Source: Tepidiformaceae bacterium (GTDB taxonomy: Bacteria > Chloroflexota > Dehalococcoidia > Tepidiformales > Tepidiformaceae). Taken from it: a stretch of DNA of 64,000 nucleotides. The stretch spans positions 152,171-216,170 of the forward strand of contig CBDCBZ010000001.1 in the NCBI GenBank assembly GCA_965214395.1, written 5' to 3'. This document shows positions 1 through 64,000 of the stretch, piece after piece. The position numbers were made by a program, and so were the translations under genes. Within the stretch, counting starts at the first letter, position 1, and every line of letters starts with the position of its first letter. Below the pieces are notes generated by a model, which did no database searches, was not told where the DNA came from, and saw nothing but the letters and a program-made list of their open reading frames with translations.

Positions 1-617
1 TGCTGGTGAACAACGCGGGCTACGGGCTCTACGGGCCGCTGGAGGATCTGAGCGAGGACGAGTGCCGGCGGCAGTTCGACACGAATCTGCTGGGGCCGTG
101 GCGGCTGCAGCAGGCCGTGTTGCCGGTGATGCGCGAGCAGGGGTGGGGCAAGGTGGTAAACGTCAGCTCGCTCTCGGGGCAGGTGCCGCGAGCGCTGCGG
201 GGCATGTATGCAGCTTCGAAGCACGCGGTCGAGGCGATGTCGGAGGCACTGGCGGACGAAGTGGCGCCCTTCGGGGTGCAGGTCACGATCCTGCAGCCGG
301 GGCAGTACCGCAGCGACTGGCAGACGCGCGGCCTCGACGTGTGCGAGGCGGTGCGGGCGGGGCGGAGCGCCTACCAGCCGGGGGTGGAGCGCAAGCTGAC
401 GGAATTCCGGGCGGTGGCGGCGACGCGTCCGGGGTCGGACGCGGTGGGGATGGCCATCACAGATGCGGTCCAGCTGCAGCAGCGGGTGCCGGTGCGCTGG
501 CCCCTGGGGGAGGACGCGCTGCGGCTCATCCCCGCGCGCCGGGTCACGCCCGACGACGTCTGGGAGCGGGACCGTCGCGCGGAGGGGTGGGGACTCACCA
601 TGGAGGACATGGCGTAG
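1..617 (+). CDS. short-chain dehydrogenase/reductase (SDR), 5' end outside window
   Basis: The reading frame is open to the window edge (..LVNNAGYG). It carries the SDR NNAG motif and the catalytic YAASK (YxxxK). Stop at 615-617. Confidence 0.85.
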   Translation, partial: LVNNAGYGLYGPLEDLSEDECRRQFDTNLLGPWRLQQAVLPVMREQGWGKVVNVSSLSGQVPRALRGMYAASKHAVEAMSEALADEVAPFGVQVTILQPGQYRSDWQTRGLDVCEAVRAGRSAYQPGVERKLTEFRAVAATRPGSDAVGMAITDAVQLQQRVPVRWPLGEDALRLIPARRVTPDDVWERDRRAEGWGLTMEDMA

Positions 618-621
618 CCGG

Positions 622-1947
622 CTACGGGGCGACGAGGCGGTAGATGCCCTCGTTGTGGAAGCTGATGAGGTAGAGCTCGCCCTGGGAGTCCTCGGCGAAG
701 GAGACAACGGCGTTGGGGCCGCCTGCCCAGAGGAGCACGGGCTCGACGAAGCCACGGGCCGCGGCCGTCTCGGCTTCAATGGCCCAGACGAGGCCGTTGC
801 AGTAGTCGCTGTAGACGTACCAGCCACGAAGGCTGGGGATGGCGTCGCCGCGGTAGACGTAGCCGCCGGTGATCGAGCAGCCGAAGGCGTGCGTGTACTC
901 CCAGACGGGAAGGGTCAGACCGGTGCGGTCACACCCCTGACGCGGGAAGAAACAGCGCGTGCCCTCCATCGTGTTCCAGCCGTAGTTCCCACCCGCCTCG
1001 ACGATGCTGATCTCCTCGACCTCGCCCTGGCCAACGTCGCCGGCCCAGAGCAGGCCGGTCTCCCGGTCGAAGCTCATGCGCCAGGGGTTTCGCAGACCGA
1101 ACGCCCAGGTCTCCGGGCGCACGCCCTCCTGGTCGACGAAGGGGTTGTCGGCAGGGATGGCGTAGGGCTGCCCGGTGGAGGCGTTGCGGACGTCGATGCG
1201 GATCATCGAGCCGAGGAAGGTGCCGAGGTTCTGGCCGTGGCCGTGGGGATCGTTGGCGGCCCCACCATCTCCGTAACCAAGGTAGAGCATCCCGTCGGGG
1301 CCGAAGAGGAGAGTGCCGCCGTTGTGATTGATGTGCGGCTGGCTCAGATCGAAGAGCACGAGTTCGCTCGCGTCGTCGAAGGCGAAGGTTCCGCCCTGTC
1401 CGGTCGTTTCGAAGCGGGAGAGGCGGGTGACGCGCGTGATGGTGTCCGTGCTGTAGTAGACGTACACGTAGCCATTGGCGGCGAACTCGGGGTCGAGGGC
1501 GATGGAGAGGAGCCCCTCCTCGCTGCAGCAGACCGTGCTCTCGCGCTGGTCGTGGACGGTGCTGGGTTCGTCGTAGGGACCGTCCCGGGGCACGGAGAGG
1601 ATGCGCCCCTCCTGCAGGACGATGAGGAAGAGGTCGTGCTCGGGCACATCGATGAGGGCGATGGGCCGCTCCAGCTCCGGGAGGCCGGGAAAGGCGGGGA
1701 CGAGGACGGCGGCGGGGGTTGGCGCCTCGGTGGCGGTCGGAGGTGGGGTGGATGGAGTTTCGGGTGGCGATGTGGCCGTAGGGGTGGGGGAGACGGGAGG
1801 GCGGGTGGGAGTGGCGGTCGGGGTTTCGGGAGCAGCGGTCGGGGTTGACCGGGGCGGCTCGTCCGCCGGGCCGCCGCAGGCAATCAGGAGGGCGCCGGCA
1901 AGGAGACCCGCGGCGAGGGGAAAGAGCCGCCGCGGGCCGGAGCTCAT
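622..1947 (-). CDS. PQQ-dependent sugar (glucose/sorbosone) dehydrogenase-like lipoprotein
   Basis: Lipobox-like N-terminus (LLIACGG) and a ~50-aa Thr/Pro linker. Beta-propeller motifs typical of soluble PQQ sugar dehydrogenases follow (HNGGTLLFGPDGMLYLGYGDGG, DPHGHGQN, GGNYGWN). Confidence 0.8.
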   Translation of the reverse strand: MSSGPRRLFPLAAGLLAGALLIACGGPADEPPRSTPTAAPETPTATPTRPPVSPTPTATSPPETPSTPPPTATEAPTPAAVLVPAFPGLPELERPIALIDVPEHDLFLIVLQEGRILSVPRDGPYDEPSTVHDQRESTVCCSEEGLLSIALDPEFAANGYVYVYYSTDTITRVTRLSRFETTGQGGTFAFDDASELVLFDLSQPHINHNGGTLLFGPDGMLYLGYGDGGAANDPHGHGQNLGTFLGSMIRIDVRNASTGQPYAIPADNPFVDQEGVRPETWAFGLRNPWRMSFDRETGLLWAGDVGQGEVEEISIVEAGGNYGWNTMEGTRCFFPRQGCDRTGLTLPVWEYTHAFGCSITGGYVYRGDAIPSLRGWYVYSDYCNGLVWAIEAETAAARGFVEPVLLWAGGPNAVVSFAEDSQGELYLISFHNEGIYRLVAP

Positions 1948-3119
1948 CCGTCCAGGCGCGTCGCGGCCACGTCGAGGGCCGCGCCGATGTCGGCCTGGAA
2001 GCCGTGCTCGCGCAGGAGGCGTCCCAGGGAGGCGAGGAAGAAGAGCACGTTGCCGGCCGTGGACGACTCGCCCATGAGGCCGACTCGCCAGACGCGGCCG
2101 CCGAGCTCGCCGATGCCGCCGCCAACCTCGATGCCGAAACGCTGGAGCAGGGCGCCGCGGATGTCGGTGTCCGCGATGCCTTCGGGGATCCTGACCGTGG
2201 TGAGGACGGGCAGGCGATAGTCGGCGTCGGCGTGGAGGACGAGGCCCATCGCCTCGAACCCGGCCTGGAGGGCGCGTCCGTGCCGCTCGTGGCGCTCCCA
2301 GCGGTTCTCAAGGCCTTCCTCGAGGACGAGGGCGAGGGCGCGATGGAGGGCGTAGGTCATGGAGATGGGGGAGGTGTGGTGGTAGGCGCGACGGCTGTCC
2401 CAGTAGGCCTCGAGCAGGCCGAGGTCCAGGTACCAGCTGTTGGAAGGCGCCTCGCGGGCCTGGATGGCGCTCCAGGCGGCGGGGGAGAGGGTAACGGGGG
2501 AGGCGCCGGGGGGCGCGGAGAGGCACTTCTGCGTGCCGGAGTAGGCAGCGTCGACACCCCACTCGTCGATCTCGACGGGCACGCCGCCGAGGGAGGTGAC
2601 GCAGTCAAGGAGGAGAAGGGCGCCGTGCGCCTTGCAGAGGGCGGAGATGCCTTCGACGGGCTGGCGGACACCGGTGGAGGTCTCGGCGTGGACGATGGCG
2701 ACGAGCTTCGCCGGTCCGGCGCGCAACTCCCGCTCGATGGCTTCCTCGGGGATGGGGGAGCCCCAGGGGGCGGTCACGATCGTGACCTCGGCGCCGGTGC
2801 GGGCGGCCATCTGGGCGATGCGGTCACCGAAGTAGCCGCAGATGCCGATGATGGCGCGGTCGCCCGGCTGGAGGAGGTTCATGACGGCCGCTTCCATGCC
2901 GCTCGTCCCCGTGCCGGGGGTGGCAAGGGTGACCTCGTTTTCGGTGCGGAAGACCTGCCGCATCATCTGCTGGCATTCGTCCATGATGCGGATGAATTCG
3001 GGGTCGAGGTGGCCGAGGAGGGGCAGGCCCATGGCGGCCAGCACGCTGGTATCGGCGCCGCTGGGGCCGGGGCCCATGAGGACGCGACGGGGCGGATCAA
3101 GGGTTGGAATCTCGCTCAT
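1944..3119 (-). CDS. class V aminotransferase (alanine-glyoxylate / serine-pyruvate type)
   Basis: 391 aa with the PLP-lysine motif SGTQKCL and class V fold-type layout. It overlaps the downstream gene by 4 nt. Confidence 0.85.
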   Translation of the reverse strand: MSEIPTLDPPRRVLMGPGPSGADTSVLAAMGLPLLGHLDPEFIRIMDECQQMMRQVFRTENEVTLATPGTGTSGMEAAVMNLLQPGDRAIIGICGYFGDRIAQMAARTGAEVTIVTAPWGSPIPEEAIERELRAGPAKLVAIVHAETSTGVRQPVEGISALCKAHGALLLLDCVTSLGGVPVEIDEWGVDAAYSGTQKCLSAPPGASPVTLSPAAWSAIQAREAPSNSWYLDLGLLEAYWDSRRAYHHTSPISMTYALHRALALVLEEGLENRWERHERHGRALQAGFEAMGLVLHADADYRLPVLTTVRIPEGIADTDIRGALLQRFGIEVGGGIGELGGRVWRVGLMGESSTAGNVLFFLASLGRLLREHGFQADIGAALDVAATRLDG

Positions 3120-3166
3120 GGGCCAATGCTAACGGCTGACCCCGCTAGGGAACCCTGCCCGTGCCG

Positions 3167-3952
3167 CTAAGGGCCTTCGCTGACGGCGATGAAAACGCCC
3201 CGGCCCGGCTCCTGCTCGACGCCCGCGGTGGGGGCCTGCTCGAAGACGGTGCCCCGGGGGTACTGCTCGTTGCGCCCCTTCACGACGGTAACCACGAACC
3301 CCGCCTCCTCGACGGCGAGGCGGGCGATGTGCTCGGGCTGTCCGATCACGTCGGGGACGACGCCGCGCTGGACGTCGAGGCCGCTGCTCGTGGCGACATC
3401 CTCCGGCTCGCTGGTGGCGGTGGCGCCGGGGGCGGGTGTCGACGCTTCCCCACCCGCGTCGTCGCCGCCGAGGTTGGCGATGACGATGGCGAGCACGACC
3501 ACGAGCGCGGTGACGCCCACGGCAACGGCAACGAGGAGGCCGGTGCGGGCATACGAGAAGGGGCCGGTCCCGATACGGCGGTTGGGGATGGCGACACCGA
3601 TATCGACACCGATCATGGGCTCCTCGGGCACGCGGGAGCCGAACAGGGCGGAGGGGCCGCGGCCGGAGCGACCCTCGCCGGCAGGGGCTCCGGACGGGGA
3701 GGAGGGACCCGGCGAGGGAACGTCCTGGGGGAAGCGGGCGAGCAGAGGGGCGGTATCGAGTCCGAGGTACTGGGAGTAGGAGCGGAGGAATCCGCGCGCG
3801 TAGACGGGCGCGGGGATGATGTCGAAGCGTTCGTCCTCAAGGGATTGGAGGTAGCGGCGGGAGATGCGCGTGTCGCGCTCGGCATCCTCAAGGGTGAGGC
3901 CACGCGCTTCGCGAGCCTCGATCAGCCGCTCACCGATGCCGAGGCCGCTCAT
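3167..3952 (-). CDS. RodZ-like HTH membrane protein with C-terminal PASTA domain
   Basis: N-terminus has an XRE/RodZ-type HTH (IGERLIEAREARGLTLEDAERDTRISRRYLQSLE..PAPVYARGFLRSY). One TM helix (LLVAVAVGVTALVVVLAIVIA) follows. The C-terminal ~65 aa match the PASTA pattern (VVPDVIGQPEHIARLAVEEAGF..GTVFEQAPTAG..VFIAVSEG). Start taken at ATG 3952; the ORF is open to 3982. Confidence 0.7.
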   Translation of the reverse strand: MSGLGIGERLIEAREARGLTLEDAERDTRISRRYLQSLEDERFDIIPAPVYARGFLRSYSQYLGLDTAPLLARFPQDVPSPGPSSPSGAPAGEGRSGRGPSALFGSRVPEEPMIGVDIGVAIPNRRIGTGPFSYARTGLLVAVAVGVTALVVVLAIVIANLGGDDAGGEASTPAPGATATSEPEDVATSSGLDVQRGVVPDVIGQPEHIARLAVEEAGFVVTVVKGRNEQYPRGTVFEQAPTAGVEQEPGRGVFIAVSEGP

Positions 3953-4042
3953 CGCCTCACTCCAGGGAGGGGACGGTAACACTCAGGGGGCAGGGGAGCC
4001 AAACATCGCAAGAGGCCCGCCAACGCGCCGGCCCGGCCAGGC

Positions 4043-4936
4043 TCAGGCGACAGTGAAGGTGTCGATCTGGTGGCGCTTCACCTCGGCCATCACCTTCGCC
4101 CCGACGGCGTCGTCGGGCTCGACGACGGGGAGGCGGGGCGCGCCGATATCGACGCCGAGCTGTCGCAGCACGTAGCGGATGGTGCTGGGGCTGCCGTTGA
4201 GGAAGCAGGCGTCGGTGAGGGGTACGAGGGGACGGTGGATGGCGGCGGCGGCGGCGAGGTCGCCGGCGAGGACGGCGTCGAGCATGGCGCGCTGGCGGCC
4301 GGCGACGATGTGGGCGGTGACGCTGATGGCGCCGTAGGCGCCCATGCACCAGAGGTGGAAGTTGTCGTTGTCGTTGCCGCTCCAGATGCGGAAGTCCGGT
4401 TTGGCCTCCAGCACACGGGCGGCGGCGTGGAGGTCGCCGTTGGCCTCCTTGTTGCCGGCGATGTTGGGTATCTCGGAGAGGCGCAGGAGCGTGTCCACCG
4501 TGAGGTTGACGCCCGTGCGCCCGGGCACGTTGTAGACGATGACGGGCGTGCTGGTGCTCTCGGCGATCTGGCGGAAGTGCTCGATGATGCCGGCCTGGGG
4601 CGGGCGCAGGTAGTAGGGCGCGACGGCGAGGATGGCGTCGACGCCGGCGGCCTCGGCCCGCTTTGCAAGGGCGACGGAGTGGCGGGTGTCGTTGGTGCCG
4701 GCGCCGGCGACAGCGGTGCCGCCATCGCCGAGCTCCTGCTTGATCTCCTCCCAGAGGCGGGCCTTCTCGTCGTCGCTCAGGAGGGGCGACTCGCCGGTGG
4801 TGCCGGTGACGACGACGCCCTCGTTGCCAGCGCGGACAAGGGAGGCGGCGAGGCGGCGGGCGAGGGCGTAGTCGACCTCGCCCTCGGCGGTGTAGGGGGT
4901 GACCATGGCGGTCAAGAGTCGGCCGATCTTGGACAT
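4043..4936 (-). CDS. dapA: 4-hydroxy-tetrahydrodipicolinate synthase
   Basis: MSKIGRLLTAMVTPYT..GVVVTGTTGESPLLSDDEK.. is the typical DapA N-terminus and length. Start chosen at ATG 4936; the ORF is open to 4990. Confidence 0.9.
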   Translation of the reverse strand: MSKIGRLLTAMVTPYTAEGEVDYALARRLAASLVRAGNEGVVVTGTTGESPLLSDDEKARLWEEIKQELGDGGTAVAGAGTNDTRHSVALAKRAEAAGVDAILAVAPYYLRPPQAGIIEHFRQIAESTSTPVIVYNVPGRTGVNLTVDTLLRLSEIPNIAGNKEANGDLHAAARVLEAKPDFRIWSGNDNDNFHLWCMGAYGAISVTAHIVAGRQRAMLDAVLAGDLAAAAAIHRPLVPLTDACFLNGSPSTIRYVLRQLGVDIGAPRLPVVEPDDAVGAKVMAEVKRHQIDTFTVA

Positions 4937-5009
4937 GATGCGCTCCGAAAGGTGGGCGCTCAGTCTATCGCTATCGCGAGGGAGCGGCACTGGCGGCGGG
5001 GCGGGTAGC

Positions 5010-6218
5010 TCAGAAGCGCAGGGGGAGCTGTCCCCACGAACGGAAGTGCTTGCTCAGGAAGCGCCACTGGCGCTCGTCGCCGTAGTGGGAACCGGAGTCG
5101 CGGCCGTAGAGGCGGTCGGGCGGCCCGGCCAGCTTCTGGTAGCGGAAGCGGGCCACTTCCTGACCGTCTTCGAGCATGAATGGCACGTCGTGGGCGCGCA
5201 CTTCGAGGACGGCAGGGAGGCCGTCGGGGACGCTGGCGCCAAAGCCGGGGTCGAAGAAGCCGGCGTAGTGCGTGCGAAGCTCGCCGCTGGTGGGGTCGAA
5301 GGGGACCATCTCGGCGGCCAGCTCGGCGGGGATGGCGATCTGCTCCTGCGAGCGCAGGAGGTAGAACTCCTCCGGTTCGAGGACGAGCCGGTTCGCCGGC
5401 CAGATCGGCTCCCAGAACTCGCGGGGGTCGTGGTCCCGGTGCTCCAGGTCGAGGAGGGCGCTGTTGTTTCGCTTCGCCTTGAAGCCAACGGGCATGGGAC
5501 CGCCGTCGGGGTCCCCGGTGTCGGGCTCCTGGGGCGAGGGGCGGAGCTGGATGCGCACGGTCTCGGGAGCGGACGGGGGGAGGGCGGGGGGACCGTCGCC
5601 GCCGGTGGGGTCTTCGACGATGAAGCGGAGCTGGTTGAGGGCCATGCCCGCGTGCACCTTCACGAGGAAGGAGCGGGAGAACACCTCAAGCCAGAGAGCG
5701 CCCTCGTAGCCGGGGGCGATGTCGTCGAAGCGGTGGGAGTAGTCGGTGACGACGCGGGTGAAGATGTCGACGCGCCCCGTGGAGCTCTTGGGGTTGGTGA
5801 AGGCGCGGACGTTGGCGGGGAGGCGGAGGCCCTCCATGAGGGGGATGAGGTAGGGGCGGTTGGGCTCGAGGATGCCGCCGGAGCGGATGTCGATGCCCTT
5901 GTCGATCTGGAGATCGCCCAGGCGCTCGCGCACGGTCTGGTGGCTGGGCAGGAAGCTGGAGCCGATGCGGTAGGCAGTGGGGCCGAGGAGGAGGTCGAGG
6001 CTGGCGGGCTGGAAGCCGTCCTCGGGGATCTCGACGGCGGAGGTCGTGAGGATGCCGAGGCGTTCCGCCTCGCGCAGGGTCTGGCGGGGAACGACGCCGG
6101 GGGGCAGGTTCCAGGTCTCCGGCCAGACGGGCGTCGCAGGCGGCGGACACCAGGGAGCAGCGGCCTGCTCGCCCCCCATGTGGCCCGCTTCGCGGGAAAT
6201 GCCCACTACCTCAGACAT
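5010..6218 (-). CDS. 2'-deoxycytidine 5'-triphosphate deaminase (long DCD family)
   Basis: ~400 aa. The N-terminal GILT..IPEDGFQPASLDL..G..AYRI and the overall layout resemble the long DCD-type dCTP deaminase family. Start uncertain. Confidence 0.7.
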   Translation of the reverse strand: MSEVVGISREAGHMGGEQAAAPWCPPPATPVWPETWNLPPGVVPRQTLREAERLGILTTSAVEIPEDGFQPASLDLLLGPTAYRIGSSFLPSHQTVRERLGDLQIDKGIDIRSGGILEPNRPYLIPLMEGLRLPANVRAFTNPKSSTGRVDIFTRVVTDYSHRFDDIAPGYEGALWLEVFSRSFLVKVHAGMALNQLRFIVEDPTGGDGPPALPPSAPETVRIQLRPSPQEPDTGDPDGGPMPVGFKAKRNNSALLDLEHRDHDPREFWEPIWPANRLVLEPEEFYLLRSQEQIAIPAELAAEMVPFDPTSGELRTHYAGFFDPGFGASVPDGLPAVLEVRAHDVPFMLEDGQEVARFRYQKLAGPPDRLYGRDSGSHYGDERQWRFLSKHFRSWGQLPLRF

Positions 6219-6302
6219 GCCGGGCGAGTGTACTGGTGCGCCTCGCGATAACGGAGGCGGGAACGCAAAGGTTCCGGGCCCATCGCCGCCGACCCCGCGG
6301 GG

Positions 6303-6641
6303 TCAGCCTCCGGCGGCGGCGCGGCGCTCGCGGGCCTCGATCGAGTAGGGGAGCTCGTTCATGAATTCGAGCTCCTCCTCCTCGAGGCAGTCGCCGAGGC
6401 CCTTCGACCACTCGCTGAACTCCGGATCCTCACGCGCGAGGGCGAGGACGGAGCGAACGGCGTTGGCGTCGGGCATTTCCCAGAGGTCGTAGCAGCGGTT
6501 GAGGCGGCCGATGCTGTTCTGGTAGGCGCCGTGGAGGCGCCAGCCCTTCTTCTCGAGGACGGGCACAAGGTGCGACATGATCTCCTGGAATTCCTGGGTC
6601 TTCCCGTACTTGCACTCCAGACGAACGAGCAGGAAGGGCAT
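6303..6641 (-). CDS. NIPSNAP-domain protein
   Basis: 112 aa dimeric alpha-beta-barrel-like pattern (..YGKTQEFQEI..L..KGWRLHGAYQNSIGRLNRCYDLWEMPD..). GGAGG RBS. It lies 40 nt downstream of the SelW-like gene on the same strand. Confidence 0.6.
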   Translation of the reverse strand: MPFLLVRLECKYGKTQEFQEIMSHLVPVLEKKGWRLHGAYQNSIGRLNRCYDLWEMPDANAVRSVLALAREDPEFSEWSKGLGDCLEEEELEFMNELPYSIEARERRAAAGG

Positions 6642-6681
6642 TGCGACCTCCGGTCGGGCTTTGGCTGTTGGCTGTTGGTGG

Positions 6682-6933
6682 CTAGGAGAGGCGGTCGGCG
6701 ATGGCCTCCTGCAGCTCCTTCATCTCCGGGTAACGACCGGTCGCCTTCTTCGAGTAGACGAGGTCGCCATCGACCTGCACCTCGAAGGCGCCGCCCGCGC
6801 CGGGCACGAGGGTGAGGGAAGCGGTCTGGTCGGCGAACATGGCGAGAAGTTCCTGGGCCGTCCACGCGGCCCGTGCGGTGTAGTTTCAGGGGACGCAGTA
6901 TTCGATCGAGATGGCAAGGCTCTGCTGGACCAT
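6682..6933 (-). CDS. SelW/Rdx-family selenoprotein (CxxU) with in-frame TGA at 6886-6888
   Basis: ATG 6933 with a GGAGGA RBS. Reading TGA as Sec gives MVQQSLAISIEYCVP-U-NYTARAAWTAQELLAMFADQTASLTLVPGAGGAFEVQVDGDLVYSKKATGRYPEMKELQEAIADRLS, the full Rdx/SelW pattern (IEYCxxUNY..RA..EL..GG.FEV.VDG.L.YSKK..GR.PE). Stop TAG 6682-6684. The ORF track shows only the 15-aa tail of ORF 6886..7146. Confidence 0.8.
6855..6872 (-). promoter_or_regulatory. SECIS-like hairpin downstream of the SelW-like UGA
   Basis: On the minus strand, GGGCCG-CGUGGA-CGGCCC (6-bp GC stem, 6-nt loop containing GU) starts 13 nt after the UGA. This spacing is compatible with bacterial SECIS elements. Confidence 0.5.
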
Positions 6934-7005
6934 GGGGAGTTCCTCCAGATCGGGTCTGTTTGATGTGCAGTCAGTGTAGCGCCCCGAAGGGCTGGGGGCG
7001 GGCGC

Positions 7006-7011
7006 TATAAT
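7006..7011 (+). promoter_or_regulatory. candidate -10 box (TATAAT) in the divergent selenoprotein intergenic region
   Basis: Perfect TATAAT 35 nt upstream of ATG 7046. No convincing -35 was seen. Confidence 0.3.
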
Positions 7012-7045
7012 TCGGGCACGGCGGAACTCTGCCGGGAGGCGCCTC

Positions 7046-7564
7046 ATGGCAACGATCCTGGATCCCACGGACGAGCGCGTTCCGGTACGGCGCTCGCTGA
7101 CGCAGCGGCCGGAGGCGATCAGCGGCACGGTCGCGCTGCTGGACATCTCGAAGCCGCGCGGCGACGTGCTGCTCGATCAGCTCGAGGTGCGGCTGCGCGA
7201 GCGGCTTCCCGAGGTCGACGTGCTTCGCTACAGCAAGCCGACCTTCACCAAGCCCGCGCCGGAGGCGCTGCGGCAGGAGCTGGCCAAGGAGGCCGACTTC
7301 GTCGTCGAAGGGTTAGCCGACTGAGGGTCGTGTACGACGTGCAGTGTGCACGACACGACCTGGCTGGAAATCAACGGCATCCCCTCGGTCTTCATTGCTT
7401 CGGACGAGTTCGAAGAGGCGGCGGAAGCGCAGGCTGAGTCGCTCGGATTGCCGGAGGTGCAACGCCTGTTCGTGCCGCACCCCATCCAGGACGCGAACGA
7501 CGATGAGATGCGGTCGAAGGCGGATGCGATCGTGGACGACGTGATCGCGGCGTTGATCGACTAG
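7046..7564 (+). CDS. UGSC-motif selenoprotein with in-frame TGA at 7322-7324
   Basis: Track ORFs 7046..7324 and 7346..7564 are in the same frame and separated only by TGA plus 7 sense codons. The read-through gives ..FVVEGLAD-U-GSCTTCSVHDTTWLEINGIPSVFIASDEFEEAA.. (172 aa). GGGAGG RBS 7 nt before the ATG. Confidence 0.8.
7326..7360 (+). promoter_or_regulatory. SECIS-like extended hairpin immediately after the UGSC UGA
   Basis: GGTCGTGT (7326-7333) pairs perfectly with ACACGACC (7353-7360). An inner stem CGTGCA (7338-7343) pairs with TGCACG (7347-7352), loop GUG, with a 4-nt 5' bulge ACGA. That is 14 bp in total. Confidence 0.6.
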
Positions 7565-7617
7565 AAGCGGGAAACGCGGCGTTCCGCGCCTAGGACGCCG
7601 CGCGATACACTGGACCC

Positions 7618-10233
<2,616 letters not shown>

Positions 10234-10249
10234 CCGGGCCGTCCTCCGC

Positions 10250-10633
10250 GTGAGCGTGCTGGCCGCGCTGGGGCTGGGCGCGGATGGCGTGCGGGCGATG
10301 CTTATCGATCCTCCGGACGACGTACTCGCCGAGGCGGGCGGTCTCGAACCCCGGCCGACGGTGGCGAGCTCGCTGCAGGTGGCGGAACCGGCGCTCCAGA
10401 TCGCGTGGTGGCCGCAGCGGGAGGAGCTGACGGCGGAGAGCGTCAGCAAGCTCGCGTGGATGCTGTCGGTGGTGGAGGGGAGCGAGGGATGGCTTGTCAG
10501 CGACGGGGACGAGGAGAGCCCGACGCGCGAGGAGCTGCGGGCGGCGGTTGAGGGGTTGGCCCTGGCGGTGCAGGGGGAGGCGGATCTCGGGGACGGGAGT
10601 CTCGGCCTGCGACTGGCGCACGGCGAGGGCTAG
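10250..10633 (+). CDS. hypothetical protein
   Basis: 127-aa ORF with a GTG start, lying between secA and cofC on the same strand. No recognisable motif. Confidence 0.35.
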   Translation: MSVLAALGLGADGVRAMLIDPPDDVLAEAGGLEPRPTVASSLQVAEPALQIAWWPQREELTAESVSKLAWMLSVVEGSEGWLVSDGDEESPTREELRAAVEGLALAVQGEADLGDGSLGLRLAHGEG

Positions 10634-10660
10634 CCCGCCGCGCACGGTACGATCGCGGGG

Positions 10661-11314
10661 ATGGCCACGACCGTCCTGATCCCGGTGAACCGGCTCGACC
10701 GCGCGAAAGGGCGGTTGGCTGCGTTGCTCGAGCCGTCCGAGCGGGCGGATCTGGTGCGGCGCTCGCTGGGGACGGTGCTGGAGGCGGTGGCGGGTGCGGG
10801 GCTGGAGGCGGTTGTGCTCACCTCGGACGAGGCTGTCACTGCAATCCTGCCCGCCGACGTACGGGTTCTCTCCGAGAAACTGCACCTACAGGGGTTGAGC
10901 CCGCAGTTGGAGAACGCAGCCGAGCGCCTGGGCGTCGACGAACTGCTGATCCTGCACGCCGACCTGCCGCTGGCGACCGCCGAAGCGCTACGTGACCTCG
11001 TTGAGCAGGCGCCGGAGGCTCCCTCGGTGACGCTGGTGCGTCCCGGGGACGGGGGCACGAACGCGATGCTGCTACGCCCGCCGGGGCGCTTCCCGTTGGC
11101 CTACGGCAAGGGCAGCGGGGACCTGCACGAGGCCTCCGCCCGACAGGCGGGGCTCGCGGTGCGCCGGGCGGAGGCTCCAGCGCTGGCGCTCGACCTGGAC
11201 ACGCCGGCGGACGTGCGCACGTTGCTCGCGGAGCCCGCGGGCCGCGCGTGTCGTGCGGGTCGCTACCTGTTGGGGATTGGCGTCGAGGGGCGGGAGGCGC
11301 TGGGGGAGGACTAG
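10661..11314 (+). CDS. cofC: 2-phospho-L-lactate (phosphoenolpyruvate) guanylyltransferase, F420 biosynthesis
   Basis: VLIPVNRLDRAKGRLA...LILHADLPLAT...GGTNAML...LALDLDTPADV is the typical CofC/FbiD pattern at ~217 aa. Confidence 0.8.
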   Translation: MATTVLIPVNRLDRAKGRLAALLEPSERADLVRRSLGTVLEAVAGAGLEAVVLTSDEAVTAILPADVRVLSEKLHLQGLSPQLENAAERLGVDELLILHADLPLATAEALRDLVEQAPEAPSVTLVRPGDGGTNAMLLRPPGRFPLAYGKGSGDLHEASARQAGLAVRRAEAPALALDLDTPADVRTLLAEPAGRACRAGRYLLGIGVEGREALGED

Positions 11315-11856
11315 GGGAGGCGGCGGAAGGACCGGTCGTGTTCGTCGAACAGCCAGGCATCGGGGAAGGTGAGGCCCTCCCAGAACTCCACGATGTCGAG
11401 ACCATCGACAGCGTCTGACGCCCAGATGCTCATCGCGAGGCCGTGGCCGGCGACGACGGTCGTGCCCTCGGAGCGCCAGTGCTCGGCGAGGGCACGCGAC
11501 ACGCGCTGCAGGACACCGGCACGGGATTCCCAGCCGGGCGCGGAGCCCGAGCGGAGGTAGGCGCGGGCGGCGGCACGGTAGTCGCCATGAACCCAGGGGC
11601 GCTGGACCTCGGCGAGATCGGCGGAGATGGCGGCGGGGTCGAGTCCGAGTGCGTCCGTCACCTGGGCGGCCGTTTCGGTCGCCTTGCGCTCACTGCTGGC
11701 GACGACGGAGAGGGGCGGCGGGAGCTCTGGCAAGGAGCGGGCGAGGCGCGCGGCGGCCTCCGTGCCTTCCGGCGTGAGTGGCCACGCATGGGCGGGGGTT
11801 GCGGGGTCCGGGTCCGGCGAGGCGTGCCGGATCCAGAGCAGGTGGCGGTGGCTCAT
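11311..11856 (-). CDS. histidine phosphatase (phosphoglycerate mutase-like) family protein
   Basis: N-terminal LWIRHA (RHG-type catalytic motif) and a later GHG (VVAGHGLAM). 181 aa. Confidence 0.7.
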   Translation of the reverse strand: MSHRHLLWIRHASPDPDPATPAHAWPLTPEGTEAAARLARSLPELPPPLSVVASSERKATETAAQVTDALGLDPAAISADLAEVQRPWVHGDYRAAARAYLRSGSAPGWESRAGVLQRVSRALAEHWRSEGTTVVAGHGLAMSIWASDAVDGLDIVEFWEGLTFPDAWLFDEHDRSFRRLP

Positions 11857-11908
11857 GGGGTATCCATCCTAGCTGGAGCGTGTAGGAGAACCAGACCCCG
11901 CCGATACA

Positions 11909-11940
11909 TCGCAACTCACGCGAGGTCGCAACTCACGCGA
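11909..11940. repeat. 15-nt direct repeat x2 (TCGCAACTCACGCGA) in the thyX leader
   Basis: Identical copies at 11909-11923 and 11926-11940, 17-nt period, in a 275-nt less GC-rich intergenic region. Confidence 0.9.
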
Positions 11941-12132
11941 CCTAACAATTGAAGGTAACCTTGACGAAGGTGCAGGAACCGTAGGCGCACAGGTCTTGTT
12001 GCATCCTCAATACCCCGGGGAAGCTCTCATGGGGTATAACTGACTTGCTGACGCAAATTGGTAATTTGCATAGGCGGTTTGACGACGTGCCCGCGGGCAC
12101 CATGGCCTTCGACGACGAGACCGGGGAGCCAC

Positions 12133-12963
12133 ATGGCTATCGAAGTAGACCTGCTGTCGCACTCAGAGGACCCGATGCGGTCCCTCTACATGGCCTACCG
12201 GACCTGTTACAGCCAGCTGACGCCGCAGCAGGTGGCGGCGCGCATCGAGGACGAGCGCATCCCGCGGGAGAAGATGCACGCCTTCATCATCGAGCGGCTG
12301 AAGACGGGCCACGCGAGTCCCCTGGAGCAGGTCTGGTTCGAGTTCGCCATCGCGGGCGTGTCGCGGGCCTTCAGCCACCAGTTCGTGCGGCACCGGGTAG
12401 GCATCTCCTTCGAGCAACAAAGCCAGCGGTACGTGACCTACAAGAAGGGCGAGTTCCCCTACAGCATCCCCAGGAGCGTCGAGAAGGCGGGGATGTCGGA
12501 GAAAATGGAGGAGCTGTTCGGGCAGGCGGGAGCGCTCTACGAGGAGCTGGTGGAGGCAGGGGTGCCGGCCGAGGACGCACGCTTCCTGCTGCCAAACGCG
12601 ACGAGCACCAACTTCAAGATCACGGTCAACTTCCAGAGCCTGTTGCACATCTGCGACCTGCGGCTGTGCACGCGCGCGCAGTGGGAGTTTCGGCGGGTGG
12701 CGGCGCTCATGCGGGCGGAGGTCGCGAGGGCCGTCCCGGAGCTCGGCGGCTACCTGCAGCCGAAGTGTGGGGAGCTGCGCACGGGCTACTGCGACGAGTC
12801 GGTGGAGGACTGGGAGGCGTGTCCGATCGGGCGGGTGCGTCCGCACAAGGACGCCCTCTTCCGGCTGTACGACCAGTACCGGAAGGGCGAGTTGCAGCCC
12901 CTGCGCGAGGAAGACTGGGAGACTATCGAGGAGATTGGCGTGGAGGCGGCGGGCGGCCGCTGA
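12133..12963 (+). CDS. thyX: FAD-dependent thymidylate synthase
   Basis: ThyX signature RHRxxSxxxxSxR is present (VRHRVGISFEQQSQRYV). Start chosen at ATG 12133; the ORF is open to 12058. Confidence 0.9.
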   Translation: MAIEVDLLSHSEDPMRSLYMAYRTCYSQLTPQQVAARIEDERIPREKMHAFIIERLKTGHASPLEQVWFEFAIAGVSRAFSHQFVRHRVGISFEQQSQRYVTYKKGEFPYSIPRSVEKAGMSEKMEELFGQAGALYEELVEAGVPAEDARFLLPNATSTNFKITVNFQSLLHICDLRLCTRAQWEFRRVAALMRAEVARAVPELGGYLQPKCGELRTGYCDESVEDWEACPIGRVRPHKDALFRLYDQYRKGELQPLREEDWETIEEIGVEAAGGR

Positions 12964-12998
12964 TCGCGGAGGGCGGGCCGGCTCGCTACGCTAGGAGC

Positions 12999-13691
12999 AT
13001 GGCTGCTTCGAAGGGCAAGCGCGCCGTGCTCGTTCGCGACCTGGGGCTGACCGACTACGGGGAGGTCCACCGGCTGCAGCAGGAGCTGCAGGCGGAGCGC
13101 GTCCGCGGGGAAGGCGTCGACACGCTGCTCCTGACGGAGCACCGGCCCGTATTCACGCTGGGCCGCAACCACCCGGAGCCGAACCTGCGCGCCACCGCGG
13201 AGATGGTGCGGGCTGCGGGAATCGAGGTGGCGCAGACGGAGCGTGGCGGCGACATCACCTACCACGGGCCGGGGCAGCTGGTGGCGTACGGGATCATCGA
13301 CCTGCGGGCGTGGGGCATGGGCGTAGTCGACTACGTAGAAGCGCTCGAGGAGACGATGTTCGGCGTGCTGGGCGAGTGGGGCGTGGAGGGGCGGCGGCAC
13401 GAGTGTGCGCGCGGGGTCTGGGTGGGGGAGCGGAAGATCGGGTCCGTGGGGCTGCACGTGCGGCGCTTCGTCTCGATGCACGGGGCAGCCCTGAACGTGG
13501 CCCCGGACATGGGGCACATCGCGCTGATGAACCCCTGTGGGCTCGAGGACACGGAGATGACGAACCTGGTGGCGGAGGCGGGGAGGCCGGTCACGGTGGC
13601 GGAGGTGGCGGAGGCGTTCGTGCGGCAGTTCGCGCGTGTGCTCGGTTGCGAGGTGGCGGTCGCGACGGGCGAGCCTCTTACGATGCGATGA
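12999..13691 (+). CDS. lipB: lipoyl(octanoyl) transferase
   Basis: ..LLLTEHRPVFTLGR..ERGGDITYHGPGQLVAY..RKIGSVGLHV..HGAALNV is the canonical LipB pattern. AGGAG RBS before ATG 12999. Confidence 0.9.
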   Translation: MAASKGKRAVLVRDLGLTDYGEVHRLQQELQAERVRGEGVDTLLLTEHRPVFTLGRNHPEPNLRATAEMVRAAGIEVAQTERGGDITYHGPGQLVAYGIIDLRAWGMGVVDYVEALEETMFGVLGEWGVEGRRHECARGVWVGERKIGSVGLHVRRFVSMHGAALNVAPDMGHIALMNPCGLEDTEMTNLVAEAGRPVTVAEVAEAFVRQFARVLGCEVAVATGEPLTMR

Positions 13692-13932
13692 GTCGATCGT
13701 ACTCATCGTGGGTTCCAACCCACACCCAGATGAAGTCGTGGCCATCCTCGACAGCGAGCGCTCGGTAGTCACGGCCTACTCGGGCCGACCAGAATTTGCC
13801 AACCTTCTTGAAGCGGAGCGAGGGATGGGCCGGGTTCTCCGCCAGCAGGCGGAAGTTTCGCCTGGCAGTCCGCTGGACACGCTCAGGCAGCCGATCGAAG
13901 CGCCTCCAGAATCGGGGGGTGGTTCGATGCAC
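13678..13932 (-). CDS. type II toxin, RelE/ParE superfamily
   Basis: 84 aa with the pattern F..LP..VQ....F.LL..NP.HPSL.FKK....WS.RVG.DYRAL......FIWVWVGTHDEY. Its ATG abuts the upstream small-gene stop. Confidence 0.7.
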   Translation of the reverse strand: MHRTTPRFWRRFDRLPERVQRTARRNFRLLAENPAHPSLRFKKVGKFWSARVGRDYRALAVEDGHDFIWVWVGTHDEYDRLIAS

Positions 13933-14133
13933 CTAGAGGTCTTCGAGAGCGCGCTGCTCGGCAGGGTCACGGGCCTCTTTGACCAGGAAGTCGAGGGCAC
14001 CGGCCTCCGAATCGGCCTCGACGCGACCATCCCAGCGCTCCCAGTCCAGGTCGCTGATCCACTGGCACAGCTGGCGATAGTCGGCCTCGGGGAGGTCGAG
14101 GATGGCTCGCTGGATTTCAGCAACGGTCGACAC
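13933..14133 (-). CDS. putative antitoxin of the RelE/ParE-like toxin
   Basis: 66-aa acidic ORF immediately upstream of the toxin. GTG 14133 is preceded by GGAGG at 7-nt spacing; the track ORF extends to 14157. Confidence 0.55.
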   Translation of the reverse strand: MSTVAEIQRAILDLPEADYRQLCQWISDLDWERWDGRVEADSEAGALDFLVKEARDPAEQRALEDL

Positions 14134-14217
14134 GGTGGAACCTCCGGTGCGGGGCACACAACCACCCAGTGGGCTCGCCCTGTAGAGGATAGCGCGTGGG
14201 GGGGTCTGAAGCGCCGG

Positions 14218-14409
14218 CTAACGCGGCCGGGTAACGGAGTCCAGCAGGCGGCGGGTGACCTCGGCGACCTGTTCGAACGCTTCCTCGTTGCGTCGCGAGG
14301 GCGCACGGAAGCCGATCACCTTGCGCACGTACTGGAGGGAGGCTTCGCGGATCTCGTCGTCTTCAGCGATGCCCTCGGGGCCGCGCAGCCGCTTGATGCT
14401 GCGACACAT
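14218..14409 (-). CDS. DUF2277-family protein
   Basis: MCRSIKRLRGPEGIAEDDEIREASLQYVRKVIGFRAPSRRNEEAFEQVAEVTRRLL matches the conserved MCR-start DUF2277 pattern. It forms the last 63 aa of track ORF 14218..14682. Confidence 0.7.
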   Translation of the reverse strand: MCRSIKRLRGPEGIAEDDEIREASLQYVRKVIGFRAPSRRNEEAFEQVAEVTRRLLDSVTRPR

Positions 14410-14413
14410 CGCG

Positions 14414-14911
14414 CTAGAGCTCGGGAGCGGGCGGGCGGCTGGGGCGGCGCGCCTCGACCCAGACCATGGCGGCTGCAAGCGCGGCGATGGTGACCCCGAG
14501 CAGGACGCCGGCGGAGATGGAGAGGCTGTCGCGGAGGCCGTCGGGGCCGGTGGTGAGGGCGGCGCGCCAGAGATTGAAGCCGGTGAGGGCGACGGTGAGG
14601 AACAGCAGCGTGAGCCCGGTGGAGGCGGCCATCCAGGCGCGTCGCAGGACAAGGTAGGCGAGGGCGATGCCGCCGATGGCATAGAAGGGGATGGTCACGG
14701 GGACGACCCAGTCGCGCACCTCGGTCCAACTGGCCCGAGCCTGGTAGGCAAGGGCGACGAGGGCGGCGGTGAAGAGCACGCCGACGGCGATGAGGAGGAG
14801 CATGCGGCCGAGATCCTGGCGATCGGCGGGCGCGTCGGGGCGCGTCTCGCGGTCGTGAACGACGGCGCTCTTCTCGGTCTCGACAGGCGCGGGGGCGGTG
14901 AAGTCAGCCAT
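14414..14911 (-). CDS. integral membrane protein, unknown function
   Basis: 165 aa with about four hydrophobic helices after a charged N-terminus. 4-nt gap to the DUF2277 gene. Confidence 0.55.
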   Translation of the reverse strand: MADFTAPAPVETEKSAVVHDRETRPDAPADRQDLGRMLLLIAVGVLFTAALVALAYQARASWTEVRDWVVPVTIPFYAIGGIALAYLVLRRAWMAASTGLTLLFLTVALTGFNLWRAALTTGPDGLRDSLSISAGVLLGVTIAALAAAMVWVEARRPSRPPAPEL

Positions 14912-14956
14912 CGCCCGCGATCATGGCGGGCGGGCGGCAGCGGGGCAAGCGGGTAG

Positions 14957-16186
14957 CTAGAACTCGTCGGCGCACCAGGGAGCGGCGTGCCAGGCGAAGA
15001 GGGCGTCGGCGAGCCGAAGGGCTTCGACCGCGCCCTCGATACGTCCGGCGCGGGCGAGCGTGGAGGCCGAGACAGCGCCCAGGTAGAGGGCCGCGAGGTC
15101 GTCAGCGCCAAGGGTCAGGTCGGGTGGGGCGTCGGTAGTGCGGCAGGCGGCAGTCGCACCCTCGGTCACAAGCTCGAAGCGACCTGTGGCCCAGGGGCCG
15201 AAGGGGTCGCGCACGTCGAGGATGAGGCGGCCATCGGCCGGGTAGGCGCGGCCCTCGAGAGCCTTCGGCACGTCGAGGATGCGCAGCCAGAGGGTGTCGC
15301 GGGGGATGCGGCGGAGGTGGCGGGGATCCTCCAGCATCCAGTAGAGGGGAGCGTCGGGCGGGAGGTTGTTGATGCTGATCGTCTCGACGAGGTCGATGCC
15401 GAAGAGGTAGCGCCAGAGGGCGGCCGCGGCGGCAGGGGTCGTCGCGACGAACTCAAGCACGCGCACCGTGCCTCGGGGAAGGCCCTCGGGCCAGTCGCTC
15501 TTGACGGTGTAGATGGCGTAGCCGTCGGGTCCGTCTGGGCCTGCGTATTCGACGAACTGGCGGCGCGTGAACCCGCCCTCGGGCTTGTTGGTGCGGGGGA
15601 CGACGAAGGCGCTCCAGTGGCCGGGGATGCGGTTCATCATGCCGGGGCGGGACTCGCGCAACCGGTCGTAGAGGGCCGGCCAGCGTTCGAGCGCGGCATC
15701 GGGCTCGACAAAGCGGACCTCGCCGGGGGCGTCGGGCACGGATGAGACGAACGCGGTATGGCGGCGGTCGATGCTGATGCGGTCGGACTGCGCGGCCAGG
15801 CCGTAGCCGAAGCGGCCGTAGATAAGGCTCTCGGAGGCCCAGAGTGCGGCCAGGGGTTCGCCACGTCCGGCGACGTCCTCAAGCTGGCGGCGCATGAGCT
15901 CGGTGAGGATGCCGCGCCGCCGGTGCGTGGAGGCCACGGTGACGCCGGTCACGCCCGCCGTCGGCAGGTCGCCTCCGGGGACGCTCATCGAGAACTTGAT
16001 CGCGTGCGTCTTGCCTACCAGTTCGTCGCCGTCGAAGGCGCCGAGGCTGCGGTCCCACTCGAGCATGGGGCGGATGGGATCGGACCAGGCGGCGGCGTTG
16101 TCGATGTCGTCGAGGAACGCGAGCGCGCTCGTAGCAACCCACTGGTCCCAGTCGTCCTCGGAAAGCACGCGGTAGCTGATAGCCAT
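14957..16186 (-). CDS. GNAT N-acetyltransferase, Eis-like (three-domain, SCP2-like C-terminus)
   Basis: 409 aa. The GNAT core (..VASTHRRRGILTELMRRQL..) and overall size and layout match Eis/UPF0256-type acetyltransferases. Confidence 0.7.
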   Translation of the reverse strand: MAISYRVLSEDDWDQWVATSALAFLDDIDNAAAWSDPIRPMLEWDRSLGAFDGDELVGKTHAIKFSMSVPGGDLPTAGVTGVTVASTHRRRGILTELMRRQLEDVAGRGEPLAALWASESLIYGRFGYGLAAQSDRISIDRRHTAFVSSVPDAPGEVRFVEPDAALERWPALYDRLRESRPGMMNRIPGHWSAFVVPRTNKPEGGFTRRQFVEYAGPDGPDGYAIYTVKSDWPEGLPRGTVRVLEFVATTPAAAAALWRYLFGIDLVETISINNLPPDAPLYWMLEDPRHLRRIPRDTLWLRILDVPKALEGRAYPADGRLILDVRDPFGPWATGRFELVTEGATAACRTTDAPPDLTLGADDLAALYLGAVSASTLARAGRIEGAVEALRLADALFAWHAAPWCADEF

Positions 16187-16251
16187 CGTCCTTCGACTGT
16201 GGGCGGGGAAACGACAACAGTCCAGACGCGCGTTCGGGCAGCCGGTAGGCT

Positions 16252-16902
16252 GTGATCATGAGCGCGATCGGCATATTGACGCTGGGGGCAGGTGTCTCCG
16301 CAGACGCTGCCGTGGAGGCGCTCAACGGGTTTGTGGAGGGGGGAGCGCGGGTGGCGGTGGTCGAGGCGGGGGAGGGGGACCTCCGGAAGTGGCCGGGGGA
16401 GCGGGTACGCTGGCTGTGGCGGGACTACCCGCTGCCGGTCGTGTTCGCGTTCGAGGGGCGGCTGGCAGGGGCGGAGGCGGCGCTGGCGCTGGGTTGCGAC
16501 ATCCGCGTGTGCGGGGAGGGGGCGGTGGTCGAGTTGGAGGGCGGGGCGATGGACGACCTGACCGCACGCCGGGCGCGCACACTGCTGGGGTTGGAGGCGG
16601 GGGAAGCCATGCCCGCGAGCTTCACCGCAACGGAGGCGCTGGAGCGGGGGCTGGTGTCGCGGGTGGCACCGGCGGGGAGCGCGAGGGAGGCGGCGCGGGC
16701 GGCGGCAGAGGCGGTCGCGGCGCGGGGTCCGATCGCGACGCGACTGGCGAAAGAAGCGGTCTGGAGGGGGCTCGATCAGCCCCTCGAACAGGCCCTGCGA
16801 TTCGAAACCGATTTGACCTTGCTCCTACAAGCGACCAAAGATCGGGCTGAAGGGGTGCGCGCGTTCCTTGAAAAGCGCCCGCCAGACTTCACTGGGGAAT
16901 AG
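16252..16902 (+). CDS. crotonase-fold (enoyl-CoA hydratase/isomerase family) protein, shortened N-terminus
   Basis: The C-terminal two-thirds is a typical crotonase (..EALERGLVSRV..A..IA..GPIA.RLAKE....G....L..AL..E......T.D..EG..AF.EKR.P.F.G). The usual FxAGADx oxyanion segment was not seen. Confidence 0.6.
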   Translation: MIMSAIGILTLGAGVSADAAVEALNGFVEGGARVAVVEAGEGDLRKWPGERVRWLWRDYPLPVVFAFEGRLAGAEAALALGCDIRVCGEGAVVELEGGAMDDLTARRARTLLGLEAGEAMPASFTATEALERGLVSRVAPAGSAREAARAAAEAVAARGPIATRLAKEAVWRGLDQPLEQALRFETDLTLLLQATKDRAEGVRAFLEKRPPDFTGE

Positions 16903-16905
16903 CAC

Positions 16906-17157
16906 ATGATTGTTTTGCTCGAAGAACCTGAGTCGTGGTCGCTGATGATGCTTGTCAGCGCGGTCGCGATCGACAATGCCGAGATCTCCGTTGAGGGGAA
17001 GGAGGCCATCCGCCGGTGGCGCTCGGACCACCAGGAGGGCTCGCCCGAACTGGACGGCCTGACGGAGGCCCTGAACGAGCGCTTGAACGGGGCTATCGAT
17101 GCTAAGCTGATGCGTCGCGTGAAGAGCAAGGGACGCTACGAGACGGTCCGGAGGTAG
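16906..17157 (+). CDS. small hypothetical protein, paralogue 1
   Basis: 83 aa, translationally coupled (3-nt gaps). It shares RRWRS..G.PELD.L...N..L with the next ORF. Confidence 0.5.
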   Translation: MIVLLEEPESWSLMMLVSAVAIDNAEISVEGKEAIRRWRSDHQEGSPELDGLTEALNERLNGAIDAKLMRRVKSKGRYETVRR

Positions 17158-17160
17158 GGG

Positions 17161-17406
17161 ATGGCGCAGGTAACGTACAGCGACGACGAAATCAACGAGA
17201 TGCTCATCGAGCTCGTGAACCGCATGGCGAGCGAGGCCGAGTTGAGCGCCAAGGACCGGGCGATGCTGAAGCGCTGGCGCTCTTCGGAGATGAAGCTCGG
17301 CAGCGACGAGCTGGACGACCTCGTGCGGAAGGCGAACGAGGACCTCGCCCAGAACGTCTCGATGCGCGAGAAAAGCGCTATCCGCAGGCCCGACTGGCGG
17401 CAGTAG
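17161..17406 (+). CDS. small hypothetical protein, paralogue 2
   Basis: 81 aa with GGGG/AGG upstream. It shares AELS..D...LKRWRS....GSDELDDL...ANEDL with the previous ORF. Confidence 0.5.
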   Translation: MAQVTYSDDEINEMLIELVNRMASEAELSAKDRAMLKRWRSSEMKLGSDELDDLVRKANEDLAQNVSMREKSAIRRPDWRQ

Positions 17407-17511
17407 ACCTCCAGCACACCTTCCTTCCGGGAAGCATCCGCGCCGGTCCTCGTGGCCGGCGCGTTCTGTTGGGCTCCGCGCTCGCCGTTGCCGTCGCCGT
17501 AAACTGGCCCC

Positions 17512-18144
17512 ATGGCCGATCCGGTCCTGTTCGCCATCGATGAGCGGGGCGTGGCGACGATCACGCTCAACCGGCCCGAGCGCCTGAACGCGATCAACAT
17601 GGCCATGCGCGACCTGCTGTGGGAATACCTGCAGGCCTGCCGCGACCATCCCGATGTGCGGGCGGTGTGCTTCCGGGGCGAAGGGCGAGCCTTCAGCGCG
17701 GGGGCCGACATCTCGGAGTTCGGGACGGCGCCCAGCCTGTGGGAAGCGCGACGGGCGCGGCACGAGCGTGACGTCTGGGGGCTCATGCTCTCGCTCCCGG
17801 TGCCACTGGTGGCGCGCATGCACGGCTTCTGCTTCGGCGCGGGTCTGGAACTGCCCCTTTGCTGCGACGTACGGGTGGCGGAGGAGGGGACGCAGTTCGC
17901 GTTGCCGGAGGTGACGCTGGGGTACATCCCGAGCGCGGGCGGCACGCAGACGCTGCCGCGCACGATTCCCCCTGGCGCCGCCGCCGACCTGATCCTGACG
18001 GGTGAACCGGTGGGGACGGAGGAAGCGCTGCGCTGGGGGCTGATCACGAAGGCGGTCCCGGCGGCGGATCTGGACGAGGCGGTGGAGGAGGAGCTGGGGC
18101 GGGCGCTGGCGGAGCCGTTCGAGCCGAGGCGGCCGGGGTTGTAG
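17512..18144 (+). CDS. enoyl-CoA hydratase/isomerase family protein
   Basis: GVATITLNRPERLNAIN...RAVCFRGEGRAFSAGADISEF...GFCFGAGLELPLCCDVRVA is the canonical crotonase motif set. Confidence 0.85.
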   Translation: MADPVLFAIDERGVATITLNRPERLNAINMAMRDLLWEYLQACRDHPDVRAVCFRGEGRAFSAGADISEFGTAPSLWEARRARHERDVWGLMLSLPVPLVARMHGFCFGAGLELPLCCDVRVAEEGTQFALPEVTLGYIPSAGGTQTLPRTIPPGAAADLILTGEPVGTEEALRWGLITKAVPAADLDEAVEEELGRALAEPFEPRRPGL

Positions 18145-18190
18145 TGGCTAGTGGCTGGCGGCTAGTGGCTAGTGGTTTGTGAATAGTGGG
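18142..18190. repeat. heptanucleotide tandem repeat (TAGTGGC-like x7)
   Basis: TAGTGGC TAGTGGC TGGCGGC TAGTGGC TAGTGGT TTGTGAA TAGTGGG, starting at the stop codon of the crotonase gene. Confidence 0.9.
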
Positions 18191-18272
18191 TACCCACGGG
18201 CCGGGGGCGGCTCCCTACTCAGGAACCGCTGCGGGTATGCACGGGGACGCCCTGGACCCCACGAGTCGTCAG

Positions 18273-18294
18273 TCACCAACCACCAGCCACTGGC
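18273..18294. repeat. inverted partial copy of the heptad repeat
   Basis: TCACCAACCACCAGCCACTGGC is the reverse complement of GTGGCTGG-type units. For example, CCAGCCAC 18283-18290 is the exact complement of GTGGCTGG 18151-18158. Confidence 0.75.
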
Positions 18295-18374
18295 CCTGAT
18301 TCGCGCGCCGAACGGGGCGCCGGTAGAATCCCGTGGCGCCGCACATAGGCGCAAACCCGCTCCTTGGAGGGAGC

Positions 18375-19949
18375 ATGAACACGATCGAGTTCCTTCAGAT
18401 CTCCGCCGCCGTCGTGCCCGAACGGGAGGCGCTGGTGGAGGTGGGCGGGGCCGGCCGCCGCCTCAACTACGCCGAGATGCAGGAGCAGGTGACCCGCCTG
18501 GCGAACGCCATCCGGGGCCTGGGCGTGGAGCAGGGCCAGAAGGTCGCCGTGATGGCGCAGAACAGCGTGGACTTCGTGCTGACGTACTACGCCTGCGCGA
18601 TGCTGGGCGTAACCCTCGTCCCGCTGAACTACCGCTCGAAGGACGAAGAGCTGACGCACATGCTCAACGTGAGCCAGGCGGAGGTGCTGTTCGTCTCGGA
18701 GCGCTACCTGGAGCTGGTCAATCGCATCCGGCCAGGGCTGACCCACACGAAGACGTTCGTGAGCTACGACGGACCGGCTGAGGGCTACCGCGACTTCGCC
18801 GGCCTGGTGGCGGGGGCAGTGGCGGAGGACATCTGGGTAGAGGTGGACGACGAGCAGCCCACGGTCCTCATCTTCACGAGCGGCACGACGGCGCTACCGA
18901 AGGGCGTGATGATTACGTTCCTCGACATGACCGCCTACGTCACGAACACGATGAACCCGGCCGACCCGGACGTACACGACAAGACGGTGGTCTCGGTGCC
19001 GTTCTTCCACATCGCGGGGGCGACGGCGATGCTCTCCTCAATCTGGGGTGGGCGCACGCTGCTGGTGCTGCCGCAGTTCACGCCGGAGGGCTGGCTGTCG
19101 GCGGTGGGCGACGAGGGTGCGACGCACTCGATGGTCGTGCCGACGATGCTGAAGCGCATCATGGAGCACGAGGCGCTGGAGAAGACGAGCCTCGACACCC
19201 TGCAGCTCATTACCTACGGGGCGGCGCCGATGCCGTACGAGGTGGTGCGCAAGGCATGCGACATCTTCCCGCAGCAGGGCGTAGGCCTGATGAACGCCTA
19301 CGGACAGACGGAATCGACCTCCACGCTGACCTACCTGGGCCCCGACGACCACGACCTGAGCGTCGACATGGACGTGCGGGAGGCGCGCCTGCGCTCGGTG
19401 GGCCGGCCCATGGACGATGTCGAGATCGGCATCATGGACGACCGCAACGTGCTGCTCGAGCCGGGCGACGAGGGCGAGATTTGCGTCCGCTCCGACCGCG
19501 TGATGAAGGGCTACTACGAGCAGGAGGACGCCACCAGCACAGCGATCATCGACGGCTGGCTGCACACCGGCGACGTGGGCCGCGTGGACGAAGGCGGCTA
19601 CCTGTTCATCACCGGGCGGAAGAAGGACCTCATCATCCGCGGCGGCGAGAACATCTCGTCGGGCGAGGTGGAGAACTGCCTCGAGGACCATGAGGGCATC
19701 GACGAAGCCGCCGTCATCGGCGTCCCGGACGTGGACTGGGGCGAGGTGGTGAAGGCGGTGCTTGTACCGAAGCCGGGAGCCACGCTCACGCCGGAGGACG
19801 TGAACGCCTACTGCAAGAGCCGGATCGCGTCATTCAAGGCGCCGCAGTACATCGCGGTGGTGGACGAGCTGCCGCGCAACGCCATGGGCAAGGTGCTCAA
19901 GAACGACCTTCGCAAGCTGTACGGCTCGCCCACGAACGACAACGCATGA
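18375..19949 (+). CDS. AMP-dependent acyl-CoA synthetase/ligase
   Basis: AMP-binding motif IFTSGTTALPKGV, then YGQTE and GWLHTGDVG..DEGGYLFITGRKKDLI. GGAGGGAG RBS before ATG 18375. Confidence 0.9.
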   Translation: MNTIEFLQISAAVVPEREALVEVGGAGRRLNYAEMQEQVTRLANAIRGLGVEQGQKVAVMAQNSVDFVLTYYACAMLGVTLVPLNYRSKDEELTHMLNVSQAEVLFVSERYLELVNRIRPGLTHTKTFVSYDGPAEGYRDFAGLVAGAVAEDIWVEVDDEQPTVLIFTSGTTALPKGVMITFLDMTAYVTNTMNPADPDVHDKTVVSVPFFHIAGATAMLSSIWGGRTLLVLPQFTPEGWLSAVGDEGATHSMVVPTMLKRIMEHEALEKTSLDTLQLITYGAAPMPYEVVRKACDIFPQQGVGLMNAYGQTESTSTLTYLGPDDHDLSVDMDVREARLRSVGRPMDDVEIGIMDDRNVLLEPGDEGEICVRSDRVMKGYYEQEDATSTAIIDGWLHTGDVGRVDEGGYLFITGRKKDLIIRGGENISSGEVENCLEDHEGIDEAAVIGVPDVDWGEVVKAVLVPKPGATLTPEDVNAYCKSRIASFKAPQYIAVVDELPRNAMGKVLKNDLRKLYGSPTNDNA

Positions 19950-22210
19950 GCGCGCAGCCAGCCTCCCCGGAGAAGCCACCAGCCGTGACGGACACGCCTC
20001 AGAAGAAGGGCTCGCGCTTCAATGTGAGCGTCCTGGGCATCGCTGTGCCCGTGGCGGTGATCGCCGCCATCGGCGCGCTGGAGACGGCGCAGACGGAGCG
20101 CGCCAGCCGCGAGGTGTTCTTCAACATCCAGGGCTTCGCCGTGATGTACTTCATCTTCGGCATCGCCGTGGCCGTGATCGTGGGGGCGTTCGTGCAGCGC
20201 CTGCGGGTGTGGCGGCTGGGACGCAGCCACAACGTCTTCAACGACCTGGGGGCGCGGCTCACGAACGCGCTCACGCTGGGAGCGGGCACGGGCCGCGTCA
20301 CGAACGACCGCTACGCGGGCGTGATGCACTGGTGCATCTACTCGAGCTTCGCGGTCCTGACGCTGGTGACGATCCTGCTGGCGATCGACGACTACTTCGA
20401 CCTGATCTTCCAGGTCGGCAGCGAGCACGCCTTCCTCGAAGGAGGCGTCTACCTGGCCTACAGCTTCGTGGGCGACCTGTTCGGGATCATCGGCCTGGTG
20501 GGCATCGGCATGGCGGTGTTCCGCCGCTTCGGCCCGGCGCCGGCGAAGCTGACCTGGGACCGGCGGCAGTCGGAAGACGCGATCGTCGTCGGGCTGCTGG
20601 GGTTCGTGCTGTTCACGGGCTTCCTCGTCGAGGGGCTGCGCATTGGCGGACACGAGATTCCGCTGGGGAACGAGAACTGGTCGTACTGGTCGCCGGGCGG
20701 CTGGGTGATCGCGAAGATCGTGGGCGGGGCGAGCGTGAGCGCGCTGCTGACCGCGCACCAGGTCTTCTGGTGGATCCACGTGGTGGGCGCCTTCAGCCTG
20801 CTGACGCTGATGGCCCTGACGAAGTTCCGGCACATCATCTTCGCGCCCGTTAACGCGTTCCTGAAGCGGCCGGCGGTTCCCTCGTACCTGGCGCCGATGG
20901 GCGACTTCGAGCAACTCATCGAGGAAGGCGCGAGCCTCGGCGCGGGCAAGGTCCAGGACCTCTCCTGGAAGCAGCTCTTCGACGCCGACACGTGCGTGCG
21001 CTGCGGGCGCTGCACGGATGCCTGTCCGGCCTACACGGCGGGCCAGCCGCTCTCGCCCATGGCGATCATCCAGGATCTGAAGTCGTACATGAACCACGCC
21101 GGACCGCTCCTGATCGCGGGGAAGGACCCGGCCGAGAAGGTCGACGGGGAGCTGGTGGGCGACTACGTCAAGGACGAGTCGCTGTGGGCCTGCCGCACGT
21201 GCATGGCGTGCGTGCAGGAGTGCCCCGTGCTGATCGAGCACGTGCCCACGATTGTCGACATGCGTCGCTACCTGGTGATGGAGCAGGCGCGCATCCCGGG
21301 GACGGCGCAGGAGACGCTGCAGAACATCGAGCAGCGCGGCCATCCCTGGCGGGGCACGCAGCTCACTCGCGAGACGTGGATGGAGCAGCTCCGCGAGGAG
21401 GGCATCGATGTGCCCATCTTCGACGGGTCGCAGGAGTACCTGTACTGGGTGGGCTGCTCGGGGGCGCTGGTGGAGCGCAACATGCCCATCACGAAGTCGG
21501 TGGTGCGGCTGCTGATCGAGGCGGGCGTGAGCTTCGGCGTGCTGGGACAGCAGGAGACGTGTACGGGCGACCCCGCCCGGCGGCTCGGCAGCGAGTTCCT
21601 CTACGCGACACTGGCGGAGACGAACGTCGCCTCGATGAACGAGATCGGCGTGCGGCGCGTGATCACGGCCTGCCCGCACTGCTTCAACACCTTCAAGAAC
21701 GAGTACCCGGACTTCGACGGGCAGTGGGAGGTCACGCATCACGCGGAGTTCCTCCAGCTGCTGCTGGCGCAGGGCAAGCTGCAGCCGAAAAAGATGGACG
21801 GGCAGACGATTACCTACCACGACTCGTGCTACCTGGGGCGAGGCAACGGCATCATGGACGCACCTCGCGACGTGCTGGAACAGATTCCGGGCGCCGAGCT
21901 GGTGGAGATGCCGCGCAGCCGCGAGCAGGGCATGTGCTGCGGCGCCGGCGGCGGCAACATGTGGATGGAGGAGTCGGGCACGCGCGTGAACCACCTGCGC
22001 ACGGCGGAGGCGGCGAACACGGGTGCGAGCATCGTGGCGACGGCCTGCCCGTTCTGCATCCAGATGTTCGAGGACGGCATTCCCGCGGTGCAGCCGGACG
22101 AGGATGCACGCTCGATCCAGGCGTTCGACATCGCGGAGCTGCTCGAAGTGAGCGTGGCGCCGCCGCGCCCGGCGGGCGAGGGCGCGATTCCCCCGGGGGT
22201 CACGGGCTAG
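19946..22210 (+). CDS. membrane-anchored (Fe-S)-binding oxidoreductase, HdrD/DsrK/EtfD-like
   Basis: N-terminal ~300 aa with multiple TM helices bearing conserved His. Two 4Fe-4S ferredoxin motifs (CVRCGRCTDACP, CRTCMACVQECP) and two CCG-type Cys-rich repeats (VGCSG..CPHCFNTF; YHDSCYLGR..MCCGAGGG..CPFCIQM) follow. ATGA overlap with the acyl-CoA synthetase stop. Confidence 0.8.
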   Translation: MSAQPASPEKPPAVTDTPQKKGSRFNVSVLGIAVPVAVIAAIGALETAQTERASREVFFNIQGFAVMYFIFGIAVAVIVGAFVQRLRVWRLGRSHNVFNDLGARLTNALTLGAGTGRVTNDRYAGVMHWCIYSSFAVLTLVTILLAIDDYFDLIFQVGSEHAFLEGGVYLAYSFVGDLFGIIGLVGIGMAVFRRFGPAPAKLTWDRRQSEDAIVVGLLGFVLFTGFLVEGLRIGGHEIPLGNENWSYWSPGGWVIAKIVGGASVSALLTAHQVFWWIHVVGAFSLLTLMALTKFRHIIFAPVNAFLKRPAVPSYLAPMGDFEQLIEEGASLGAGKVQDLSWKQLFDADTCVRCGRCTDACPAYTAGQPLSPMAIIQDLKSYMNHAGPLLIAGKDPAEKVDGELVGDYVKDESLWACRTCMACVQECPVLIEHVPTIVDMRRYLVMEQARIPGTAQETLQNIEQRGHPWRGTQLTRETWMEQLREEGIDVPIFDGSQEYLYWVGCSGALVERNMPITKSVVRLLIEAGVSFGVLGQQETCTGDPARRLGSEFLYATLAETNVASMNEIGVRRVITACPHCFNTFKNEYPDFDGQWEVTHHAEFLQLLLAQGKLQPKKMDGQTITYHDSCYLGRGNGIMDAPRDVLEQIPGAELVEMPRSREQGMCCGAGGGNMWMEESGTRVNHLRTAEAANTGASIVATACPFCIQMFEDGIPAVQPDEDARSIQAFDIAELLEVSVAPPRPAGEGAIPPGVTG

Positions 22211-22243
22211 CCTCCTGCACTAAGTAAGCATAGGCTTACGCCC

Positions 22244-23164
22244 ATGAGCAGTTCTGCGTTTCAGGGTATTGTTCACTTGGCTGACGGGGTTGAGGTGGCG
22301 CGGGCTCTGGACAGCGAGTCAGTAGACCTCGTGTATCTCGATCCGCCGTTTAACACCGGCAAGCGGCAGATGCGCGAGACGCTTCGGACAGTGCGAGTGG
22401 AGCAAGATGAGGGCGACAGGACGGGGTTCGGGGGGAGAAGGTACGCGACTGTGAGGCTAGGGCTGCGTTCCTTTGACGACAAGTTCGATGACTACCTTGG
22501 GTTCCTCAAACCCTTTCTCGAAGAAGCAAGACGCCTGCTGAAGCCGAGCGGCTCGCTCTACCTGCACCTCGACTACCGAGAGGCGCACTACGCAAAGGTG
22601 CTACTGGACGAGATCTTCGGACGGAAGTCTTTCATCAACGAGATCATCTGGGCGTACGACTTTGGGGGGCGCCCGAAGAATCGCTGGCCGGCCAAGCACG
22701 ACACAATCCTGTTCTACGCGAAGGACCCGGGGCAAAATGTGTTCAACACGGACGAAGTGGAGCGCATCCCATACATGGCACCGGGGCTAGTAGGGCCAGA
22801 GAAAGCCGCTCGGGGGAAGCTCCCAACCGACACCTGGTGGCACACGATCGTCCCCACAAACGGCAAGGAGAAAATGGGGTACCCGACCCAAAAGCCATTG
22901 GGGATACTGAAGCGGATCATTAGCGCGTCGTCCCCGCCGGGCGGGTTGGTGGTTGACTTAGTTGCCGGCAGCGGCACAACCGGGGCTGCGGCGTTGGCTC
23001 TGGGCCGACGATTTGTCCTAGCAGATCACTCGGAAGAGGCCAACGCCGTCATGAGAAGGAGGTTCGCTGAGCAACACGGCATCGAGTATCGGACAGCCCA
23101 GTGCTCTTCGAGCCGACAGGGATCCCCCTGGGTCGGGTTCACAAAACAAACCTCCTCGCTATGA
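22244..23164 (+). CDS. site-specific DNA methyltransferase (beta-class N6A/N4C)
   Basis: Motif IV VYLDPPFNTG lies N-terminal and motif I VVDLVAGSGTTGAAAL lies C-terminal. 306 aa. Visibly lower GC than the flanks. Confidence 0.85.
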   Translation: MSSSAFQGIVHLADGVEVARALDSESVDLVYLDPPFNTGKRQMRETLRTVRVEQDEGDRTGFGGRRYATVRLGLRSFDDKFDDYLGFLKPFLEEARRLLKPSGSLYLHLDYREAHYAKVLLDEIFGRKSFINEIIWAYDFGGRPKNRWPAKHDTILFYAKDPGQNVFNTDEVERIPYMAPGLVGPEKAARGKLPTDTWWHTIVPTNGKEKMGYPTQKPLGILKRIISASSPPGGLVVDLVAGSGTTGAAALALGRRFVLADHSEEANAVMRRRFAEQHGIEYRTAQCSSSRQGSPWVGFTKQTSSL

Positions 23165-23171
23165 TCGGCCC

Positions 23172-23732
23172 GTGACCAGCCCCGCTTCTCAAAGCCACTT
23201 CTCCGCGCTTCTTGAGATCGCAGCACGCTTGGAGCGAGACTACGAACTCAAACTCCTCCCTTCGATGTGGGAGGCAAGCCCATTCAGTTGGCTCAAGATA
23301 GGCCTCACGTCAACAGCTCGAGGCACTGCCATGCGGACCGTCCTTCAGCATTGGCTAGCGGACGAAGGCTTCGCAGTACGAGCTCTCAAAGAGCGCCAAG
23401 CCGACTTCGTCGTCAATGGAAGCCGAGTGAAGGTGAAGTCATCCACCCTGTGGCAAGGGCGGGCATACCGCTTTCAGCAGATTAAGGACCAAAACTACGA
23501 CATCCTCATTTGCTTCGGGCTCTCTCCCGACGAGGCGCACTGCTGGGTGCTGTCGAAGCCGCTCCTGTTGGAGCAGGTGATCGGGCAAGGGCATGGACAG
23601 CACACAGGGGCTGGTGCCACAGAGACGTTCTGGCTGGCTGTAGACCCGCACCACCCGCAGAGCTGGTTGCGGCCACGCAGCGGAGACTTGGACCAGGCCC
23701 ACGCTGTCCTGCGCACCACAACAGCGTGGTAG
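23172..23732 (+). CDS. uncharacterised protein, candidate restriction endonuclease partner of the methyltransferase
   Basis: 186-aa ORF 7 nt after the MTase stop, same strand and same lower GC. The segment ADFVVNGSRVKVKSS..YRFQQIK..YDILICFGLSP..HCWVL resembles small PD-(D/E)xK-type enzymes, but the acidic residue of the ExK triad was not seen. Start (GTG 23172) uncertain. Confidence 0.45.
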   Translation: MTSPASQSHFSALLEIAARLERDYELKLLPSMWEASPFSWLKIGLTSTARGTAMRTVLQHWLADEGFAVRALKERQADFVVNGSRVKVKSSTLWQGRAYRFQQIKDQNYDILICFGLSPDEAHCWVLSKPLLLEQVIGQGHGQHTGAGATETFWLAVDPHHPQSWLRPRSGDLDQAHAVLRTTTAW

Positions 23733-23738
23733 GGGTAG

Positions 23739-23915
23739 GAAGGCCTTGCAGGCGCGGGCCGGACGAGTACGGCGGCGGGGAGCGGGACGGCGGGGGCGGC
23801 GGCGCTGGAGCTGGGGCGGCGGTTCGTGCTGGCTGATCGCTCGGAAGAAGCAATCGCGGTGATGCGGGAGCGCTTCGCGGGGGAGGCGGGGGTGGAGTTT
23901 CGCGGGGACGCTTGA
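23739..23915 (+). pseudogene. 3' relic of a second DNA methyltransferase (motif I to C-terminus only)
   Basis: Translates to ..AAGSGTAGAAALELGRRFVLADRSEEAIAVMRERFAGEAGVEFRGDA*. This aligns with the C-terminus of the intact MTase (VAGSGTTGAAALALGRRFVLADHSEEANAVMRRRFAEQHGIEYR). It has much higher GC, no start, and is preceded by two in-frame TAG codons. Confidence 0.75.
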
Positions 23916-23991
23916 AATGGCATCCCGGTGCGGGTACGGTAGGAGTTGTCCGCGCAACTGTTGCCGTTGAAGCGGACCCCAGGAGTCCCAG

Positions 23992-24249
23992 GTGGTCACC
24001 CGTGACGTGTCAGAGGAACTTCGAGAGCTCGAAGAGGCGATGGCGACCTGGCGGTGGTGGGAAGAGCACTACGAAGAGCTGCTGGCCCAGTATCCGGAGC
24101 AGTTCGTCGCCATCAACAAGGACCGGGAGGTTGTCGCCTCGTTCCACTGCCTCCGCGATCTCAGCGATGCCATGGACGCAAAGGGGTTGGCATTCGGCAA
24201 GGACATCGACGCGGAGTTCATTACAGCCAACCGGCACTGGCGTCTGTGA
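23992..24249 (+). CDS. DUF5678-like small protein
   Basis: 85 aa with AGGAG RBS 6 nt before GTG 23992. The W..EHYEELLAQYPEQFVAINKDREVVAS...L.DL pattern resembles DUF5678. Confidence 0.55.
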   Translation: MVTRDVSEELRELEEAMATWRWWEEHYEELLAQYPEQFVAINKDREVVASFHCLRDLSDAMDAKGLAFGKDIDAEFITANRHWRL

Positions 24250-24671
24250 TCTCCGGCTATTTCAGCGCCCGCTGGGGCTGCCCTTTCGTTTGGACGCGAC
24301 TGGCAATCCCGGGCAGGCCTCCTCAACCCGTGCCCTTTCTGATCGACACCGGTTCTTCCACCAGCATCGTCCATGCCAAGGACGCCAGAACGCGCCTCAA
24401 TCTGGCCACGGACGCAATGCAGCCCACTGCGTGGACTCCTGAGGAGACCGTACGGCGGCGCGGTGTTGCCGGAGTCGCGCTCAGCCGCCTGATCGAAGCG
24501 ACGTTCGAGTTCAAGCACGACGACGGGGATCTCCAGGCCATCGCCGAGACGATCGAACTGGGAGCCGTTGACTCTCAGCAGCTGCCCTCCTTGCTGGGGT
24601 GGGACATTCTCAGCCGTTTCCGCATCGAGCTGGATCGAGGAGCGGGCGCCGTGACGCTCGTGCCCCGCTAG
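24246..24671 (+). CDS. retropepsin-like (clan AA) aspartic protease
   Basis: Catalytic FLIDTGSSTSIV (DTG/S) and a C-terminal LLGWDILSRF motif. 141 aa. GTG 24246 overlaps the upstream TGA (GTGA). It forms the tail of track ORF 24054..24671. Confidence 0.7.
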   Translation: MISGYFSARWGCPFVWTRLAIPGRPPQPVPFLIDTGSSTSIVHAKDARTRLNLATDAMQPTAWTPEETVRRRGVAGVALSRLIEATFEFKHDDGDLQAIAETIELGAVDSQQLPSLLGWDILSRFRIELDRGAGAVTLVPR

Positions 24672-24730
24672 CCACTCTCCCGTACGGCTCCGCTATCATC
24701 GCGCGGCACTCGCGGACCGGAGGTGGTGGC

Positions 24731-25963
24731 ATGGTGCGCCCCGAAATCATCGAACGGCAGAACGAGATCAAGCAGACGCCGATGCTGGAGCGCATCGCGA
24801 GCATGCGGGAGATGCTGCTGCAGGCAGGGGATGAGGCGCAGGAGCTGCGCCACCTGCCCGCCTGGGCGGCCAGGGAGATGGCCGCCCAGGGGTTCTACCG
24901 GTTCGCCCTGCCGGCGGAGCTGGGCGGCGAGGACGTGACCGCCCGCGAGCAGATCGAGAACGTCGAGGCGGTCTCCGCCATCGACGGGTCGATGGGGTGG
25001 TGCACGCACATCAACTCGGAGATCAACGGGCTCATCGTGCGGCGCATGGACCGCGCCCTCTGCGACAAGATCTTCGACGACTGGGACGCGCTCGTCTGTT
25101 CGGGACACGGGCCGCCGAACGGACCCAACCCGGGCACGACGGCGCGCCAGGAAGGCGAGGGCTGGCGACTGCACTACCAGGGGTCGTTCGCGAGCGGCTG
25201 CCACAACGCCACCTGGAACTTCCTGATGTCGCCGATCGTGACCGACGAAACCACCGGTGAGGGGACGACCGCGTCCTTCATGATCCCGCGCGGCGAGTTC
25301 GAGATCGTCGATACCTGGGACACGGCGGGGATGCGCGGAAGCGGCAGCCACGACGTGCGCATGGACGGCACCTACGTTCCCCCGGAGCACCTGCTTCCGG
25401 CGCGACCGCTTGCCCCCAGCGAGCAGTGGGACAACCCCACGTTCCGGAACCCCTGCCACGCCGTCTACAACAAGGCGGCGGTTGCGCTGGGCGTCTGCCG
25501 GGGGGCCATCGACTCGTTCGTCGAGCTGGCGCAGGTGAAGACGCCGTGGGGCCTGGCATCGCCGCTGAAGGACATGCCGCAGGTGCACTATCGCCTGGGC
25601 GAGGCGCAGGCGACGCTGATGGCGGCGCGCACGTGGGTGTTGGAGACGGAGGACGCGCTCGAAGCGCACCTGGGGCCGAAGCCATCGGAGGGCGGGCGTC
25701 TGGAGCCGGAGTGGGACGTGTTCTGGCCCGCCTACCTGGCCTGCGCTCACGCTGCCCAGGCGGCGCGCCACATTGTGGGCATCATCAACAACACAGCGGG
25801 CACGACGGGCAGCCGCATGGAGAGTCCGCTGGAACGGCACCTGCGCGACGCCCAGCAGGCGGCGACGCATGCGCTGATTTCGTGGCGGCACTACGAGGAC
25901 ATCGGCAAGTCGTTCGTGGGCCACGAACCCTCACGCACCTACATGGAGCTGCGACGCGCCTAG
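24731..25963 (+). CDS. acyl-CoA dehydrogenase-fold flavoprotein (ACAD/flavin-dependent oxygenase-like), copy 1
   Basis: 410 aa with ACAD-like three-domain layout (..W.FALPAELGG..; ..TWDTAGMRGSGSHDV..; C-terminal helical domain). GGAGG RBS before ATG 24731. Confidence 0.75.
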   Translation: MVRPEIIERQNEIKQTPMLERIASMREMLLQAGDEAQELRHLPAWAAREMAAQGFYRFALPAELGGEDVTAREQIENVEAVSAIDGSMGWCTHINSEINGLIVRRMDRALCDKIFDDWDALVCSGHGPPNGPNPGTTARQEGEGWRLHYQGSFASGCHNATWNFLMSPIVTDETTGEGTTASFMIPRGEFEIVDTWDTAGMRGSGSHDVRMDGTYVPPEHLLPARPLAPSEQWDNPTFRNPCHAVYNKAAVALGVCRGAIDSFVELAQVKTPWGLASPLKDMPQVHYRLGEAQATLMAARTWVLETEDALEAHLGPKPSEGGRLEPEWDVFWPAYLACAHAAQAARHIVGIINNTAGTTGSRMESPLERHLRDAQQAATHALISWRHYEDIGKSFVGHEPSRTYMELRRA

Positions 25964-26030
25964 CGCCGGCGGCGCGCCGCCCGACGGCTCCGGTATCATC
26001 GCGCGGCATTCACGGACCGGAGGTAGCGGC

Positions 26031-27266
26031 ATGGTGCGCCCCGAAATCATCGAACGGCAGAACGAGATTAAGCAGACGCCGATGCTGGAGCGCATCGAGA
26101 GCATGCGCGAGATGCTGCGGGCGGCGGGAGACGAGGCGCAGGAGTTGCGCCACCTGCCGGCGTGGGCGGCCAAGGAGATGGCGGCGAACGGCCTCTACCG
26201 GTTTGCGCTGCCGGCGGAGCTGGGTGGGGAGGACGTGAGCGCGCGCGAGCAGATCGAGAACGTGGAACTGGTGTCGTCGATCGACGGGTCGGTGGGGTGG
26301 TGCGCGCACATCAACTCGGAGATCAACGGGCTGATAGTGCGGCGCATGGACCGCGCCCTCTGCGACGAGATCTTCGACGACTGGGACGCGCTGGTCTGCT
26401 CGGGGCTGGGTCCGCCGAACGGCCCCAACCCCGGCCGCACCGCCCGCCGCGAGGGCGACGGCTGGCGGCTGAGCTACCAGGGCTCGTTCGCGAGCGGCTG
26501 CCACAACGCGACCTGGAACTTCGTTATGTCGCCAGTGGTGATCGACGAGGCGACCGAGGAGGGGGCGGAGAACTCCTTCATGGTGCCGAAGGGCGAGTTC
26601 GAGGTCGTCGACACGTGGGACACGGCGGGGATGCGCGGGAGCGGCAGCCACGACGTGCGCATGGACGGCACCTACGTGCCGCCCGAGCACCTGCTCCCGG
26701 CACGCCCTCTTGCCCCCAGCGAGCAGTGGGACAACCCGACGTTCCGCAACCCGTGCCACGCCGTCTACAACAAGTCAGCGGTGGCGCTGGGGGTGTGCAA
26801 GGGCGCGATCGAGTCGTTCACCGACCTGGCCATGAACAAGGTGCCCTGGGGTCTGGCGACGGCGCTGAAGGACATGCCGCAGGTTCACTACCGGATCGGC
26901 GAGGCGATGGCGACCTACATGGCGGCGCGCACCTTCGTGCTCGACACGCAGGACGCGATGGAAGCGCACCTGGGGTGGAAGAAGCCTTCGGAAGGCGGGC
27001 GGCTGGAGCCGGAATGGGACGTGTTCTGGCCGGCCTACCTGGCCTGCGCGCACTCGGCGCAGGCGGTGCGGCACGTCGTCGGGATCATCAACAACACGGC
27101 GGGCACGACGGGCAGCCGCATGGAGAGCCCGCTGGAGCGCCACCTGCGCGACGCGCAGCAGTCGGCGACGCACGCGCTGATCTCGTGGCGGCACTACGAG
27201 GACCTCGGCAAGACGTTCGTGGGGCACGACCCCGCGGCGAACTACATGGAGCTGCGCCGGGCCTAA
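26031..27266 (+). CDS. acyl-CoA dehydrogenase-fold flavoprotein, copy 2 (tandem paralogue)
   Basis: 411 aa, collinear with copy 1 and identical at most positions by eye. It has the same conserved leader with TATCAT and GGAGG. Confidence 0.75.
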   Translation: MVRPEIIERQNEIKQTPMLERIESMREMLRAAGDEAQELRHLPAWAAKEMAANGLYRFALPAELGGEDVSAREQIENVELVSSIDGSVGWCAHINSEINGLIVRRMDRALCDEIFDDWDALVCSGLGPPNGPNPGRTARREGDGWRLSYQGSFASGCHNATWNFVMSPVVIDEATEEGAENSFMVPKGEFEVVDTWDTAGMRGSGSHDVRMDGTYVPPEHLLPARPLAPSEQWDNPTFRNPCHAVYNKSAVALGVCKGAIESFTDLAMNKVPWGLATALKDMPQVHYRIGEAMATYMAARTFVLDTQDAMEAHLGWKKPSEGGRLEPEWDVFWPAYLACAHSAQAVRHVVGIINNTAGTTGSRMESPLERHLRDAQQSATHALISWRHYEDLGKTFVGHDPAANYMELRRA

Positions 27267-27340
27267 CAGGCGGCGAGCGTTCCACCGCTGTAGCGACGCT
27301 CCCGTATCATCGCGCGGGTCTCAGGGACAGGAGTGGCGGC

Positions 27341-27751
27341 ATGATGCGACCAGCGATCCTCGAGCAGCGGGACAAGAACCAGCAGACGCCAGTGCTGGAC
27401 CGCGTCGCGGCCATGAAGGAACAGCTGCAGGCGGCGGGCGACGAGGCGCAGGAATTGCGCCACCTGCCCGCCTGGGCATCGCAGGAGATGGCCGGCCAGG
27501 GCCTCTACCGGATGCCGGTGCCGGCGGAGCTCGGCGGGGAGGACGCGAGCGCTCGCGAGCAGATCGAGACGATCGAGGCGGTCTCGGCGATCGACGGCAG
27601 CCGCATGGAAAGCCCGCTGGAGCGCCAGCTACGGGACGCGCAGCAGTCGGCGACACACACGCTGATCACGTGGCGGCACTACGAGGACATCGGTAAGACC
27701 TTCGTGGGGCACGACCCCGCAATCAACTACGTAGAACTGGGCCGGGCCTAG
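27341..27751 (+). pseudogene. third ACAD-like copy with in-frame internal deletion (N-terminal 87 aa fused to C-terminal 49 aa)
   Basis: ..EAVSAIDGS|RMESPLERQLRDAQQ.. The junction lies at 27601/27602. The full copies carry ~275 residues between SAIDGS and TGSRMESPLE. The ORF stays open (136 aa) with the conserved leader and RBS. Confidence 0.7.
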
Positions 27752-27779
27752 CCCGGTCCGACACGACAGGAGCAAACAG

Positions 27780-28475
27780 ATGGCAGAACGCGAACCACTC
27801 GACGTGCTGGAGGCGATCCACTCGACGCCAGCGCGACGCTTCCTCGGATCCGACCCGATTCCCGACGAGGTCCTGTGGGAGCTGTTGGACGCGGCCATCC
27901 GCGGACCAACAGGGGGTAACTCGCAGATCTGGGGCTGGGTGGTCGTGCGCGACGAGGCGAAGAAGGCGCAGATCGCCGAGTGGTGGAAAGGCGTGTTCGA
28001 GGCGACCTACGGGCGCGCCGATCCGGCCGCGCTGGAGCAGGGCGGTCGCGTCCAGTTCTCCGACTTCGACAAGGTGGTGGACGCGGAGACGGGGCTCGAC
28101 GCCTCGGGACTGCGTTCGGTGACCTACCTGGCGAACCACATCGGCGAGGCGCCCGTGCTGCTCGTGCCAGTGCTTACCGGCGTGGCCGGGGGGCCGGAGT
28201 CGACACGCACCGGGATTACCTACGGCGGCTTCATCTTCGGGGCCATCCAGAACCTGGCGCTGGCGGCCCGGGCCCACGGCATCGGGGCGCCGCTGACGAC
28301 GTTCGGGACGGGTCCCAAACTCGACGAGTTGCTCGAACTGCCGGCGGGCTCCACCGGCGTCGCGGTCATCCCGCTGGGGTACCCCGTCCGCGGGCGCTTC
28401 TCGCAGCCGCGACGGATGCCGGTCGAGGAGGTCGTGCACTTCGATACGTGGGGGACTCAGCAGGAGCGCTCATAG
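27780..28475 (+). CDS. nitroreductase family protein
   Basis: ..LEAIHSTPARRF...PIPDEVLWELLDAAIRGPTGGNSQIWGWVVV.. is the typical nitroreductase N-terminus. 231 aa. Confidence 0.8.
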   Translation: MAEREPLDVLEAIHSTPARRFLGSDPIPDEVLWELLDAAIRGPTGGNSQIWGWVVVRDEAKKAQIAEWWKGVFEATYGRADPAALEQGGRVQFSDFDKVVDAETGLDASGLRSVTYLANHIGEAPVLLVPVLTGVAGGPESTRTGITYGGFIFGAIQNLALAARAHGIGAPLTTFGTGPKLDELLELPAGSTGVAVIPLGYPVRGRFSQPRRMPVEEVVHFDTWGTQQERS

Positions 28476-28573
28476 CCGGTCCCGCCGCAGGGTGTACCCG
28501 ACCCAGTGGCTCAGCTGACCCGCCGGGGCAGTTGGGCTTTATCGTTCCCGAACTCGCAGGAGGAGGCTCCGTC

Positions 28574-29380
28574 ATGCCCGATATCGTCACGCTGGAACGA
28601 CCGCGCGAGGGCGTCGCGCTCATCACGATGTCGAACCCGGACATCAACAACCACGGCTCGTGGGAGGGCGTGGGGCAGCTCGGGGATGCGCTGGTGGAGG
28701 CGCGGGAAGGTGGGGCGCGGGTGTCGGTGCTGGCTGCGGGGACGCCGGGGCACTGGTACGAGCACGCCTGGCTGCGCGACCTGCGCAACACGGTCACGGG
28801 GGAGCCGACGACGGGGACGGGCGGCGGCTGGGGCGCCTGCCTGCAAGAGCTGGCGAAGACCCCCGTCGTGACGATCGCGGCGATCTCCGGGGACTGCTCC
28901 GGGGGCGGGGCGGAGTTGGGGTGGGCCTGCGACCTGCGCATCGCGGAGGAGCAGGCGCGCTTCGGGCAGCCGGAGATCCAGATCGCGCTGACGACGGGCA
29001 TCGGCGGGACGAGCCGGCTGGCGCGCATCATCGGGCGCACCGCGACGGCGGAGATGGTGCTCGACGGAACGCCCATGACGGCGCAGCGCATCTACGAGCT
29101 GGGCGGGGTGAACCGCGTCGTGCCGGAGGGTACATCGGTGGAGGTGGCGCTGGACTGGGCGAGCCGCCTGGCGGACCGCCCGGCGAAGGCGCTGGCGACG
29201 CTCAAGCAGATCCTGATCGACAACGACGACCTGGGGCTCTCGGAGGCGCTCACGAACGAGCAGCGCCTCTTCCAGACGGTTGTTGGCACGGAGGAAGCGA
29301 TCGCGACGATGGGCGACATCCAGGATCGCTTCGACGCGGGCGAGTCGATCGAGTCGGTGTACGGGTCACCCCGGCCGTAG
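28574..29380 (+). CDS. enoyl-CoA hydratase/isomerase family protein
   Basis: ..GGGAELGWACDLRIAEEQARFGQPEIQIALTTGIGGTSRLARIIG.. is a crotonase core. AGGAGG RBS before ATG 28574. It forms the tail of track ORF 27980..29380. Confidence 0.8.
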   Translation: MPDIVTLERPREGVALITMSNPDINNHGSWEGVGQLGDALVEAREGGARVSVLAAGTPGHWYEHAWLRDLRNTVTGEPTTGTGGGWGACLQELAKTPVVTIAAISGDCSGGGAELGWACDLRIAEEQARFGQPEIQIALTTGIGGTSRLARIIGRTATAEMVLDGTPMTAQRIYELGGVNRVVPEGTSVEVALDWASRLADRPAKALATLKQILIDNDDLGLSEALTNEQRLFQTVVGTEEAIATMGDIQDRFDAGESIESVYGSPRP

Positions 29381-29395
29381 CGCTGTCGGCTTCGC

Positions 29396-30184
29396 TTACC
29401 AGAATTCGTCGAGGAGCTTGTAGTAATCGACCCTCTCGGTGTCGGGGCCGGGGAGGCCGTAGGCCTCGAAGAAGGCGGTCGTGAGGTCCTGGCCAGTGTT
29501 CCGCTCGAGGCTCCTGAGGGCCAGCGCGATGTCCTTGTATCGATCCGCCACTCCGGCGCGGCCAAGGTCGACAAAGCCGCCCAGGTCCTGGCCGTCGACG
29601 ATGATGTTGGGCAGGCAGTAGTCGCCGTGGGTGAAGACGAGGTCTTCGGTGGAAGGCCGCGTGGTCAGCAACTCCTGGAAGAGGTCCGTGGCGGAGCGGC
29701 CGAGGCGGATGTCGTCGAAGTCGGCCTCGTCGACGAGGCCGAGCGCGATGTTGCGGCGCGCCTCTTCGATCTCGCGGTCGAGCATCATGTCGAAAGGGCA
29801 CTGCTCGACAGGCAGGGCGTGGATCGTGCGCAGTCCGGTCGCCAGCAGCGTGGCGATGCGCTCGGGGGGCTCGACGGCTGCCAGACTAGCCGCATTGCCG
29901 CCGGCCAGGGCGGTCAGGAGCAAGTACTCGCTCTGCCCGTCCACGGCGTAGCGAAGCACATCGGGGACGGGCAACCGTCCCTGGAGCCAGTCGAGCCTCT
30001 CCTTCTCCGCCAACAGGTCATTCCGCGCAGATTGCGGGGAGATCTTCAGGTAGAGCGCGGGGGCTCCATCGCGTTCAAGGCGGAACGTGTCCGCCAATGA
30101 CTCGCCGGTAGTGATCCGGTTCCACGTACAACCCTTGACGAAGGGTTGCACGACTCCAGGGACTCTTGGCGGGACTGGGGACAT
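29396..30184 (-). CDS. aminoglycoside 3'-phosphotransferase-like kinase, APH(3') family
   Basis: 262 aa. VFTHGDYCLPNIIVDG..GFVDLGRAGVADRYKDIALALRSL...YYKLLDEFW closely parallels the APH(3') catalytic and C-terminal motifs (HGDxxxxN, GxxDxGRxGxADRYxDIAL, ..LLDEFF). Confidence 0.85.
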   Translation of the reverse strand: MSPVPPRVPGVVQPFVKGCTWNRITTGESLADTFRLERDGAPALYLKISPQSARNDLLAEKERLDWLQGRLPVPDVLRYAVDGQSEYLLLTALAGGNAASLAAVEPPERIATLLATGLRTIHALPVEQCPFDMMLDREIEEARRNIALGLVDEADFDDIRLGRSATDLFQELLTTRPSTEDLVFTHGDYCLPNIIVDGQDLGGFVDLGRAGVADRYKDIALALRSLERNTGQDLTTAFFEAYGLPGPDTERVDYYKLLDEFW

Positions 30185-30321
30185 CAGGCTTCGATCTGAG
30201 CACCTTCATGCGTTTGGGTCACGCGCCTCACACCCGCTTGCGAGGCGGCGTAGGATAGACGCAATTCCGGGCCGGGATGGGTTGCGTAGAGGCCGCCGCG
30301 TCGGGCCTGGCGGGGGTTCTG

Positions 30322-31659
30322 ATGTCTGTTGATTCAATGTCGAAGCATGACGTGGCGATGATGGAGGCGGAGGGGCAGTGCCCCTTCAGCGTCGAGGACG
30401 TTGACCTGTTCGCGCCGGGGTCGCAGGAGTACTGGTTCGACGCCTACCGCATCCTGCACCAGGACGCGCCCGTGCTGCGCATTCCCGGGGGCGGCGACAC
30501 GCCCGACAAGGACGGCTTCATCCTCACGAAGTACGAGGACGTGGCGCGCATCGTGCGCGACACGGAGACGTTCCCTCTCAACTACGGCCAGCGCGCCGCC
30601 GGGCAGGAGGTGGAGCGGGAGATACTGCAGAAGGAGGGCCACGGCGACGCCATCGACGCGGGCCTGAGCCTGCGCCCCACGATGGTGGAGCACCGGTGGC
30701 ACCGCGAGCAGCTCACGAATCCCTGGGTGGGGGCCGTGGGGGCGGACCGCAACCGGGACATGATCACGGACTTTGTGAACGAGCTCATCGACCGCTGGAT
30801 CGACCGTGGTTCGGTGGAGTACGTGACCGAGTTCGCGGCGCCGCTGCCGCAGATGGTGATCACGACGATCCTCGGCTTCCCGCTGGAGGACATGCCCACG
30901 CTGCAGAAGTGGGAGGAGGCGCAGGTTCGGCGCTTCGTGTTTGGATCGACGCACCGCAACCTGCTGCCGCCGGAGGACGAGGCGGAGAACGCGCGCACGC
31001 TGGCGGCCTTCCACGAGTACATCGGGAAGCACGTGCGGGAGAAGCGGCAGAACCCGAAGGACGACATGATCTCCTACCTGACGCAGGTGGAGTACGGCGA
31101 CACGAAGCGCCCGCTCACGGACGCGGAGGTGGTGAGCGTCGCCTACGGGATGCACATCGGCGGCAACGAGACGACGCAGTACGCGCTCACGGCGGAGGCG
31201 ATGGTGCTCGCGCAGAAGCCGGGGCTGGCGGAGGAGCTGCGAGCGGATCGCTCGAAGGTGCGCTTCTTCGTGGAGGAGTGCTTGCGCCTGTACGCGCCCA
31301 CGCAGGGTCTCTCCGGGCGGCGCCCGATCCACGACATCGAGGTGCAGGGGGTGACGATCCCGGCGGGGTCGACGATCCACCTGCGCTACGGGGCGGGGAA
31401 CCGCGACGAGGACGAGTACCCGAACGCGGAGGAGATCGACCTGACGCGGCCCAGCCCGGGGCGGCACGTGACGTTCGGGCAGGGACCGCGGTCGTGTCCG
31501 GGGGCGGGGCTCTCGCGGCTCGAGCAGAACATCGCCACGAACGTGATCCTCGACCGGCTGGACGACCTGCGGCTGGCACCGGGCAAGAACGACCTGCGGC
31601 ACCAGCCGGGGGTGATGCTCGGCCTGCTGGAGCTGAACCTGGAGTTCGGCGAGCGCTAG
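30322..31659 (+). CDS. cytochrome P450
   Basis: Heme-binding loop FGQGPRSCPGAGL, I-helix-like GGNETT and an ExxR (EECLR). Start ambiguous: ATG at 30277, 30322 or 30337. Confidence 0.9.
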   Translation: MSVDSMSKHDVAMMEAEGQCPFSVEDVDLFAPGSQEYWFDAYRILHQDAPVLRIPGGGDTPDKDGFILTKYEDVARIVRDTETFPLNYGQRAAGQEVEREILQKEGHGDAIDAGLSLRPTMVEHRWHREQLTNPWVGAVGADRNRDMITDFVNELIDRWIDRGSVEYVTEFAAPLPQMVITTILGFPLEDMPTLQKWEEAQVRRFVFGSTHRNLLPPEDEAENARTLAAFHEYIGKHVREKRQNPKDDMISYLTQVEYGDTKRPLTDAEVVSVAYGMHIGGNETTQYALTAEAMVLAQKPGLAEELRADRSKVRFFVEECLRLYAPTQGLSGRRPIHDIEVQGVTIPAGSTIHLRYGAGNRDEDEYPNAEEIDLTRPSPGRHVTFGQGPRSCPGAGLSRLEQNIATNVILDRLDDLRLAPGKNDLRHQPGVMLGLLELNLEFGER

Positions 31660-31721
31660 ACCGGCTCCCTTCTTCCATCCTTGACAGTGGGGGAAGGGGA
31701 GCCATACACTCGCGACGGCTT

Positions 31722-31890
31722 TTTTCGTCCGGGTGCCCGTCCCAGGGAGAATAGGGAAGGCGGTGAGAATCCGCCGCGGTAGCGCCACTGTAATCGGGAA
31801 GACGGAGCCGAAGCCCACTGTCGGCAAGCCGATGGGAAGGGCCCGGCACTAACCAACCCGTAAGCCAGGAGACCTGCCTGGACGAGAGGT
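31722..31890 (+). promoter_or_regulatory. cobalamin (AdoCbl) riboswitch aptamer
   Basis: Core elements appear in the right order: AAUAGGGAA-GGCGGUGAGAAUCCGCC-GCGGUAGCGCCACUGUAA, and the B12 box AAGCCAGGAGACCUGCC at 31862-31878. It lies upstream of the btuC-like permease. Confidence 0.9.
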
Positions 31891-31958
31891 GTCACTTCTC
31901 CGCTATAGAGAGGTGCCCTCGATCTCCGGGCACCGATCCGGGCAGGTCGAACAAGGTA

Positions 31959-31988
31959 CCCCCAGCGGAGACGCTGGGGGTTTCTGTT
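31959..31988 (+). terminator. intrinsic terminator (riboswitch expression platform)
   Basis: CCCCCAGCG-GAGA-CGCUGGGGG (9-bp stem, 4-nt loop) followed by UUUCUGUU, between the aptamer and ATG 32029. Confidence 0.8.
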
Positions 31989-32028
31989 GCAGGCGGTCGG
32001 ACTCGCGACACTGCGCGGCTATCGGCGG

Positions 32029-33063
32029 ATGGGCATCGGCGCCCGCCTGGCGATCGGCGGGACGGTCCTGCTGGCGCTCGTGCTGGTCGTCGGCCTGGTC
32101 TCGCTGAGCCTCGGTCCGGTCGATATCTCCGCCGGCGACGTGGCCTGGATCGTGCTCTCCGCCATCGGGTTGGACACACCCGAGTTCGGGCGCACGGAAC
32201 AGCTCGTGATCGAGCAGATCCGGCTGCCGCGGATCATCGTGGGCGCCTCGGTGGGGATGGCGCTGGGGGTGGCGGGGGCGACGATGCAGGGGCTGTTCCG
32301 CAACCCAATGGCCGACCCCGGCATCATCGGGGTGTCGGCGGGAGGGGCGCTGGGGGCGGTGGTGGCGATTGCGGCGGGCCTGACGGGGCTGTTCTTCCTA
32401 GCGCTCCCGGTCTTCGCCTTCGCGGGGGCGATCGCGGCGGCGTTCCTCGTGTACGGCATCGCCGTGGCCGGGGGGCACTTCTCGATGGCGACCCTGCTGC
32501 TGGCGGGCGTCGCCGTGAATGCGTTCCTGGGGGCGATCGTCTCCGCGATCATCATCTTCCTGCCCGACAACGAGGCGCTTCGGGAGATCCTGTTCTGGCT
32601 CGCGGGCGGGCTGGACGCGCGCGCCTGGGAGCACGTCCGCATCGCCACGCCCCTGATCCTGGGGAGCACCGCCCTGCTCCTGATCATGTCGCGCGACCTG
32701 AACCTGCTGATGCTGGGCGACGACGAAGCGCGCTCGATGGGCGTGCGCGTCGGCGTGACGCGCGTGGCCCTGCTTGCGATCGCGGCGCTGGCCACGGGCG
32801 CGGCCGTCGCCGTGAGCGGGACCATCGCCTTCGTCGGCCTGGTGACGCCGCACGTGCTGCGGCTCCTGATGGGCCCCGACAACCGCGTGCTCATCCCGAT
32901 GAGCGCCCTGGGGGGCGCCGTCTTCGTGATGGTGGCGGACACCGTCGCGCGGATGGTCATCGAGCCGGCCGAACTGCGGGTCGGGATTCTCACGGCGTTC
33001 GTGGGAGCGCCGTTCTTCATCGCCCTTCTCATCACGAACAAACGGCAGGTCTACGCGCTATGA
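32029..33063 (+). CDS. btuC: FecCD/BtuC-type ABC permease (cobalamin/corrinoid uptake)
   Basis: Polytopic FecCD-family sequence (..RLPRIIVGASVGMALGVAGATMQGLFRNPMADPGIIGVS..). ATG 32029 was preferred because TTG 31987 lies inside the terminator U-tract. Confidence 0.85.
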   Translation: MGIGARLAIGGTVLLALVLVVGLVSLSLGPVDISAGDVAWIVLSAIGLDTPEFGRTEQLVIEQIRLPRIIVGASVGMALGVAGATMQGLFRNPMADPGIIGVSAGGALGAVVAIAAGLTGLFFLALPVFAFAGAIAAAFLVYGIAVAGGHFSMATLLLAGVAVNAFLGAIVSAIIIFLPDNEALREILFWLAGGLDARAWEHVRIATPLILGSTALLLIMSRDLNLLMLGDDEARSMGVRVGVTRVALLAIAALATGAAVAVSGTIAFVGLVTPHVLRLLMGPDNRVLIPMSALGGAVFVMVADTVARMVIEPAELRVGILTAFVGAPFFIALLITNKRQVYAL

Positions 33064-33090
33064 GCGTGGGCCTGCTGCAAAGGAGTCACC

Positions 33091-34275
33091 GTGTCCCTTA
33101 AGCCATTCCGTCTACTTGTTGTGCCGCTCGCCCTGCTGGTGCTGGGGCTAGCGCTGGCGGCCTGCTCCTCCGACGAGGAGTCGCCCGCGACGCCGGAGCC
33201 CACAGCAGCGGCGACGCCTGCTCCAACGGCGACCGCAACCGCTGAACCGACCGAGGCGCCAACGGAGACGCCGACGGAGGCAGCAACGGCGACGGCCGCT
33301 GCCACGGAGGCGGCCACGCCCCAGCCAACGCCGGAACCGACACCCGTGGCGCGGTCGCTCGAAGGCGTGAAGGGCATCGTCGACCATACGAACACGGGCT
33401 GGCCCCGCGAGGTCGAGGGCCTGAACGGGGTCGTCAGCATTCCCGCGAAGCCGGTGCGCATCATTACGGCCTCGGTGGGGCACGACGAGATGACGCTGGC
33501 GATCGTGCCGAGCGACAGGCTGGTGGCCATCGGCGGGGCGACGAAGAACGAGACCTACTCGAACGTGGCCCACCTGGTGCAGGAGAAGGCGGAGATCTCG
33601 CGGGACCCGGAGATCATCATCGCGCAGTCTCCAGATGTAGTCGTGACCAGCCCGTTCTTCCCAATCGAGGTGGTCGAGGCGCTCATACGAGCGGGCATCC
33701 CCGTCATCCAGACGGAACTGGAGCAGGGCCCGGAGTCGCGCATCGAAGCGATCCTGCTGATGGGGTACATCTACGGCGAGGAGGAACGCGCCTTCGAGTT
33801 CGCCGACGAGGTGCAAGCGCGCTACGAAGCCCTGGTGGACGTCACGGGCGTGAAGGAGCCCAAGCCGCGGGTGCTCGCCCTGACGCAGTACTCGGACACG
33901 CTCTGGGTCGCGGGCGGTCGTTCGACCGAGGGCGGCGTGATCACAGCGGCGGGCGGTCTCAACGCCGCCGAGGACGCGGGAATCACCGGGAACCAGACGA
34001 CAAGCCTCGAGGGGGTGATCGCAATGGCCCCGGACATCATCATCATTCCGCAGCCGGTTGCGTTCGGCGCAGAGGAGTTCCGGCAGAGCCTGCTGGAGCA
34101 CGAGGCGCTGGCCGAGCTGCCGGCGATCAAGAACGGCGCGGTCTTCGTCGTGGAGAGCAAGCACTTCACGACGCTGTCGTACTGGAACATTCGCGGAGCG
34201 GAGGACCTGGCGCGCATGCTGTGGCCGGACGACTTCCCCGATCCGCCGGCAGAATCCTTCAGCCTGGCCGAGTAG
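33091..34275 (+). CDS. ABC substrate-binding lipoprotein, BtuF/FhuD class (cluster A-II)
   Basis: Lipobox LALAACSS and a ~70-aa Thr/Pro/Ala/Glu tether, then a periplasmic-binding-protein type 2 fold (..PVRIITASVGHDEMTLAI..; ..PDIIIIPQP..). Confidence 0.8.
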   Translation: MSLKPFRLLVVPLALLVLGLALAACSSDEESPATPEPTAAATPAPTATATAEPTEAPTETPTEAATATAAATEAATPQPTPEPTPVARSLEGVKGIVDHTNTGWPREVEGLNGVVSIPAKPVRIITASVGHDEMTLAIVPSDRLVAIGGATKNETYSNVAHLVQEKAEISRDPEIIIAQSPDVVVTSPFFPIEVVEALIRAGIPVIQTELEQGPESRIEAILLMGYIYGEEERAFEFADEVQARYEALVDVTGVKEPKPRVLALTQYSDTLWVAGGRSTEGGVITAAGGLNAAEDAGITGNQTTSLEGVIAMAPDIIIIPQPVAFGAEEFRQSLLEHEALAELPAIKNGAVFVVESKHFTTLSYWNIRGAEDLARMLWPDDFPDPPAESFSLAE

Positions 34276-34283
34276 GTGGCGAT

Positions 34284-35183
34284 ATGAGCACGAACGGACA
34301 CACTCCCGCACCGGCATCGGTCGACGCGCAGGCCGTCTCCTTCAGCGTCGAGGCGAAAACGCTGCTGGACCGGGTCGACATGCGCGCGGAGCGGGGCCAG
34401 TTCGTCGGGCTGATCGGCCCGAACGGGGCGGGAAAGTCGACCCTGCTGCGGACGCTCTCCGGGGTGTTGCGGCACCAGCAGGGGGCAGTCTGGCTGGAGG
34501 GGTCGGACCTGGGGGCGATGCGTGCCAGGGACGTGGCCGCGATGCTCGCGCTGGTCCCGCAGATCGCGCCCTACACGCAGGGCTTCACGGCCTTCGAGCT
34601 CGTCCTGATGGGGCGCTATCCCCACCTGGGGCGGTTCGCGGTGGAGGGGCAGGCAGACGACCGTATCGCCCGCGATGCGATGCTCCTGACCGAGACCGAC
34701 CACTTCGCCCCGCGAACGCTGGACACGCTCTCGGGCGGGGAGCGCCAGCGGGTGTTCCTGGCGCGGGCGCTGGCGCAGCAGCCGCGCGTGCTGCTGCTCG
34801 ACGAACCCACCTCGAACCTCGACATCCTGCACCAGCTCACGATCCTCGGGCTGGTGCGGCAGCTGGTGGACAACGGCCTGACGGCAATCGCGGCCATCCA
34901 CGACCTGAATCTCGCGGCGCGTTACTGCGACCGGCTGGTGCTGCTGAGCAACGGCGGGGTGGTCACGGAGGGGGCGCCGGAGGAGGTGCTGACGCCGGAG
35001 ACGATCGAATCGGCGTTCGGGGTGCGTGCGGCCATCTACCGCGAGCCGGTGGCGGGCGCCCTCGCCATCAGCCTGATCGAGCCGGCAGCGGGGGCGGACG
35101 CCGTCGCGCATGCCGGCACCGAGGGCGATAACGGCCGGGCTCCCGCCGGCAAGAACGGTGTGGCCAGTGCCATCCCCCGATGA
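34284..35183 (+). CDS. ABC transporter ATP-binding protein (BtuD/FecE type)
   Basis: Walker [10 protein letters not shown], signature LSGGERQR and Walker [12 protein letters not shown] 34284. Confidence 0.9.
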
Positions 35184-35760
35184 CGCGGTAGACGCAGGCA
35201 CGGAGCTGGGGGACGCCCCCGCAACCGGGTCGCGACGCGTGCGACACGGCCTGGTCGTCGTCAACACGGGCGAGGGCAAGGGGAAGACGACGGCTGCGCT
35301 TGGCGTCCTGTTCCGGGCGTGGGGGCGGGACTATCGGGTGCGGATGTTCCAGTTCATCAAGCACTCGACCGCGCGCTTCGGGGAGCACCGGGCGGCGAAG
35401 AAGCTCGACATTCGAATCGAGGCGATGGGGGACGGCTTCACCTGGCTCTCGAAGGACATGGACCAGACGACGGCACTTGCCGTGGCCCAGTGGGAGCGCT
35501 GCAAGGAGGCGATCCTGGCGGGCGGCGAGGACATCATCATCCTCGACGAATTCACCTACGCCATGCACTACGGCTGGGTGGAAGTCGGTGACGTAGTCGA
35601 GACGCTGCGGCGGAGGCCGGAGGGGATGCACGTCATCATCACCGGCCGGTACGCGCCGGAGGAGTTGGTCGAGTTCGCGGACCTCGTGACAGAGATGAAG
35701 CTGATCAAGCACCCGTACGAGGAGCAGGGCATCGGTGCCCAGCCGGGGTTGGAGTACTAG
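35110..35760 (+). CDS. cobO: cob(I)yrinic acid a,c-diamide adenosyltransferase
   Basis: [34 protein letters not shown]....GE......ILDEFTYA...G......ITGR is the CobO/BtuR (CobA-type) pattern. Start uncertain (ATG 35110 or GTG 35158); it overlaps the ATPase 3' end. Confidence 0.85.
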
Positions 35761-35762
35761 CG

Positions 35763-36824
35763 ATGTCGGTGGCGGACGTGGTGGCGGGGATCGGACCGGC
35801 GGACCCGGTCGCGCGGGAGGCCGCACGGCTGCGACAGGCGCGCCTGACGAAGCCCCCGGGGAGCCTCGGGCGGCTGGAGGATCTGTCGTTAAAGGTAGCG
35901 GCGGTCCAGGGAACGGAGTGCCCGGTCGTACGGGGGAAGGCGGTCGTGGTGGCGGCGGCGGATCACGGGGTGGTGACCCAGGGCGTCACCGGGTATCCGC
36001 AGGAGGTCACCGCACAGATGGTGCTGAACTTCCTGGCAGGCGGGGCGGCCGTGAGCGTGATGGCCCGGCGCCAGAGCGTGCGGCTTGTGGTTGTCGATGC
36101 GGGGGTAGCCACGCCGCTGGCGCCGCACCCGGAGCTGCGCGCGCTGGGCATCGGGCGCGGCACGGCGGACATGACCCAGGGACCAGCGATGTCGCGGGAG
36201 CAGGCGGAGGCCTGCGTGCTGGCGGGCGTCGGGATTGCGCGCGAGCTCGCAGATGAAGGGGCGGAGGTCATCGGGACAGGGGACATGGGTATCGGGAACA
36301 CGACCGCGTCGAGCGCCATCACAGCGGCGCTCACGGGCAGGCCCGCTCGCCAGACGACCGGTCGGGGGACGGGCCGGAACGACGAGGAGCTGGAGCACAA
36401 GGTGGCGGTGGTGGAGCGGGCGCTGACGGTGAACCGGCCCGACGCGGGGGACGGTCTGGACGTACTCGCCAAGGTGGGTGGCTTCGAGATCGGCGTGCTG
36501 GCGGGGGTGGTGCTGGGCGGAGCGCTGACGCGCCGCGTAGTCGTGCTCGACGGGTTCATCTCGGGGGCGGCGGCGCTGGTCGCGCACAGCCTGTGCCCGA
36601 CCGTAGCCGACTACCTCGTGGCCTCGCACCTCTCTTCGGAGGCATGGCACGGGGTCGTGCTCTCGCACCTGGGGCTGCGGCCGCTGCTGGACCTGGGGAT
36701 GCGGCTGGGGGAGGGCACGGGAGCAGTGCTGGCCATGGGGCTGGTCGAGGCGGCGGCTTCGTGCCTGACGGAGATGGCGACGTTCGACGAGGCGGGGGTC
36801 TCCGGCGCGGATTCCGGGAACTGA
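35763..36824 (+). CDS. cobT: nicotinate-nucleotide--dimethylbenzimidazole phosphoribosyltransferase
   Basis: ..LTKPPGSLGRLEDL..., GDMGIGNTT and ..LDGFISGAAAL.. are canonical CobT motifs. Confidence 0.92.
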   Translation: MSVADVVAGIGPADPVAREAARLRQARLTKPPGSLGRLEDLSLKVAAVQGTECPVVRGKAVVVAAADHGVVTQGVTGYPQEVTAQMVLNFLAGGAAVSVMARRQSVRLVVVDAGVATPLAPHPELRALGIGRGTADMTQGPAMSREQAEACVLAGVGIARELADEGAEVIGTGDMGIGNTTASSAITAALTGRPARQTTGRGTGRNDEELEHKVAVVERALTVNRPDAGDGLDVLAKVGGFEIGVLAGVVLGGALTRRVVVLDGFISGAAALVAHSLCPTVADYLVASHLSSEAWHGVVLSHLGLRPLLDLGMRLGEGTGAVLAMGLVEAAASCLTEMATFDEAGVSGADSGN

Positions 36825-36834
36825 GGGGATCGCG

Positions 36835-37596
36835 GTGACGAGCCTGCGGCTGGCCATCGGCTTCCTCACGGTGCTTCCGGTGGCCCCGGGGGGAGAGGCG
36901 CGGATGGGTCCGGCGCGGGCGTGGTTCCCGCTGGTGGGGCTGGGGCTGGGAGGCATCCTGCTGGGGCTCGATGTGGCGGCGCGGGAGGGGCTGCCGGCGC
37001 TGGTGGTGGGGGCGATCCTCGTGGCGGCCCTGCTCGTGCTGACGCGGGCTATCCACACGGAGGGGTTCCTCGACTGCTGCGACGGGCTGTTCGGCGGGTA
37101 CACGCGCGAGGAGCGCCTGCGCATCCTGCGGGACACGCACGTGGGCGCATTCGCGGTCATCGGCGGGGCCGCCCTGCTGCTGCTGAAGTGGAGCGCGCTC
37201 GCCGGCATCCCGGACGAGGCTCGCACGGGACTGCTGGTGGTGTTTCCCTGCCTGTCGCGGTTCGGCATGGTCGCGACGATGGCGCTGTTCCCGTACGCGC
37301 GGGAGCAGGGGTTGGGCACATCGTTCCAGGAGGGGCGCAACTGGTGGCAGGTGGGGTTCGGTCTGGCTACGGCTGCCGTGGCGGCAGTGCTGTTCCTCGG
37401 GGGCGGGGGGGCGATCCTGGTGGGGGTCGTGGTCGTGGTGGCGCTGGGACTGGGGCGGTGGATGACGGGGATGCTGGGCGGGATGACGGGCGACACTTAC
37501 GGGGCGGTCAACGAGGTGGGGGAGGTGGCTGTGCTGGTGCTGGGCATCGCGCTGTTCTCGGCAATCCCGGAGATTTTCGGAGCGCCGCTCTGGTAG
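36835..37596 (+). CDS. cobS: adenosylcobinamide-GDP ribazoletransferase (cobalamin synthase)
   Basis: LAIGFLTVLPV.. N-terminus, polytopic, 253 aa, position in the cob operon. GTG start. Confidence 0.85.
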   Translation: MTSLRLAIGFLTVLPVAPGGEARMGPARAWFPLVGLGLGGILLGLDVAAREGLPALVVGAILVAALLVLTRAIHTEGFLDCCDGLFGGYTREERLRILRDTHVGAFAVIGGAALLLLKWSALAGIPDEARTGLLVVFPCLSRFGMVATMALFPYAREQGLGTSFQEGRNWWQVGFGLATAAVAAVLFLGGGGAILVGVVVVVALGLGRWMTGMLGGMTGDTYGAVNEVGEVAVLVLGIALFSAIPEIFGAPLW

Positions 37597-37620
37597 ACAC
37601 TGAGCCTTGAGGAGCACCAC

Positions 37621-38160
37621 GTGAGCAAGCGACTGACGCTGATCCTGGGAGGGGCGCGGGCGGGGAAGAGCACGTACGCGCAGCAGCTGGCAGCGAGCGG
37701 CGAGCGCGTCCTGTTCGTGGCGACGGCGGAGGCGGGCGACCGGGACATGGAGGCGCGCATCGCCGCGCATCGCGCGGGCCGTCCGGCGGCGTGGGACACG
37801 ATCGAGGAGCCTCTCGACCTCGTCGGGGCGCTGGCGCCGGTCGCAGACCGGTACGACACGGTTCTGCTGGACTGCCTGACCCTCTGGGTGAGCAACCTGC
37901 TGCTGCAGGGCTCGGAGGCCGAACCGGTCGACATCCCCAAGGAGGTGGGGCGGCTGCTGGCGGCGTACGAGGGGGGGTCTGCCTCCTGGATCGTCGTCAG
38001 CAACGAGGTGGGCCTGGGCGTGGTGCCTCCGACCGATCTGGGGCGCCGCTACGCGGACGAGCTCGGGCGGGCAAACCAGATCGTGGCGGCGGCGGCGGAC
38101 GACGTCTACTTCATGGCGGCGGGGCTGCCGCTCAACCTGAAGGCGCTGAGCCGGGAGTAG
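37621..38160 (+). CDS. cobU: bifunctional adenosylcobinamide kinase / adenosylcobinamide-phosphate guanylyltransferase
   Basis: P-loop LILGGARAGKS, ..ATAEA.D.EM..RI..H...R...W.T.E.. and ..LLDCLTLWVSN. 179 aa. GAGGAG RBS. Confidence 0.9.
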   Translation: MSKRLTLILGGARAGKSTYAQQLAASGERVLFVATAEAGDRDMEARIAAHRAGRPAAWDTIEEPLDLVGALAPVADRYDTVLLDCLTLWVSNLLLQGSEAEPVDIPKEVGRLLAAYEGGSASWIVVSNEVGLGVVPPTDLGRRYADELGRANQIVAAAADDVYFMAAGLPLNLKALSRE

Positions 38161-38169
38161 GCGCCGCCT

Positions 38170-39699
38170 TCAGCGGTCCAGCCCCATCACGCGGTACACG
38201 AGCTCCATGTCGAGGTTGTCGCGCACGAGCCCAGCGAGCTTGTCGTACTCGGCGTCGGGGTCGATGTCGTCGGTGGGAGGGGGCAGGGCGGCGCCCTTGC
38301 GGCTCGCGACGAACTCCAGGACGGCCCGGCGAACATCCCGGTTGTGGAACAGGCCGTGGAGGTAGGTCCCCAGCGTGAGCCCTTCCTCGTCGAGGGCGCC
38401 GTCGGGCGACTCCTCATTCCGGCCCGAGCGCGTGTCGATGAGGAAGGGCGAGGCCGCGTCATCGCGGGGCGAGACACCCATGTGAATCTCGTAGGCGGTG
38501 ATCTCAGCGCCGTAACAGCCGCTGAGGAGGCCGCGCCCCTCGGACACGCGACCCTTCGCCTGGTGGGTGACCTTCTCCCGCAGGAAGGTGGTGGAGGTCG
38601 GCAGGAGGCCGAGGCCCTCGGTGACATGTCGGCGTGACTCGACGCCGTCGGGGTCACGTAATTCCCGACCGAGCATCTGGTAGCCGGCGCAGATGCCGAC
38701 GATGGGAGTCCCTTCGCGACGCGCCTCGACCACGCGGCCGGCGAGGCCCTGGGCGCGGAGCCAGTCGAGGTCGTCGACGGTTGTCTTGCTACCGGGGATG
38801 ACGACCAGGTCGGGGGCGCCGAATGCCTCGGCGGAGGCGACGTAGCGAACGCGCACTCCGGGCTCGTGGCGAAGCGGGTCGAAGTCGTCAAAGTTGGCGA
38901 TGTGGGGGAGACGCAGGACGGCAACGTCGACGACCGTGTCGGCGTCGCTCGCAGCTCCGGGCTCGATACCGAGGGAGTCCTCCTCGGGGATGTGGATATC
39001 GAAGAACCAGGGCAGCACACCCGCCACGGGCACGCCCGTGCGTTCCTCCAGGAAGTCGAGTCCCGATGTCAGGAGGGAGGGATCGCCGCGGAACTTGTTG
39101 ATGACGTGGCCCTTCACCAGCGCCTGCTCCTCGGAGTCGAGCAGGACCATCGTGCCGACGAGCTGGGCGAAGACGCCGCCCCGGTCGATGTCGCCGACGA
39201 GCAGGACGGGGGCCTGGGCGTACAGGGCGACGCGCATGTTGACGATGTCGGATTGCTTCAGGTTGATCTCGGCGGGACTGCCGGCACCCTCGATGACGAC
39301 GACCTCGTACTCGGCGCGGAGGGAGTCGAGGGCGGCGGTCACCTCCTCCCAGATACCCGGCTTCATGTCGTGGTACTCGCGGGCGGAGCGGACGGCGCGG
39401 GGGCGGCCCATGACGACGACCTGCGAACGGGCCTCGGCCTCGGGCTTGAGCAGGACAGGGTTCATTTCGACCCGGGGCTCGACCATAGCGGCGGCGGCCT
39501 GGACCGCCTGGGAACGGCCAATCTCGCCGCCATCGGGCGTGACGTACGAGTTGAGGGACATGTTCTGGGCCTTGAAGGGAGCGACCTCGTAACCGTCCCG
39601 GGCGAAGATGCGGCAGAGGGCGGCAGTCAGGATCGACTTGCCCGCGTGGGAGGACGTGCCCTGGACCATGATGACCTTCGCCGGTTCGCGGCTACTCAC
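38170..39699 (-). CDS. cobQ: cobyric acid synthase
   Basis: VMVQGTSSHAGKS.. N-terminal ATPase domain and a C-terminal GATase (..GICAGYQMLG..) are typical of CobQ/CbiP. 509 aa. Confidence 0.92.
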   Translation of the reverse strand: MSSREPAKVIMVQGTSSHAGKSILTAALCRIFARDGYEVAPFKAQNMSLNSYVTPDGGEIGRSQAVQAAAAMVEPRVEMNPVLLKPEAEARSQVVVMGRPRAVRSAREYHDMKPGIWEEVTAALDSLRAEYEVVVIEGAGSPAEINLKQSDIVNMRVALYAQAPVLLVGDIDRGGVFAQLVGTMVLLDSEEQALVKGHVINKFRGDPSLLTSGLDFLEERTGVPVAGVLPWFFDIHIPEEDSLGIEPGAASDADTVVDVAVLRLPHIANFDDFDPLRHEPGVRVRYVASAEAFGAPDLVVIPGSKTTVDDLDWLRAQGLAGRVVEARREGTPIVGICAGYQMLGRELRDPDGVESRRHVTEGLGLLPTSTTFLREKVTHQAKGRVSEGRGLLSGCYGAEITAYEIHMGVSPRDDAASPFLIDTRSGRNEESPDGALDEEGLTLGTYLHGLFHNRDVRRAVLEFVASRKGAALPPPTDDIDPDAEYDKLAGLVRDNLDMELVYRVMGLDR

Positions 39700-40780
39700 C
39701 GGTCAGCACCTCGCGGAGCGCCTCGACGAGCCGGGCGCAGTCGGCGGACGTGCGGACGGCGATGCGGATGTGCTCGGGGAGGCCAAAGGAGGCGCAGTCC
39801 CGCACGGCGATGCCCCGGCGGAGGAGAGCGCCCCGTACGCTCGCGGCATCGCCGACCCTGACCAGCACGAAGTTAGCGGCGGATTCCGTGATGGACAGAT
39901 CGAGGGCGGCTAGATCGGCGCGGAGCCGCGCTTTCGCCTCGCGAATGACCGCCCGCGCGGCATCGACGTGTGCGTCGTCTTCCAGGGCCGCGAGGCCGGC
40001 GGCCTGCGCGGCGGCGTTCACGCTCCAGGCGTGCTGGAGCCCGCGGGCCCCCTCGACGACCTCTGGCTGGGCCGCCAGGTACCCCAGCCGGACTCCCGCG
40101 AGGGCATGGTCCTTGGTCATGGAGCGAATGATGGCAACGTTCCCCAGGCCCAGGAGGGGAGTCGAGTCCCAGGGGCAGTCGGCGAGGGGGGCGTAGGCGT
40201 CGTCCAGCACGAGCAGGCCGGGCTCGCCCACGGCGGCGGCCACGTGCTCCACGGCATCCCGGTCGAGGTAGACCCCCGTCGGGTTGTTCGGGTTGCAGAG
40301 GAAGACGACTGCGGGGCGCAGGTCGCGGATCGTGGCCGCCGCTTCGTCGATGGACCAGTGGAAATGCCGGGCTTCGCTTGCCGGGAGCTCGTGGACCACC
40401 GCACCGGCGGAAGTGGCGGCGGGTTCGTACTCGCCGAAGGTCGGGGTGAAGATGGCGCAGCGCTGGCCCGGCCGGAGGCGGGAGCGGGCCAGCAGATGGA
40501 TGAGCTCGGTGGAGCCGTTCCCGACGAGGATGCTGCCGGCCGCGACTCCGAGGCGGGTGGCGAGGGCTTCGCGCAGGGCCAGGCTGTCGCGGTCGGGGTA
40601 GGCAGACAGTTCCGCCTCCGAAACGGCTCGGCGGACGCGGGGAGACGGACCGAGGGGGTTGATGTTGGCGCTGAAGTCCAGCATCCCTCCCAGGCGCAGG
40701 CCGAGGGAGCGCAGCTCGGCTGCGTCGAGGCCGCCGTGAACCGTCCTTGCGCTCCCCATCACGACTCCATCAGGCCACAA
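39692..40780 (-). CDS. cobD: L-threonine-O-3-phosphate decarboxylase (class I/II aminotransferase fold)
   Basis: ..DFSANINPLGP..YPD...LR..LA....V....I..GNGS.E.I...., ..NPNNPTG.. and ..RSMTKDHALAGVRLGY.. It sits between cbiB and cobQ. Start uncertain (40780 or 40759). Confidence 0.8.
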   Translation of the reverse strand: MWPDGVVMGSARTVHGGLDAAELRSLGLRLGGMLDFSANINPLGPSPRVRRAVSEAELSAYPDRDSLALREALATRLGVAAGSILVGNGSTELIHLLARSRLRPGQRCAIFTPTFGEYEPAATSAGAVVHELPASEARHFHWSIDEAAATIRDLRPAVVFLCNPNNPTGVYLDRDAVEHVAAAVGEPGLLVLDDAYAPLADCPWDSTPLLGLGNVAIIRSMTKDHALAGVRLGYLAAQPEVVEGARGLQHAWSVNAAAQAAGLAALEDDAHVDAARAVIREAKARLRADLAALDLSITESAANFVLVRVGDAASVRGALLRRGIAVRDCASFGLPEHIRIAVRTSADCARLVEALREVLTGE

Positions 40781-41738
40781 CCGCGTGTCGCGCCGCGAGC
40801 AGGGCGAGGGCGGCGAGGACGGCGAGCACGGCCGTGCGCTCGGAGAGGCGCAGGGCCAGAGCGATGTCGCCGGGCTCGGGCCGGCGAAGGCCCTCGCCGA
40901 GTCGGTAGTGGCCGGGCTTCTCCAGCTCAGTCCCGAGCAGGTGGGCCGTCGCTCCCATGGTCCACCCCGCGTTGGGGCTCGCGGTGAGGCGGCGGTCGCG
41001 CAGCATGCCCCTCCAGGCGCGGGCGGCGGGAAGGCCGATCAATGCGCCGCTCACGAGCAGGAGGAGGGCGCTGAAGCGGGCGGGGATGAAGTTGACCACG
41101 TCGTCGAGACGGGCGGCGGCCTTGCCGAAGTATTCGTTGGGGCCACGGTACCCGAGCATGCTGTCGAGGGTGTTCACGGCCCGGTAGGCTACCGCGCCCG
41201 GGACGCCCAGTATCGCGAAGGCCAGCCAGGGGCTGATGTAGCTGTCGGTCGTGTTCTCGGCGACGGACTCGACGGCGGCGGCGGCAACGAGGGGCGGGGT
41301 CAGCGTGGCGGCATCGCGGCTGACGAGGCTCCTGAGGCTCGCGCGGGCGTCTTCGAGGCGGTCCTCCGCCAAGGCGCGACGCGTCGTTTCCCCCGCTGCG
41401 GAGAGGCCGCGCACGGTGAAGGTGGTGCGGAGGATGAGAGCCCCAATCAGCACGTAGGCGACGGGGCCAAGCTTCATCAGCCCGGTCATGGCGAGCCAGG
41501 CCAGGAAACCCGAAGCCCCGACCAGGAGAACGACAACCGCACAGCCGTAGAGGAAGGCGCCCGCCGGCGCCTTCGGCGCGAACCCGGCGAGCCAGCTGAT
41601 GGCGCGGCCCATCCAGACCACGGGGTGAACCACGTTCGGGGGTTCGGGAAGCAGCCGGTCGAGCCCCAAAGCCACCAGCAGCACGAGGACGTCGAGGAGG
41701 AAGTGGCTCCACCAGTCCGAGAACATCAGCAAGGGCAA
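40770..41738 (-). CDS. cbiB: adenosylcobinamide-phosphate synthase
   Basis: Polytopic CbiB/CobD-family sequence (..LDRLLPEPPNVVHPVVWMG.., ..LDSMLGYR...Y..FG...ARLDDV.N.IPAR..). The start is TTG 41738 or ATG 41726. Confidence 0.85.
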   Translation of the reverse strand: MPLLMFSDWWSHFLLDVLVLLVALGLDRLLPEPPNVVHPVVWMGRAISWLAGFAPKAPAGAFLYGCAVVVLLVGASGFLAWLAMTGLMKLGPVAYVLIGALILRTTFTVRGLSAAGETTRRALAEDRLEDARASLRSLVSRDAATLTPPLVAAAAVESVAENTTDSYISPWLAFAILGVPGAVAYRAVNTLDSMLGYRGPNEYFGKAAARLDDVVNFIPARFSALLLLVSGALIGLPAARAWRGMLRDRRLTASPNAGWTMGATAHLLGTELEKPGHYRLGEGLRRPEPGDIALALRLSERTAVLAVLAALALLAARHAVVA

Positions 41739-41979
41739 TCATGGAGGGGACGCAGGTTCCGCGCAGCCGGAGGGCCGCACTACACCTCACCCCGGGTCGC
41801 TGGACTTGGGGCCTTTCTCCCGACTTAGGCCCGCGGGTGGCGGCAACACGGAGCCCCGGCTAACATATTTGCGTTATATCAGGAGCCCTGCAGGCTCTCG
41901 ATTGTTAGCACGCTCACAGGAAACAGCGTAAGCTGCCGCACCAGAGCGTCGAAATAGTACATACTGTGCAACGCACCTA

Positions 41980-42471
41980 TTGTGGGAGCGACTCGTGACT
42001 AATGACCCGGCTGTAGCTGTGCAAGAGGGGTCCTCGGGAGAGGACGTGCAGCCCTCCGATCTCGCGGAAGGCGTGGTTAGCCTCGTCAACGCGTTTGTGA
42101 AGGGCGTTGAGCGGCAGATCGCGCCTCTTGGCCTCACCAACATGGAGTTTGCACTCCTGAAGACCTTCCTCGAGAAGAATGAGTGGACCGTGACCGGACT
42201 GGCGGAAGTGCTGCCGGCCGATGCTCCTCGCATCAGCCGCGTGGTGACCAGGATGGTTGAGCGAGGCCTGCTGCGACGACGGCGCCGGACCGACGACCGG
42301 CGGGTGGTCGAACTCAGGCTCACCCGAGATGGGCAAGAGCTCATAGCGGACCTCCACCAACGTGTGAGCGAGCACGAGGAGAAGCTCCTCGCCGGCGTGA
42401 GCGCCGAGGAGAAGGAAACGCTCCAGGCCGTGACCGCCAAGGTGCTGGCCAACCACGCCGCTCTCCAGTAG
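41980..42471 (+). CDS. MarR family transcriptional regulator
   Basis: Winged-helix core ..FALLKTFLEKNEWTVTGLAEVLPADAPRISRVVTRMVERGLLRRRRRTDDRRVVELRLTRDGQEL.. Start uncertain (TTG 41980 or GTG 41995). Confidence 0.85.
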   Translation: MWERLVTNDPAVAVQEGSSGEDVQPSDLAEGVVSLVNAFVKGVERQIAPLGLTNMEFALLKTFLEKNEWTVTGLAEVLPADAPRISRVVTRMVERGLLRRRRRTDDRRVVELRLTRDGQELIADLHQRVSEHEEKLLAGVSAEEKETLQAVTAKVLANHAALQ

Positions 42472-42651
42472 CAGCCGCCGGGCTTCTCTTCGACCTCAGC
42501 CTCCCTGCTCACCCAGGGGGCCTGTGTGCCACGAGCGAGCCGGCGAGGTTCCCGGAGGAGGGTTGTCCCGGCGGCAGCGTCCGCTAGACCCTATCGCGCG
42601 CTCCTGCAAATCTGGTTGAAGCGCCGGGTCAGTAGTCCTTTCTGAACTGTT

Positions 42652-42686
42652 CCCCGCCGTCGGGGAGTCGTCCTCGAACGGCGGGG
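42652..42686 (+). terminator. GC-rich hairpin between marR and the ABC-2 operon (possible terminator/attenuator)
   Basis: CCCCGCCGU (42652-42660) pairs with ACGGCGGGG (42678-42686). It is followed by UUCGUGGUU, which is U-poor. Confidence 0.35.
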
Positions 42687-42751
42687 TTCGTGGTTCCTCA
42701 TCTGGAGGAGCCGGGCTACGCGTCTTCATAGATTCCTAGAGAGGGAGGGCC

Positions 42752-43531
42752 ATGGGCCACCTGTACGCACTCCAAGGGGCCTTCCTGCAGCAGTGGCGCG
42801 TCACCGCGAGCCGTTACCAGATACTGCTCATCGCGATCAGCCAGATACCGACCGCGGCCGCGGCTGCCTGGATCGCTCGTGCCAGCGCGGAACAGGGCAT
42901 CTCCCTCGCGATAGCCGTTGGCGCCGCCTTCGTCGTCGTCTGGAACGTATGCGTGTTCCGAACCGGGTTCTCCCTCCTGGACGAACGCTGGGCAGGCACG
43001 CTGGAGCTGAACCTGCTGTCCCGGTCGCCCCTCACGCTCGTGATGCTGGGGAAGTCGCTCGCGTTCGTCGTGTTCTTCGCGATGGTGGGGCTGCTGTCCT
43101 TCGCGGCCGCCCTGCTCGTGGCCAACGAGGTCGCCAGCATCGAGCACACCGTCTCCTTCGCCCTCTCCCTCACGCTGGTCGTGCTTGCGGTCGTGGCGCT
43201 CCAGTTCCTGTTCGCGCCACTCAGCTTCCTTGTGGGCGCCCAGGGCGGATTCTTCAACGCGATCATGCCGCTGGGCGTTGTCCTGAGCGGCTTCTTCTAC
43301 CCCATCTCCCTGCTTCCCAACTGGTTCGAGTGGCTGGCTCGCCTGCTGCCGACAGCCTGGGCCATGGAGGCCCTGATCTGGTCCATCAACGGCAAGGAGG
43401 ACATCGGCCGCGTCGCGCTCAACTGGGTGCCGGCCGTCGGACTCCTGGTGTTGTTCGCCCTCGCCGAAGTCGCGCTGTTCATCCGAGCGGAGAGGCGCGC
43501 CCGCCTCTCCGGTGGGCTGACGGAGGGCTAG
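42752..43531 (+). CDS. ABC-2 type transporter permease
   Basis: 259 aa with ~6 TM helices and ABC-2 topology. First of two permease genes followed by a DrrA-like ATPase. Confidence 0.75.
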   Translation: MGHLYALQGAFLQQWRVTASRYQILLIAISQIPTAAAAAWIARASAEQGISLAIAVGAAFVVVWNVCVFRTGFSLLDERWAGTLELNLLSRSPLTLVMLGKSLAFVVFFAMVGLLSFAAALLVANEVASIEHTVSFALSLTLVVLAVVALQFLFAPLSFLVGAQGGFFNAIMPLGVVLSGFFYPISLLPNWFEWLARLLPTAWAMEALIWSINGKEDIGRVALNWVPAVGLLVLFALAEVALFIRAERRARLSGGLTEG

Positions 43532-43535
43532 GGTC

Positions 43536-44327
43536 ATGGACAGGGTCCAGAACTTCTACCTGCAGGCGTACCTCTCGTACCGGGGTCTCTTCCACTGGCT
43601 GACGCCGTTCCCCTACTTCAGCAACATCGTCCTTGCGCCGTTCCTGACGCTGCTCAACTTCATCCTCATCGGGCGCTTTGCGTCGGTAGGGGACGTCGAC
43701 CGCTTCGGCATCGGGATGGTCGTGTACGCGATCGTCTGGATTTACGTGGGCGGGGTGACGCAGTCGTTCTCCAACGACCGCTCGGGCGGCACGCTGCACC
43801 TGCTCTTCGGGTCTCCCGCCAGCAGGGCTTCGGCCTACTTCGCGCGCGGTGTGGGGCACTTCTACAACGGTCCCCTGACCGCGGTCAGCACGACGCTCCT
43901 CGCCGTGTTCGTGATCGACCTGAACGCGGGCGACTTGAACTACCTGACCTACACGGTGGCGATCGTGTTCGTCTCGATCGGCATCCTGATGCTCTCCCTG
44001 CTGCTCGGAAACTTCGCCGCGCTCTACCACGACTGGTTCCTCTTCTCGGCTGTCGGGTACGGGGGACTACTCGGGCTGACGGGCCTCATCATCCCCGTCG
44101 ACCGATTGCCGGCGGCCCTCGAAGTCGTGGCCCAGGGGCTGCCAATCACGCACGGCCTGAACGCCCTCCGAGGTGCGTTCGCGGGTGAGTCCGTGGCGGC
44201 CGTAGCCCCGGGCCTCCTGCTCGAACTGGCGGTCGCGGGCGCGTACGCGCTGGTCGGACTTGCCGTCTTCACGCTCATCGACCGGGCCGCCCGGCAGCGC
44301 GGCATCCTTGCAGGAGGTGAGGAATGA
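43536..44327 (+). CDS. ABC-2 type transporter permease
   Basis: 263 aa, polytopic, 4-nt gap from the previous permease. Its stop overlaps the ATPase start. Confidence 0.75.
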   Translation: MDRVQNFYLQAYLSYRGLFHWLTPFPYFSNIVLAPFLTLLNFILIGRFASVGDVDRFGIGMVVYAIVWIYVGGVTQSFSNDRSGGTLHLLFGSPASRASAYFARGVGHFYNGPLTAVSTTLLAVFVIDLNAGDLNYLTYTVAIVFVSIGILMLSLLLGNFAALYHDWFLFSAVGYGGLLGLTGLIIPVDRLPAALEVVAQGLPITHGLNALRGAFAGESVAAVAPGLLLELAVAGAYALVGLAVFTLIDRAARQRGILAGGEE

Positions 44328-45298
44328 CCAGTGACACTCCCATGATCGAGTGCCGCAACCTGCGGCGGACGTTCCAGCGTGGCGGCCCCCTGCGGCGGGG
44401 AAGCGAGATCGTGGCCGTCGACGACATCTCGTTCAACGTCCGCCCGGGTACGATCTTTGGCCTGCTCGGACCGAACGGCGCCGGCAAGACCACGACCGTG
44501 CGCATGCTCTCGACCCTGCTGCTTCCGACTACCGGCAGCGCACGCGTGGCCGGCTTCGACGTCGCCTCCCAGCCGCGCGAGGTGCGCCGCCGCACGGGCC
44601 TCGCACTCGGCGGCGACCGCGGGCTCTTCGGCCGCCTCACGGGCGAGCAGAACATGCAGTACTTCGGCGCCATCAACCACCTCTCGCCCCGAGAGGCCAA
44701 TCGCCGCTCCGCTGAACTTCTGGAGTTGGTCGGTCTTGGCGAGCGGGGAAGCTCGAAGGTGTTCGAGTACTCGCGCGGCATGAAGCAGCGGCTCCACCTC
44801 GCCCGCGCCCTGCTCACCGAGCCCGATGTGCTCTTCCTGGACGAGCCCACCTCCGGCCTCGACCCGCTCGGCGCCTTCGAGTTCCGGCAGCTCGTCGGCG
44901 AACTGAAGGAGCGTGGCCGCACGATCCTCCTGACGACGCACTTCATGCTCGAAGCGGACGAACTCTGCGACGAGCTCATCGTGATCGACCGCGGCGTGGT
45001 CGTCGCGCAGGGCAGCCCTGCCTCCATCAAGCGGCAGTTCGGCAGCGCGACGGTCGTCGAGATCTCCCTGCGCGAGCCCCAGGAAGGGCTCCAGGCGTCC
45101 CTGGGTGAGCTGCCCCAGGTCCAGCACGTGGAGGTCGGAGTCGACGGCATGCTCCAGACGGTCCGCGCTCACATCCCCTCGGACCAGGATGCCGGCCCGG
45201 TCGTCGCCCACATCGGCGCCGAACACGTCGACCACATGACCACACGCACGTCCTCGCTGGAGGAGGCGTACCTGACGCTGATCGGGAGGGAGCAGTAG
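44324..45298 (+). CDS. ABC transporter ATP-binding protein (DrrA/daunorubicin-resistance type)
   Basis: Walker A GPNGAGKTT, signature YSRGMKQRL and Walker B LFLDEPTSGLD. 324 aa. Confidence 0.9.
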   Translation: MTSDTPMIECRNLRRTFQRGGPLRRGSEIVAVDDISFNVRPGTIFGLLGPNGAGKTTTVRMLSTLLLPTTGSARVAGFDVASQPREVRRRTGLALGGDRGLFGRLTGEQNMQYFGAINHLSPREANRRSAELLELVGLGERGSSKVFEYSRGMKQRLHLARALLTEPDVLFLDEPTSGLDPLGAFEFRQLVGELKERGRTILLTTHFMLEADELCDELIVIDRGVVVAQGSPASIKRQFGSATVVEISLREPQEGLQASLGELPQVQHVEVGVDGMLQTVRAHIPSDQDAGPVVAHIGAEHVDHMTTRTSSLEEAYLTLIGREQ

Positions 45299-45397
45299 CC
45301 ACGAGGCGGGCGCCCGTTCACCTGAACGCCTCCTACAGTTCTGGCGTCGGACCGAGGTGTGTTTGGAACCAAGGAGCGGGTAAGGGCCAAAGTGGGT

Positions 45398-46398
45398 TCA
45401 GGCGGACTGCCCGGACTCACGATTGCGCCCGCCGCCAGGAGCTGCCGGGGTGAACCGTTCTGTGGCACGCACCAGCTCAAGGGCGATGGCCTCGTTGGGC
45501 GTGTGCCCCGCGCTGTCCACGATGACGAGTTCCGCCTGCGGCCATACGCGACTCAACTCCAACGCATTGCTGATGGGCGCCTGAAAGTCGTGGCGTCCGT
45601 TAACCATCACCCCGGGAATGTCGGCGAGCGCGGTCGCTCCTCGCAGGAGGGCGCCATCCTCGATCCAGGCATTGTGACGCACGTAGTGGGTTACGAGGCG
45701 AGCAAATGCCATCGCATAGTCGGCGTCCTCGAACCTCGGTGAGAGCCCCGTGGCTGGTGGCCACTCTGGTGTGGCCGACTCCCACAGGCACCACTCGAGT
45801 ACCGCTCGCTGGCGAGTGTCTGGGTCGGGGTCGTGCAGCAGCCGGTGATACACCTCAACGAGATCACCGTCCCGTTCATCAACTGGCACCGCAGCCCTCA
45901 GCCGCTCCCACTGCTCGGGGAATAGGCTTGCGACACCCCGCGAAACAGCCAGTCGAATTCGGAGTGGCGTCCTGTCGTTACCCCCCACAGGATCAATTCG
46001 GTGACACGGTCTGGGTGGAGTTCGGCGTAGGCCAGGGCCAACGTGCTGCCCCACGATCCGCCAAGCACGAGCCAGCGCTCGATGCCCAGGTGTTCGCGCA
46101 AGGACTCGATGTCCTCGATGAGCTTCCAGGTTGTGTTGTCCTTCAGGTCCGTCTCAAGGGTGCTCGCATGGGGAGTGCTTCGCCCACAGCCTCGCTGGTC
46201 GAACTGAACCACTCGGTAGGCCTCTGGATGGAACAGCCTGCGTTGGCTGGGCGAGCGTCCCGAGCCGGGGCCGCCGTGTAGCACGACTGCTGGCTTCCCT
46301 TTGGGGTTACCGGAAGTCTCCCAGTAGATGCGGTTGCCATCGCCCACTGGCAGCAGGCCCTGAGAGTACGGTTCGATTGCAGGGAAGAGGCCAGCCAC
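45398..46398 (-). pseudogene. pip: prolyl aminopeptidase (proline iminopeptidase), split by a frameshift
   Basis: ORF 45898..46398 carries the N-terminal half (..VVLHGGPGSG.., nucleophile elbow GGSWGSTLAL). ORF 45398..46054 continues in another frame from ..GVASLFPEQWERL.. to the C-terminus. The frame change maps to the G/C4 run at 45936-45939. Confidence 0.8.
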
Positions 46399-46599
46399 GA
46401 TGCGCCCCTACCCTTCGCCGCAGTCCCGCACCCAACTGAGCTTAGTCTCCTCCGGCGTCGGCTCGCGCATCGCAACGCTCGCTCGCCCGGCGCCGACCTT
46501 GTTTCAGAGGAGGCATCCTCGCACTCGCAGGTGGCGGGCCGGTCTAAACCCGCAGTCCAGGCCCGTCACCTCGAACACCCTGCATGATAGCGTGAGGCA

Positions 46600-47820
46600 A
46601 TGGCAGGCGATGTCAGAGGGTCCGATGCGGCGGACTTGGCCGCTGCGTTCGATGCGGGTGCGCTGGTTCGGCCTGGTGCCGCCAGGCCGAACCTTGTCGA
46701 TGTCGCTCGGGCGGTGGCTACCGCGAGCGGGGTCGGGGGGCTTGAGCTCTCGCCCTTCGCGGACGAGCTCGCCGCCTCGCTCGCAGACCGGGAGCACGTG
46801 GTGCTCATCCTCGCCGACGGGCTTGGCCTGGAGATGCTGGAGCGCGAGCCAGCCGCGGGAACGCTGCGCGAGCACCTGCGCGGCGAGATTCGCGCGGTCT
46901 TTCCCTCCTCGACGGCTGTGGCGCTGACCTCGCTTGCGACGGGCGAGTGGCCTGCTCGCCACGCCGTCACGGGCTGGTGGACGCACATTGAGCAGATCGG
47001 CGGCCCGGCCACGATCCTGCAGTACCGCCGCCTCGACGACGAATGTTCGCTGGCCGACTTCGGCGTCGCGCCCGAGGAGGCATTCCCCGTCCCGAGCCTC
47101 GTTCCGCAAGTGGGGCGTCGCTGCCACTTCCTGATGCCTCGCGAGATAGCCGGGAGCGTCTACTCGCGCTACTGGACCGGAGGCGCCGCAACGACCGGAT
47201 ACCAGTCGCTGACCGGGGCGCTCAACTCAATCGTGGAGGCTGTGACTGGCGCCGACGGGCCCACATTCACCTACGTATACATTCCGTACGTCGACAAGGA
47301 GGCGCATCAGGCCGGACCCGAGAGCGTCGGCGCCCGCGACGCCATCACCGCAATCGACCGCCTCGTCGCAGACCTCAAGGCCAGGCTGGGTGACTCCTCC
47401 AAGGTGGTCATCACCGCGGACCATGGGCACCTCGCCGTAGCCGACAGTGCACGCTTCATGATCAAGGAGGCCGATGGCATCCACGGGCTCCTCGCGAGCC
47501 CACCTGCGGGCGACACTCGTGTCGTGGAGTTCCACGTTCGTCCCGGCGAGCACGAGCGTTTCGAGGGAAGGTTTCGCGCGAACTTTGGGGAGCACTTCTT
47601 CCTGCTCACGACCGACGAGGTCGAAGACCTCGCGCTCCTCGGCCCCGAGCCGCTGGCGCCCGCGACAAGGCAGCGGCTCGGGGACTTCACAGCGATTTCG
47701 CGAGGCGCGAGCGTGCTGGGCTTCCACCCCTCGCTGGCCTCGCGGGAAGCGCTTCAACAGCGGTCGCACCACGCCGGGTTGACGCCTTCGGAGATGCTCG
47801 TGCCGCTCGTCGTCGCTTGA
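46600..47820 (+). CDS. alkaline-phosphatase superfamily protein (nucleotide pyrophosphatase/phosphodiesterase type)
   Basis: ..VVLILADGLGLEML.., FPSSTAVALTSLATGEWPARH and ..VVITADHGH.. are metal-ligand motifs of the AP/NPP superfamily. 406 aa. Confidence 0.75.
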   Translation: MAGDVRGSDAADLAAAFDAGALVRPGAARPNLVDVARAVATASGVGGLELSPFADELAASLADREHVVLILADGLGLEMLEREPAAGTLREHLRGEIRAVFPSSTAVALTSLATGEWPARHAVTGWWTHIEQIGGPATILQYRRLDDECSLADFGVAPEEAFPVPSLVPQVGRRCHFLMPREIAGSVYSRYWTGGAATTGYQSLTGALNSIVEAVTGADGPTFTYVYIPYVDKEAHQAGPESVGARDAITAIDRLVADLKARLGDSSKVVITADHGHLAVADSARFMIKEADGIHGLLASPPAGDTRVVEFHVRPGEHERFEGRFRANFGEHFFLLTTDEVEDLALLGPEPLAPATRQRLGDFTAISRGASVLGFHPSLASREALQQRSHHAGLTPSEMLVPLVVA

Positions 47821-48312
47821 GCGGCTTGCGCGGACCCACGTGCACGGCCCCTGGCCCCCACGTATCACCTTCGCGACCATCGCTGCCGCGGGATCGCTCC
47901 ACGCTGACACCGGGGACATCACGCCTCTATCACCTCACGGAGACGACCCGCCTTGCTATCAGCAACCTGCTCCTGCGCGCGCGAGCGGCGAAGGAGTGGG
48001 TCTCTCGTGGCGCCGCCGCCATCCGCCATACGACCCCGATGCCGGGGGATAGCGACAAGGTCGAGGGGCGACTCTCGGCGGCTGAGGCCGTCCGCGGGGG
48101 AACTCGCTTTCAGTGCCGACCGCCGTCGCGAGCCTTGTACAACCCGATGCCTCAAACCTATAGTGTCACTCGCTACATACTGAGCGCGCGCCCGGCTTCG
48201 CTTATCCCATCGGAGGATAGCGGCTCTCCGGCTGGCCCGGCGGGGCGCTCCTTCGCGCATCGGGAGGCGTTTTCATGGCACGCGACAACCCCACGGCCGC
48301 AGCAGGCCGGAC

Positions 48313-48717
48313 GTGAAGCGCTTGCTACGATCCGCGGCCGCAGTAGTGAGGCTCGCCGCCAGCAGGCGCTCTCCGGGAAGGGACCTCGCGTTGCTTACTG
48401 ACGCCCGGGCGGTCGAGTACCTCGCAAGGTCGCCACTGGCCGACGTCGGCCTGGAGATGGCCATTCGCGATGCCGATGCCCCCTTCGACCCAATGCAGAT
48501 CGGCCACGGCAAGGGCGTGCTCGCCGCCAGAAGGGCTGCCGCGCACGCGAGTTGGGCGCAGCGACAACTGGAGTGGGGCGAGGACTTCGACGGGGCCACC
48601 AGCAGCATGGCTTTGGCGAAGGAGGCGCTCGCCAACGCCATCGCGATCGCCGCGCTCCCTGAAACCGCCGCCGCTCTTCCTGGGACATGGCGGCCGCCGC
48701 GCGGGTACGTCCTGTGA
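48313..48717 (+). CDS. hypothetical protein
   Basis: 134-aa ORF whose stop lies 6 nt before ATG 48723 of the MpaB-like gene. Only the C-terminal two-thirds looks protein-like. Start uncertain. Confidence 0.25.
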   Translation: MKRLLRSAAAVVRLAASRRSPGRDLALLTDARAVEYLARSPLADVGLEMAIRDADAPFDPMQIGHGKGVLAARRAAAHASWAQRQLEWGEDFDGATSSMALAKEALANAIAIAALPETAAALPGTWRPPRGYVL

Positions 48718-48722
48718 ACGAC

Positions 48723-49879
48723 ATGCCAGCCGACTACCGGGCGGGCTACGAGCAGGCTCGGCGCGTCGATCAAGAGGCCGCGGATACCTATGTCGCCCAC
48801 ACCCTCATCGGCGATCCGATCATGGACGGGGTGGTGGAGGAGCTGGAGTCCCTGCCCGGGAATCAGGTCCACCAGTTCATTGAGGCGGGGATGGAGGAGG
48901 ATCGCGAGGGTCTGCGGGACGCGCCGCCACGGCTTCGTGAATTCTTCCTTGACGCACCACCGCCTGACCCGGACTGGCTTGATCACGAGGCTTTCGGGCC
49001 GGGGATACGGGCCTTCCAGCGGAACTCCGTCCGCATCCTCTCGGCCTTCGTCACCGGGGTGCTGGTAGACGGCTTCTCGACGCTGATCAGCAAGTCGTTC
49101 GTGCAGACCGGGCGCATCTTCGACAACGGCGTCTGGCGGCTCAAGCAGAACAACCGCCATCAGATGGAGATCTTCTGGCCCGGGGGGCTCGACCGGCAGG
49201 GTGACGGCTGGAAGCTGTCCGTCCGCATCCGCTTCGTCCATGCCCAGGTTCGACGGCTGCTGGCACAGACCACCGAATGGGAGCACGAGGCCTGGGGCGT
49301 GCCCCTCAGCGCCGCTCACATGGGCTATGCAGCCGCCTGTTTCGCCGCCCGCACCATCGAACACTCGGAGGCGCTGGGGGCCCGGTACAGCACGGAGGAG
49401 CGGGCCAGCTTTCACGATGTCTGGCGCTACGCCGGCCACCTGATGGGCATCCCCGAGAGCATCCTCTACACCGACGAGCGCGATGCCCTGCGCCTCTACC
49501 GGATCGGCACCCTGTGTGAACCGCCTCCCTCCATGGAGGCGATCATCATGTCGAATGCACTGATCAACTCCGCCCCCTGGTGGCCGGCATTGAGGATCCG
49601 GGAGCGCGCAGGGGCCTGGTGGAAAAAGTCATCTACCCGGTGTCCCGCGCCCTTGTCGGGAACGAACTCGCCGACCAGCTGAACTTCCCCGCGCAGCGAC
49701 TGCCGTTCCCGTTGTTCTGGTACAAGCTCGACCAGAACATTCGGGGGCTCAGGGCGCGCTTGGCCAGGGAAGGCCCCAACACGTTCGCGACCCTGCTCGT
49801 GGCATCGGCCTTCGACGAGGCCGGGCTGAGGTATGACCTTCCTGACCATGCGCACGACGAACGCTCCAGCAAGTGGTAA
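48723..49879 (+). pseudogene. MpaB/DUF2236-family oxygenase-like protein, split by a frameshift
   Basis: ORF 48687..49682 (..IRFVHAQVRRLL..) loses sense after ..LINSAP. ORF 49580..49879 continues plausibly (VAGIEDPGARRGLVEKVIYPVSRALVGNELADQL..). The switch coincides with the C5 run at 49573-49577. Confidence 0.65.
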
Positions 49880-50241
49880 CGCGGTCGCTCCGGGACCACC
49901 GGGGGCGCCAGGCGTCGCCAGTGAGCGCAACATCCGGCACCACTGTCCTCACGACTCCGTCGGGGGCTCTGGCTGAGGAGTATCCAACGTATGTGGAGTT
50001 CCTCCGCGCGACCGCCCGCGGTATCGCGGAGTGAGGCGGCGTGCTGGTGGGCCTAACTTGACGGTAGGCAGTACCACCTTCGAGGTGTTGTTCAGCCTGT
50101 AGCCGGGGCTCGAATGACGACGCGCCCACCGTCCTTGATTTCCACGTACAGGCTGTAGCCATCGAGCAGCCGCATGCCGACGAGCCCACAATCTCTCTAT
50201 CTCCGCCGGGCTGCACGGTTACAGGGAATCCTGGCCGGTGT

Positions 50242-52035
50242 TTGAATGCCATCCTCTTCGCCGTACTCGCTGTCGGCGTCACGACGGCGGCGGCCCAGTC
50301 GGCTCCGACCGTCCAGGACGAGCCACAGGTGGTCATCGGCTCGCTCCCTGGCGAGGTAACCGTCCACTGGAACGCCGTAGAGGACGCGAACTACTACCGG
50401 GTCGGCTGGGTTTCCAAAGCAGACCACGACGCCGCCGTGGAAGCCGGTGAAGATTGGCTGGCGGCGTTCACCTCGGTGGGCGTGGCCAACGGCGGCCAGA
50501 CATCGCACACCGTTTCGGGCCTTGCCCCGGGCGCGTCGTACTGGTTCATCGTCGGCGCCAGCGCCCAGCGCTATGGCGACCCCCGCTGGTCGCCTTGGTC
50601 CGGCCTCGTGACCCTGCCCGGCGGCCCCGCCGCCTGCGCTGGTGACCGCGACGCGCTCACGGCTCTCTACCACGCCACCGACGGCCCCAACTGGCGGATT
50701 GGCGTCAACTGGCTCAGCGAGAGCGCTCCCCTGAGCGAGTGGTTCGGGGTCTCCACCGACAGCGACGGCTGCGTGCTCGTGCTGTTCCTGGACGGCAACG
50801 ATCTGGCCGGCGAGATCCCCGCCCGCCTGGCCGGGCTCTCTAGGTTGCGCTCACTGCACCTGGGCAACAACGACCTGACCGGAAGCATCCCGCCGGAGTT
50901 GGCCGGACTGGACGACCTGCGCGTGCTCGACCTCAGGAACAACGAGCTCAGCGGCGAGATCCCGAGCGAGCTGGGCAGCATGGCCAGGCTCAGCGTTCTG
51001 GACCTCGACCTCAACGAACTGAGCGGCCCGATCCCGCTCGAGCTGGCCAGGCTCAGCGAGCTGCGCGTGCTGTCGGTGGACCGCAACATGCTGAGCGGCC
51101 CGATCCCGCCCGAGTTCGGCGCCATGACCAATCTCACCAATCTGGAGCTGTGGCAGAACGAACTGACCGGTACGATTCCGACCGAGCTGACCAACCTGGT
51201 CAACCTCAGGGTCCTCGACGTCGATGAGAATCAGTTGACCGGGACCATCCCCGTCGGACTGGGCAAGCTCACCAACCTGAGGTACTTGTGGCTCAGGCAG
51301 AACCAGTTCTCCGGCGAGATTCCGGTCGAGTTGAACAACCTCGCCAACCTGGTCGTCCTCGGATTGGACGGCAACCGCCTCACAGGCGAGATACCGGTGG
51401 GCTTTGGCAGCTTCGCCCGGCTGGAGTTCCTGTACCTCTACGACAACGATCTCACCGGGGAGATCCCGGCGGAGCTGGGAAACCTCTCGGAACTCAAGCT
51501 GCTCCACCTCTACGGCAACCGCCTGACCGGAGAAATACCGGCGGAGCTGGGTCGTCTGACCAACCTGGAGTTCCTGCATCTCAACCGAAACCACCTCGTC
51601 GGGGAAATACCGCCAGAGCTGGGAAGCCTTCCCAACCTCGAGGAACTGATTCTTCGCCAGAACATGCTGACCGGTGCGATCCCGCCCGAACTGGGGAGCC
51701 TGCCGGAGCTGACGTACCTCAGCCTGAACCGCAACCTCTTGAGCGGGGAGATTCCGCCCGAGCTGGGCAACCTGGCCAAGCTCGAGCACCTGCAGCTCCA
51801 CAACAACCTGCTGAGCGGCCAGATCCCCGTCGCACTGGCGAAGCTCACCGCGCTGGAGCACCTTCGCCTCGACAACAATCAACTGAGCGGCTCAATCCCC
51901 GCCGAATTGCTCGACCTGCCTGACCTGGCCCTGCTGTACCTCTCGGCCAACGAGCTGACGGGGTGCATCCCGGCCGGGTTGCTCGATGTGGCGGGTCACG
52001 ACCTGGACGAGCTTGCCCTGGAGACCTGTCAGTAG
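50242..52035 (+). CDS. secreted Fn3 + plant-specific-type leucine-rich repeat protein
   Basis: Signal peptide (AVLAVGVTTAAAQS), an Fn3-like domain, an LRRNT-like cap (ALTALYHATDGPNW..W..PLSEWFGVS), 17 uninterrupted 24-aa LRRs with consensus LxxLxLxxNxL(T/S)GxIPxELGxLx, and a Cys-containing C-cap. TTG start at 50242 is uncertain. Confidence 0.85.
   Translation: MNAILFAVLAVGVTTAAAQSAPTVQDEPQVVIGSLPGEVTVHWNAVEDANYYRVGWVSKADHDAAVEAGEDWLAAFTSVGVANGGQTSHTVSGLAPGASYWFIVGASAQRYGDPRWSPWSGLVTLPGGPAACAGDRDALTALYHATDGPNWRIGVNWLSESAPLSEWFGVSTDSDGCVLVLFLDGNDLAGEIPARLAGLSRLRSLHLGNNDLTGSIPPELAGLDDLRVLDLRNNELSGEIPSELGSMARLSVLDLDLNELSGPIPLELARLSELRVLSVDRNMLSGPIPPEFGAMTNLTNLELWQNELTGTIPTELTNLVNLRVLDVDENQLTGTIPVGLGKLTNLRYLWLRQNQFSGEIPVELNNLANLVVLGLDGNRLTGEIPVGFGSFARLEFLYLYDNDLTGEIPAELGNLSELKLLHLYGNRLTGEIPAELGRLTNLEFLHLNRNHLVGEIPPELGSLPNLEELILRQNMLTGAIPPELGSLPELTYLSLNRNLLSGEIPPELGNLAKLEHLQLHNNLLSGQIPVALAKLTALEHLRLDNNQLSGSIPAELLDLPDLALLYLSANELTGCIPAGLLDVAGHDLDELALETCQ
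50770..51993 (+). repeat. 17 x 72-nt coding tandem repeat (24-aa LRR units)
   Basis: There are no indels between units from CVLVLFLDGNDLAGEIPARLAGLS to DLALLYLSANELTGCIPAGLLDVA. Confidence 0.9.
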
Positions 52036-52386
52036 TCTCCGGGTAGCGTCCCGGGAGGAGAGGTGGACGTAGGAGACCACCGCACAATGATTCATACAGG
52101 AATCGATCACGTGAAGGAGGACTACGGTGGTCAGGAAGAGCGCGGACTTGTTGGAACTGCTGCGCAAGCAGGCGGACCGAGCCTCTACCGGGCCGCTCCC
52201 GCGAGCGCACCCTCCTGTTCCCGCTCCTGCGCCCACTCGAAGATGGCCGACCTGACGATGCAGCGGGTGCAGCTGGCACATCGGTTGCTGGCCCCGGGCC
52301 CTGAGGCTGAACCTTGCGGCCTACCCTCGAGCGGCGATGGTCATGAACGAGCGAGGGGCATGATGGACCTGGAAGCGTAGCAGAGC

Positions 52387-53622
52387 ATGCAGGGCAGCTG
52401 GCGTATCCCCGGTGGCTCGATGCGGGTCGTGTTGCTGGTTGTGATCGCCGTCGTCGCCGCGACCCTCGCGGCCTGCGGTGACGAAGAGCGGGCGCCCCTC
52501 AAGATCGGCGCGCTGATCGTGAACAGTGAGACGCAAACGGAGGGGGCCCTCGACCGGCTGCGCTCCTTCAAACTGGCCATCAAGCACGTCAACGAGGCGG
52601 GCGGAGTCTTCGGCCAGCCGGTGGAAGTCGCGGAAGGGGACACACTCAACCCCGCAGAGGAGGCGCGGCGCCTGATTGAGGATGAGGGTGTGCACGCCAT
52701 CGTCGGACCCAACTCCAGCGCTCACGCGCTCCTGGTGATGGAGGTCGCGGCGCCGACGGGGGTGCTGGTGATCAGTTCTTCGGCCTCCTCCCCGCTACTT
52801 ACCGCCAACGACGATCGCGACCTCTTCTTCCGCACGGTCCTCTCCGACTCCGCCCAGGGGCCGGCGCTGGCGCTGCTCACGCGCGAACGGGGCTTCGAGA
52901 ACGTGGGTGTCATCTATCGGGATGACGCCTGGGGCCAGGGTCTGGTGGAGGCCTTCCGGGAGGCGTGGACAGGCGGCATCATGGTCGTGAAATCCCCGGT
53001 CGAGCTTCGCGCGAGCTACCTCGACCTCATCGAGGAGAGCGCGCGCGACGGAGCCCAGGCCCTCGTCCTGCTCACCTTCGGGACCGAGGCCGAGATCATC
53101 CTCCAGGAGGCGCTCGACAGCGGCCTCTACGATCAGTTCCTCTTCGGCGACGCGCTCAGGCAGGCCGACCTCGCGGAGGCCGTGGGCGGGGGAAGGCTGG
53201 CCGGTATGTACGGCACGGTCAGCGGCCCGTCCCATGAGAACGCACCCACCCTCATATGGGACAAGGCGTTCCACGACGAGTACGGGAGGGGCACGGAGGC
53301 CACCTACGTGAAGGAGACCTACGACGCCGCCATCGCCATCGCTCTCGCAGCGGAGGCGGCGGGCGACGCCGAGGGATCGGCCATTCGCGACGCGCTTCGG
53401 GGCATCGGCTCGGCGCCGGGCGAACAGGTTCTGCCCGGCGTGGAGGGCATCGCCCGCGCCCTGAGCATCATCCGGGACGGCGGAGAGGTGGACTACGAAG
53501 GGGGCTCTGTCTCCATGGACTGGGACGAGTACGGCGACCTTCGGCGAGGCTACATCGGCATCTGGCGGTTCACCGCCGACGGCGACATCGAGGACGTAGA
53601 CGTCATCGCCTACGAGCGCTGA
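52387..53622 (+). CDS. ABC substrate-binding lipoprotein, LivJ/branched-chain amino acid type (PBP type 1)
   Basis: Lipobox TLAACGD, then ..LKIGALI......G......A..LA..HVN.AGGV.G.PVE....D.. and ..VHAIVGP.SS.. The start is ATG 52387 or 52420. Confidence 0.8.
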   Translation: MQGSWRIPGGSMRVVLLVVIAVVAATLAACGDEERAPLKIGALIVNSETQTEGALDRLRSFKLAIKHVNEAGGVFGQPVEVAEGDTLNPAEEARRLIEDEGVHAIVGPNSSAHALLVMEVAAPTGVLVISSSASSPLLTANDDRDLFFRTVLSDSAQGPALALLTRERGFENVGVIYRDDAWGQGLVEAFREAWTGGIMVVKSPVELRASYLDLIEESARDGAQALVLLTFGTEAEIILQEALDSGLYDQFLFGDALRQADLAEAVGGGRLAGMYGTVSGPSHENAPTLIWDKAFHDEYGRGTEATYVKETYDAAIAIALAAEAAGDAEGSAIRDALRGIGSAPGEQVLPGVEGIARALSIIRDGGEVDYEGGSVSMDWDEYGDLRRGYIGIWRFTADGDIEDVDVIAYER

Positions 53623-53665
53623 GCCGAAGCGGAAGTAATCGACGACCGGAGTCTGATAATGGGGA

Positions 53666-53707
53666 GATCAGATGCCTGAGTGCCGCGCGGCACTCAGGCA
53701 TCTGATC
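53666..53707. terminator. perfect 42-nt palindrome (21-nt arms), hairpin after the binding-protein gene
   Basis: GATCAGATGCCTGAGTGCCGC|GCGGCACTCAGGCATCTGATC, 44 nt after the stop at 53622. There is no U-tract on either side. Confidence 0.5.
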
Positions 53708-53862
53708 CTCAACTGAAGGGGATTCTAACCCTCAGTTAACGCGCGAGGGGGCCGCGCCCGCCCGCCGCGCGGGCCATGTCGGCGTACTCGCTCTCGGGGT
53801 CGATCACATAGGCGACGACGCCCCGGCAGAGGCCGCGCAGCACCCCTAGCTGTACTATCACC

Positions 53863-55071
53863 GTGGCGGAAGTCACGGGATGGCGCGACGCCCTCGATCC
53901 GGCCAGGGCCGCGGCGGGGATCAAGCGCTGGAATCGCGTGCTCGAGGCGCTCGGTGACGACACAGGTACGGGCCTCGCAGCGATGCCCCCCGAGCTGGCG
54001 CAAGAGGTCGCCGACTGGCTTGGGAACACGCGCTGGGATCGCACGGCCCGCACGCTCGAGGCACACACCCAGTGCGACGACCCGCCGCCAACGCCCGAGA
54101 TCAGCATCGCCGCTGGGAGCGGTGTCACCGAGGGCAGCGCCGCCACGTTCACCATCACCGCGTCCCCGACGCCCACGGCCAACCTCGACGTGACGATCGA
54201 GGTGACGCAGAGCGGCGACTACGCCTCGACAGGCTCGCGCACGGTGAGGATCCCCACCTCCGGTACCTACACGCTCACCCTTGCCACCACCAACGACAGC
54301 GCCGACGAGCCCGACGGCTCGGTGACCGCGACGATCGACACGGGGACGGGCTACACCGTCTCGTCCTCGAACGGCGCCGCGACGGTGGCCGTGGCTGACG
54401 ACGACGTGCCGGAGATCAGCAACGCCGCAGGCAGCGGCGTCACCGAGGGCTCAGACGCGACGTTCACCCTGACTGCCACGCCCACGCCCGCCGCCGACCT
54501 CGACGTGACTGTGACCGTCTCCCAGAGCGGGAACTTCGCTCAGACGGGTTCGCGCACGGTGACGATCTCCACCACCGGCAGCGTCACCTTCACCGTCGCC
54601 ACCACCAACGACAGCGCCGACGAGCCCGACGGCTCGGTGACCGCGACGATCGACACGGGCGCCGGCTACACCATCTCGTCCTCGAACGGCGCCGCCACCG
54701 TCGCCGTGGCCGACGACGATCCAACACGGTCGAGCGCTCCGCCGACGGTGAGCGTGGCCGATGCGTCAGGCAGCGAGGGCTCGGAGGGCCTGCGCTTCGT
54801 GGTCACGCTCTCGCATGCGCATTCGCAGGCCATCACCTTCCGCTACGGCGGGTTCGGCAGAACGGCCGCTTCGGGCCAGGACTTCACCCTCGAGTACAAG
54901 GCGTTCACCCTCGCTGCTGGCGGTACGCAACTCGACATCGTCGTACCCATCGTCGATGACAGCACCGTCGAGGGGGATGAGACGGTCACCGTGTACGTGT
55001 ACGCGCCGAGCGGCATCACCATCCCTGGCTACTTCGTCTACGCCGACGGCACCATCATCGACGACGACTGA
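53863..55071 (+). CDS. Calx-beta-type repeat protein without recognisable signal peptide
   Basis: Two 105-aa repeats (EIS.AAGSGVTEGS.ATFT.TA.PTP.A.LDVT..V.QSG......GSRTV......T....ATTNDSADEPDGSVTATIDTG.GYT.SSSNGAATVAVADDD) plus a C-terminal Calx-beta domain (..GQDFT..IVDDSTVEGDETVTV..). GTG start. The N-terminal 75 aa are hydrophilic. Confidence 0.7.
   Translation: MAEVTGWRDALDPARAAAGIKRWNRVLEALGDDTGTGLAAMPPELAQEVADWLGNTRWDRTARTLEAHTQCDDPPPTPEISIAAGSGVTEGSAATFTITASPTPTANLDVTIEVTQSGDYASTGSRTVRIPTSGTYTLTLATTNDSADEPDGSVTATIDTGTGYTVSSSNGAATVAVADDDVPEISNAAGSGVTEGSDATFTLTATPTPAADLDVTVTVSQSGNFAQTGSRTVTISTTGSVTFTVATTNDSADEPDGSVTATIDTGAGYTISSSNGAATVAVADDDPTRSSAPPTVSVADASGSEGSEGLRFVVTLSHAHSQAITFRYGGFGRTAASGQDFTLEYKAFTLAAGGTQLDIVVPIVDDSTVEGDETVTVYVYAPSGITIPGYFVYADGTIIDDD
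54097..54717 (+). repeat. 2 x 315-nt coding tandem repeat
   Basis: The units start at 54097 and 54412. Long stretches are identical at DNA level (e.g. accaccaacgacagcgccgacgagcccgacggctcggtgaccgcgacgatcgacacggg). Confidence 0.85.
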
Positions 55072-55258
55072 CCACCGCCCCCACCCTCGGCCGTCCCTCG
55101 TCGCGATCGAGGCCCGTCCACCCGGGCCGGCGCCGCTCGACGGTGACCGGGGGCCATCGCCGAGGGCCACCATCGCCGCGACTGGACGGCGGCCCGAAAC
55201 ATCGACGCGGCGTGCACGGGCAGCCGTGGGCCGCGCTGCCTACTCCAACCAGCCGCCC

Positions 55259-58200
55259 TTAGGTCCGCGGGAAGGCGGGACCGAGCGACTCGACGAGGTA
55301 CTCCTCGCGCACCCACGAGGTCACGCCGTCGGCCGCCTCGACCCACAGCCACCCGGCGCACTGGCCTTCGCCCGCGGCGCGAGCCGTGACGACGGTCCCG
55401 TCGGGCCAGCCGCCCGTCGCACCAACCCGGGCGTCGTCGACGCACTCGTCGCGATACGAGACGCCCTCGCCGCCTGTGTTTCCGATGATCCAGCGTGATC
55501 CGACCATCGACTGTGAGTCGGCCGTGGAGCTGAAGACGTAGAGGTTGCGGACCCACGAGGTGATGCCGTCCGCGCGGACTCGCACCCAGTCAGCGCAGCT
55601 TCCGGTGCCTTCCTCGATCAGTTCGACCTCGGTGCCATCTGGCCATCCGCCCAGTTCCGAGACCCGCGCATCGTCCCTACACGCCGTACGGTGCGAGACG
55701 CCCTGGCCGCCGGTTTTGGCGATGACCCACTTGCCTTCCAGAGCAGGCTCCGGTGCGGCATCTGCTACCGCTTCCGTCTGCTCCGATTGGTCGTCGGCGT
55801 CTCCGGCGGTCTCAGTTGCGGGTGCCGACTCTGCTTCCTCGGAGGTCTCTTCCTCCTGGACAGCCTCTGGCGCTTCCTCGGCCTGCTGCGCCGGCCCCTC
55901 GGACACGGTCAGCGGCGTCGCGGCCGGGACGCCGTCGGTGAACAGCGCGCGGAAGGGTGCGTTCCCGAACTCCGGCGCGCCGAAGTGGTAGGACACCCAG
56001 TCGCCGTCTACGAGGACGTAGAGCGCCGTGGCGTGGCGGCCCTCAGCGCAGGCCACGAGCTCGTCGAGGCTGCCGCCCTCGTAGACGACGAGGCTGAAGC
56101 CGACGTTGACGGCGCCGCGAAGGCAGCTCGCGGACAGCCCGGCCTCGGCGAGCTCGGCGAGGCGCACGCGGTAGCTGCGCTCACGGCTGCCGTCCTCCGA
56201 GGTGACGGTGATCGCGATCTGCTCGACCTCGGTCAGTGCGACCTGGTGTCCCTCGACCGTTGTGTCGTCGTCTGCCGGCTCGATCACGACCGTGGCGTCG
56301 GCTTGTGCCGCCACGGCCACGACCGTCGCCGTCGTCACGCCCTCGGCTGCCACCCCGTCGTACTCGGTGCGGCGGGGGTCGAACTCTCCGAAGTTGACCC
56401 CGTTGAGCTCCAGTGAGGTGAGGCGAGCATCGATCGCGTCGGGCATGTTATAGCTGTAGATCCTGCCGTCGTTGGCGTCGGCGACGTACATCAGGGCGCC
56501 GTCGGACCAGATGCCGCGCGGGCTGTTGTTGCTCGCGCGGGAGAGGTGGGTGAAGTCCTCGTCACGGACGCGTTCAAGGGCCGGCGGCTCATCCGGCGGT
56601 GCCGCTCCCTCGGGCAGAACGGCCAGACGGTAGGCCCAGAGCTGCTTGAGGCCGTGGTCGGACACCCACAACGACACGCCGTCGGACCAGAGGCCGCGGG
56701 GGTCGTGGTTGCGTGAGTCGAGGACGTACTCGGCGAGAAAGTCGCCAGTGGCGAGGTCGTAGGCGAAGAGGCTGTCCTTCCGGCCATCGAGCACCCACAT
56801 GGTCTCTCCGTCCGACCAGATGCCGCGCGCGTCGGCGTTGCGCTCATCCAGCTCGATGTCACGGTCCCCGAGGCGCCCGCCAGTGGCGAGGACCGAGGCG
56901 AAGAGTTTGTCCTGGCCGCTGTCGGAGACCCACACCGTCGTGCCGTCCGACCAGATGCCGCGGGGGGCGCGGTTGCGCTCGGCGAGCGCGAACTCACGGT
57001 CCTCGCGGCGCTCGCCGCTCTCGATGTCGTAGGCGTAGACGGCGTCGCCGGCGCCGGATGCGTTGTGGAGCAGCCAAAGGGCCGCGCCGTCCGACCACAT
57101 CCCCGTGGGCAGCGCGTGGCCGCTGCCGAGTTCATCGAGGTCACGGTCGACGGTCCATTCGTAGTCAGCCTCGCTCGGGGTCAGGTCGCGTGCCGGGCCG
57201 TCGTCGGTGATCCCGCCGCCACCGATGAAGCTGCCCTCCCGAGCGGGCGCCGGCGGATTGTCGTTGCCGATGATGGTCAGCGTATGGACCGCCGGACTGC
57301 CCAGCGTGTACCCCGTGCCGCTGGTGAGGGTCAGGATGACCGTCTCGGCGTTCTCGGTGGCGCTGTCGTCATTGATGGCGACCGGGATGGTGGCGGAGCT
57401 CGCTCCAGCGGCGACGCTCAGCGTGCCGGAGTTCTGGATGGTGAAGTCGTTGCCGCTGCCCGCCGTCGCCGTGCCGGTGACGCTGTACCCGACCGCCAAG
57501 CCGCCGGCAGGTGCAGCCGAGGACAGGTTGACCGTCACATTGCGAGTGCCAGCGCTCTCAGCCGCGCTCGATGATGCCGACGTGAAGGACGCCGCGGGTT
57601 GTGACGCATTGTCGTTGTCGGTGATGGTCAGCGTGTGGACCGTCGTGCTGCCCGGCGTGTACCCCGTGCCGCCGGTGAGGGTCAGGATGACCGTCTCCGC
57701 GCTTTCCCGCGCGCTGTCGTCGTTGATGGCGACCGGGATGGTGGCGGAGGTCGCTCCAGGCGCGACGCTCAGCGTGCCGGAGTTCTGAATCGTGAAGTCG
57801 TTGCCGCTGCCCGCCGTCGCCGTGCCGGTGACGCTGTACCCGACCGCCAAGCCGCCGGCAGGTGCAGCCGAGGACAGGTTGACCGTCACATTGCGAGTGC
57901 CAGCGCTCTCAGCCGCGCTCGAAGATGCCGAGGCGAATGACGCTGAGGGCAGCGCCGGGCCCGGGCCGTCGTTGTCGTTGATGGTCAGCGTATGGACCGT
58001 CGTGCCGCCCAGCGTGTACCCCGTGCCGCCAGTAAGGGTCAGGATTACCGTCTCGGCGTTCTCGGTGGCGTTGTCGTCATTGATGGCGACCGGGATGGTG
58101 GCGGAGCTCGCTCCAGCGGCGACGCTCAGCGTGCCGGAGTTCTGGATGGTGAAGTCGTTGCTGCTTCCAGCCCTCGCGGCGCCGCTGACGGTGTAGCGGA

Positions 58201-60895
58201 TCGTGAGGCCGCCCGAGGGTGCAGGCGGGGTGAGATTCACATGCACGTCGGTCGAGCCGTCACCCTCGCCCACGCTCGATGACGCCGAGGAGAAGGACGC
58301 TGCGGGGGTGGGGTCGTCGTTGTCGTTGACGTCGACATAGCCGCCGCCGCCGGCGCTGTAGCCGGCGCCGTCGTTCACGAACACCTGCACGAACCCGTCA
58401 GCCTCGTCGGTACTGTCGTTCACGGTGGGGACGGTGAAGCTCGCGGAGGTTGCGCCTGCGTTCAGGGTGATGGTTCTCACGCCCTCGTGGCTCGCGGCCA
58501 CGAAGTCCTGGCCGGGGGGCTCCACGACCTCGACGCTCACCGTGAGGCGTGCGGTCGGCGCCGGGTCGGCGTTCACCGTGAAGCTGGCTGCGCTGCCTTC
58601 CGTCACCGCGGGGCCGCCGTCGATGGTGATGGTGGGCAATTGGGACGGTGTGATGGTGGCGGTGTCGTCGTCACCAACGCTGACCGGCCGATCGATGCTC
58701 AGCGCGTTGGCGCCGCCGTAGTCCCCGCCCGACGTCGTATAGGTCAGGATTGCCGTGTCGTCGACCGCGTCATTGTCCTGCGCTGCCGCTATCGTCACCG
58801 TCCGGGCCCTGTCCCAGCGATCGCTGCCGCCGGGGTTGAAGGTGAGCGTCGACGGGCTGACCGTCACATCCCGGTTGTTGGAGGCGATCTTGACCGTCAC
58901 GGCAGCCGTCGGCTGCGACGACAACCTGACCGTGATCGTATCGCTGGAGCCCTCGCGGATGTCCGCCCAGCGCCGATGGAACGTCAGGCCGCGGGTGTCG
59001 TCGTCCGTCAGCGTGACCTTCGTCGTTTTCCTGCTGGTGTTCACCTTGTAGCCGCTGCCGGGTTGCAGCGTGAACACGATGGTCTCGTCATTCTCGTCCA
59101 GGCCGTCATTGTTGATGTTCAGCAGGATCGAGGCGCTGTGGGTGTTCGCGGGCAGGCTGATGCTGCACGGTGAGGACGTGCAGCCATCAATGGTGTAGTC
59201 CTTGCCCTCGCCGTGCTCCGCTGAACCGTTCACCGTGTAGTTGATGGTACGAGCTGACCCCCACGGCGCGAACCCGTCGGCGACTTCAACGGTGATTTTG
59301 ACCGGGGCAGTGCCAAACTCAGCGATGCGCTGGGTCGCGAAATTCAGCTGCACCCCGTCATTGAGATTGCGGATTGCAGTTGCTTGCCAGGAGCGCTTTT
59401 GGGAATCGGTGTGGTCGGCCACGGCATAGCCGGCGCCGGGCAGAATGCGGGCGACCACCTTGCCGTTGTCTTCCCTGGCGTATCTCGCATTGGTGGGGAT
59501 GGTGAGCTTCACGGATTGCTGGCCGGCGCGAATGACGACGGTCCGGTCGCCTTCCTCGCGGTTCGGGACGTAGTTGACGCCGCCGACGGTAGATTCCCTG
59601 ACGTTGAGGTTGATGGTCAGGTCGGCGACAGGAGCCGCGCTCGCCGTGACGGTGAACGTCGCGTCTCCGCCCTCATCGACTCTTCGGAGTCCCTCGAACG
59701 AGATCACGGGGTCCGCCGTCTGGAAGTCGCCCACCTCGAAGACCGCGGAGATGCCGAAGTAGGGGGCAATATTGTTCTTGGCGTGTGTGTTCTTATCGAT
59801 GGCGCTGTTGTCCCTGTTGTTTGCAGGTCCACCGTGGCCATAAGCCACAGTGTCGCTGCCCAGACCTCCGTCCCGGTAGTGGGTGCCTGCAACCTGTTGC
59901 TCAGGGAGCTTGTTGTCTGGGTGCTCGAGAGTGCCGGTGTTGGCCCCCTGGGTGGTGGTGGCCACCTTGCCGTCGGCGTGGCGTTGGTTGGCGTGCGCGT
60001 TGGCGTCACCCCAGACCCCGGTCCAGAACTCGTTGTGGTTGGGAGCGATCTGCATCCCGTTCAGCCAGTAGATCGGCGTGTCAAACGTCGTGTGGCCCGG
60101 TAGGTTCGGTTGCTGTGGGAGTAAGCTCACGCCGGTCGCGGTGCGCCAGGACGCGTCCACCCTGCGCGTAGTGCTGCCGGGAGCCCAACGGTGGACGCTG
60201 CCGAGAACACGGAATGTGTCGGCGTACTTCTCGATATCGGGATGCCAGGGGTGGCCGGCGGTGCGACTGCGGACAAAGTCGTCGTAGTGGTTGATGTTGT
60301 TGGAAGCGCCGGCGCGCCGGTTGCCGGTCTTGAACAGCAGCCGGTACTGGTCGCCGGTACTCAGGCCGCCCGGATTGAGAGTCCAGTCGCTCGGAGTGAG
60401 CGAAACGTTGACGATCTGCACTGTGGAGATCTTGTGGTCGCCCAACTCGTAGCCGCTCGGTGGCGTTTGCAGCGTGAGGGTGAAATTCTCGTAGTCCTCG
60501 ATCTCCGCATCCCAATAGATGGGAATCTCGAACTTGTGCCGGATGCTGCCCGCCGGCACCGTGAAGGTGTGGATGCCAGCGGGGAAGTCCACATCGGCGG
60601 TGGCGTCGCGGGCTTCGGCGGGGCCTGTGCCCGCTTCGGCCAGGACCGAGAAGGTTGCAGCCGAGGGGGTTGCCGCGCTGAACTTGATGATGGGGCGCAG
60701 CGTCGCGCCTTCCTGCACGTTGTAATCACTGTAGATCAAGTCTTCGGTTCTGTCGTGGAACACGACCCGGTCGAAGTCAACGAAGATGGAACTCTGGGCG
60801 TCGGCCTCGGGCGCTGACGGGGCCAGTGCAACCCACAGCAAGATCGGCGCCGCTGCCAGTCGAAGCGACAGCCTAGCCATCTTCCGCTGCGCCAT
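55259..60895 (-). CDS. giant secreted multidomain protein (Calx-beta-type repeats, WSDG beta-propeller-like repeats, cadherin-like domain, two SH3-like C-terminal domains)
   Basis: Signal peptide MAQRKMARLSLRLAAAPILLWVALAPSAPEADA, counted from ATG 60895; the ORF is open to 60958. See the findings for domain order. Confidence 0.85.
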   Translation of the reverse strand: MAQRKMARLSLRLAAAPILLWVALAPSAPEADAQSSIFVDFDRVVFHDRTEDLIYSDYNVQEGATLRPIIKFSAATPSAATFSVLAEAGTGPAEARDATADVDFPAGIHTFTVPAGSIRHKFEIPIYWDAEIEDYENFTLTLQTPPSGYELGDHKISTVQIVNVSLTPSDWTLNPGGLSTGDQYRLLFKTGNRRAGASNNINHYDDFVRSRTAGHPWHPDIEKYADTFRVLGSVHRWAPGSTTRRVDASWRTATGVSLLPQQPNLPGHTTFDTPIYWLNGMQIAPNHNEFWTGVWGDANAHANQRHADGKVATTTQGANTGTLEHPDNKLPEQQVAGTHYRDGGLGSDTVAYGHGGPANNRDNSAIDKNTHAKNNIAPYFGISAVFEVGDFQTADPVISFEGLRRVDEGGDATFTVTASAAPVADLTINLNVRESTVGGVNYVPNREEGDRTVVIRAGQQSVKLTIPTNARYAREDNGKVVARILPGAGYAVADHTDSQKRSWQATAIRNLNDGVQLNFATQRIAEFGTAPVKITVEVADGFAPWGSARTINYTVNGSAEHGEGKDYTIDGCTSSPCSISLPANTHSASILLNINNDGLDENDETIVFTLQPGSGYKVNTSRKTTKVTLTDDDTRGLTFHRRWADIREGSSDTITVRLSSQPTAAVTVKIASNNRDVTVSPSTLTFNPGGSDRWDRARTVTIAAAQDNDAVDDTAILTYTTSGGDYGGANALSIDRPVSVGDDDTATITPSQLPTITIDGGPAVTEGSAASFTVNADPAPTARLTVSVEVVEPPGQDFVAASHEGVRTITLNAGATSASFTVPTVNDSTDEADGFVQVFVNDGAGYSAGGGGYVDVNDNDDPTPAASFSSASSSVGEGDGSTDVHVNLTPPAPSGGLTIRYTVSGAARAGSSNDFTIQNSGTLSVAAGASSATIPVAINDDNATENAETVILTLTGGTGYTLGGTTVHTLTINDNDGPGPALPSASFASASSSAAESAGTRNVTVNLSSAAPAGGLAVGYSVTGTATAGSGNDFTIQNSGTLSVAPGATSATIPVAINDDSARESAETVILTLTGGTGYTPGSTTVHTLTITDNDNASQPAASFTSASSSAAESAGTRNVTVNLSSAAPAGGLAVGYSVTGTATAGSGNDFTIQNSGTLSVAAGASSATIPVAINDDSATENAETVILTLTSGTGYTLGSPAVHTLTIIGNDNPPAPAREGSFIGGGGITDDGPARDLTPSEADYEWTVDRDLDELGSGHALPTGMWSDGAALWLLHNASGAGDAVYAYDIESGERREDREFALAERNRAPRGIWSDGTTVWVSDSGQDKLFASVLATGGRLGDRDIELDERNADARGIWSDGETMWVLDGRKDSLFAYDLATGDFLAEYVLDSRNHDPRGLWSDGVSLWVSDHGLKQLWAYRLAVLPEGAAPPDEPPALERVRDEDFTHLSRASNNSPRGIWSDGALMYVADANDGRIYSYNMPDAIDARLTSLELNGVNFGEFDPRRTEYDGVAAEGVTTATVVAVAAQADATVVIEPADDDTTVEGHQVALTEVEQIAITVTSEDGSRERSYRVRLAELAEAGLSASCLRGAVNVGFSLVVYEGGSLDELVACAEGRHATALYVLVDGDWVSYHFGAPEFGNAPFRALFTDGVPAATPLTVSEGPAQQAEEAPEAVQEEETSEEAESAPATETAGDADDQSEQTEAVADAAPEPALEGKWVIAKTGGQGVSHRTACRDDARVSELGGWPDGTEVELIEEGTGSCADWVRVRADGITSWVRNLYVFSSTADSQSMVGSRWIIGNTGGEGVSYRDECVDDARVGATGGWPDGTVVTARAAGEGQCAGWLWVEAADGVTSWVREEYLVESLGPAFPRT
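57235..58295 (-). repeat. three tandem ~351-357-nt coding repeats (Calx-beta-type modules), two nearly identical
   Basis: Landmark gctcga recurs at 57566, 57917 and 58274. The protein units are ASF.SASSS..E..G...V.VNL...AP.GGL...Y.V.G.A.AGS.NDFTIQNSGTLSVA.GA.SATIPVAINDD.A.E.AETVILTLT.GTGYT.G...VHTLTI..ND. Confidence 0.85.
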
Positions 60896-60907
60896 GGAGA
60901 AGTAAAC

Positions 60908-60918
60908 GGGGGGGGGGG
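60908..60918. repeat. G11 (C11 on the coding strand) homopolymer at the 5' end of the giant gene
   Basis: agtaaacGGGGGGGGGGGtacg. It lies 13-23 nt upstream of ATG 60895, and inside the ORF (TPPP) if ATG 60925 or 60958 is used. Confidence 0.95.
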
Positions 60919-60997
60919 TACGCATCACACAATCCCCTTGGCAACCCAAGCCCGACATCTACCCCGCTCGCATCTACTATAGCGCAAACGCCCTTAC

Positions 60998-61404
60998 TCA
61001 TAAAGGTGCTGGAAATGAGGGGCGGTCGTCTTTCAGGATAGGCACGGCGGTCGGGGCATAGCTTGGGAGGCAGCCCCATGCCCGGAGACGCCGAGCGCCA
61101 AAGCCAACATCATGCTCGCCGTCACGCCGGAGGCCGCCTGGATGATGGAGTCGAGCGGAGCTTCGGCGCGGAACACCGTCGCGAAGTCGAGGTCGACGCC
61201 CGCCTCCACCACCTGCGTACCGACAACGCGACACGGTCTGCCAGCGGAGAGTCGCTCCCTCACCTCAGCAAGTACTCGTCGCGATGAGCGCGGCAGAGAA
61301 GCGTCGAGGGGTGCAGAGCTCCTGGGATTGCCAAGGGCGTCAAGCAGCTCCGTCGCATGCTGCTTGGTGTTGACAATGGCGAACACGTTAGATTCCGCCC
61401 GCAT
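60998..61404 (-). pseudogene. relic of a Cas3-like DEAD/DEAH helicase (C-terminal RecA-like domain only)
   Basis: [18 protein letters not shown]...[52 protein letters not shown] parallels the helicase C-terminal domain of Cas3-type helicases. Sense is lost after QAA. A shifted frame continues ..[10 protein letters not shown] (motif VI-like). No N-terminal helicase or HD part is present. Confidence 0.5.
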
Positions 61405-61519
61405 CCAGTCCGCGACATCCGCTCACTCCTTCGGCTCGTTGGTCTTCGAGAAGTCGTACGCGACGCGCTTGAGCGCCGCGAAGTGACCGGCGTGGCCGGG
61501 TACGATCTCGCGGGCCTGG

Positions 61520-62647
61520 ATGTTCCTGAACCCGTCGAACCTCGAGGGGCTCTCGACGTTGGAGGTGTCGGGCAACGCCTTCACGGGCTGCGTGCCGCCC
61601 GTGCTGCGCAAGGTGTCGAGCAACGACCTCGGGAAGCTCTCGATCAAGGACTGCGCCACGCCCACCCCCACGCCGACTGCAACCGCGACTGCCACTACGA
61701 CGGCGACTGCGACCGTGACCCCGACGACAACGGCCACGCCGACGCCGACCGCCACGGCGACGCCCGCGACCTACACCCTGACGCTCGCGGCGGGTGCGGG
61801 CGGGAGCCTGAGCGCGGACCCGGCCGGACCGGGCTACGTCGCGGGCACGGCGGTCACGGTCACAGCGACAGCGCAGGCGGGCTACCGGCTGAGCGCCTGG
61901 GGCGGCGACTGCGCGGCCACGGCGGCGCGCTCGGCGAGCTGCGCGCTGACGCTGGACGGCGACCGCACGGTGTCGGCGAGCTTCGCCGCGCTGGGCCCGC
62001 CCGCCGCGCCCGTGCTGCTCGCCGTGACGACCGGCAACGCCGGCGAGGTACTGCTCGAGTGGACGCCGGGCGGCGATGCCGCGGGCGTCACCAAGTGGCA
62101 GTACCGGCTGCGCCTGCAACGGGAGGAGTTCAAGCCCTGGGGGGCGTGGACCGACGTGCCCGGCTCCGCCGCGGCGACGCGCAGCTACCTCGTGAGCGGG
62201 CTGAATCCCGGCGGGGTGCGCCACGCCCACCACTGGCAGCTGCGCGCCGTCGCCGGGACGCTCGCGGGCAGCCCCTCCGCGGCGGTCGAGGGCAGCCCCG
62301 CCTTCATCGGCGCGGGCGGCATCCCCTCGCTGCTGCCCGACAACGTGATCGAGGGCGGGCGCGCCTGGCTGCTCGCGGGTGAGGTCGTGATCGACGTGCC
62401 CGCGGGCACGCGCCTGCGCTACGGCGGCGGCGGCTACGTCAACGGCGTGATTTACGTGAGTATCGAGGACGCGGCGAGCGGCTGGTGGCAGGAGATCAAC
62501 GCCACCACGCTCACGCCCGCCGGGCGCGGGCAGGACGCCGTGGCGGGCGTGGCCGCCGCCGCGCAGGCGGGCGGCGAGGCGCGCGACGTGGAGGCGATCC
62601 TCGACGCGATCGTGGAGTCGTTGCGGCGCGTGGGGCAGGGCAAGTGA
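61520..62647 (+). pseudogene. 5'-truncated LRR-family gene: LRR C-cap + Thr/Pro linker + InlB-B-repeat-like domain + Fn3 + unknown C-terminal domain
   Basis: It begins with NLEGLSTLEVSGNAFTGCVPPVLRKVSSNDLGKLSIKDC, matching the C-cap of the 50242 LRR protein (LSANELTGCIPAGLLDVAGHDLDELALETC). No signal peptide or LRR array lies upstream; an in-frame stop is at 61469-61471. Confidence 0.55.
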
Positions 62648-62868
62648 GCGGGCGCGCGCTGGCGGCGATCGTGGTGATCGCGCTGGCCGTGGCCGCCGCG
62701 GCGAGCCTCGGCCACGGCGCGACGCCGCGCGTCGCCGCAGACCACACCGCGACCGTGACCCCGCCGACAGACGAGTGGGCGGAGGGGCGGCGCTCCATGA
62801 CGATGCCGCGGCCGCGGTCGCCTCGGGCGACGAGGTGCTGCTGCAGGTTGCCAGCTGAGAAACATTGA
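62644..62868 (+). CDS. small hypothetical membrane-anchored protein
   Basis: GTG 62644 overlaps the upstream TGA (GTGA). N-terminal hydrophobic helix ALAAIVVIALAVAAAASL. 74 aa with no homology recognised. Confidence 0.2.
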   Translation: MSGRALAAIVVIALAVAAAASLGHGATPRVAADHTATVTPPTDEWAEGRRSMTMPRPRSPRATRCCCRLPAEKH

Positions 62869-63029
62869 TCAGGATGGTGCACCCTGGCATCACTTACCGG
62901 GGACGTGACCCTGGCCGACCAACATTCCCTGGATGAAGAGGTCGCCCAACGCCGCTATGATGCTGGCTGGCGCAGTGACATCACGAAAGGCTGGTCCCGT
63001 GTCCGCAACGCACTCGAGCGGTGCACCGC

Positions 63030-64000
63030 GTGCTTAGCCTCGTGAGCAGGCTGGTCACAGCACGCCCCCGGATCGCCATCGGCGTCCTCGTCCTTATCAC
63101 CATCGTGCTGGGCGCAGGTGCTTCGCTACGCGCTGAGCTCGACGAGACGGATGGGTACTTCCCCCGCGACAATGCTGTCGCCAGGGCACTGGACGAAATC
63201 GGCGAGCTCTTCGGAGAGTCGGGCGAACTCAACGTGGTCACGCTGCTCTTCCGCGGGGAGGCGCTGACCCCCGACGGACTCTCGCAGATGTCCGGCCTGA
63301 TTGAGGAGATCGCGAGCGACCCTGAGCTGGCGGCGTTGTTCGCGCCGACCGACCCGATCGCCGCACCCTCTCTGATCATCGAATCCGTGCTCGGGGCAGA
63401 CGGTCTCGAGTCGCTCTCACAGGAACGGATTGACGCCGTACGCAGCGTTCCCGAGATCGAGGGCGCTCTCAACTCGCTGACCGGAACCGACACCGACGGC
63501 ACACCGGTCGCGATCGCCGCGATCCGCCTCCGAGACACCGGCGACGACCGAATTAAGGACGCTGAGCTCAGGATTCATGAGATCGTGGCTGGCGAAACCG
63601 ACCCGCTGCTCGTGAGCAGTGTGTCCCAGGCGGTGATCGAGGATGAGTATCAGCGGTCGTATCAGGAGGACGTCACCCCGCTCATCGGAGCATCATTTCT
63701 GCTGATCGCGGGTCTGATGTTTCTCTTCCTCAGATCGCCATCGGACGTGGTGCTTTCGCTCACAGGCCTGCTGATGGCCATCGTGTGGGTCGTCGGCGCG
63801 GAGGGTTGGCTGGGGCCGAACGGGCTCGGCCTCCTCGGCCGGCCGAGCGGCATTTCGGTGATCATCCCGATACTCATCATCAGCCTCACGGTGGACTACG
63901 GCATCCAGGTGGCGTTGCATTACCGCGAGGCGAGAGGCAGCCAGGAGTCGGTGCTCGCTGCCTCCCGGTCCGGGCTTCGGGTCGTGACAGTCCCCGTGGC
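63030..64000 (+). CDS. MMPL/RND-superfamily transporter, 3' end outside window
   Basis: The frame is open from 62979 to the window edge, so it is absent from the ORF track. It has an N-terminal TM helix (RIAIGVLVLITIVLGAG), a ~200-aa soluble loop, then a TM bundle (..LIGASFLLIAGLMFLFLRSPSDVVLSLTGLLMAIVWVVGAEGW..IIPILIISLTVDYGIQV..). GTG start at 63021, 63030 or 63042. Confidence 0.75.
   Translation, partial: MLSLVSRLVTARPRIAIGVLVLITIVLGAGASLRAELDETDGYFPRDNAVARALDEIGELFGESGELNVVTLLFRGEALTPDGLSQMSGLIEEIASDPELAALFAPTDPIAAPSLIIESVLGADGLESLSQERIDAVRSVPEIEGALNSLTGTDTDGTPVAIAAIRLRDTGDDRIKDAELRIHEIVAGETDPLLVSSVSQAVIEDEYQRSYQEDVTPLIGASFLLIAGLMFLFLRSPSDVVLSLTGLLMAIVWVVGAEGWLGPNGLGLLGRPSGISVIIPILIISLTVDYGIQVALHYREARGSQESVLAASRSGLRVVTVPV

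Follow-up and report, generated by a model that had tools for sequence, protein, structure and literature searches.

We consider it highly probable that the minus strand of positions 6682-6933 in the DNA analysed here (a 64-kb stretch from a Tepidiformaceae bacterium, Chloroflexota, Dehalococcoidia; hereafter, the window) is a genuine selenocysteine (Sec)-encoding gene of the SelW-like (Rdx) family. In this work we describe its reading frame, its family, the conservation of its in-frame TGA codon, and the conservation and covariation of the hairpin that follows this codon. The gene comprises 83 codons and a TAG stop (6684-6682, minus strand), as delineated by translation, profile matches and comparison with 55 orthologues. 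Its frame opens at the ATG at 6933-6931, runs through MVQQSLAISIEYCVP to the TGA at 6888-6886, which is codon 16, and continues as NYTARAAWTAQELL...ADRLS. With the TGA translated as U, the product is MVQQSLAISIEYCVP-U-NYTARAAW...DRLS, a protein of 83 aa with the redox motif C13-V-P-U16, encoded by TGC (Cys13) GTC CCC TGA (Sec16) at 6886-6897 on the minus strand. A Shine-Dalgarno sequence, GGAGGA, can be read from the minus strand at 6941-6946, with a 7-nt spacer to the ATG. At this locus, the mechanical listing of ORFs yields no more than two pieces, one of 52 aa from the C-terminal part (6682-6840) and one upstream of it (6886-7146). The initial annotation of this DNA had claimed that a gene at 6682-6933, split by the TGA at 6886-6888, was hidden from the ORF track, that it possessed a strong ribosome-binding site and an ATG, and that reading the TGA as Sec would yield an 83-aa protein; its coordinates and sequence details were all correct, and our translation agrees with it.

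Relationship to known SelW-like proteins

In the profile searches with the SelW-like protein and with the UGSC protein discussed below, U was replaced by C in the query. The Pfam profile Rdx (PF10262) matches the SelW-like protein with an E-value of 1.1e-26 and a score of 93.2 bits (gathering score 22.6), the match spanning residues 8-80 of 83 and profile positions 2-74 of 74, and the NCBIfam profile TIGR02174 ("CXXU_selWTH") matches it over its full length with 73.1 bits, compared to a cut-off of 34.2. The score against the equivalog NF041051 (SelTWH_Campy) is just below the cut-off (82.4 vs. 88 bits), and therefore the protein belongs to a subgroup other than the Campylobacter-type one. Six solved structures of Rdx-family proteins, 2FA8 (Atu0228), 2OKA, 2OBK, 2OJL, 3DEX and 2P0G, match residues 6-82 with E-values from 1e-19 to 1e-14; this full-length homology indirectly supports the prediction that the SelW-like protein assumes a thioredoxin-like fold. 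In the alignment with 20 full-length homologues, U16 is placed opposite the second Cys of the CxxC motif (CVPC, CHPC, CTQC or CTVC). The complete Rdx/SelW pattern and the location of U at the second redox position of a CxxU motif, both proposed in the initial annotation, are thus supported by the Pfam and TIGR02174 scores and by the Cys-containing homologues, respectively.

The structurally characterized bacterial members of the Rdx family are Cys forms, whose CxxC motif aligns with the CxxU motif of the protein described here and which share with it the RAAW.AQELL helix. They differ from it at the second redox position, which is Cys instead of Sec, and most of them possess a C-terminal extension of approximately 20 residues, which is absent from the SelW-like protein of the window. 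Further counterparts are the prokaryotic SelW-like selenoproteins reported in the Sargasso Sea and GOS surveys (PMC1088965, PMC2398784) and also listed in PMC13188914, which are recognized by the same curated profiles, contain the CxxU motif, have a similar size (about 80-100 aa), and carry, as here, the SECIS element within the coding region, just 3' of the UGA. The published examples are marine, deltaproteobacterial and clostridial, whereas the host considered here belongs to the Tepidiformaceae (Chloroflexota). SelW-like proteins are among the commonest prokaryotic selenoprotein families and have been known since 2005, their Sec forms far exceeding the Cys forms in marine metagenomes (PMC2398784), and the gene described here is a further member of this known family; both the SelW-like and the UGSC families are represented by curated NCBI models. 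The mammalian selenoprotein W (SELENOW), for which an interaction with glutathione and a role in redox processes have been suggested (PMC1088965), can be likened to the protein of the window by its Pfam family and its CxxU motif. The recoding signals differ in position: in eukaryotes the SECIS, a kink-turn element read by SBP2/eEFSec, is located in the 3' UTR (PMC13188914), whereas the gene described here contains a short hairpin inside the ORF.

Conservation of the TGA codon and of the reading frame

When one genome of each GTDB species was scanned, 55 orthologous SelW-like loci were recovered, nearly all of them in Chloroflexota, with 47-96% identity to the window gene. The closest orthologues reside on Tepidiformaceae MAG chromosomes of 2.1-3.8 Mb, and the 96% identical one is found in OZ220695.1 (L002). 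The flanks and the identities of these loci differ, which excludes the possibility that they are copies of one contaminant. TGA occupies the U position in all 55 loci, of which about 51 have an uninterrupted frame to either side of it. The entropies at the three codon positions are 0.71/0.41/1.11 for the ten codons upstream of the TGA and 0.65/0.49/1.30 downstream; the codons on both sides evolve as coding sequence. About 54 of 56 loci have a Met residue 13-18 codons 5' of the Sec codon. Met32, at which gene callers place the start, is not conserved, and other orthologues exhibit T or K at this position (as in LLATFADQ, LLSTYADF and LLQTFADQ).

These data bear on two alternative explanations of the interrupted frame. 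The first is that a SelW-like gene of the CxxC type acquired the TGA from TGC or TGT, either by mutation or by a sequencing error, and is decaying. The splitting of the gene by ORF calling would agree with this explanation, and so would the frameshifts in four orthologues (L053-L056); however, all 55 independent assemblies, across the whole range of identities, carry TGA at this codon, about 51 of them with an intact frame, the variation on both sides of it is biased towards third positions, and a decaying gene would not retain an invariant hairpin with a compensatory change. Two of the outcomes that the initial annotation had named as evidence against its proposal, i.e. homologues terminating at this codon and a misread TGC or TGT, are therefore contradicted by the orthologues. 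In the second explanation, translation does stop at the TGA, the gene proper is the 52-aa ORF (6682-6840) that begins at Met32, and the upstream 15 codons are an untranslated leader. The databases indeed contain many calls of 51-52 aa, but many orthologues have Thr or Lys in place of Met32, the 52-aa piece is missing two elements found in the Rdx profile and in the solved structures (the first beta strand and the CxxC/U motif), and the codons 5' of the TGA vary in the manner of coding sequence. Taken together, the conserved TGA, the coding constraint on both its sides and the unconserved Met32 rule out a pseudogene as well as a read error or a gene of 52 aa: we regard decay or error as vanishingly improbable and the short gene as extremely unlikely.

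The four frameshifted loci (L053-L056) are distant orthologues in which the TGA is retained, together with the hairpin in whole or for the most part, and the frameshifts lie downstream. The frameshifts reflect either genuine decay or indels introduced by long-read assembly.

Because the Sec codon resembles a stop, gene finders shorten the SelW-like gene. Many database orthologues (P0008, P0014-P0016, P0019-P0022, P0025 and others) are fragments of 51-52 aa, P0038 has an N-terminus in the wrong frame, and two entries (P0001 and P0002) show W at the Sec position, in keeping with the expectation of the initial annotation that gene callers would miss the gene.

Sec versus a standard amino acid

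The presence of W in P0001 and P0002 raises the question of whether the UGA is read as a standard amino acid, either Trp or Gly by reassignment of the codon, or Cys or Trp by hairpin-stimulated near-cognate suppression. P0001 ends with "...ARAW" where the orthologue L022 has a TGA stop, and therefore its W is an artefact of a translation table in which TGA means Trp; such a table was evidently applied to ordinary-code Chloroflexota contigs in the calling of both entries. TGA terminates many ordinary genes of the window, including SecA, and hence the genetic code is standard. Moreover, the homologues display Cys at the position in question, and never Trp or Gly, and in this family, which is rich in Sec forms (PMC2398784), it is the position that Sec occupies. 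Decoding as a standard amino acid could also be argued from the results of our search for the Sec machinery in the window: ARAGORN and Rfam detected no tRNA-Sec in its 64 kb, the RNA content of which amounts to one tRNA (Leu) and one Rfam match (a cobalamin riboswitch), and the Pfam search of its 30 larger ORFs revealed no SelA, SelB or SelD domains. Likewise, ARAGORN found no tRNA-Sec in the loci L001-L056, and tblastn with the E. coli SelD and SelB as queries gave no match in the window or in the loci, which is a weak negative. Weighing both sides, we find it very unlikely that a standard amino acid is inserted.

For the decoding as Sec, we assume that the machinery is encoded elsewhere in this genome. 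This assumption is supported indirectly by a second gene with a Sec-type TGA in the window (see below) and by reports at the level of the phylum: Chloroflexi are recorded among the Sec-decoding phyla (PMC1794560), and a tRNA-Sec of the 8/4 form has been reported in them (PMC5389517). A window-wide screen for pairs of coding-like ORFs joined by a single in-frame TGA returned the two selenoprotein genes, ordinary gene boundaries, and one site at 61423, which is described at the end of this article.

The hairpin downstream of the Sec codon

The putative apical hairpin of the SECIS element was located at 6855-6872 (minus strand) by calculation of the minimum free energy (MFE) fold and by comparison of orthologues. 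It consists of a 6-bp stem, GGGCCG/CGGCCC, and a 6-nt loop, CGUGGA (6861-6866), starts 13 nt past the UGA, and overlies the codons R21-A-A-W-T-A-Q27. The structure GGGCCG/CGUGGA/CGGCCC is the MFE fold, with -12.9 kcal/mol, and the distance from the UGA to the loop is 19 nt. According to the published model of the bacterial SECIS (bSECIS), the loop has 3-9 nt, the stem 4-16 bp, the distance from the UGA is 16-37 nt, and the MFE is at most -7.5 kcal/mol, with a G among the first two positions of the loop, followed by G or U (PMC13188914). The hairpin described here agrees with all four constraints of this model (loop of 6 nt with G2-U, stem of 6 bp, 19 nt, -12.9 kcal/mol), and it was predicted correctly in the initial annotation, which had placed a GC hairpin with a GU-containing loop 13 nt past the UGA and had considered it to fit the spacing of bacterial SECIS elements.

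The fold of the single sequence is in itself no evidence for a SECIS: in this 68% GC DNA the stability of the hairpin does not exceed that of shuffled sequence (z from -0.8 to +0.2). Evidence of another type is provided by the 33 distinct aligned orthologue sequences that we used for the analysis of covariation. In these sequences 100% of the cells are paired, compared to 27-43% in controls with a slid partner, and the covariation score of the stem was reached by none of 500 shuffles. Two of the stem pairs link wobble positions of codons. The pair between the wobble positions of Arg21 and Ala26 (col18:col33) occurs as CG in 17 sequences, GC in 11, UA in 3 and AU in 2, and is broken in none of the 33, i.e. 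the two variable wobble sites of the stem change together and never singly. It is the one variable pair among the six, and the covariation derives from it alone; the pair types track clades and thus correspond to few independent compensatory changes. The entropy is zero at the remaining wobble sites of the hairpin (+21, +24 and +30) and in the loop, compared to 0.9-1.8 bits at the flanking wobble sites, and these positions of the hairpin are frozen also in the AT-richer lineages (L030, L038 and L047).

As a control we used the DNA of seven distinct Cys-form genes. None of the seven combines a perfect Watson-Crick stem with the CGUGGA loop, as compared to 53 of 53 intact Sec forms. The Cys-form genes have 4-6 of the 6 possible pairs because they retain the peptide RA(A/T/S)W(T/M/L/V)AQ, and the R-A-A-W-T-A peptide by itself encodes a partly self-complementary sequence. 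The synonymous sites of the hairpin are free in them: Thr ACC and Ala GCC are found in the loop, and the Arg and Ala wobble positions show mismatches.

It could thus be argued that the hairpin is a by-product of the peptide RAAWTAQ and of GC-rich codons, and that the insertion of Sec is determined in some other way. This argument can draw on the occurrence of the peptide in the Cys forms, several of which pair at 5-6 of 6 positions, on the insignificant z-scores of the single sequence, and on the presence of only one covarying pair. On the other hand, it does not account for the synonymous sites that are frozen in all Sec forms and free in the Cys forms, for the variable wobble sites that change only jointly in the 33 sequences, or for the apical stem at the same 13-nt offset in the unrelated UGSC gene (see below). 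Hence, we deem a by-product very improbable and conclude that the hairpin, including its one variable pair, appears to be maintained by selection, as judged from the alignment of the orthologues.

Some Cys-form homologues (L058-L062) show 6/6 pairing at the site that corresponds to the SECIS, with the G-U loop motif gone in L060-L062. This pairing could be a fossil SECIS, or it could be the outcome of the RAAW(T/L)A codons.

The minimal SECIS element of E. coli contains a bulged U and has an 11-nt offset. With respect to the bSECISearch model, for which E. coli fdhF is the archetype, the loop, the stem, the G-U feature, the spacing and the MFE of the hairpin described here are within the published ranges; with respect to the bacterial SECIS consensus, it has neither a supported lower stem nor a bulged U. 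In particular, RNAalifold predicted no lower stem of the SelW-like SECIS across the orthologues. Furthermore, the hairpin comprises only 18 nt, and its loop CGUGGA is invariant across the phylum, unlike the general consensus. The set of 55 genomes offers an unusually clean case of a minimal bacterial SECIS, of 18 nt, embedded in a conserved stretch that codes for a helix; this case could be used to train or test SECIS predictors.

The adjacent gene of the UGSC family

On the opposite strand, divergently from the SelW-like gene, positions 7046-7564 (plus strand) encode a second selenoprotein, of the UGSC family, with 172 codons and a Sec TGA at 7322-7324, as identified by translation and by the profiles PF24696 and NF041046. 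The frame around the TGA reads ...VVEGLAD-TGA-GSCTTC..., which places U in the UGSC motif from which the family takes its name. Over its full length, the protein scores 168.4 bits against NF041046 (UGSC_fam), above the cut-off of 125, and Pfam PF24696 matches its N-terminal part; we see no feature that distinguishes it from the known members of the family. UGSC-containing proteins are one of the top five selenoprotein families in GOS (255 vs. 21; PMC2398784). The TGA is kept in 22 of 22 neighbouring orthologues, and the public gene calls split the gene into pieces of 92 and 72 aa.

The predicted SECIS of the UGSC gene is a long hairpin directly 3' of the UGA (7325-7361, plus strand), with an MFE of -21.1 kcal/mol (z = -3.0; 1 of 200 shuffles was as good). 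Its apical stem, CGUGCA/UGCACG (7338-7343 / 7347-7352), starts 13 nt past the UGA and closes the loop GUG. The apical stem-loop is invariant in the 22 orthologues, and the lower stem shows uncompensated changes and no support from covariation in the same set. The presence of apical stems at the same 13-nt offset in both the SelW-like and the UGSC gene fits recognition by one SelB.

The two genes share an intergenic region of 112 bp (6934-7045), which presumably holds the promoters of both. A match to the sigma-70 consensus was not found in this region, and the scan of 6150-7650 for promoters and terminators gave no consensus sites. The same region contains a small hairpin, GCCC-UUCG-GGGC, on the minus strand at approximately 6988-6999. 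We found no mention of the divergent pairing of UGSC and SelW-like genes in the papers that we consulted.

Two adjacent selenoprotein genes of this lineage are thus systematically truncated or split in the public gene calls, which implies that the redox genes of Tepidiformaceae and other Chloroflexota, as well as their dependence on selenium, are under-counted.

Proposed mechanism and possible function

We propose the following scenario. Translation would start at the ATG at 6933, behind the GGAGGA ribosome-binding site, and would not terminate at the UGA of codon 16 (6886-6888), at which the hairpin at 6855-6872 would act as a bacterial SECIS. The hairpin would recruit SelB-GTP-Sec-tRNA(Sec), and Sec would be inserted at codon 16. 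The product would be a small protein of the thioredoxin fold, in which Cys13-Val-Pro-Sec16 may cycle between the selenol/thiol and the selenenylsulfide states. The CxxU motif in a family of the thioredoxin type points to a selenol/thiol oxidoreductase, and a thiol-selenol oxidoreductase of this kind would most likely serve in the defence against oxidative stress. The binding of SelB, the insertion of selenium, the redox chemistry and the physiological role are what we infer from the sequence comparisons, and in the case of the role, from the gene neighbourhood only.

The functions of prokaryotic SelW-like and UGSC proteins are stated to be unknown (PMC1088965, PMC13188914), that of the SelW-like proteins being presumed to be of a redox type. 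On the same strand as the SelW-like gene of the window, 40 nt to its 3' side, lies a gene with a NIPSNAP domain (6303-6641, minus strand; Pfam PF07978, E-value 2e-10) and its own GGAGG, which holds the same position in 19-20 Tepidiformaceae loci. A terminator-like site between the two genes was not found, and they are probably co-transcribed. The Tepidiformaceae have kept the order UGSC <-> SelW-like - NIPSNAP - dCTP deaminase - dihydrodipicolinate synthase (DHDPS), along with SecA. We considered the conservation of these neighbours as an argument for function and rejected it: SecA, DHDPS and dCTP deaminase are kept equally well, and therefore the neighbourhood in this family is probably plain synteny.

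More suggestive are the recurrent associations with redox enzymes in more distant Chloroflexota and, for the Cys forms, in other bacteria. A Ni-superoxide dismutase (Ni-SOD; PF09055, E-value 2e-43) together with its maturation peptidase, of the S26 type, adjoins the Sec-form gene in six loci (L027, L028, L031 and L033-L035), and Ni-SOD also adjoins the Cys-form gene in three independent contigs (L057, L063 and L067). A gene for a flavoprotein of the nitroreductase family lies directly 5' of the SelW-like gene in nine loci (L023-L026, L028, L029, L031, L033 and L043), and a glutathione peroxidase precedes the Devosia-type Cys form (L064-L066). In the 64-kb window we found no sodN, and our literature search yielded no report of a link between SelW-like proteins and Ni-SOD. 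That SelW-like proteins are dedicated partners of the machinery that detoxifies superoxide is a speculative extension of these observations, which we regard as rather doubtful. If the neighbourhood links are functional, they would offer a first tangible clue to the biochemical role of the SelW-like and UGSC families, whose members might then remove the peroxide produced by Ni-SOD or keep its Cys ligands reduced.

Other features of the window

The site at 61423-61425 (minus strand), returned by our screen, is an in-frame TGA that joins coding-like ORFs of 115 and 129 codons, with no Cys or redox motif nearby; it could represent the boundary of two adjacent genes or one disrupted gene. The cobalamin riboswitch mentioned above (31714-31895, plus strand; 110 bits) is followed by genes for a FecCD permease and a periplasmic binding protein, and genes of cobalamin salvage are located within 31909-41738 on both strands: a CobT-like DBI_PRT on the plus strand, and CobQ and CobD on the minus strand. 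An ORF of 1900 codons occupies 55259-60958 (minus strand). The gene at 19694-22210 (plus strand) encodes a protein of 838 aa in which a NarI-like membrane domain is fused to a 4Fe-4S dicluster domain and two CCG domains (HdrD / DsrK-like), and adjoins a gene for an AMP-binding acyl-CoA ligase. Finally, a protein of 655 aa encoded at 50068-52035 (plus strand) consists mostly of leucine-rich repeats (LRR_1, E-value 2.5e-55), a type of protein that is uncommon in bacteria.

Follow-up and report, generated by a model that had tools for sequence, protein, structure and literature searches.

The window, a 64-kb stretch of DNA from a Tepidiformaceae (Dehalococcoidia) genome, very probably carries at 7046–7564 on the plus strand a single gene for a UGSC-family selenoprotein, translation of which continues through an in-frame UGA. 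The complete coding sequence comprises 172 codons followed by a TAG stop (7562–7564), with the UGA (7322–7324) at codon 93, where it opens the sequence U-G-S-C-T-T-C. An earlier note on this DNA had proposed that two ORFs called separately, 7046–7324 and 7346–7564, are one frame split by a UGA, and our analysis bears this out: the two ORFs share a common frame, and between them lie only the TGA and seven sense codons (7325–7345), which encode G-S-C-T-T-C-S. The GTG at 7346, picked as a start by a mechanical ORF finder, is Val101 of the read-through frame. The ATG at 7046 is the earliest possible start downstream of the in-frame upstream stop, and 6 nt before it on the plus strand is a GGGAGG sequence (7034–7039) that, from its sequence, is likely the ribosome-binding site. 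The resulting product of 172 residues contains ...EGLAD-U-GSCTTCSVHD..., and thus the U-G-S-C motif to which the earlier note had drawn attention. A perfect TATAAT hexamer (7006–7011, plus strand) precedes the start codon by 35 nt; it is part of the 112-bp intergenic region that separates the gene from a divergent neighbour. A scan of 6600–7700 for promoter and terminator consensus sequences identified no consensus sites, and the TATAAT was not called as a promoter because it has no −35 match.

The read-through product belongs to the UGSC family

Searches of the 172-residue product against profile HMMs, with Cys replacing Sec, matched it to NCBIfam NF041046 "UGSC family (seleno)protein" at 168.4 bits (cutoff 125), over positions 4–146 of a profile of 147, and to Pfam PF24696 "UGSC family" at 166 bits (cutoff 25), over positions 1–170 of 172, the Pfam match beginning at residue 3. 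NF041046 is an equivalog model, and the family name that the earlier note had given is indeed its name. Both matches cover nearly the full length of the profile and run across the TGA, and therefore one model spans both of the ORFs.

Scanning a single genome for each species yielded 509 relatives, of which we kept the best 80 loci. The closest relatives among these best 80 of 509 are in Tepidiformaceae (Dehalococcoidia) metagenome-assembled genomes and are 87–95% identical to the window protein; the remaining loci of the 80 are from Dehalococcoidia, Anaerolineae, Binatia, Gamma-, Delta- and Alphaproteobacteria (including the isolate Sulfitobacter sp. M05) and Acidimicrobiia. The UGSC-containing protein has been counted among the major aquatic selenoprotein families, the GOS survey having recorded 255 forms with Sec and 21 with Cys (PMC2398784); its UxxC motif and a "likely Trx-like fold" have been recorded, and it is treated as a family of unknown function (PMC2398784; also PMC9312934, PMC5029168, PMC13188914). 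A 2026 review lists it under NF041046, with ABI76733.1 as the example (PMC13188914). The gene in the window has the same motif at the same column and the same size as this family, most forms of which contain Sec, and we find no substantive difference between them. Coming from a Tepidiformaceae genome, it is an ordinary and routine member of a curated family that has been documented since the 2000s. A literature search for Tepidiforma together with selenocysteine found no papers.

Homologues carry TGA or a Cys codon at the Sec column

The earlier note had suggested checking whether homologues carry Cys or Sec at the column of the UGA, and this is what we find. A TGA is present at the homologous codon in 80/80 loci (the best 80 of 509), in the context ..EALAD-U-GSCTTCSVHD.. 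and across several phyla, and also in four additional loci (L081–L084). Among full-length database entries, two have Cys at this column: P0003, whose DNA (locus L085, 947–1486) has TGT at the Sec column and encodes a single polypeptide of 179 aa, and P0005, for which the Cys is seen at the protein level. The other full-length entries have W or G (P0002, P0004 and P0001). The W of P0004 is a TGA in the DNA (L086, 460–462) that was translated with genetic code 4, and by analogy the W or G of the remaining entries (P0001 and P0002) is presumably also a TGA translated under another genetic code. The G in P0001 would fit code 25.

A conserved stem-loop immediately follows the UGA

The DNA after the UGA can be folded, as the earlier note had described, into a hairpin with an 8-bp outer stem beginning one nucleotide after the UGA, a 6-bp inner stem and a GUG loop. 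The whole hairpin occupies 7325–7361 (plus strand), with an outer stem (7325–7333 with 7353–7361) that has nine pairs if a closing G·U is included, or eight Watson–Crick pairs otherwise, a 4-nt bulge on the 5′ side (7334–7337), and an apical stem-loop at 7338–7352 (CGUGCA, 7338–7343; GUG loop, 7344–7346; UGCACG, 7347–7352) that starts 13 nt after the UGA. The note had further held that such a structure is unlikely to be accidental in coding sequence and fits a SECIS element. As regards the window sequence by itself, this is borne out only modestly: a 60-nt stretch has a minimum free energy of −24.2 kcal/mol compared with −17.1 ± 2.7 for shuffled sequences (z = −2.6), and 3 of 200 shuffles fold as well. 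The folding energy of the single sequence is thus only modestly beyond chance, and it is the comparative data that carry the case for the hairpin.

For these comparisons we used a gap-free alignment (A1) of 58 distinct 48-nt post-UGA sequences, namely that of the window (7322–7369) and 57 others. The inner helix (columns 17–22 with 26–31) forms standard pairs in 100% of cells, in all 58 of the distinct sequences; the changes it contains are five of G-C to G-U and two double compensatory ones (G-C to A-U in L023 and A-U to G-C in L061), and G23 and U24 of the loop are invariant. The outer helix, on the other hand, pairs in only 68.8% of cells. Of the hairpin that the earlier note had expected to find conserved in orthologues, the inner stem-loop is therefore retained and the outer stem is not; the latter appears, from these sequences, to be largely lineage-specific, and we do not count it in the putative core SECIS element. 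Covariation in the hairpin is thin, with two double changes only, and whole-structure shuffle controls are not decisive; the covariation statistics are weak because the element hardly varies. The diversity at synonymous sites gives a stronger test. Specifically, the synonymous entropy at codons 98–101 (ACG UGC AGU GUG) is 0.10, 0, 0 and 0 bits, compared with ~1–2 bits at other conserved four- and six-fold codons, and the rare Ser codon AGU is used in 79/79 of the Ser-coding sequences. This freezing of synonymous sites indicates that an RNA element overlaps the coding sequence and, together with the inner pairing in 58/58 sequences, upholds the part of the earlier claim that the single-sequence energy left modestly supported.

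The archetype of bacterial SECIS elements, that of Escherichia coli fdhF, is a hairpin just 3′ of the UGA with a GU in the apical loop that is bound by SelB, and the minimal helix of bacterial SECIS elements lies ~11 nt after the UGA. The window element is likewise a conserved stem-loop 3′ of the UGA with G(U) in its apical loop, in agreement with the consensus for such elements. It resembles fdhF-type elements in lying within the coding sequence right after the UGA and in having a short apical stem and an invariant loop G-U, and its distance from the UGA is fixed at 13 nt, a distance that is identical in the neighbouring selenoprotein gene described below. It differs from them in having another sequence, a nominal loop of only 3 nt (GUG) and no conserved bulged U. 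Judged by these sequence features, the stem-loop at 7338–7352 is the presumed SelB-binding element. Rfam scans, at the gathering threshold over the whole window and at E ≤ 10 over 6600–7700, returned no SECIS or tRNA-Sec model, a result that is uninformative for bacterial SECIS elements.

GUGCAC is a palindrome and occurs more than once, which allows a different pairing of the same region, of columns 4–14 with 25–35. Variation at column 25 disrupts this pairing, which forms in 79% of cells and gains compensatory changes in L061; we did not adopt it as the SECIS, although it may remain as a competing fold. At two loci (L061 and L072) V and T replace T97 and V101, respectively, a swap that preserves both candidate RNA pairings. 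The apical nucleotides of the SECIS are near-identical across Chloroflexota, Proteobacteria, Acidimicrobiia and Binatia, which could reflect a dual constraint on protein and RNA or else horizontal gene transfer. We also note that the DNA encoding the Cys form (L085) keeps the CGUGCA-GUG-UGCACG hairpin sequence after its TGT codon. This may indicate a recent conversion of Sec to Cys, or that the nucleotides are held by something besides SECIS function.

A second selenoprotein gene adjoins the UGSC gene

On the minus strand, 112 bp from the start of the UGSC gene and divergent from it, is a gene for an Rdx/SelW-like selenoprotein (6682–6933) with a CxxU motif. Its reading frame contains a TGA (6886–6888) in the context ...IEYCVP-U-NYTARAAW..., and its product matches Pfam PF10262 at 93 bits and TIGR02174 at 73 bits. 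The TGA is followed by a hairpin at 6855–6872 that has a 6-bp stem (GGGCCG/CGGCCC) and a GUG-containing loop and that starts, as in the UGSC gene, at nucleotide 17 counted from the U of the UGA. Both the TGA and the hairpin (GGGCCG-CGUGGA-CGGCCC) are conserved in 13 Tepidiformaceae loci. The Rdx gene is a second selenoprotein gene, and serves as an internal control for the geometry of TGA plus hairpin.

Genes for the Sec-decoding machinery are absent from the 64-kb window: Pfam scans covering 48 ORFs of the window detected no selA, selB or selD, and no tRNA-Sec was detected, ARAGORN reporting only a tRNA-Leu, and Rfam and ARAGORN together only this tRNA and a cobalamin riboswitch. Such genes are, however, found beside an orthologue. 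Specifically, the isolate genome of Sulfitobacter sp. M05 (locus L052) contains a compact cluster (17–3510) made up of the C-terminus of selB (PF09107; 17–937), a tRNA-Sec (951–1044), a 520-aa ORF with a redoxin domain (1414–2976) and the UGSC gene with its TGA (3001–3510), so that selB and tRNA-Sec lie ~2 kb upstream of the UGSC orthologue. Support for Sec decoding is thus strong though indirect, coming from the neighbouring Rdx gene with its TGA, from purifying selection downstream of the UGA (see below) and from the selB and tRNA-Sec of Sulfitobacter, and we infer that the residue inserted at the UGA in this organism is Sec.

Were the UGA read through without insertion of Sec, a near-cognate or suppressor tRNA would place Trp, Cys or Gly at the codon, with the hairpin acting as a general stimulator of read-through; alternatively, the Sec machinery might have been lost. 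The lack of Sec machinery in the 64-kb window and the W or G given at this codon in some databases would be in keeping with this idea, which we nevertheless regard as very unlikely. Of 21 genes of the window that were verified with Pfam, 11 end in TGA, secA among them, and therefore the genetic code is the standard one, with no reassignment of TGA, and the recoding is site-specific. Furthermore, the one W entry that was checked (P0004) resulted from applying an alternative translation table to a TGA. The codon also falls at the redox position that Sec or Cys occupies in a curated selenoprotein family, a gene of an unrelated selenoprotein family next door has the same TGA-plus-hairpin geometry, and in Sulfitobacter selB and tRNA-Sec adjoin the orthologue.

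Translation continues beyond the UGA

Conserved amino acids, together with variation at synonymous sites, are evident to both sides of the in-frame UGA, in one frame. Across 81 genes, codons 94–97 (G, S, C and T) show 98–100% amino-acid conservation together with synonymous variation of 0.9–1.8 bits; being kept as amino acids while varying synonymously, these codons show that translation in this frame covers the stretch separating the two ORFs. The seven codons of the gap are in fact the most conserved residues of the UGSC protein. In comparisons with eleven Tepidiformaceae relatives, dN/dS was 0.03–0.07 for the segment after the UGA and 0.05–0.16 for the segment before it, so that constraint on the post-UGA segment is no weaker than on the pre-UGA segment.

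Public gene calls for the locus give a different picture, consisting of exactly 92 aa and 72 aa, as would be expected of two separate small genes, one for a protein ending ...EGLAD and the other for a protein initiated at the GTG at 7346. The protein database seems at first sight to agree: it contains 1,523 matches, and among the matches listed most are 94–100 aa long, covering 52% of the query, with the short entries that we fetched terminating at ...EALAD. These short entries are truncations made by gene callers that stop at the TGA, since in the DNA a conserved ORF follows in the same frame, and the case that the earlier note had named as one that would count against it, that homologues end at ..EGLAD, is thereby contradicted. 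Two genes are also hard to reconcile with the finding that the 92-aa and 72-aa fragments each match PF24696 and are spanned by a single profile, or with the synonymous-only variation of the seven codons that separate the TGA from the GTG. The GTG at 7346 encodes the conserved Val101, no separate ribosome-binding site is evident in the sequence upstream of it, and the Cys form, checked at the level of DNA, is one polypeptide. We therefore consider it extremely improbable that the locus comprises two genes.

That the gene is a pseudogene, in which a Cys codon mutated to TGA and left a dead remnant downstream, would need a single base change from TGT or TGC in a family in which Cys forms exist, but this can be given almost no credence in view of the TGA at the same codon in all 80 loci across phyla (the best 80 of 509), the downstream frame that is intact in each of them with no frame-shifts, extra stops or neutral evolution seen, the low downstream dN/dS in Tepidiformaceae and the conservation of the hairpin at the level of RNA.

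The UGSC protein is predicted to have a flavodoxin-like fold

Sequence and profile searches of the PDB returned nothing meaningful for the UGSC protein. The Cys-form homologue P0003, which is 56% identical to the window protein, was modelled with AlphaFold at high confidence (pLDDT 91.4, pTM 0.85). The model consists of five consecutive β-α units, and the Sec/Cys column is residue 95, between a strand (E87–93) and a helix (H96–111), which places Cys95 at the β3/α3 junction, at the N-terminus of α3. Comparison of the model with the PDB using Foldseek returned flavodoxin, CheY, B12-binding and lumazine-synthase-type domains with TM scores of 0.35–0.49, and there was no thioredoxin-fold entry among the best 50 matches. 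The fold of the UGSC protein is thus predicted to be flavodoxin-like rather than thioredoxin-like. In P0003 the motif is positioned at a helix N-terminus right after a β strand, as is the CxxC of thioredoxin-fold oxidoreductases, to which the UxxC of UGSC proteins has been likened; the five β-α units of the model, however, are unlike the thioredoxin fold.

The motif itself extends beyond UxxC, since U-x-x-C-x-x-C (U-G-S-C-T-T-C) is invariant and both of its Cys residues are 100% conserved (81 genes). The same U-x-x-C-x-x-C motif has been reported for GrdB/F/H (PMC13188914, PMC6778437), and is common to UGSC proteins and selenoprotein B of the glycine, sarcosine, betaine and D-proline reductases (GrdB/F/H and PrdB; PF07355). 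The UGSC protein differs from GrdB and PrdB in being much smaller, and neither a GrdE/PrdA-like nor a GrdA-like neighbour was detected. A Pfam scan of the window protein at E ≤ 10 gives only PF24696 and no GRDB, so that we retain the resemblance to GrdB/PrdB at the level of the motif only.

Combining these features, we propose that a ribosome would start at the ATG at 7046 and reach the UGA at 7322–7324, where SelB carrying Sec-tRNA(Sec) would be held by the apical stem-loop at 7338–7352, which has GU in its loop and starts 13 nt after the UGA. Selenocysteine would then be inserted in place of termination, and translation would go on to the TAG at 7562–7564 to give the 172-residue protein. Sec93, opening the U-x-x-C-x-x-C motif, would likely form a selenol/thiol redox centre, with a Sec93–Cys96 selenenylsulfide as an intermediate of its cycle.

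The genomic neighbourhood of the UGSC gene differs between lineages

The gene order in Tepidiformaceae is DHDPS, dCTP deaminase-like, NIPSNAP and Rdx on the minus strand, followed by UGSC and secA on the plus strand. This order, from DHDPS to secA, is conserved in most of the eleven loci L001–L011, and in L081–L084. Most non-Tepidiformaceae lineages show a different arrangement, with an ORF of ~520 aa directly upstream of the UGSC gene on the same strand in 61 loci within L013–L080 (for example, L050 1349–2926 and L052 1414–2976). The predicted product of this ORF has an N-terminal redoxin-like (AhpC/TSA) region with CxxC and an uncharacterised C-terminal domain of ~340 aa that is covered by no Pfam or NCBIfam family, and paralogues of the latter domain occur downstream of UGSC in marine Dehalococcoidia (for example, L050 3596–4624 and 4609–5712). 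A tblastn search found no homologue of the ~520-aa partner in the window. The local context of the window gene thus differs from that of most of its UGSC relatives in that the upstream partner is absent and a divergent Rdx/SelW-like selenoprotein gene adjoins it. Our guess is that the ~520-aa ORF might correspond to the 'Unknown_1' domain that was reported in the GOS paper to be fused to UGSC.

One tentative, and on balance doubtful, reading of the fold, the motif and the neighbourhood would make the UGSC protein, rather than a redox protein of thioredoxin fold, a small flavodoxin-like subunit of a selenoenzyme, with a GrdB-like UxxCxxC centre, that works with the ~520-aa partner in most lineages; in Tepidiformaceae, the window included, this locus would have lost the partnership, and a pairing with the divergent SelW-like (CxxU) protein would have replaced it.

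Other features of the window

Several features elsewhere in the window deserve mention. A cobalamin riboswitch (Rfam RF00174, 110 bits) at 31714–31895 on the plus strand is located directly upstream of a transport and cobalamin-salvage cluster (31909–41738) that encodes FecCD, a periplasmic binding protein, CobA/BtuR, a CobT-like protein (DBI_PRT), CobS and CobU; CobQ and CobD are encoded on the other strand. At 55259–60958 (minus strand) there is a gene for a 1,899-aa protein with Calx-beta, cadherin-like and LapA domains; it adjoins a gene for a 402-aa Calx-beta protein (53863–55071, plus strand), and a 655-aa leucine-rich-repeat protein is encoded upstream of these Calx-beta genes (50068–52035, plus strand). 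These three look like large surface or adhesin-type proteins. Finally, the gene at 19946–22210 (plus strand) encodes an HdrD/GlpC-like protein in which a CCG domain is combined with a 4Fe-4S dicluster and a nitrate-reductase-gamma-like region. Relatives of such proteins are sometimes selenoproteins.

Discussion

The UGSC gene of the window contributes nothing new about the family itself, and the side results of our analysis bear modestly on its function. The points that are mildly new are the flavodoxin-like predicted fold, the invariant UxxCxxC motif, the conserved ~520-aa partner found elsewhere and the SECIS nucleotides that are near-invariant across phyla. If the UGSC protein does act as a flavodoxin-like subunit of the kind outlined above, this would point to a Sec-dependent reductase system, as yet undescribed, in aerobic bacteria of marine and soil habitats.

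For annotation the consequences are more immediate. Standard gene callers split the UGSC gene into fragments of 92 aa and 72 aa, and the Rdx gene is cut to a fragment of 52 aa, which is all that the public gene calls contain of it. The UGSC gene and its SelW-like neighbour should each be annotated as a single selenoprotein gene, the UGA being entered as a translation exception. Together, the two genes mark this Tepidiformaceae genome as that of a probable user of Sec.
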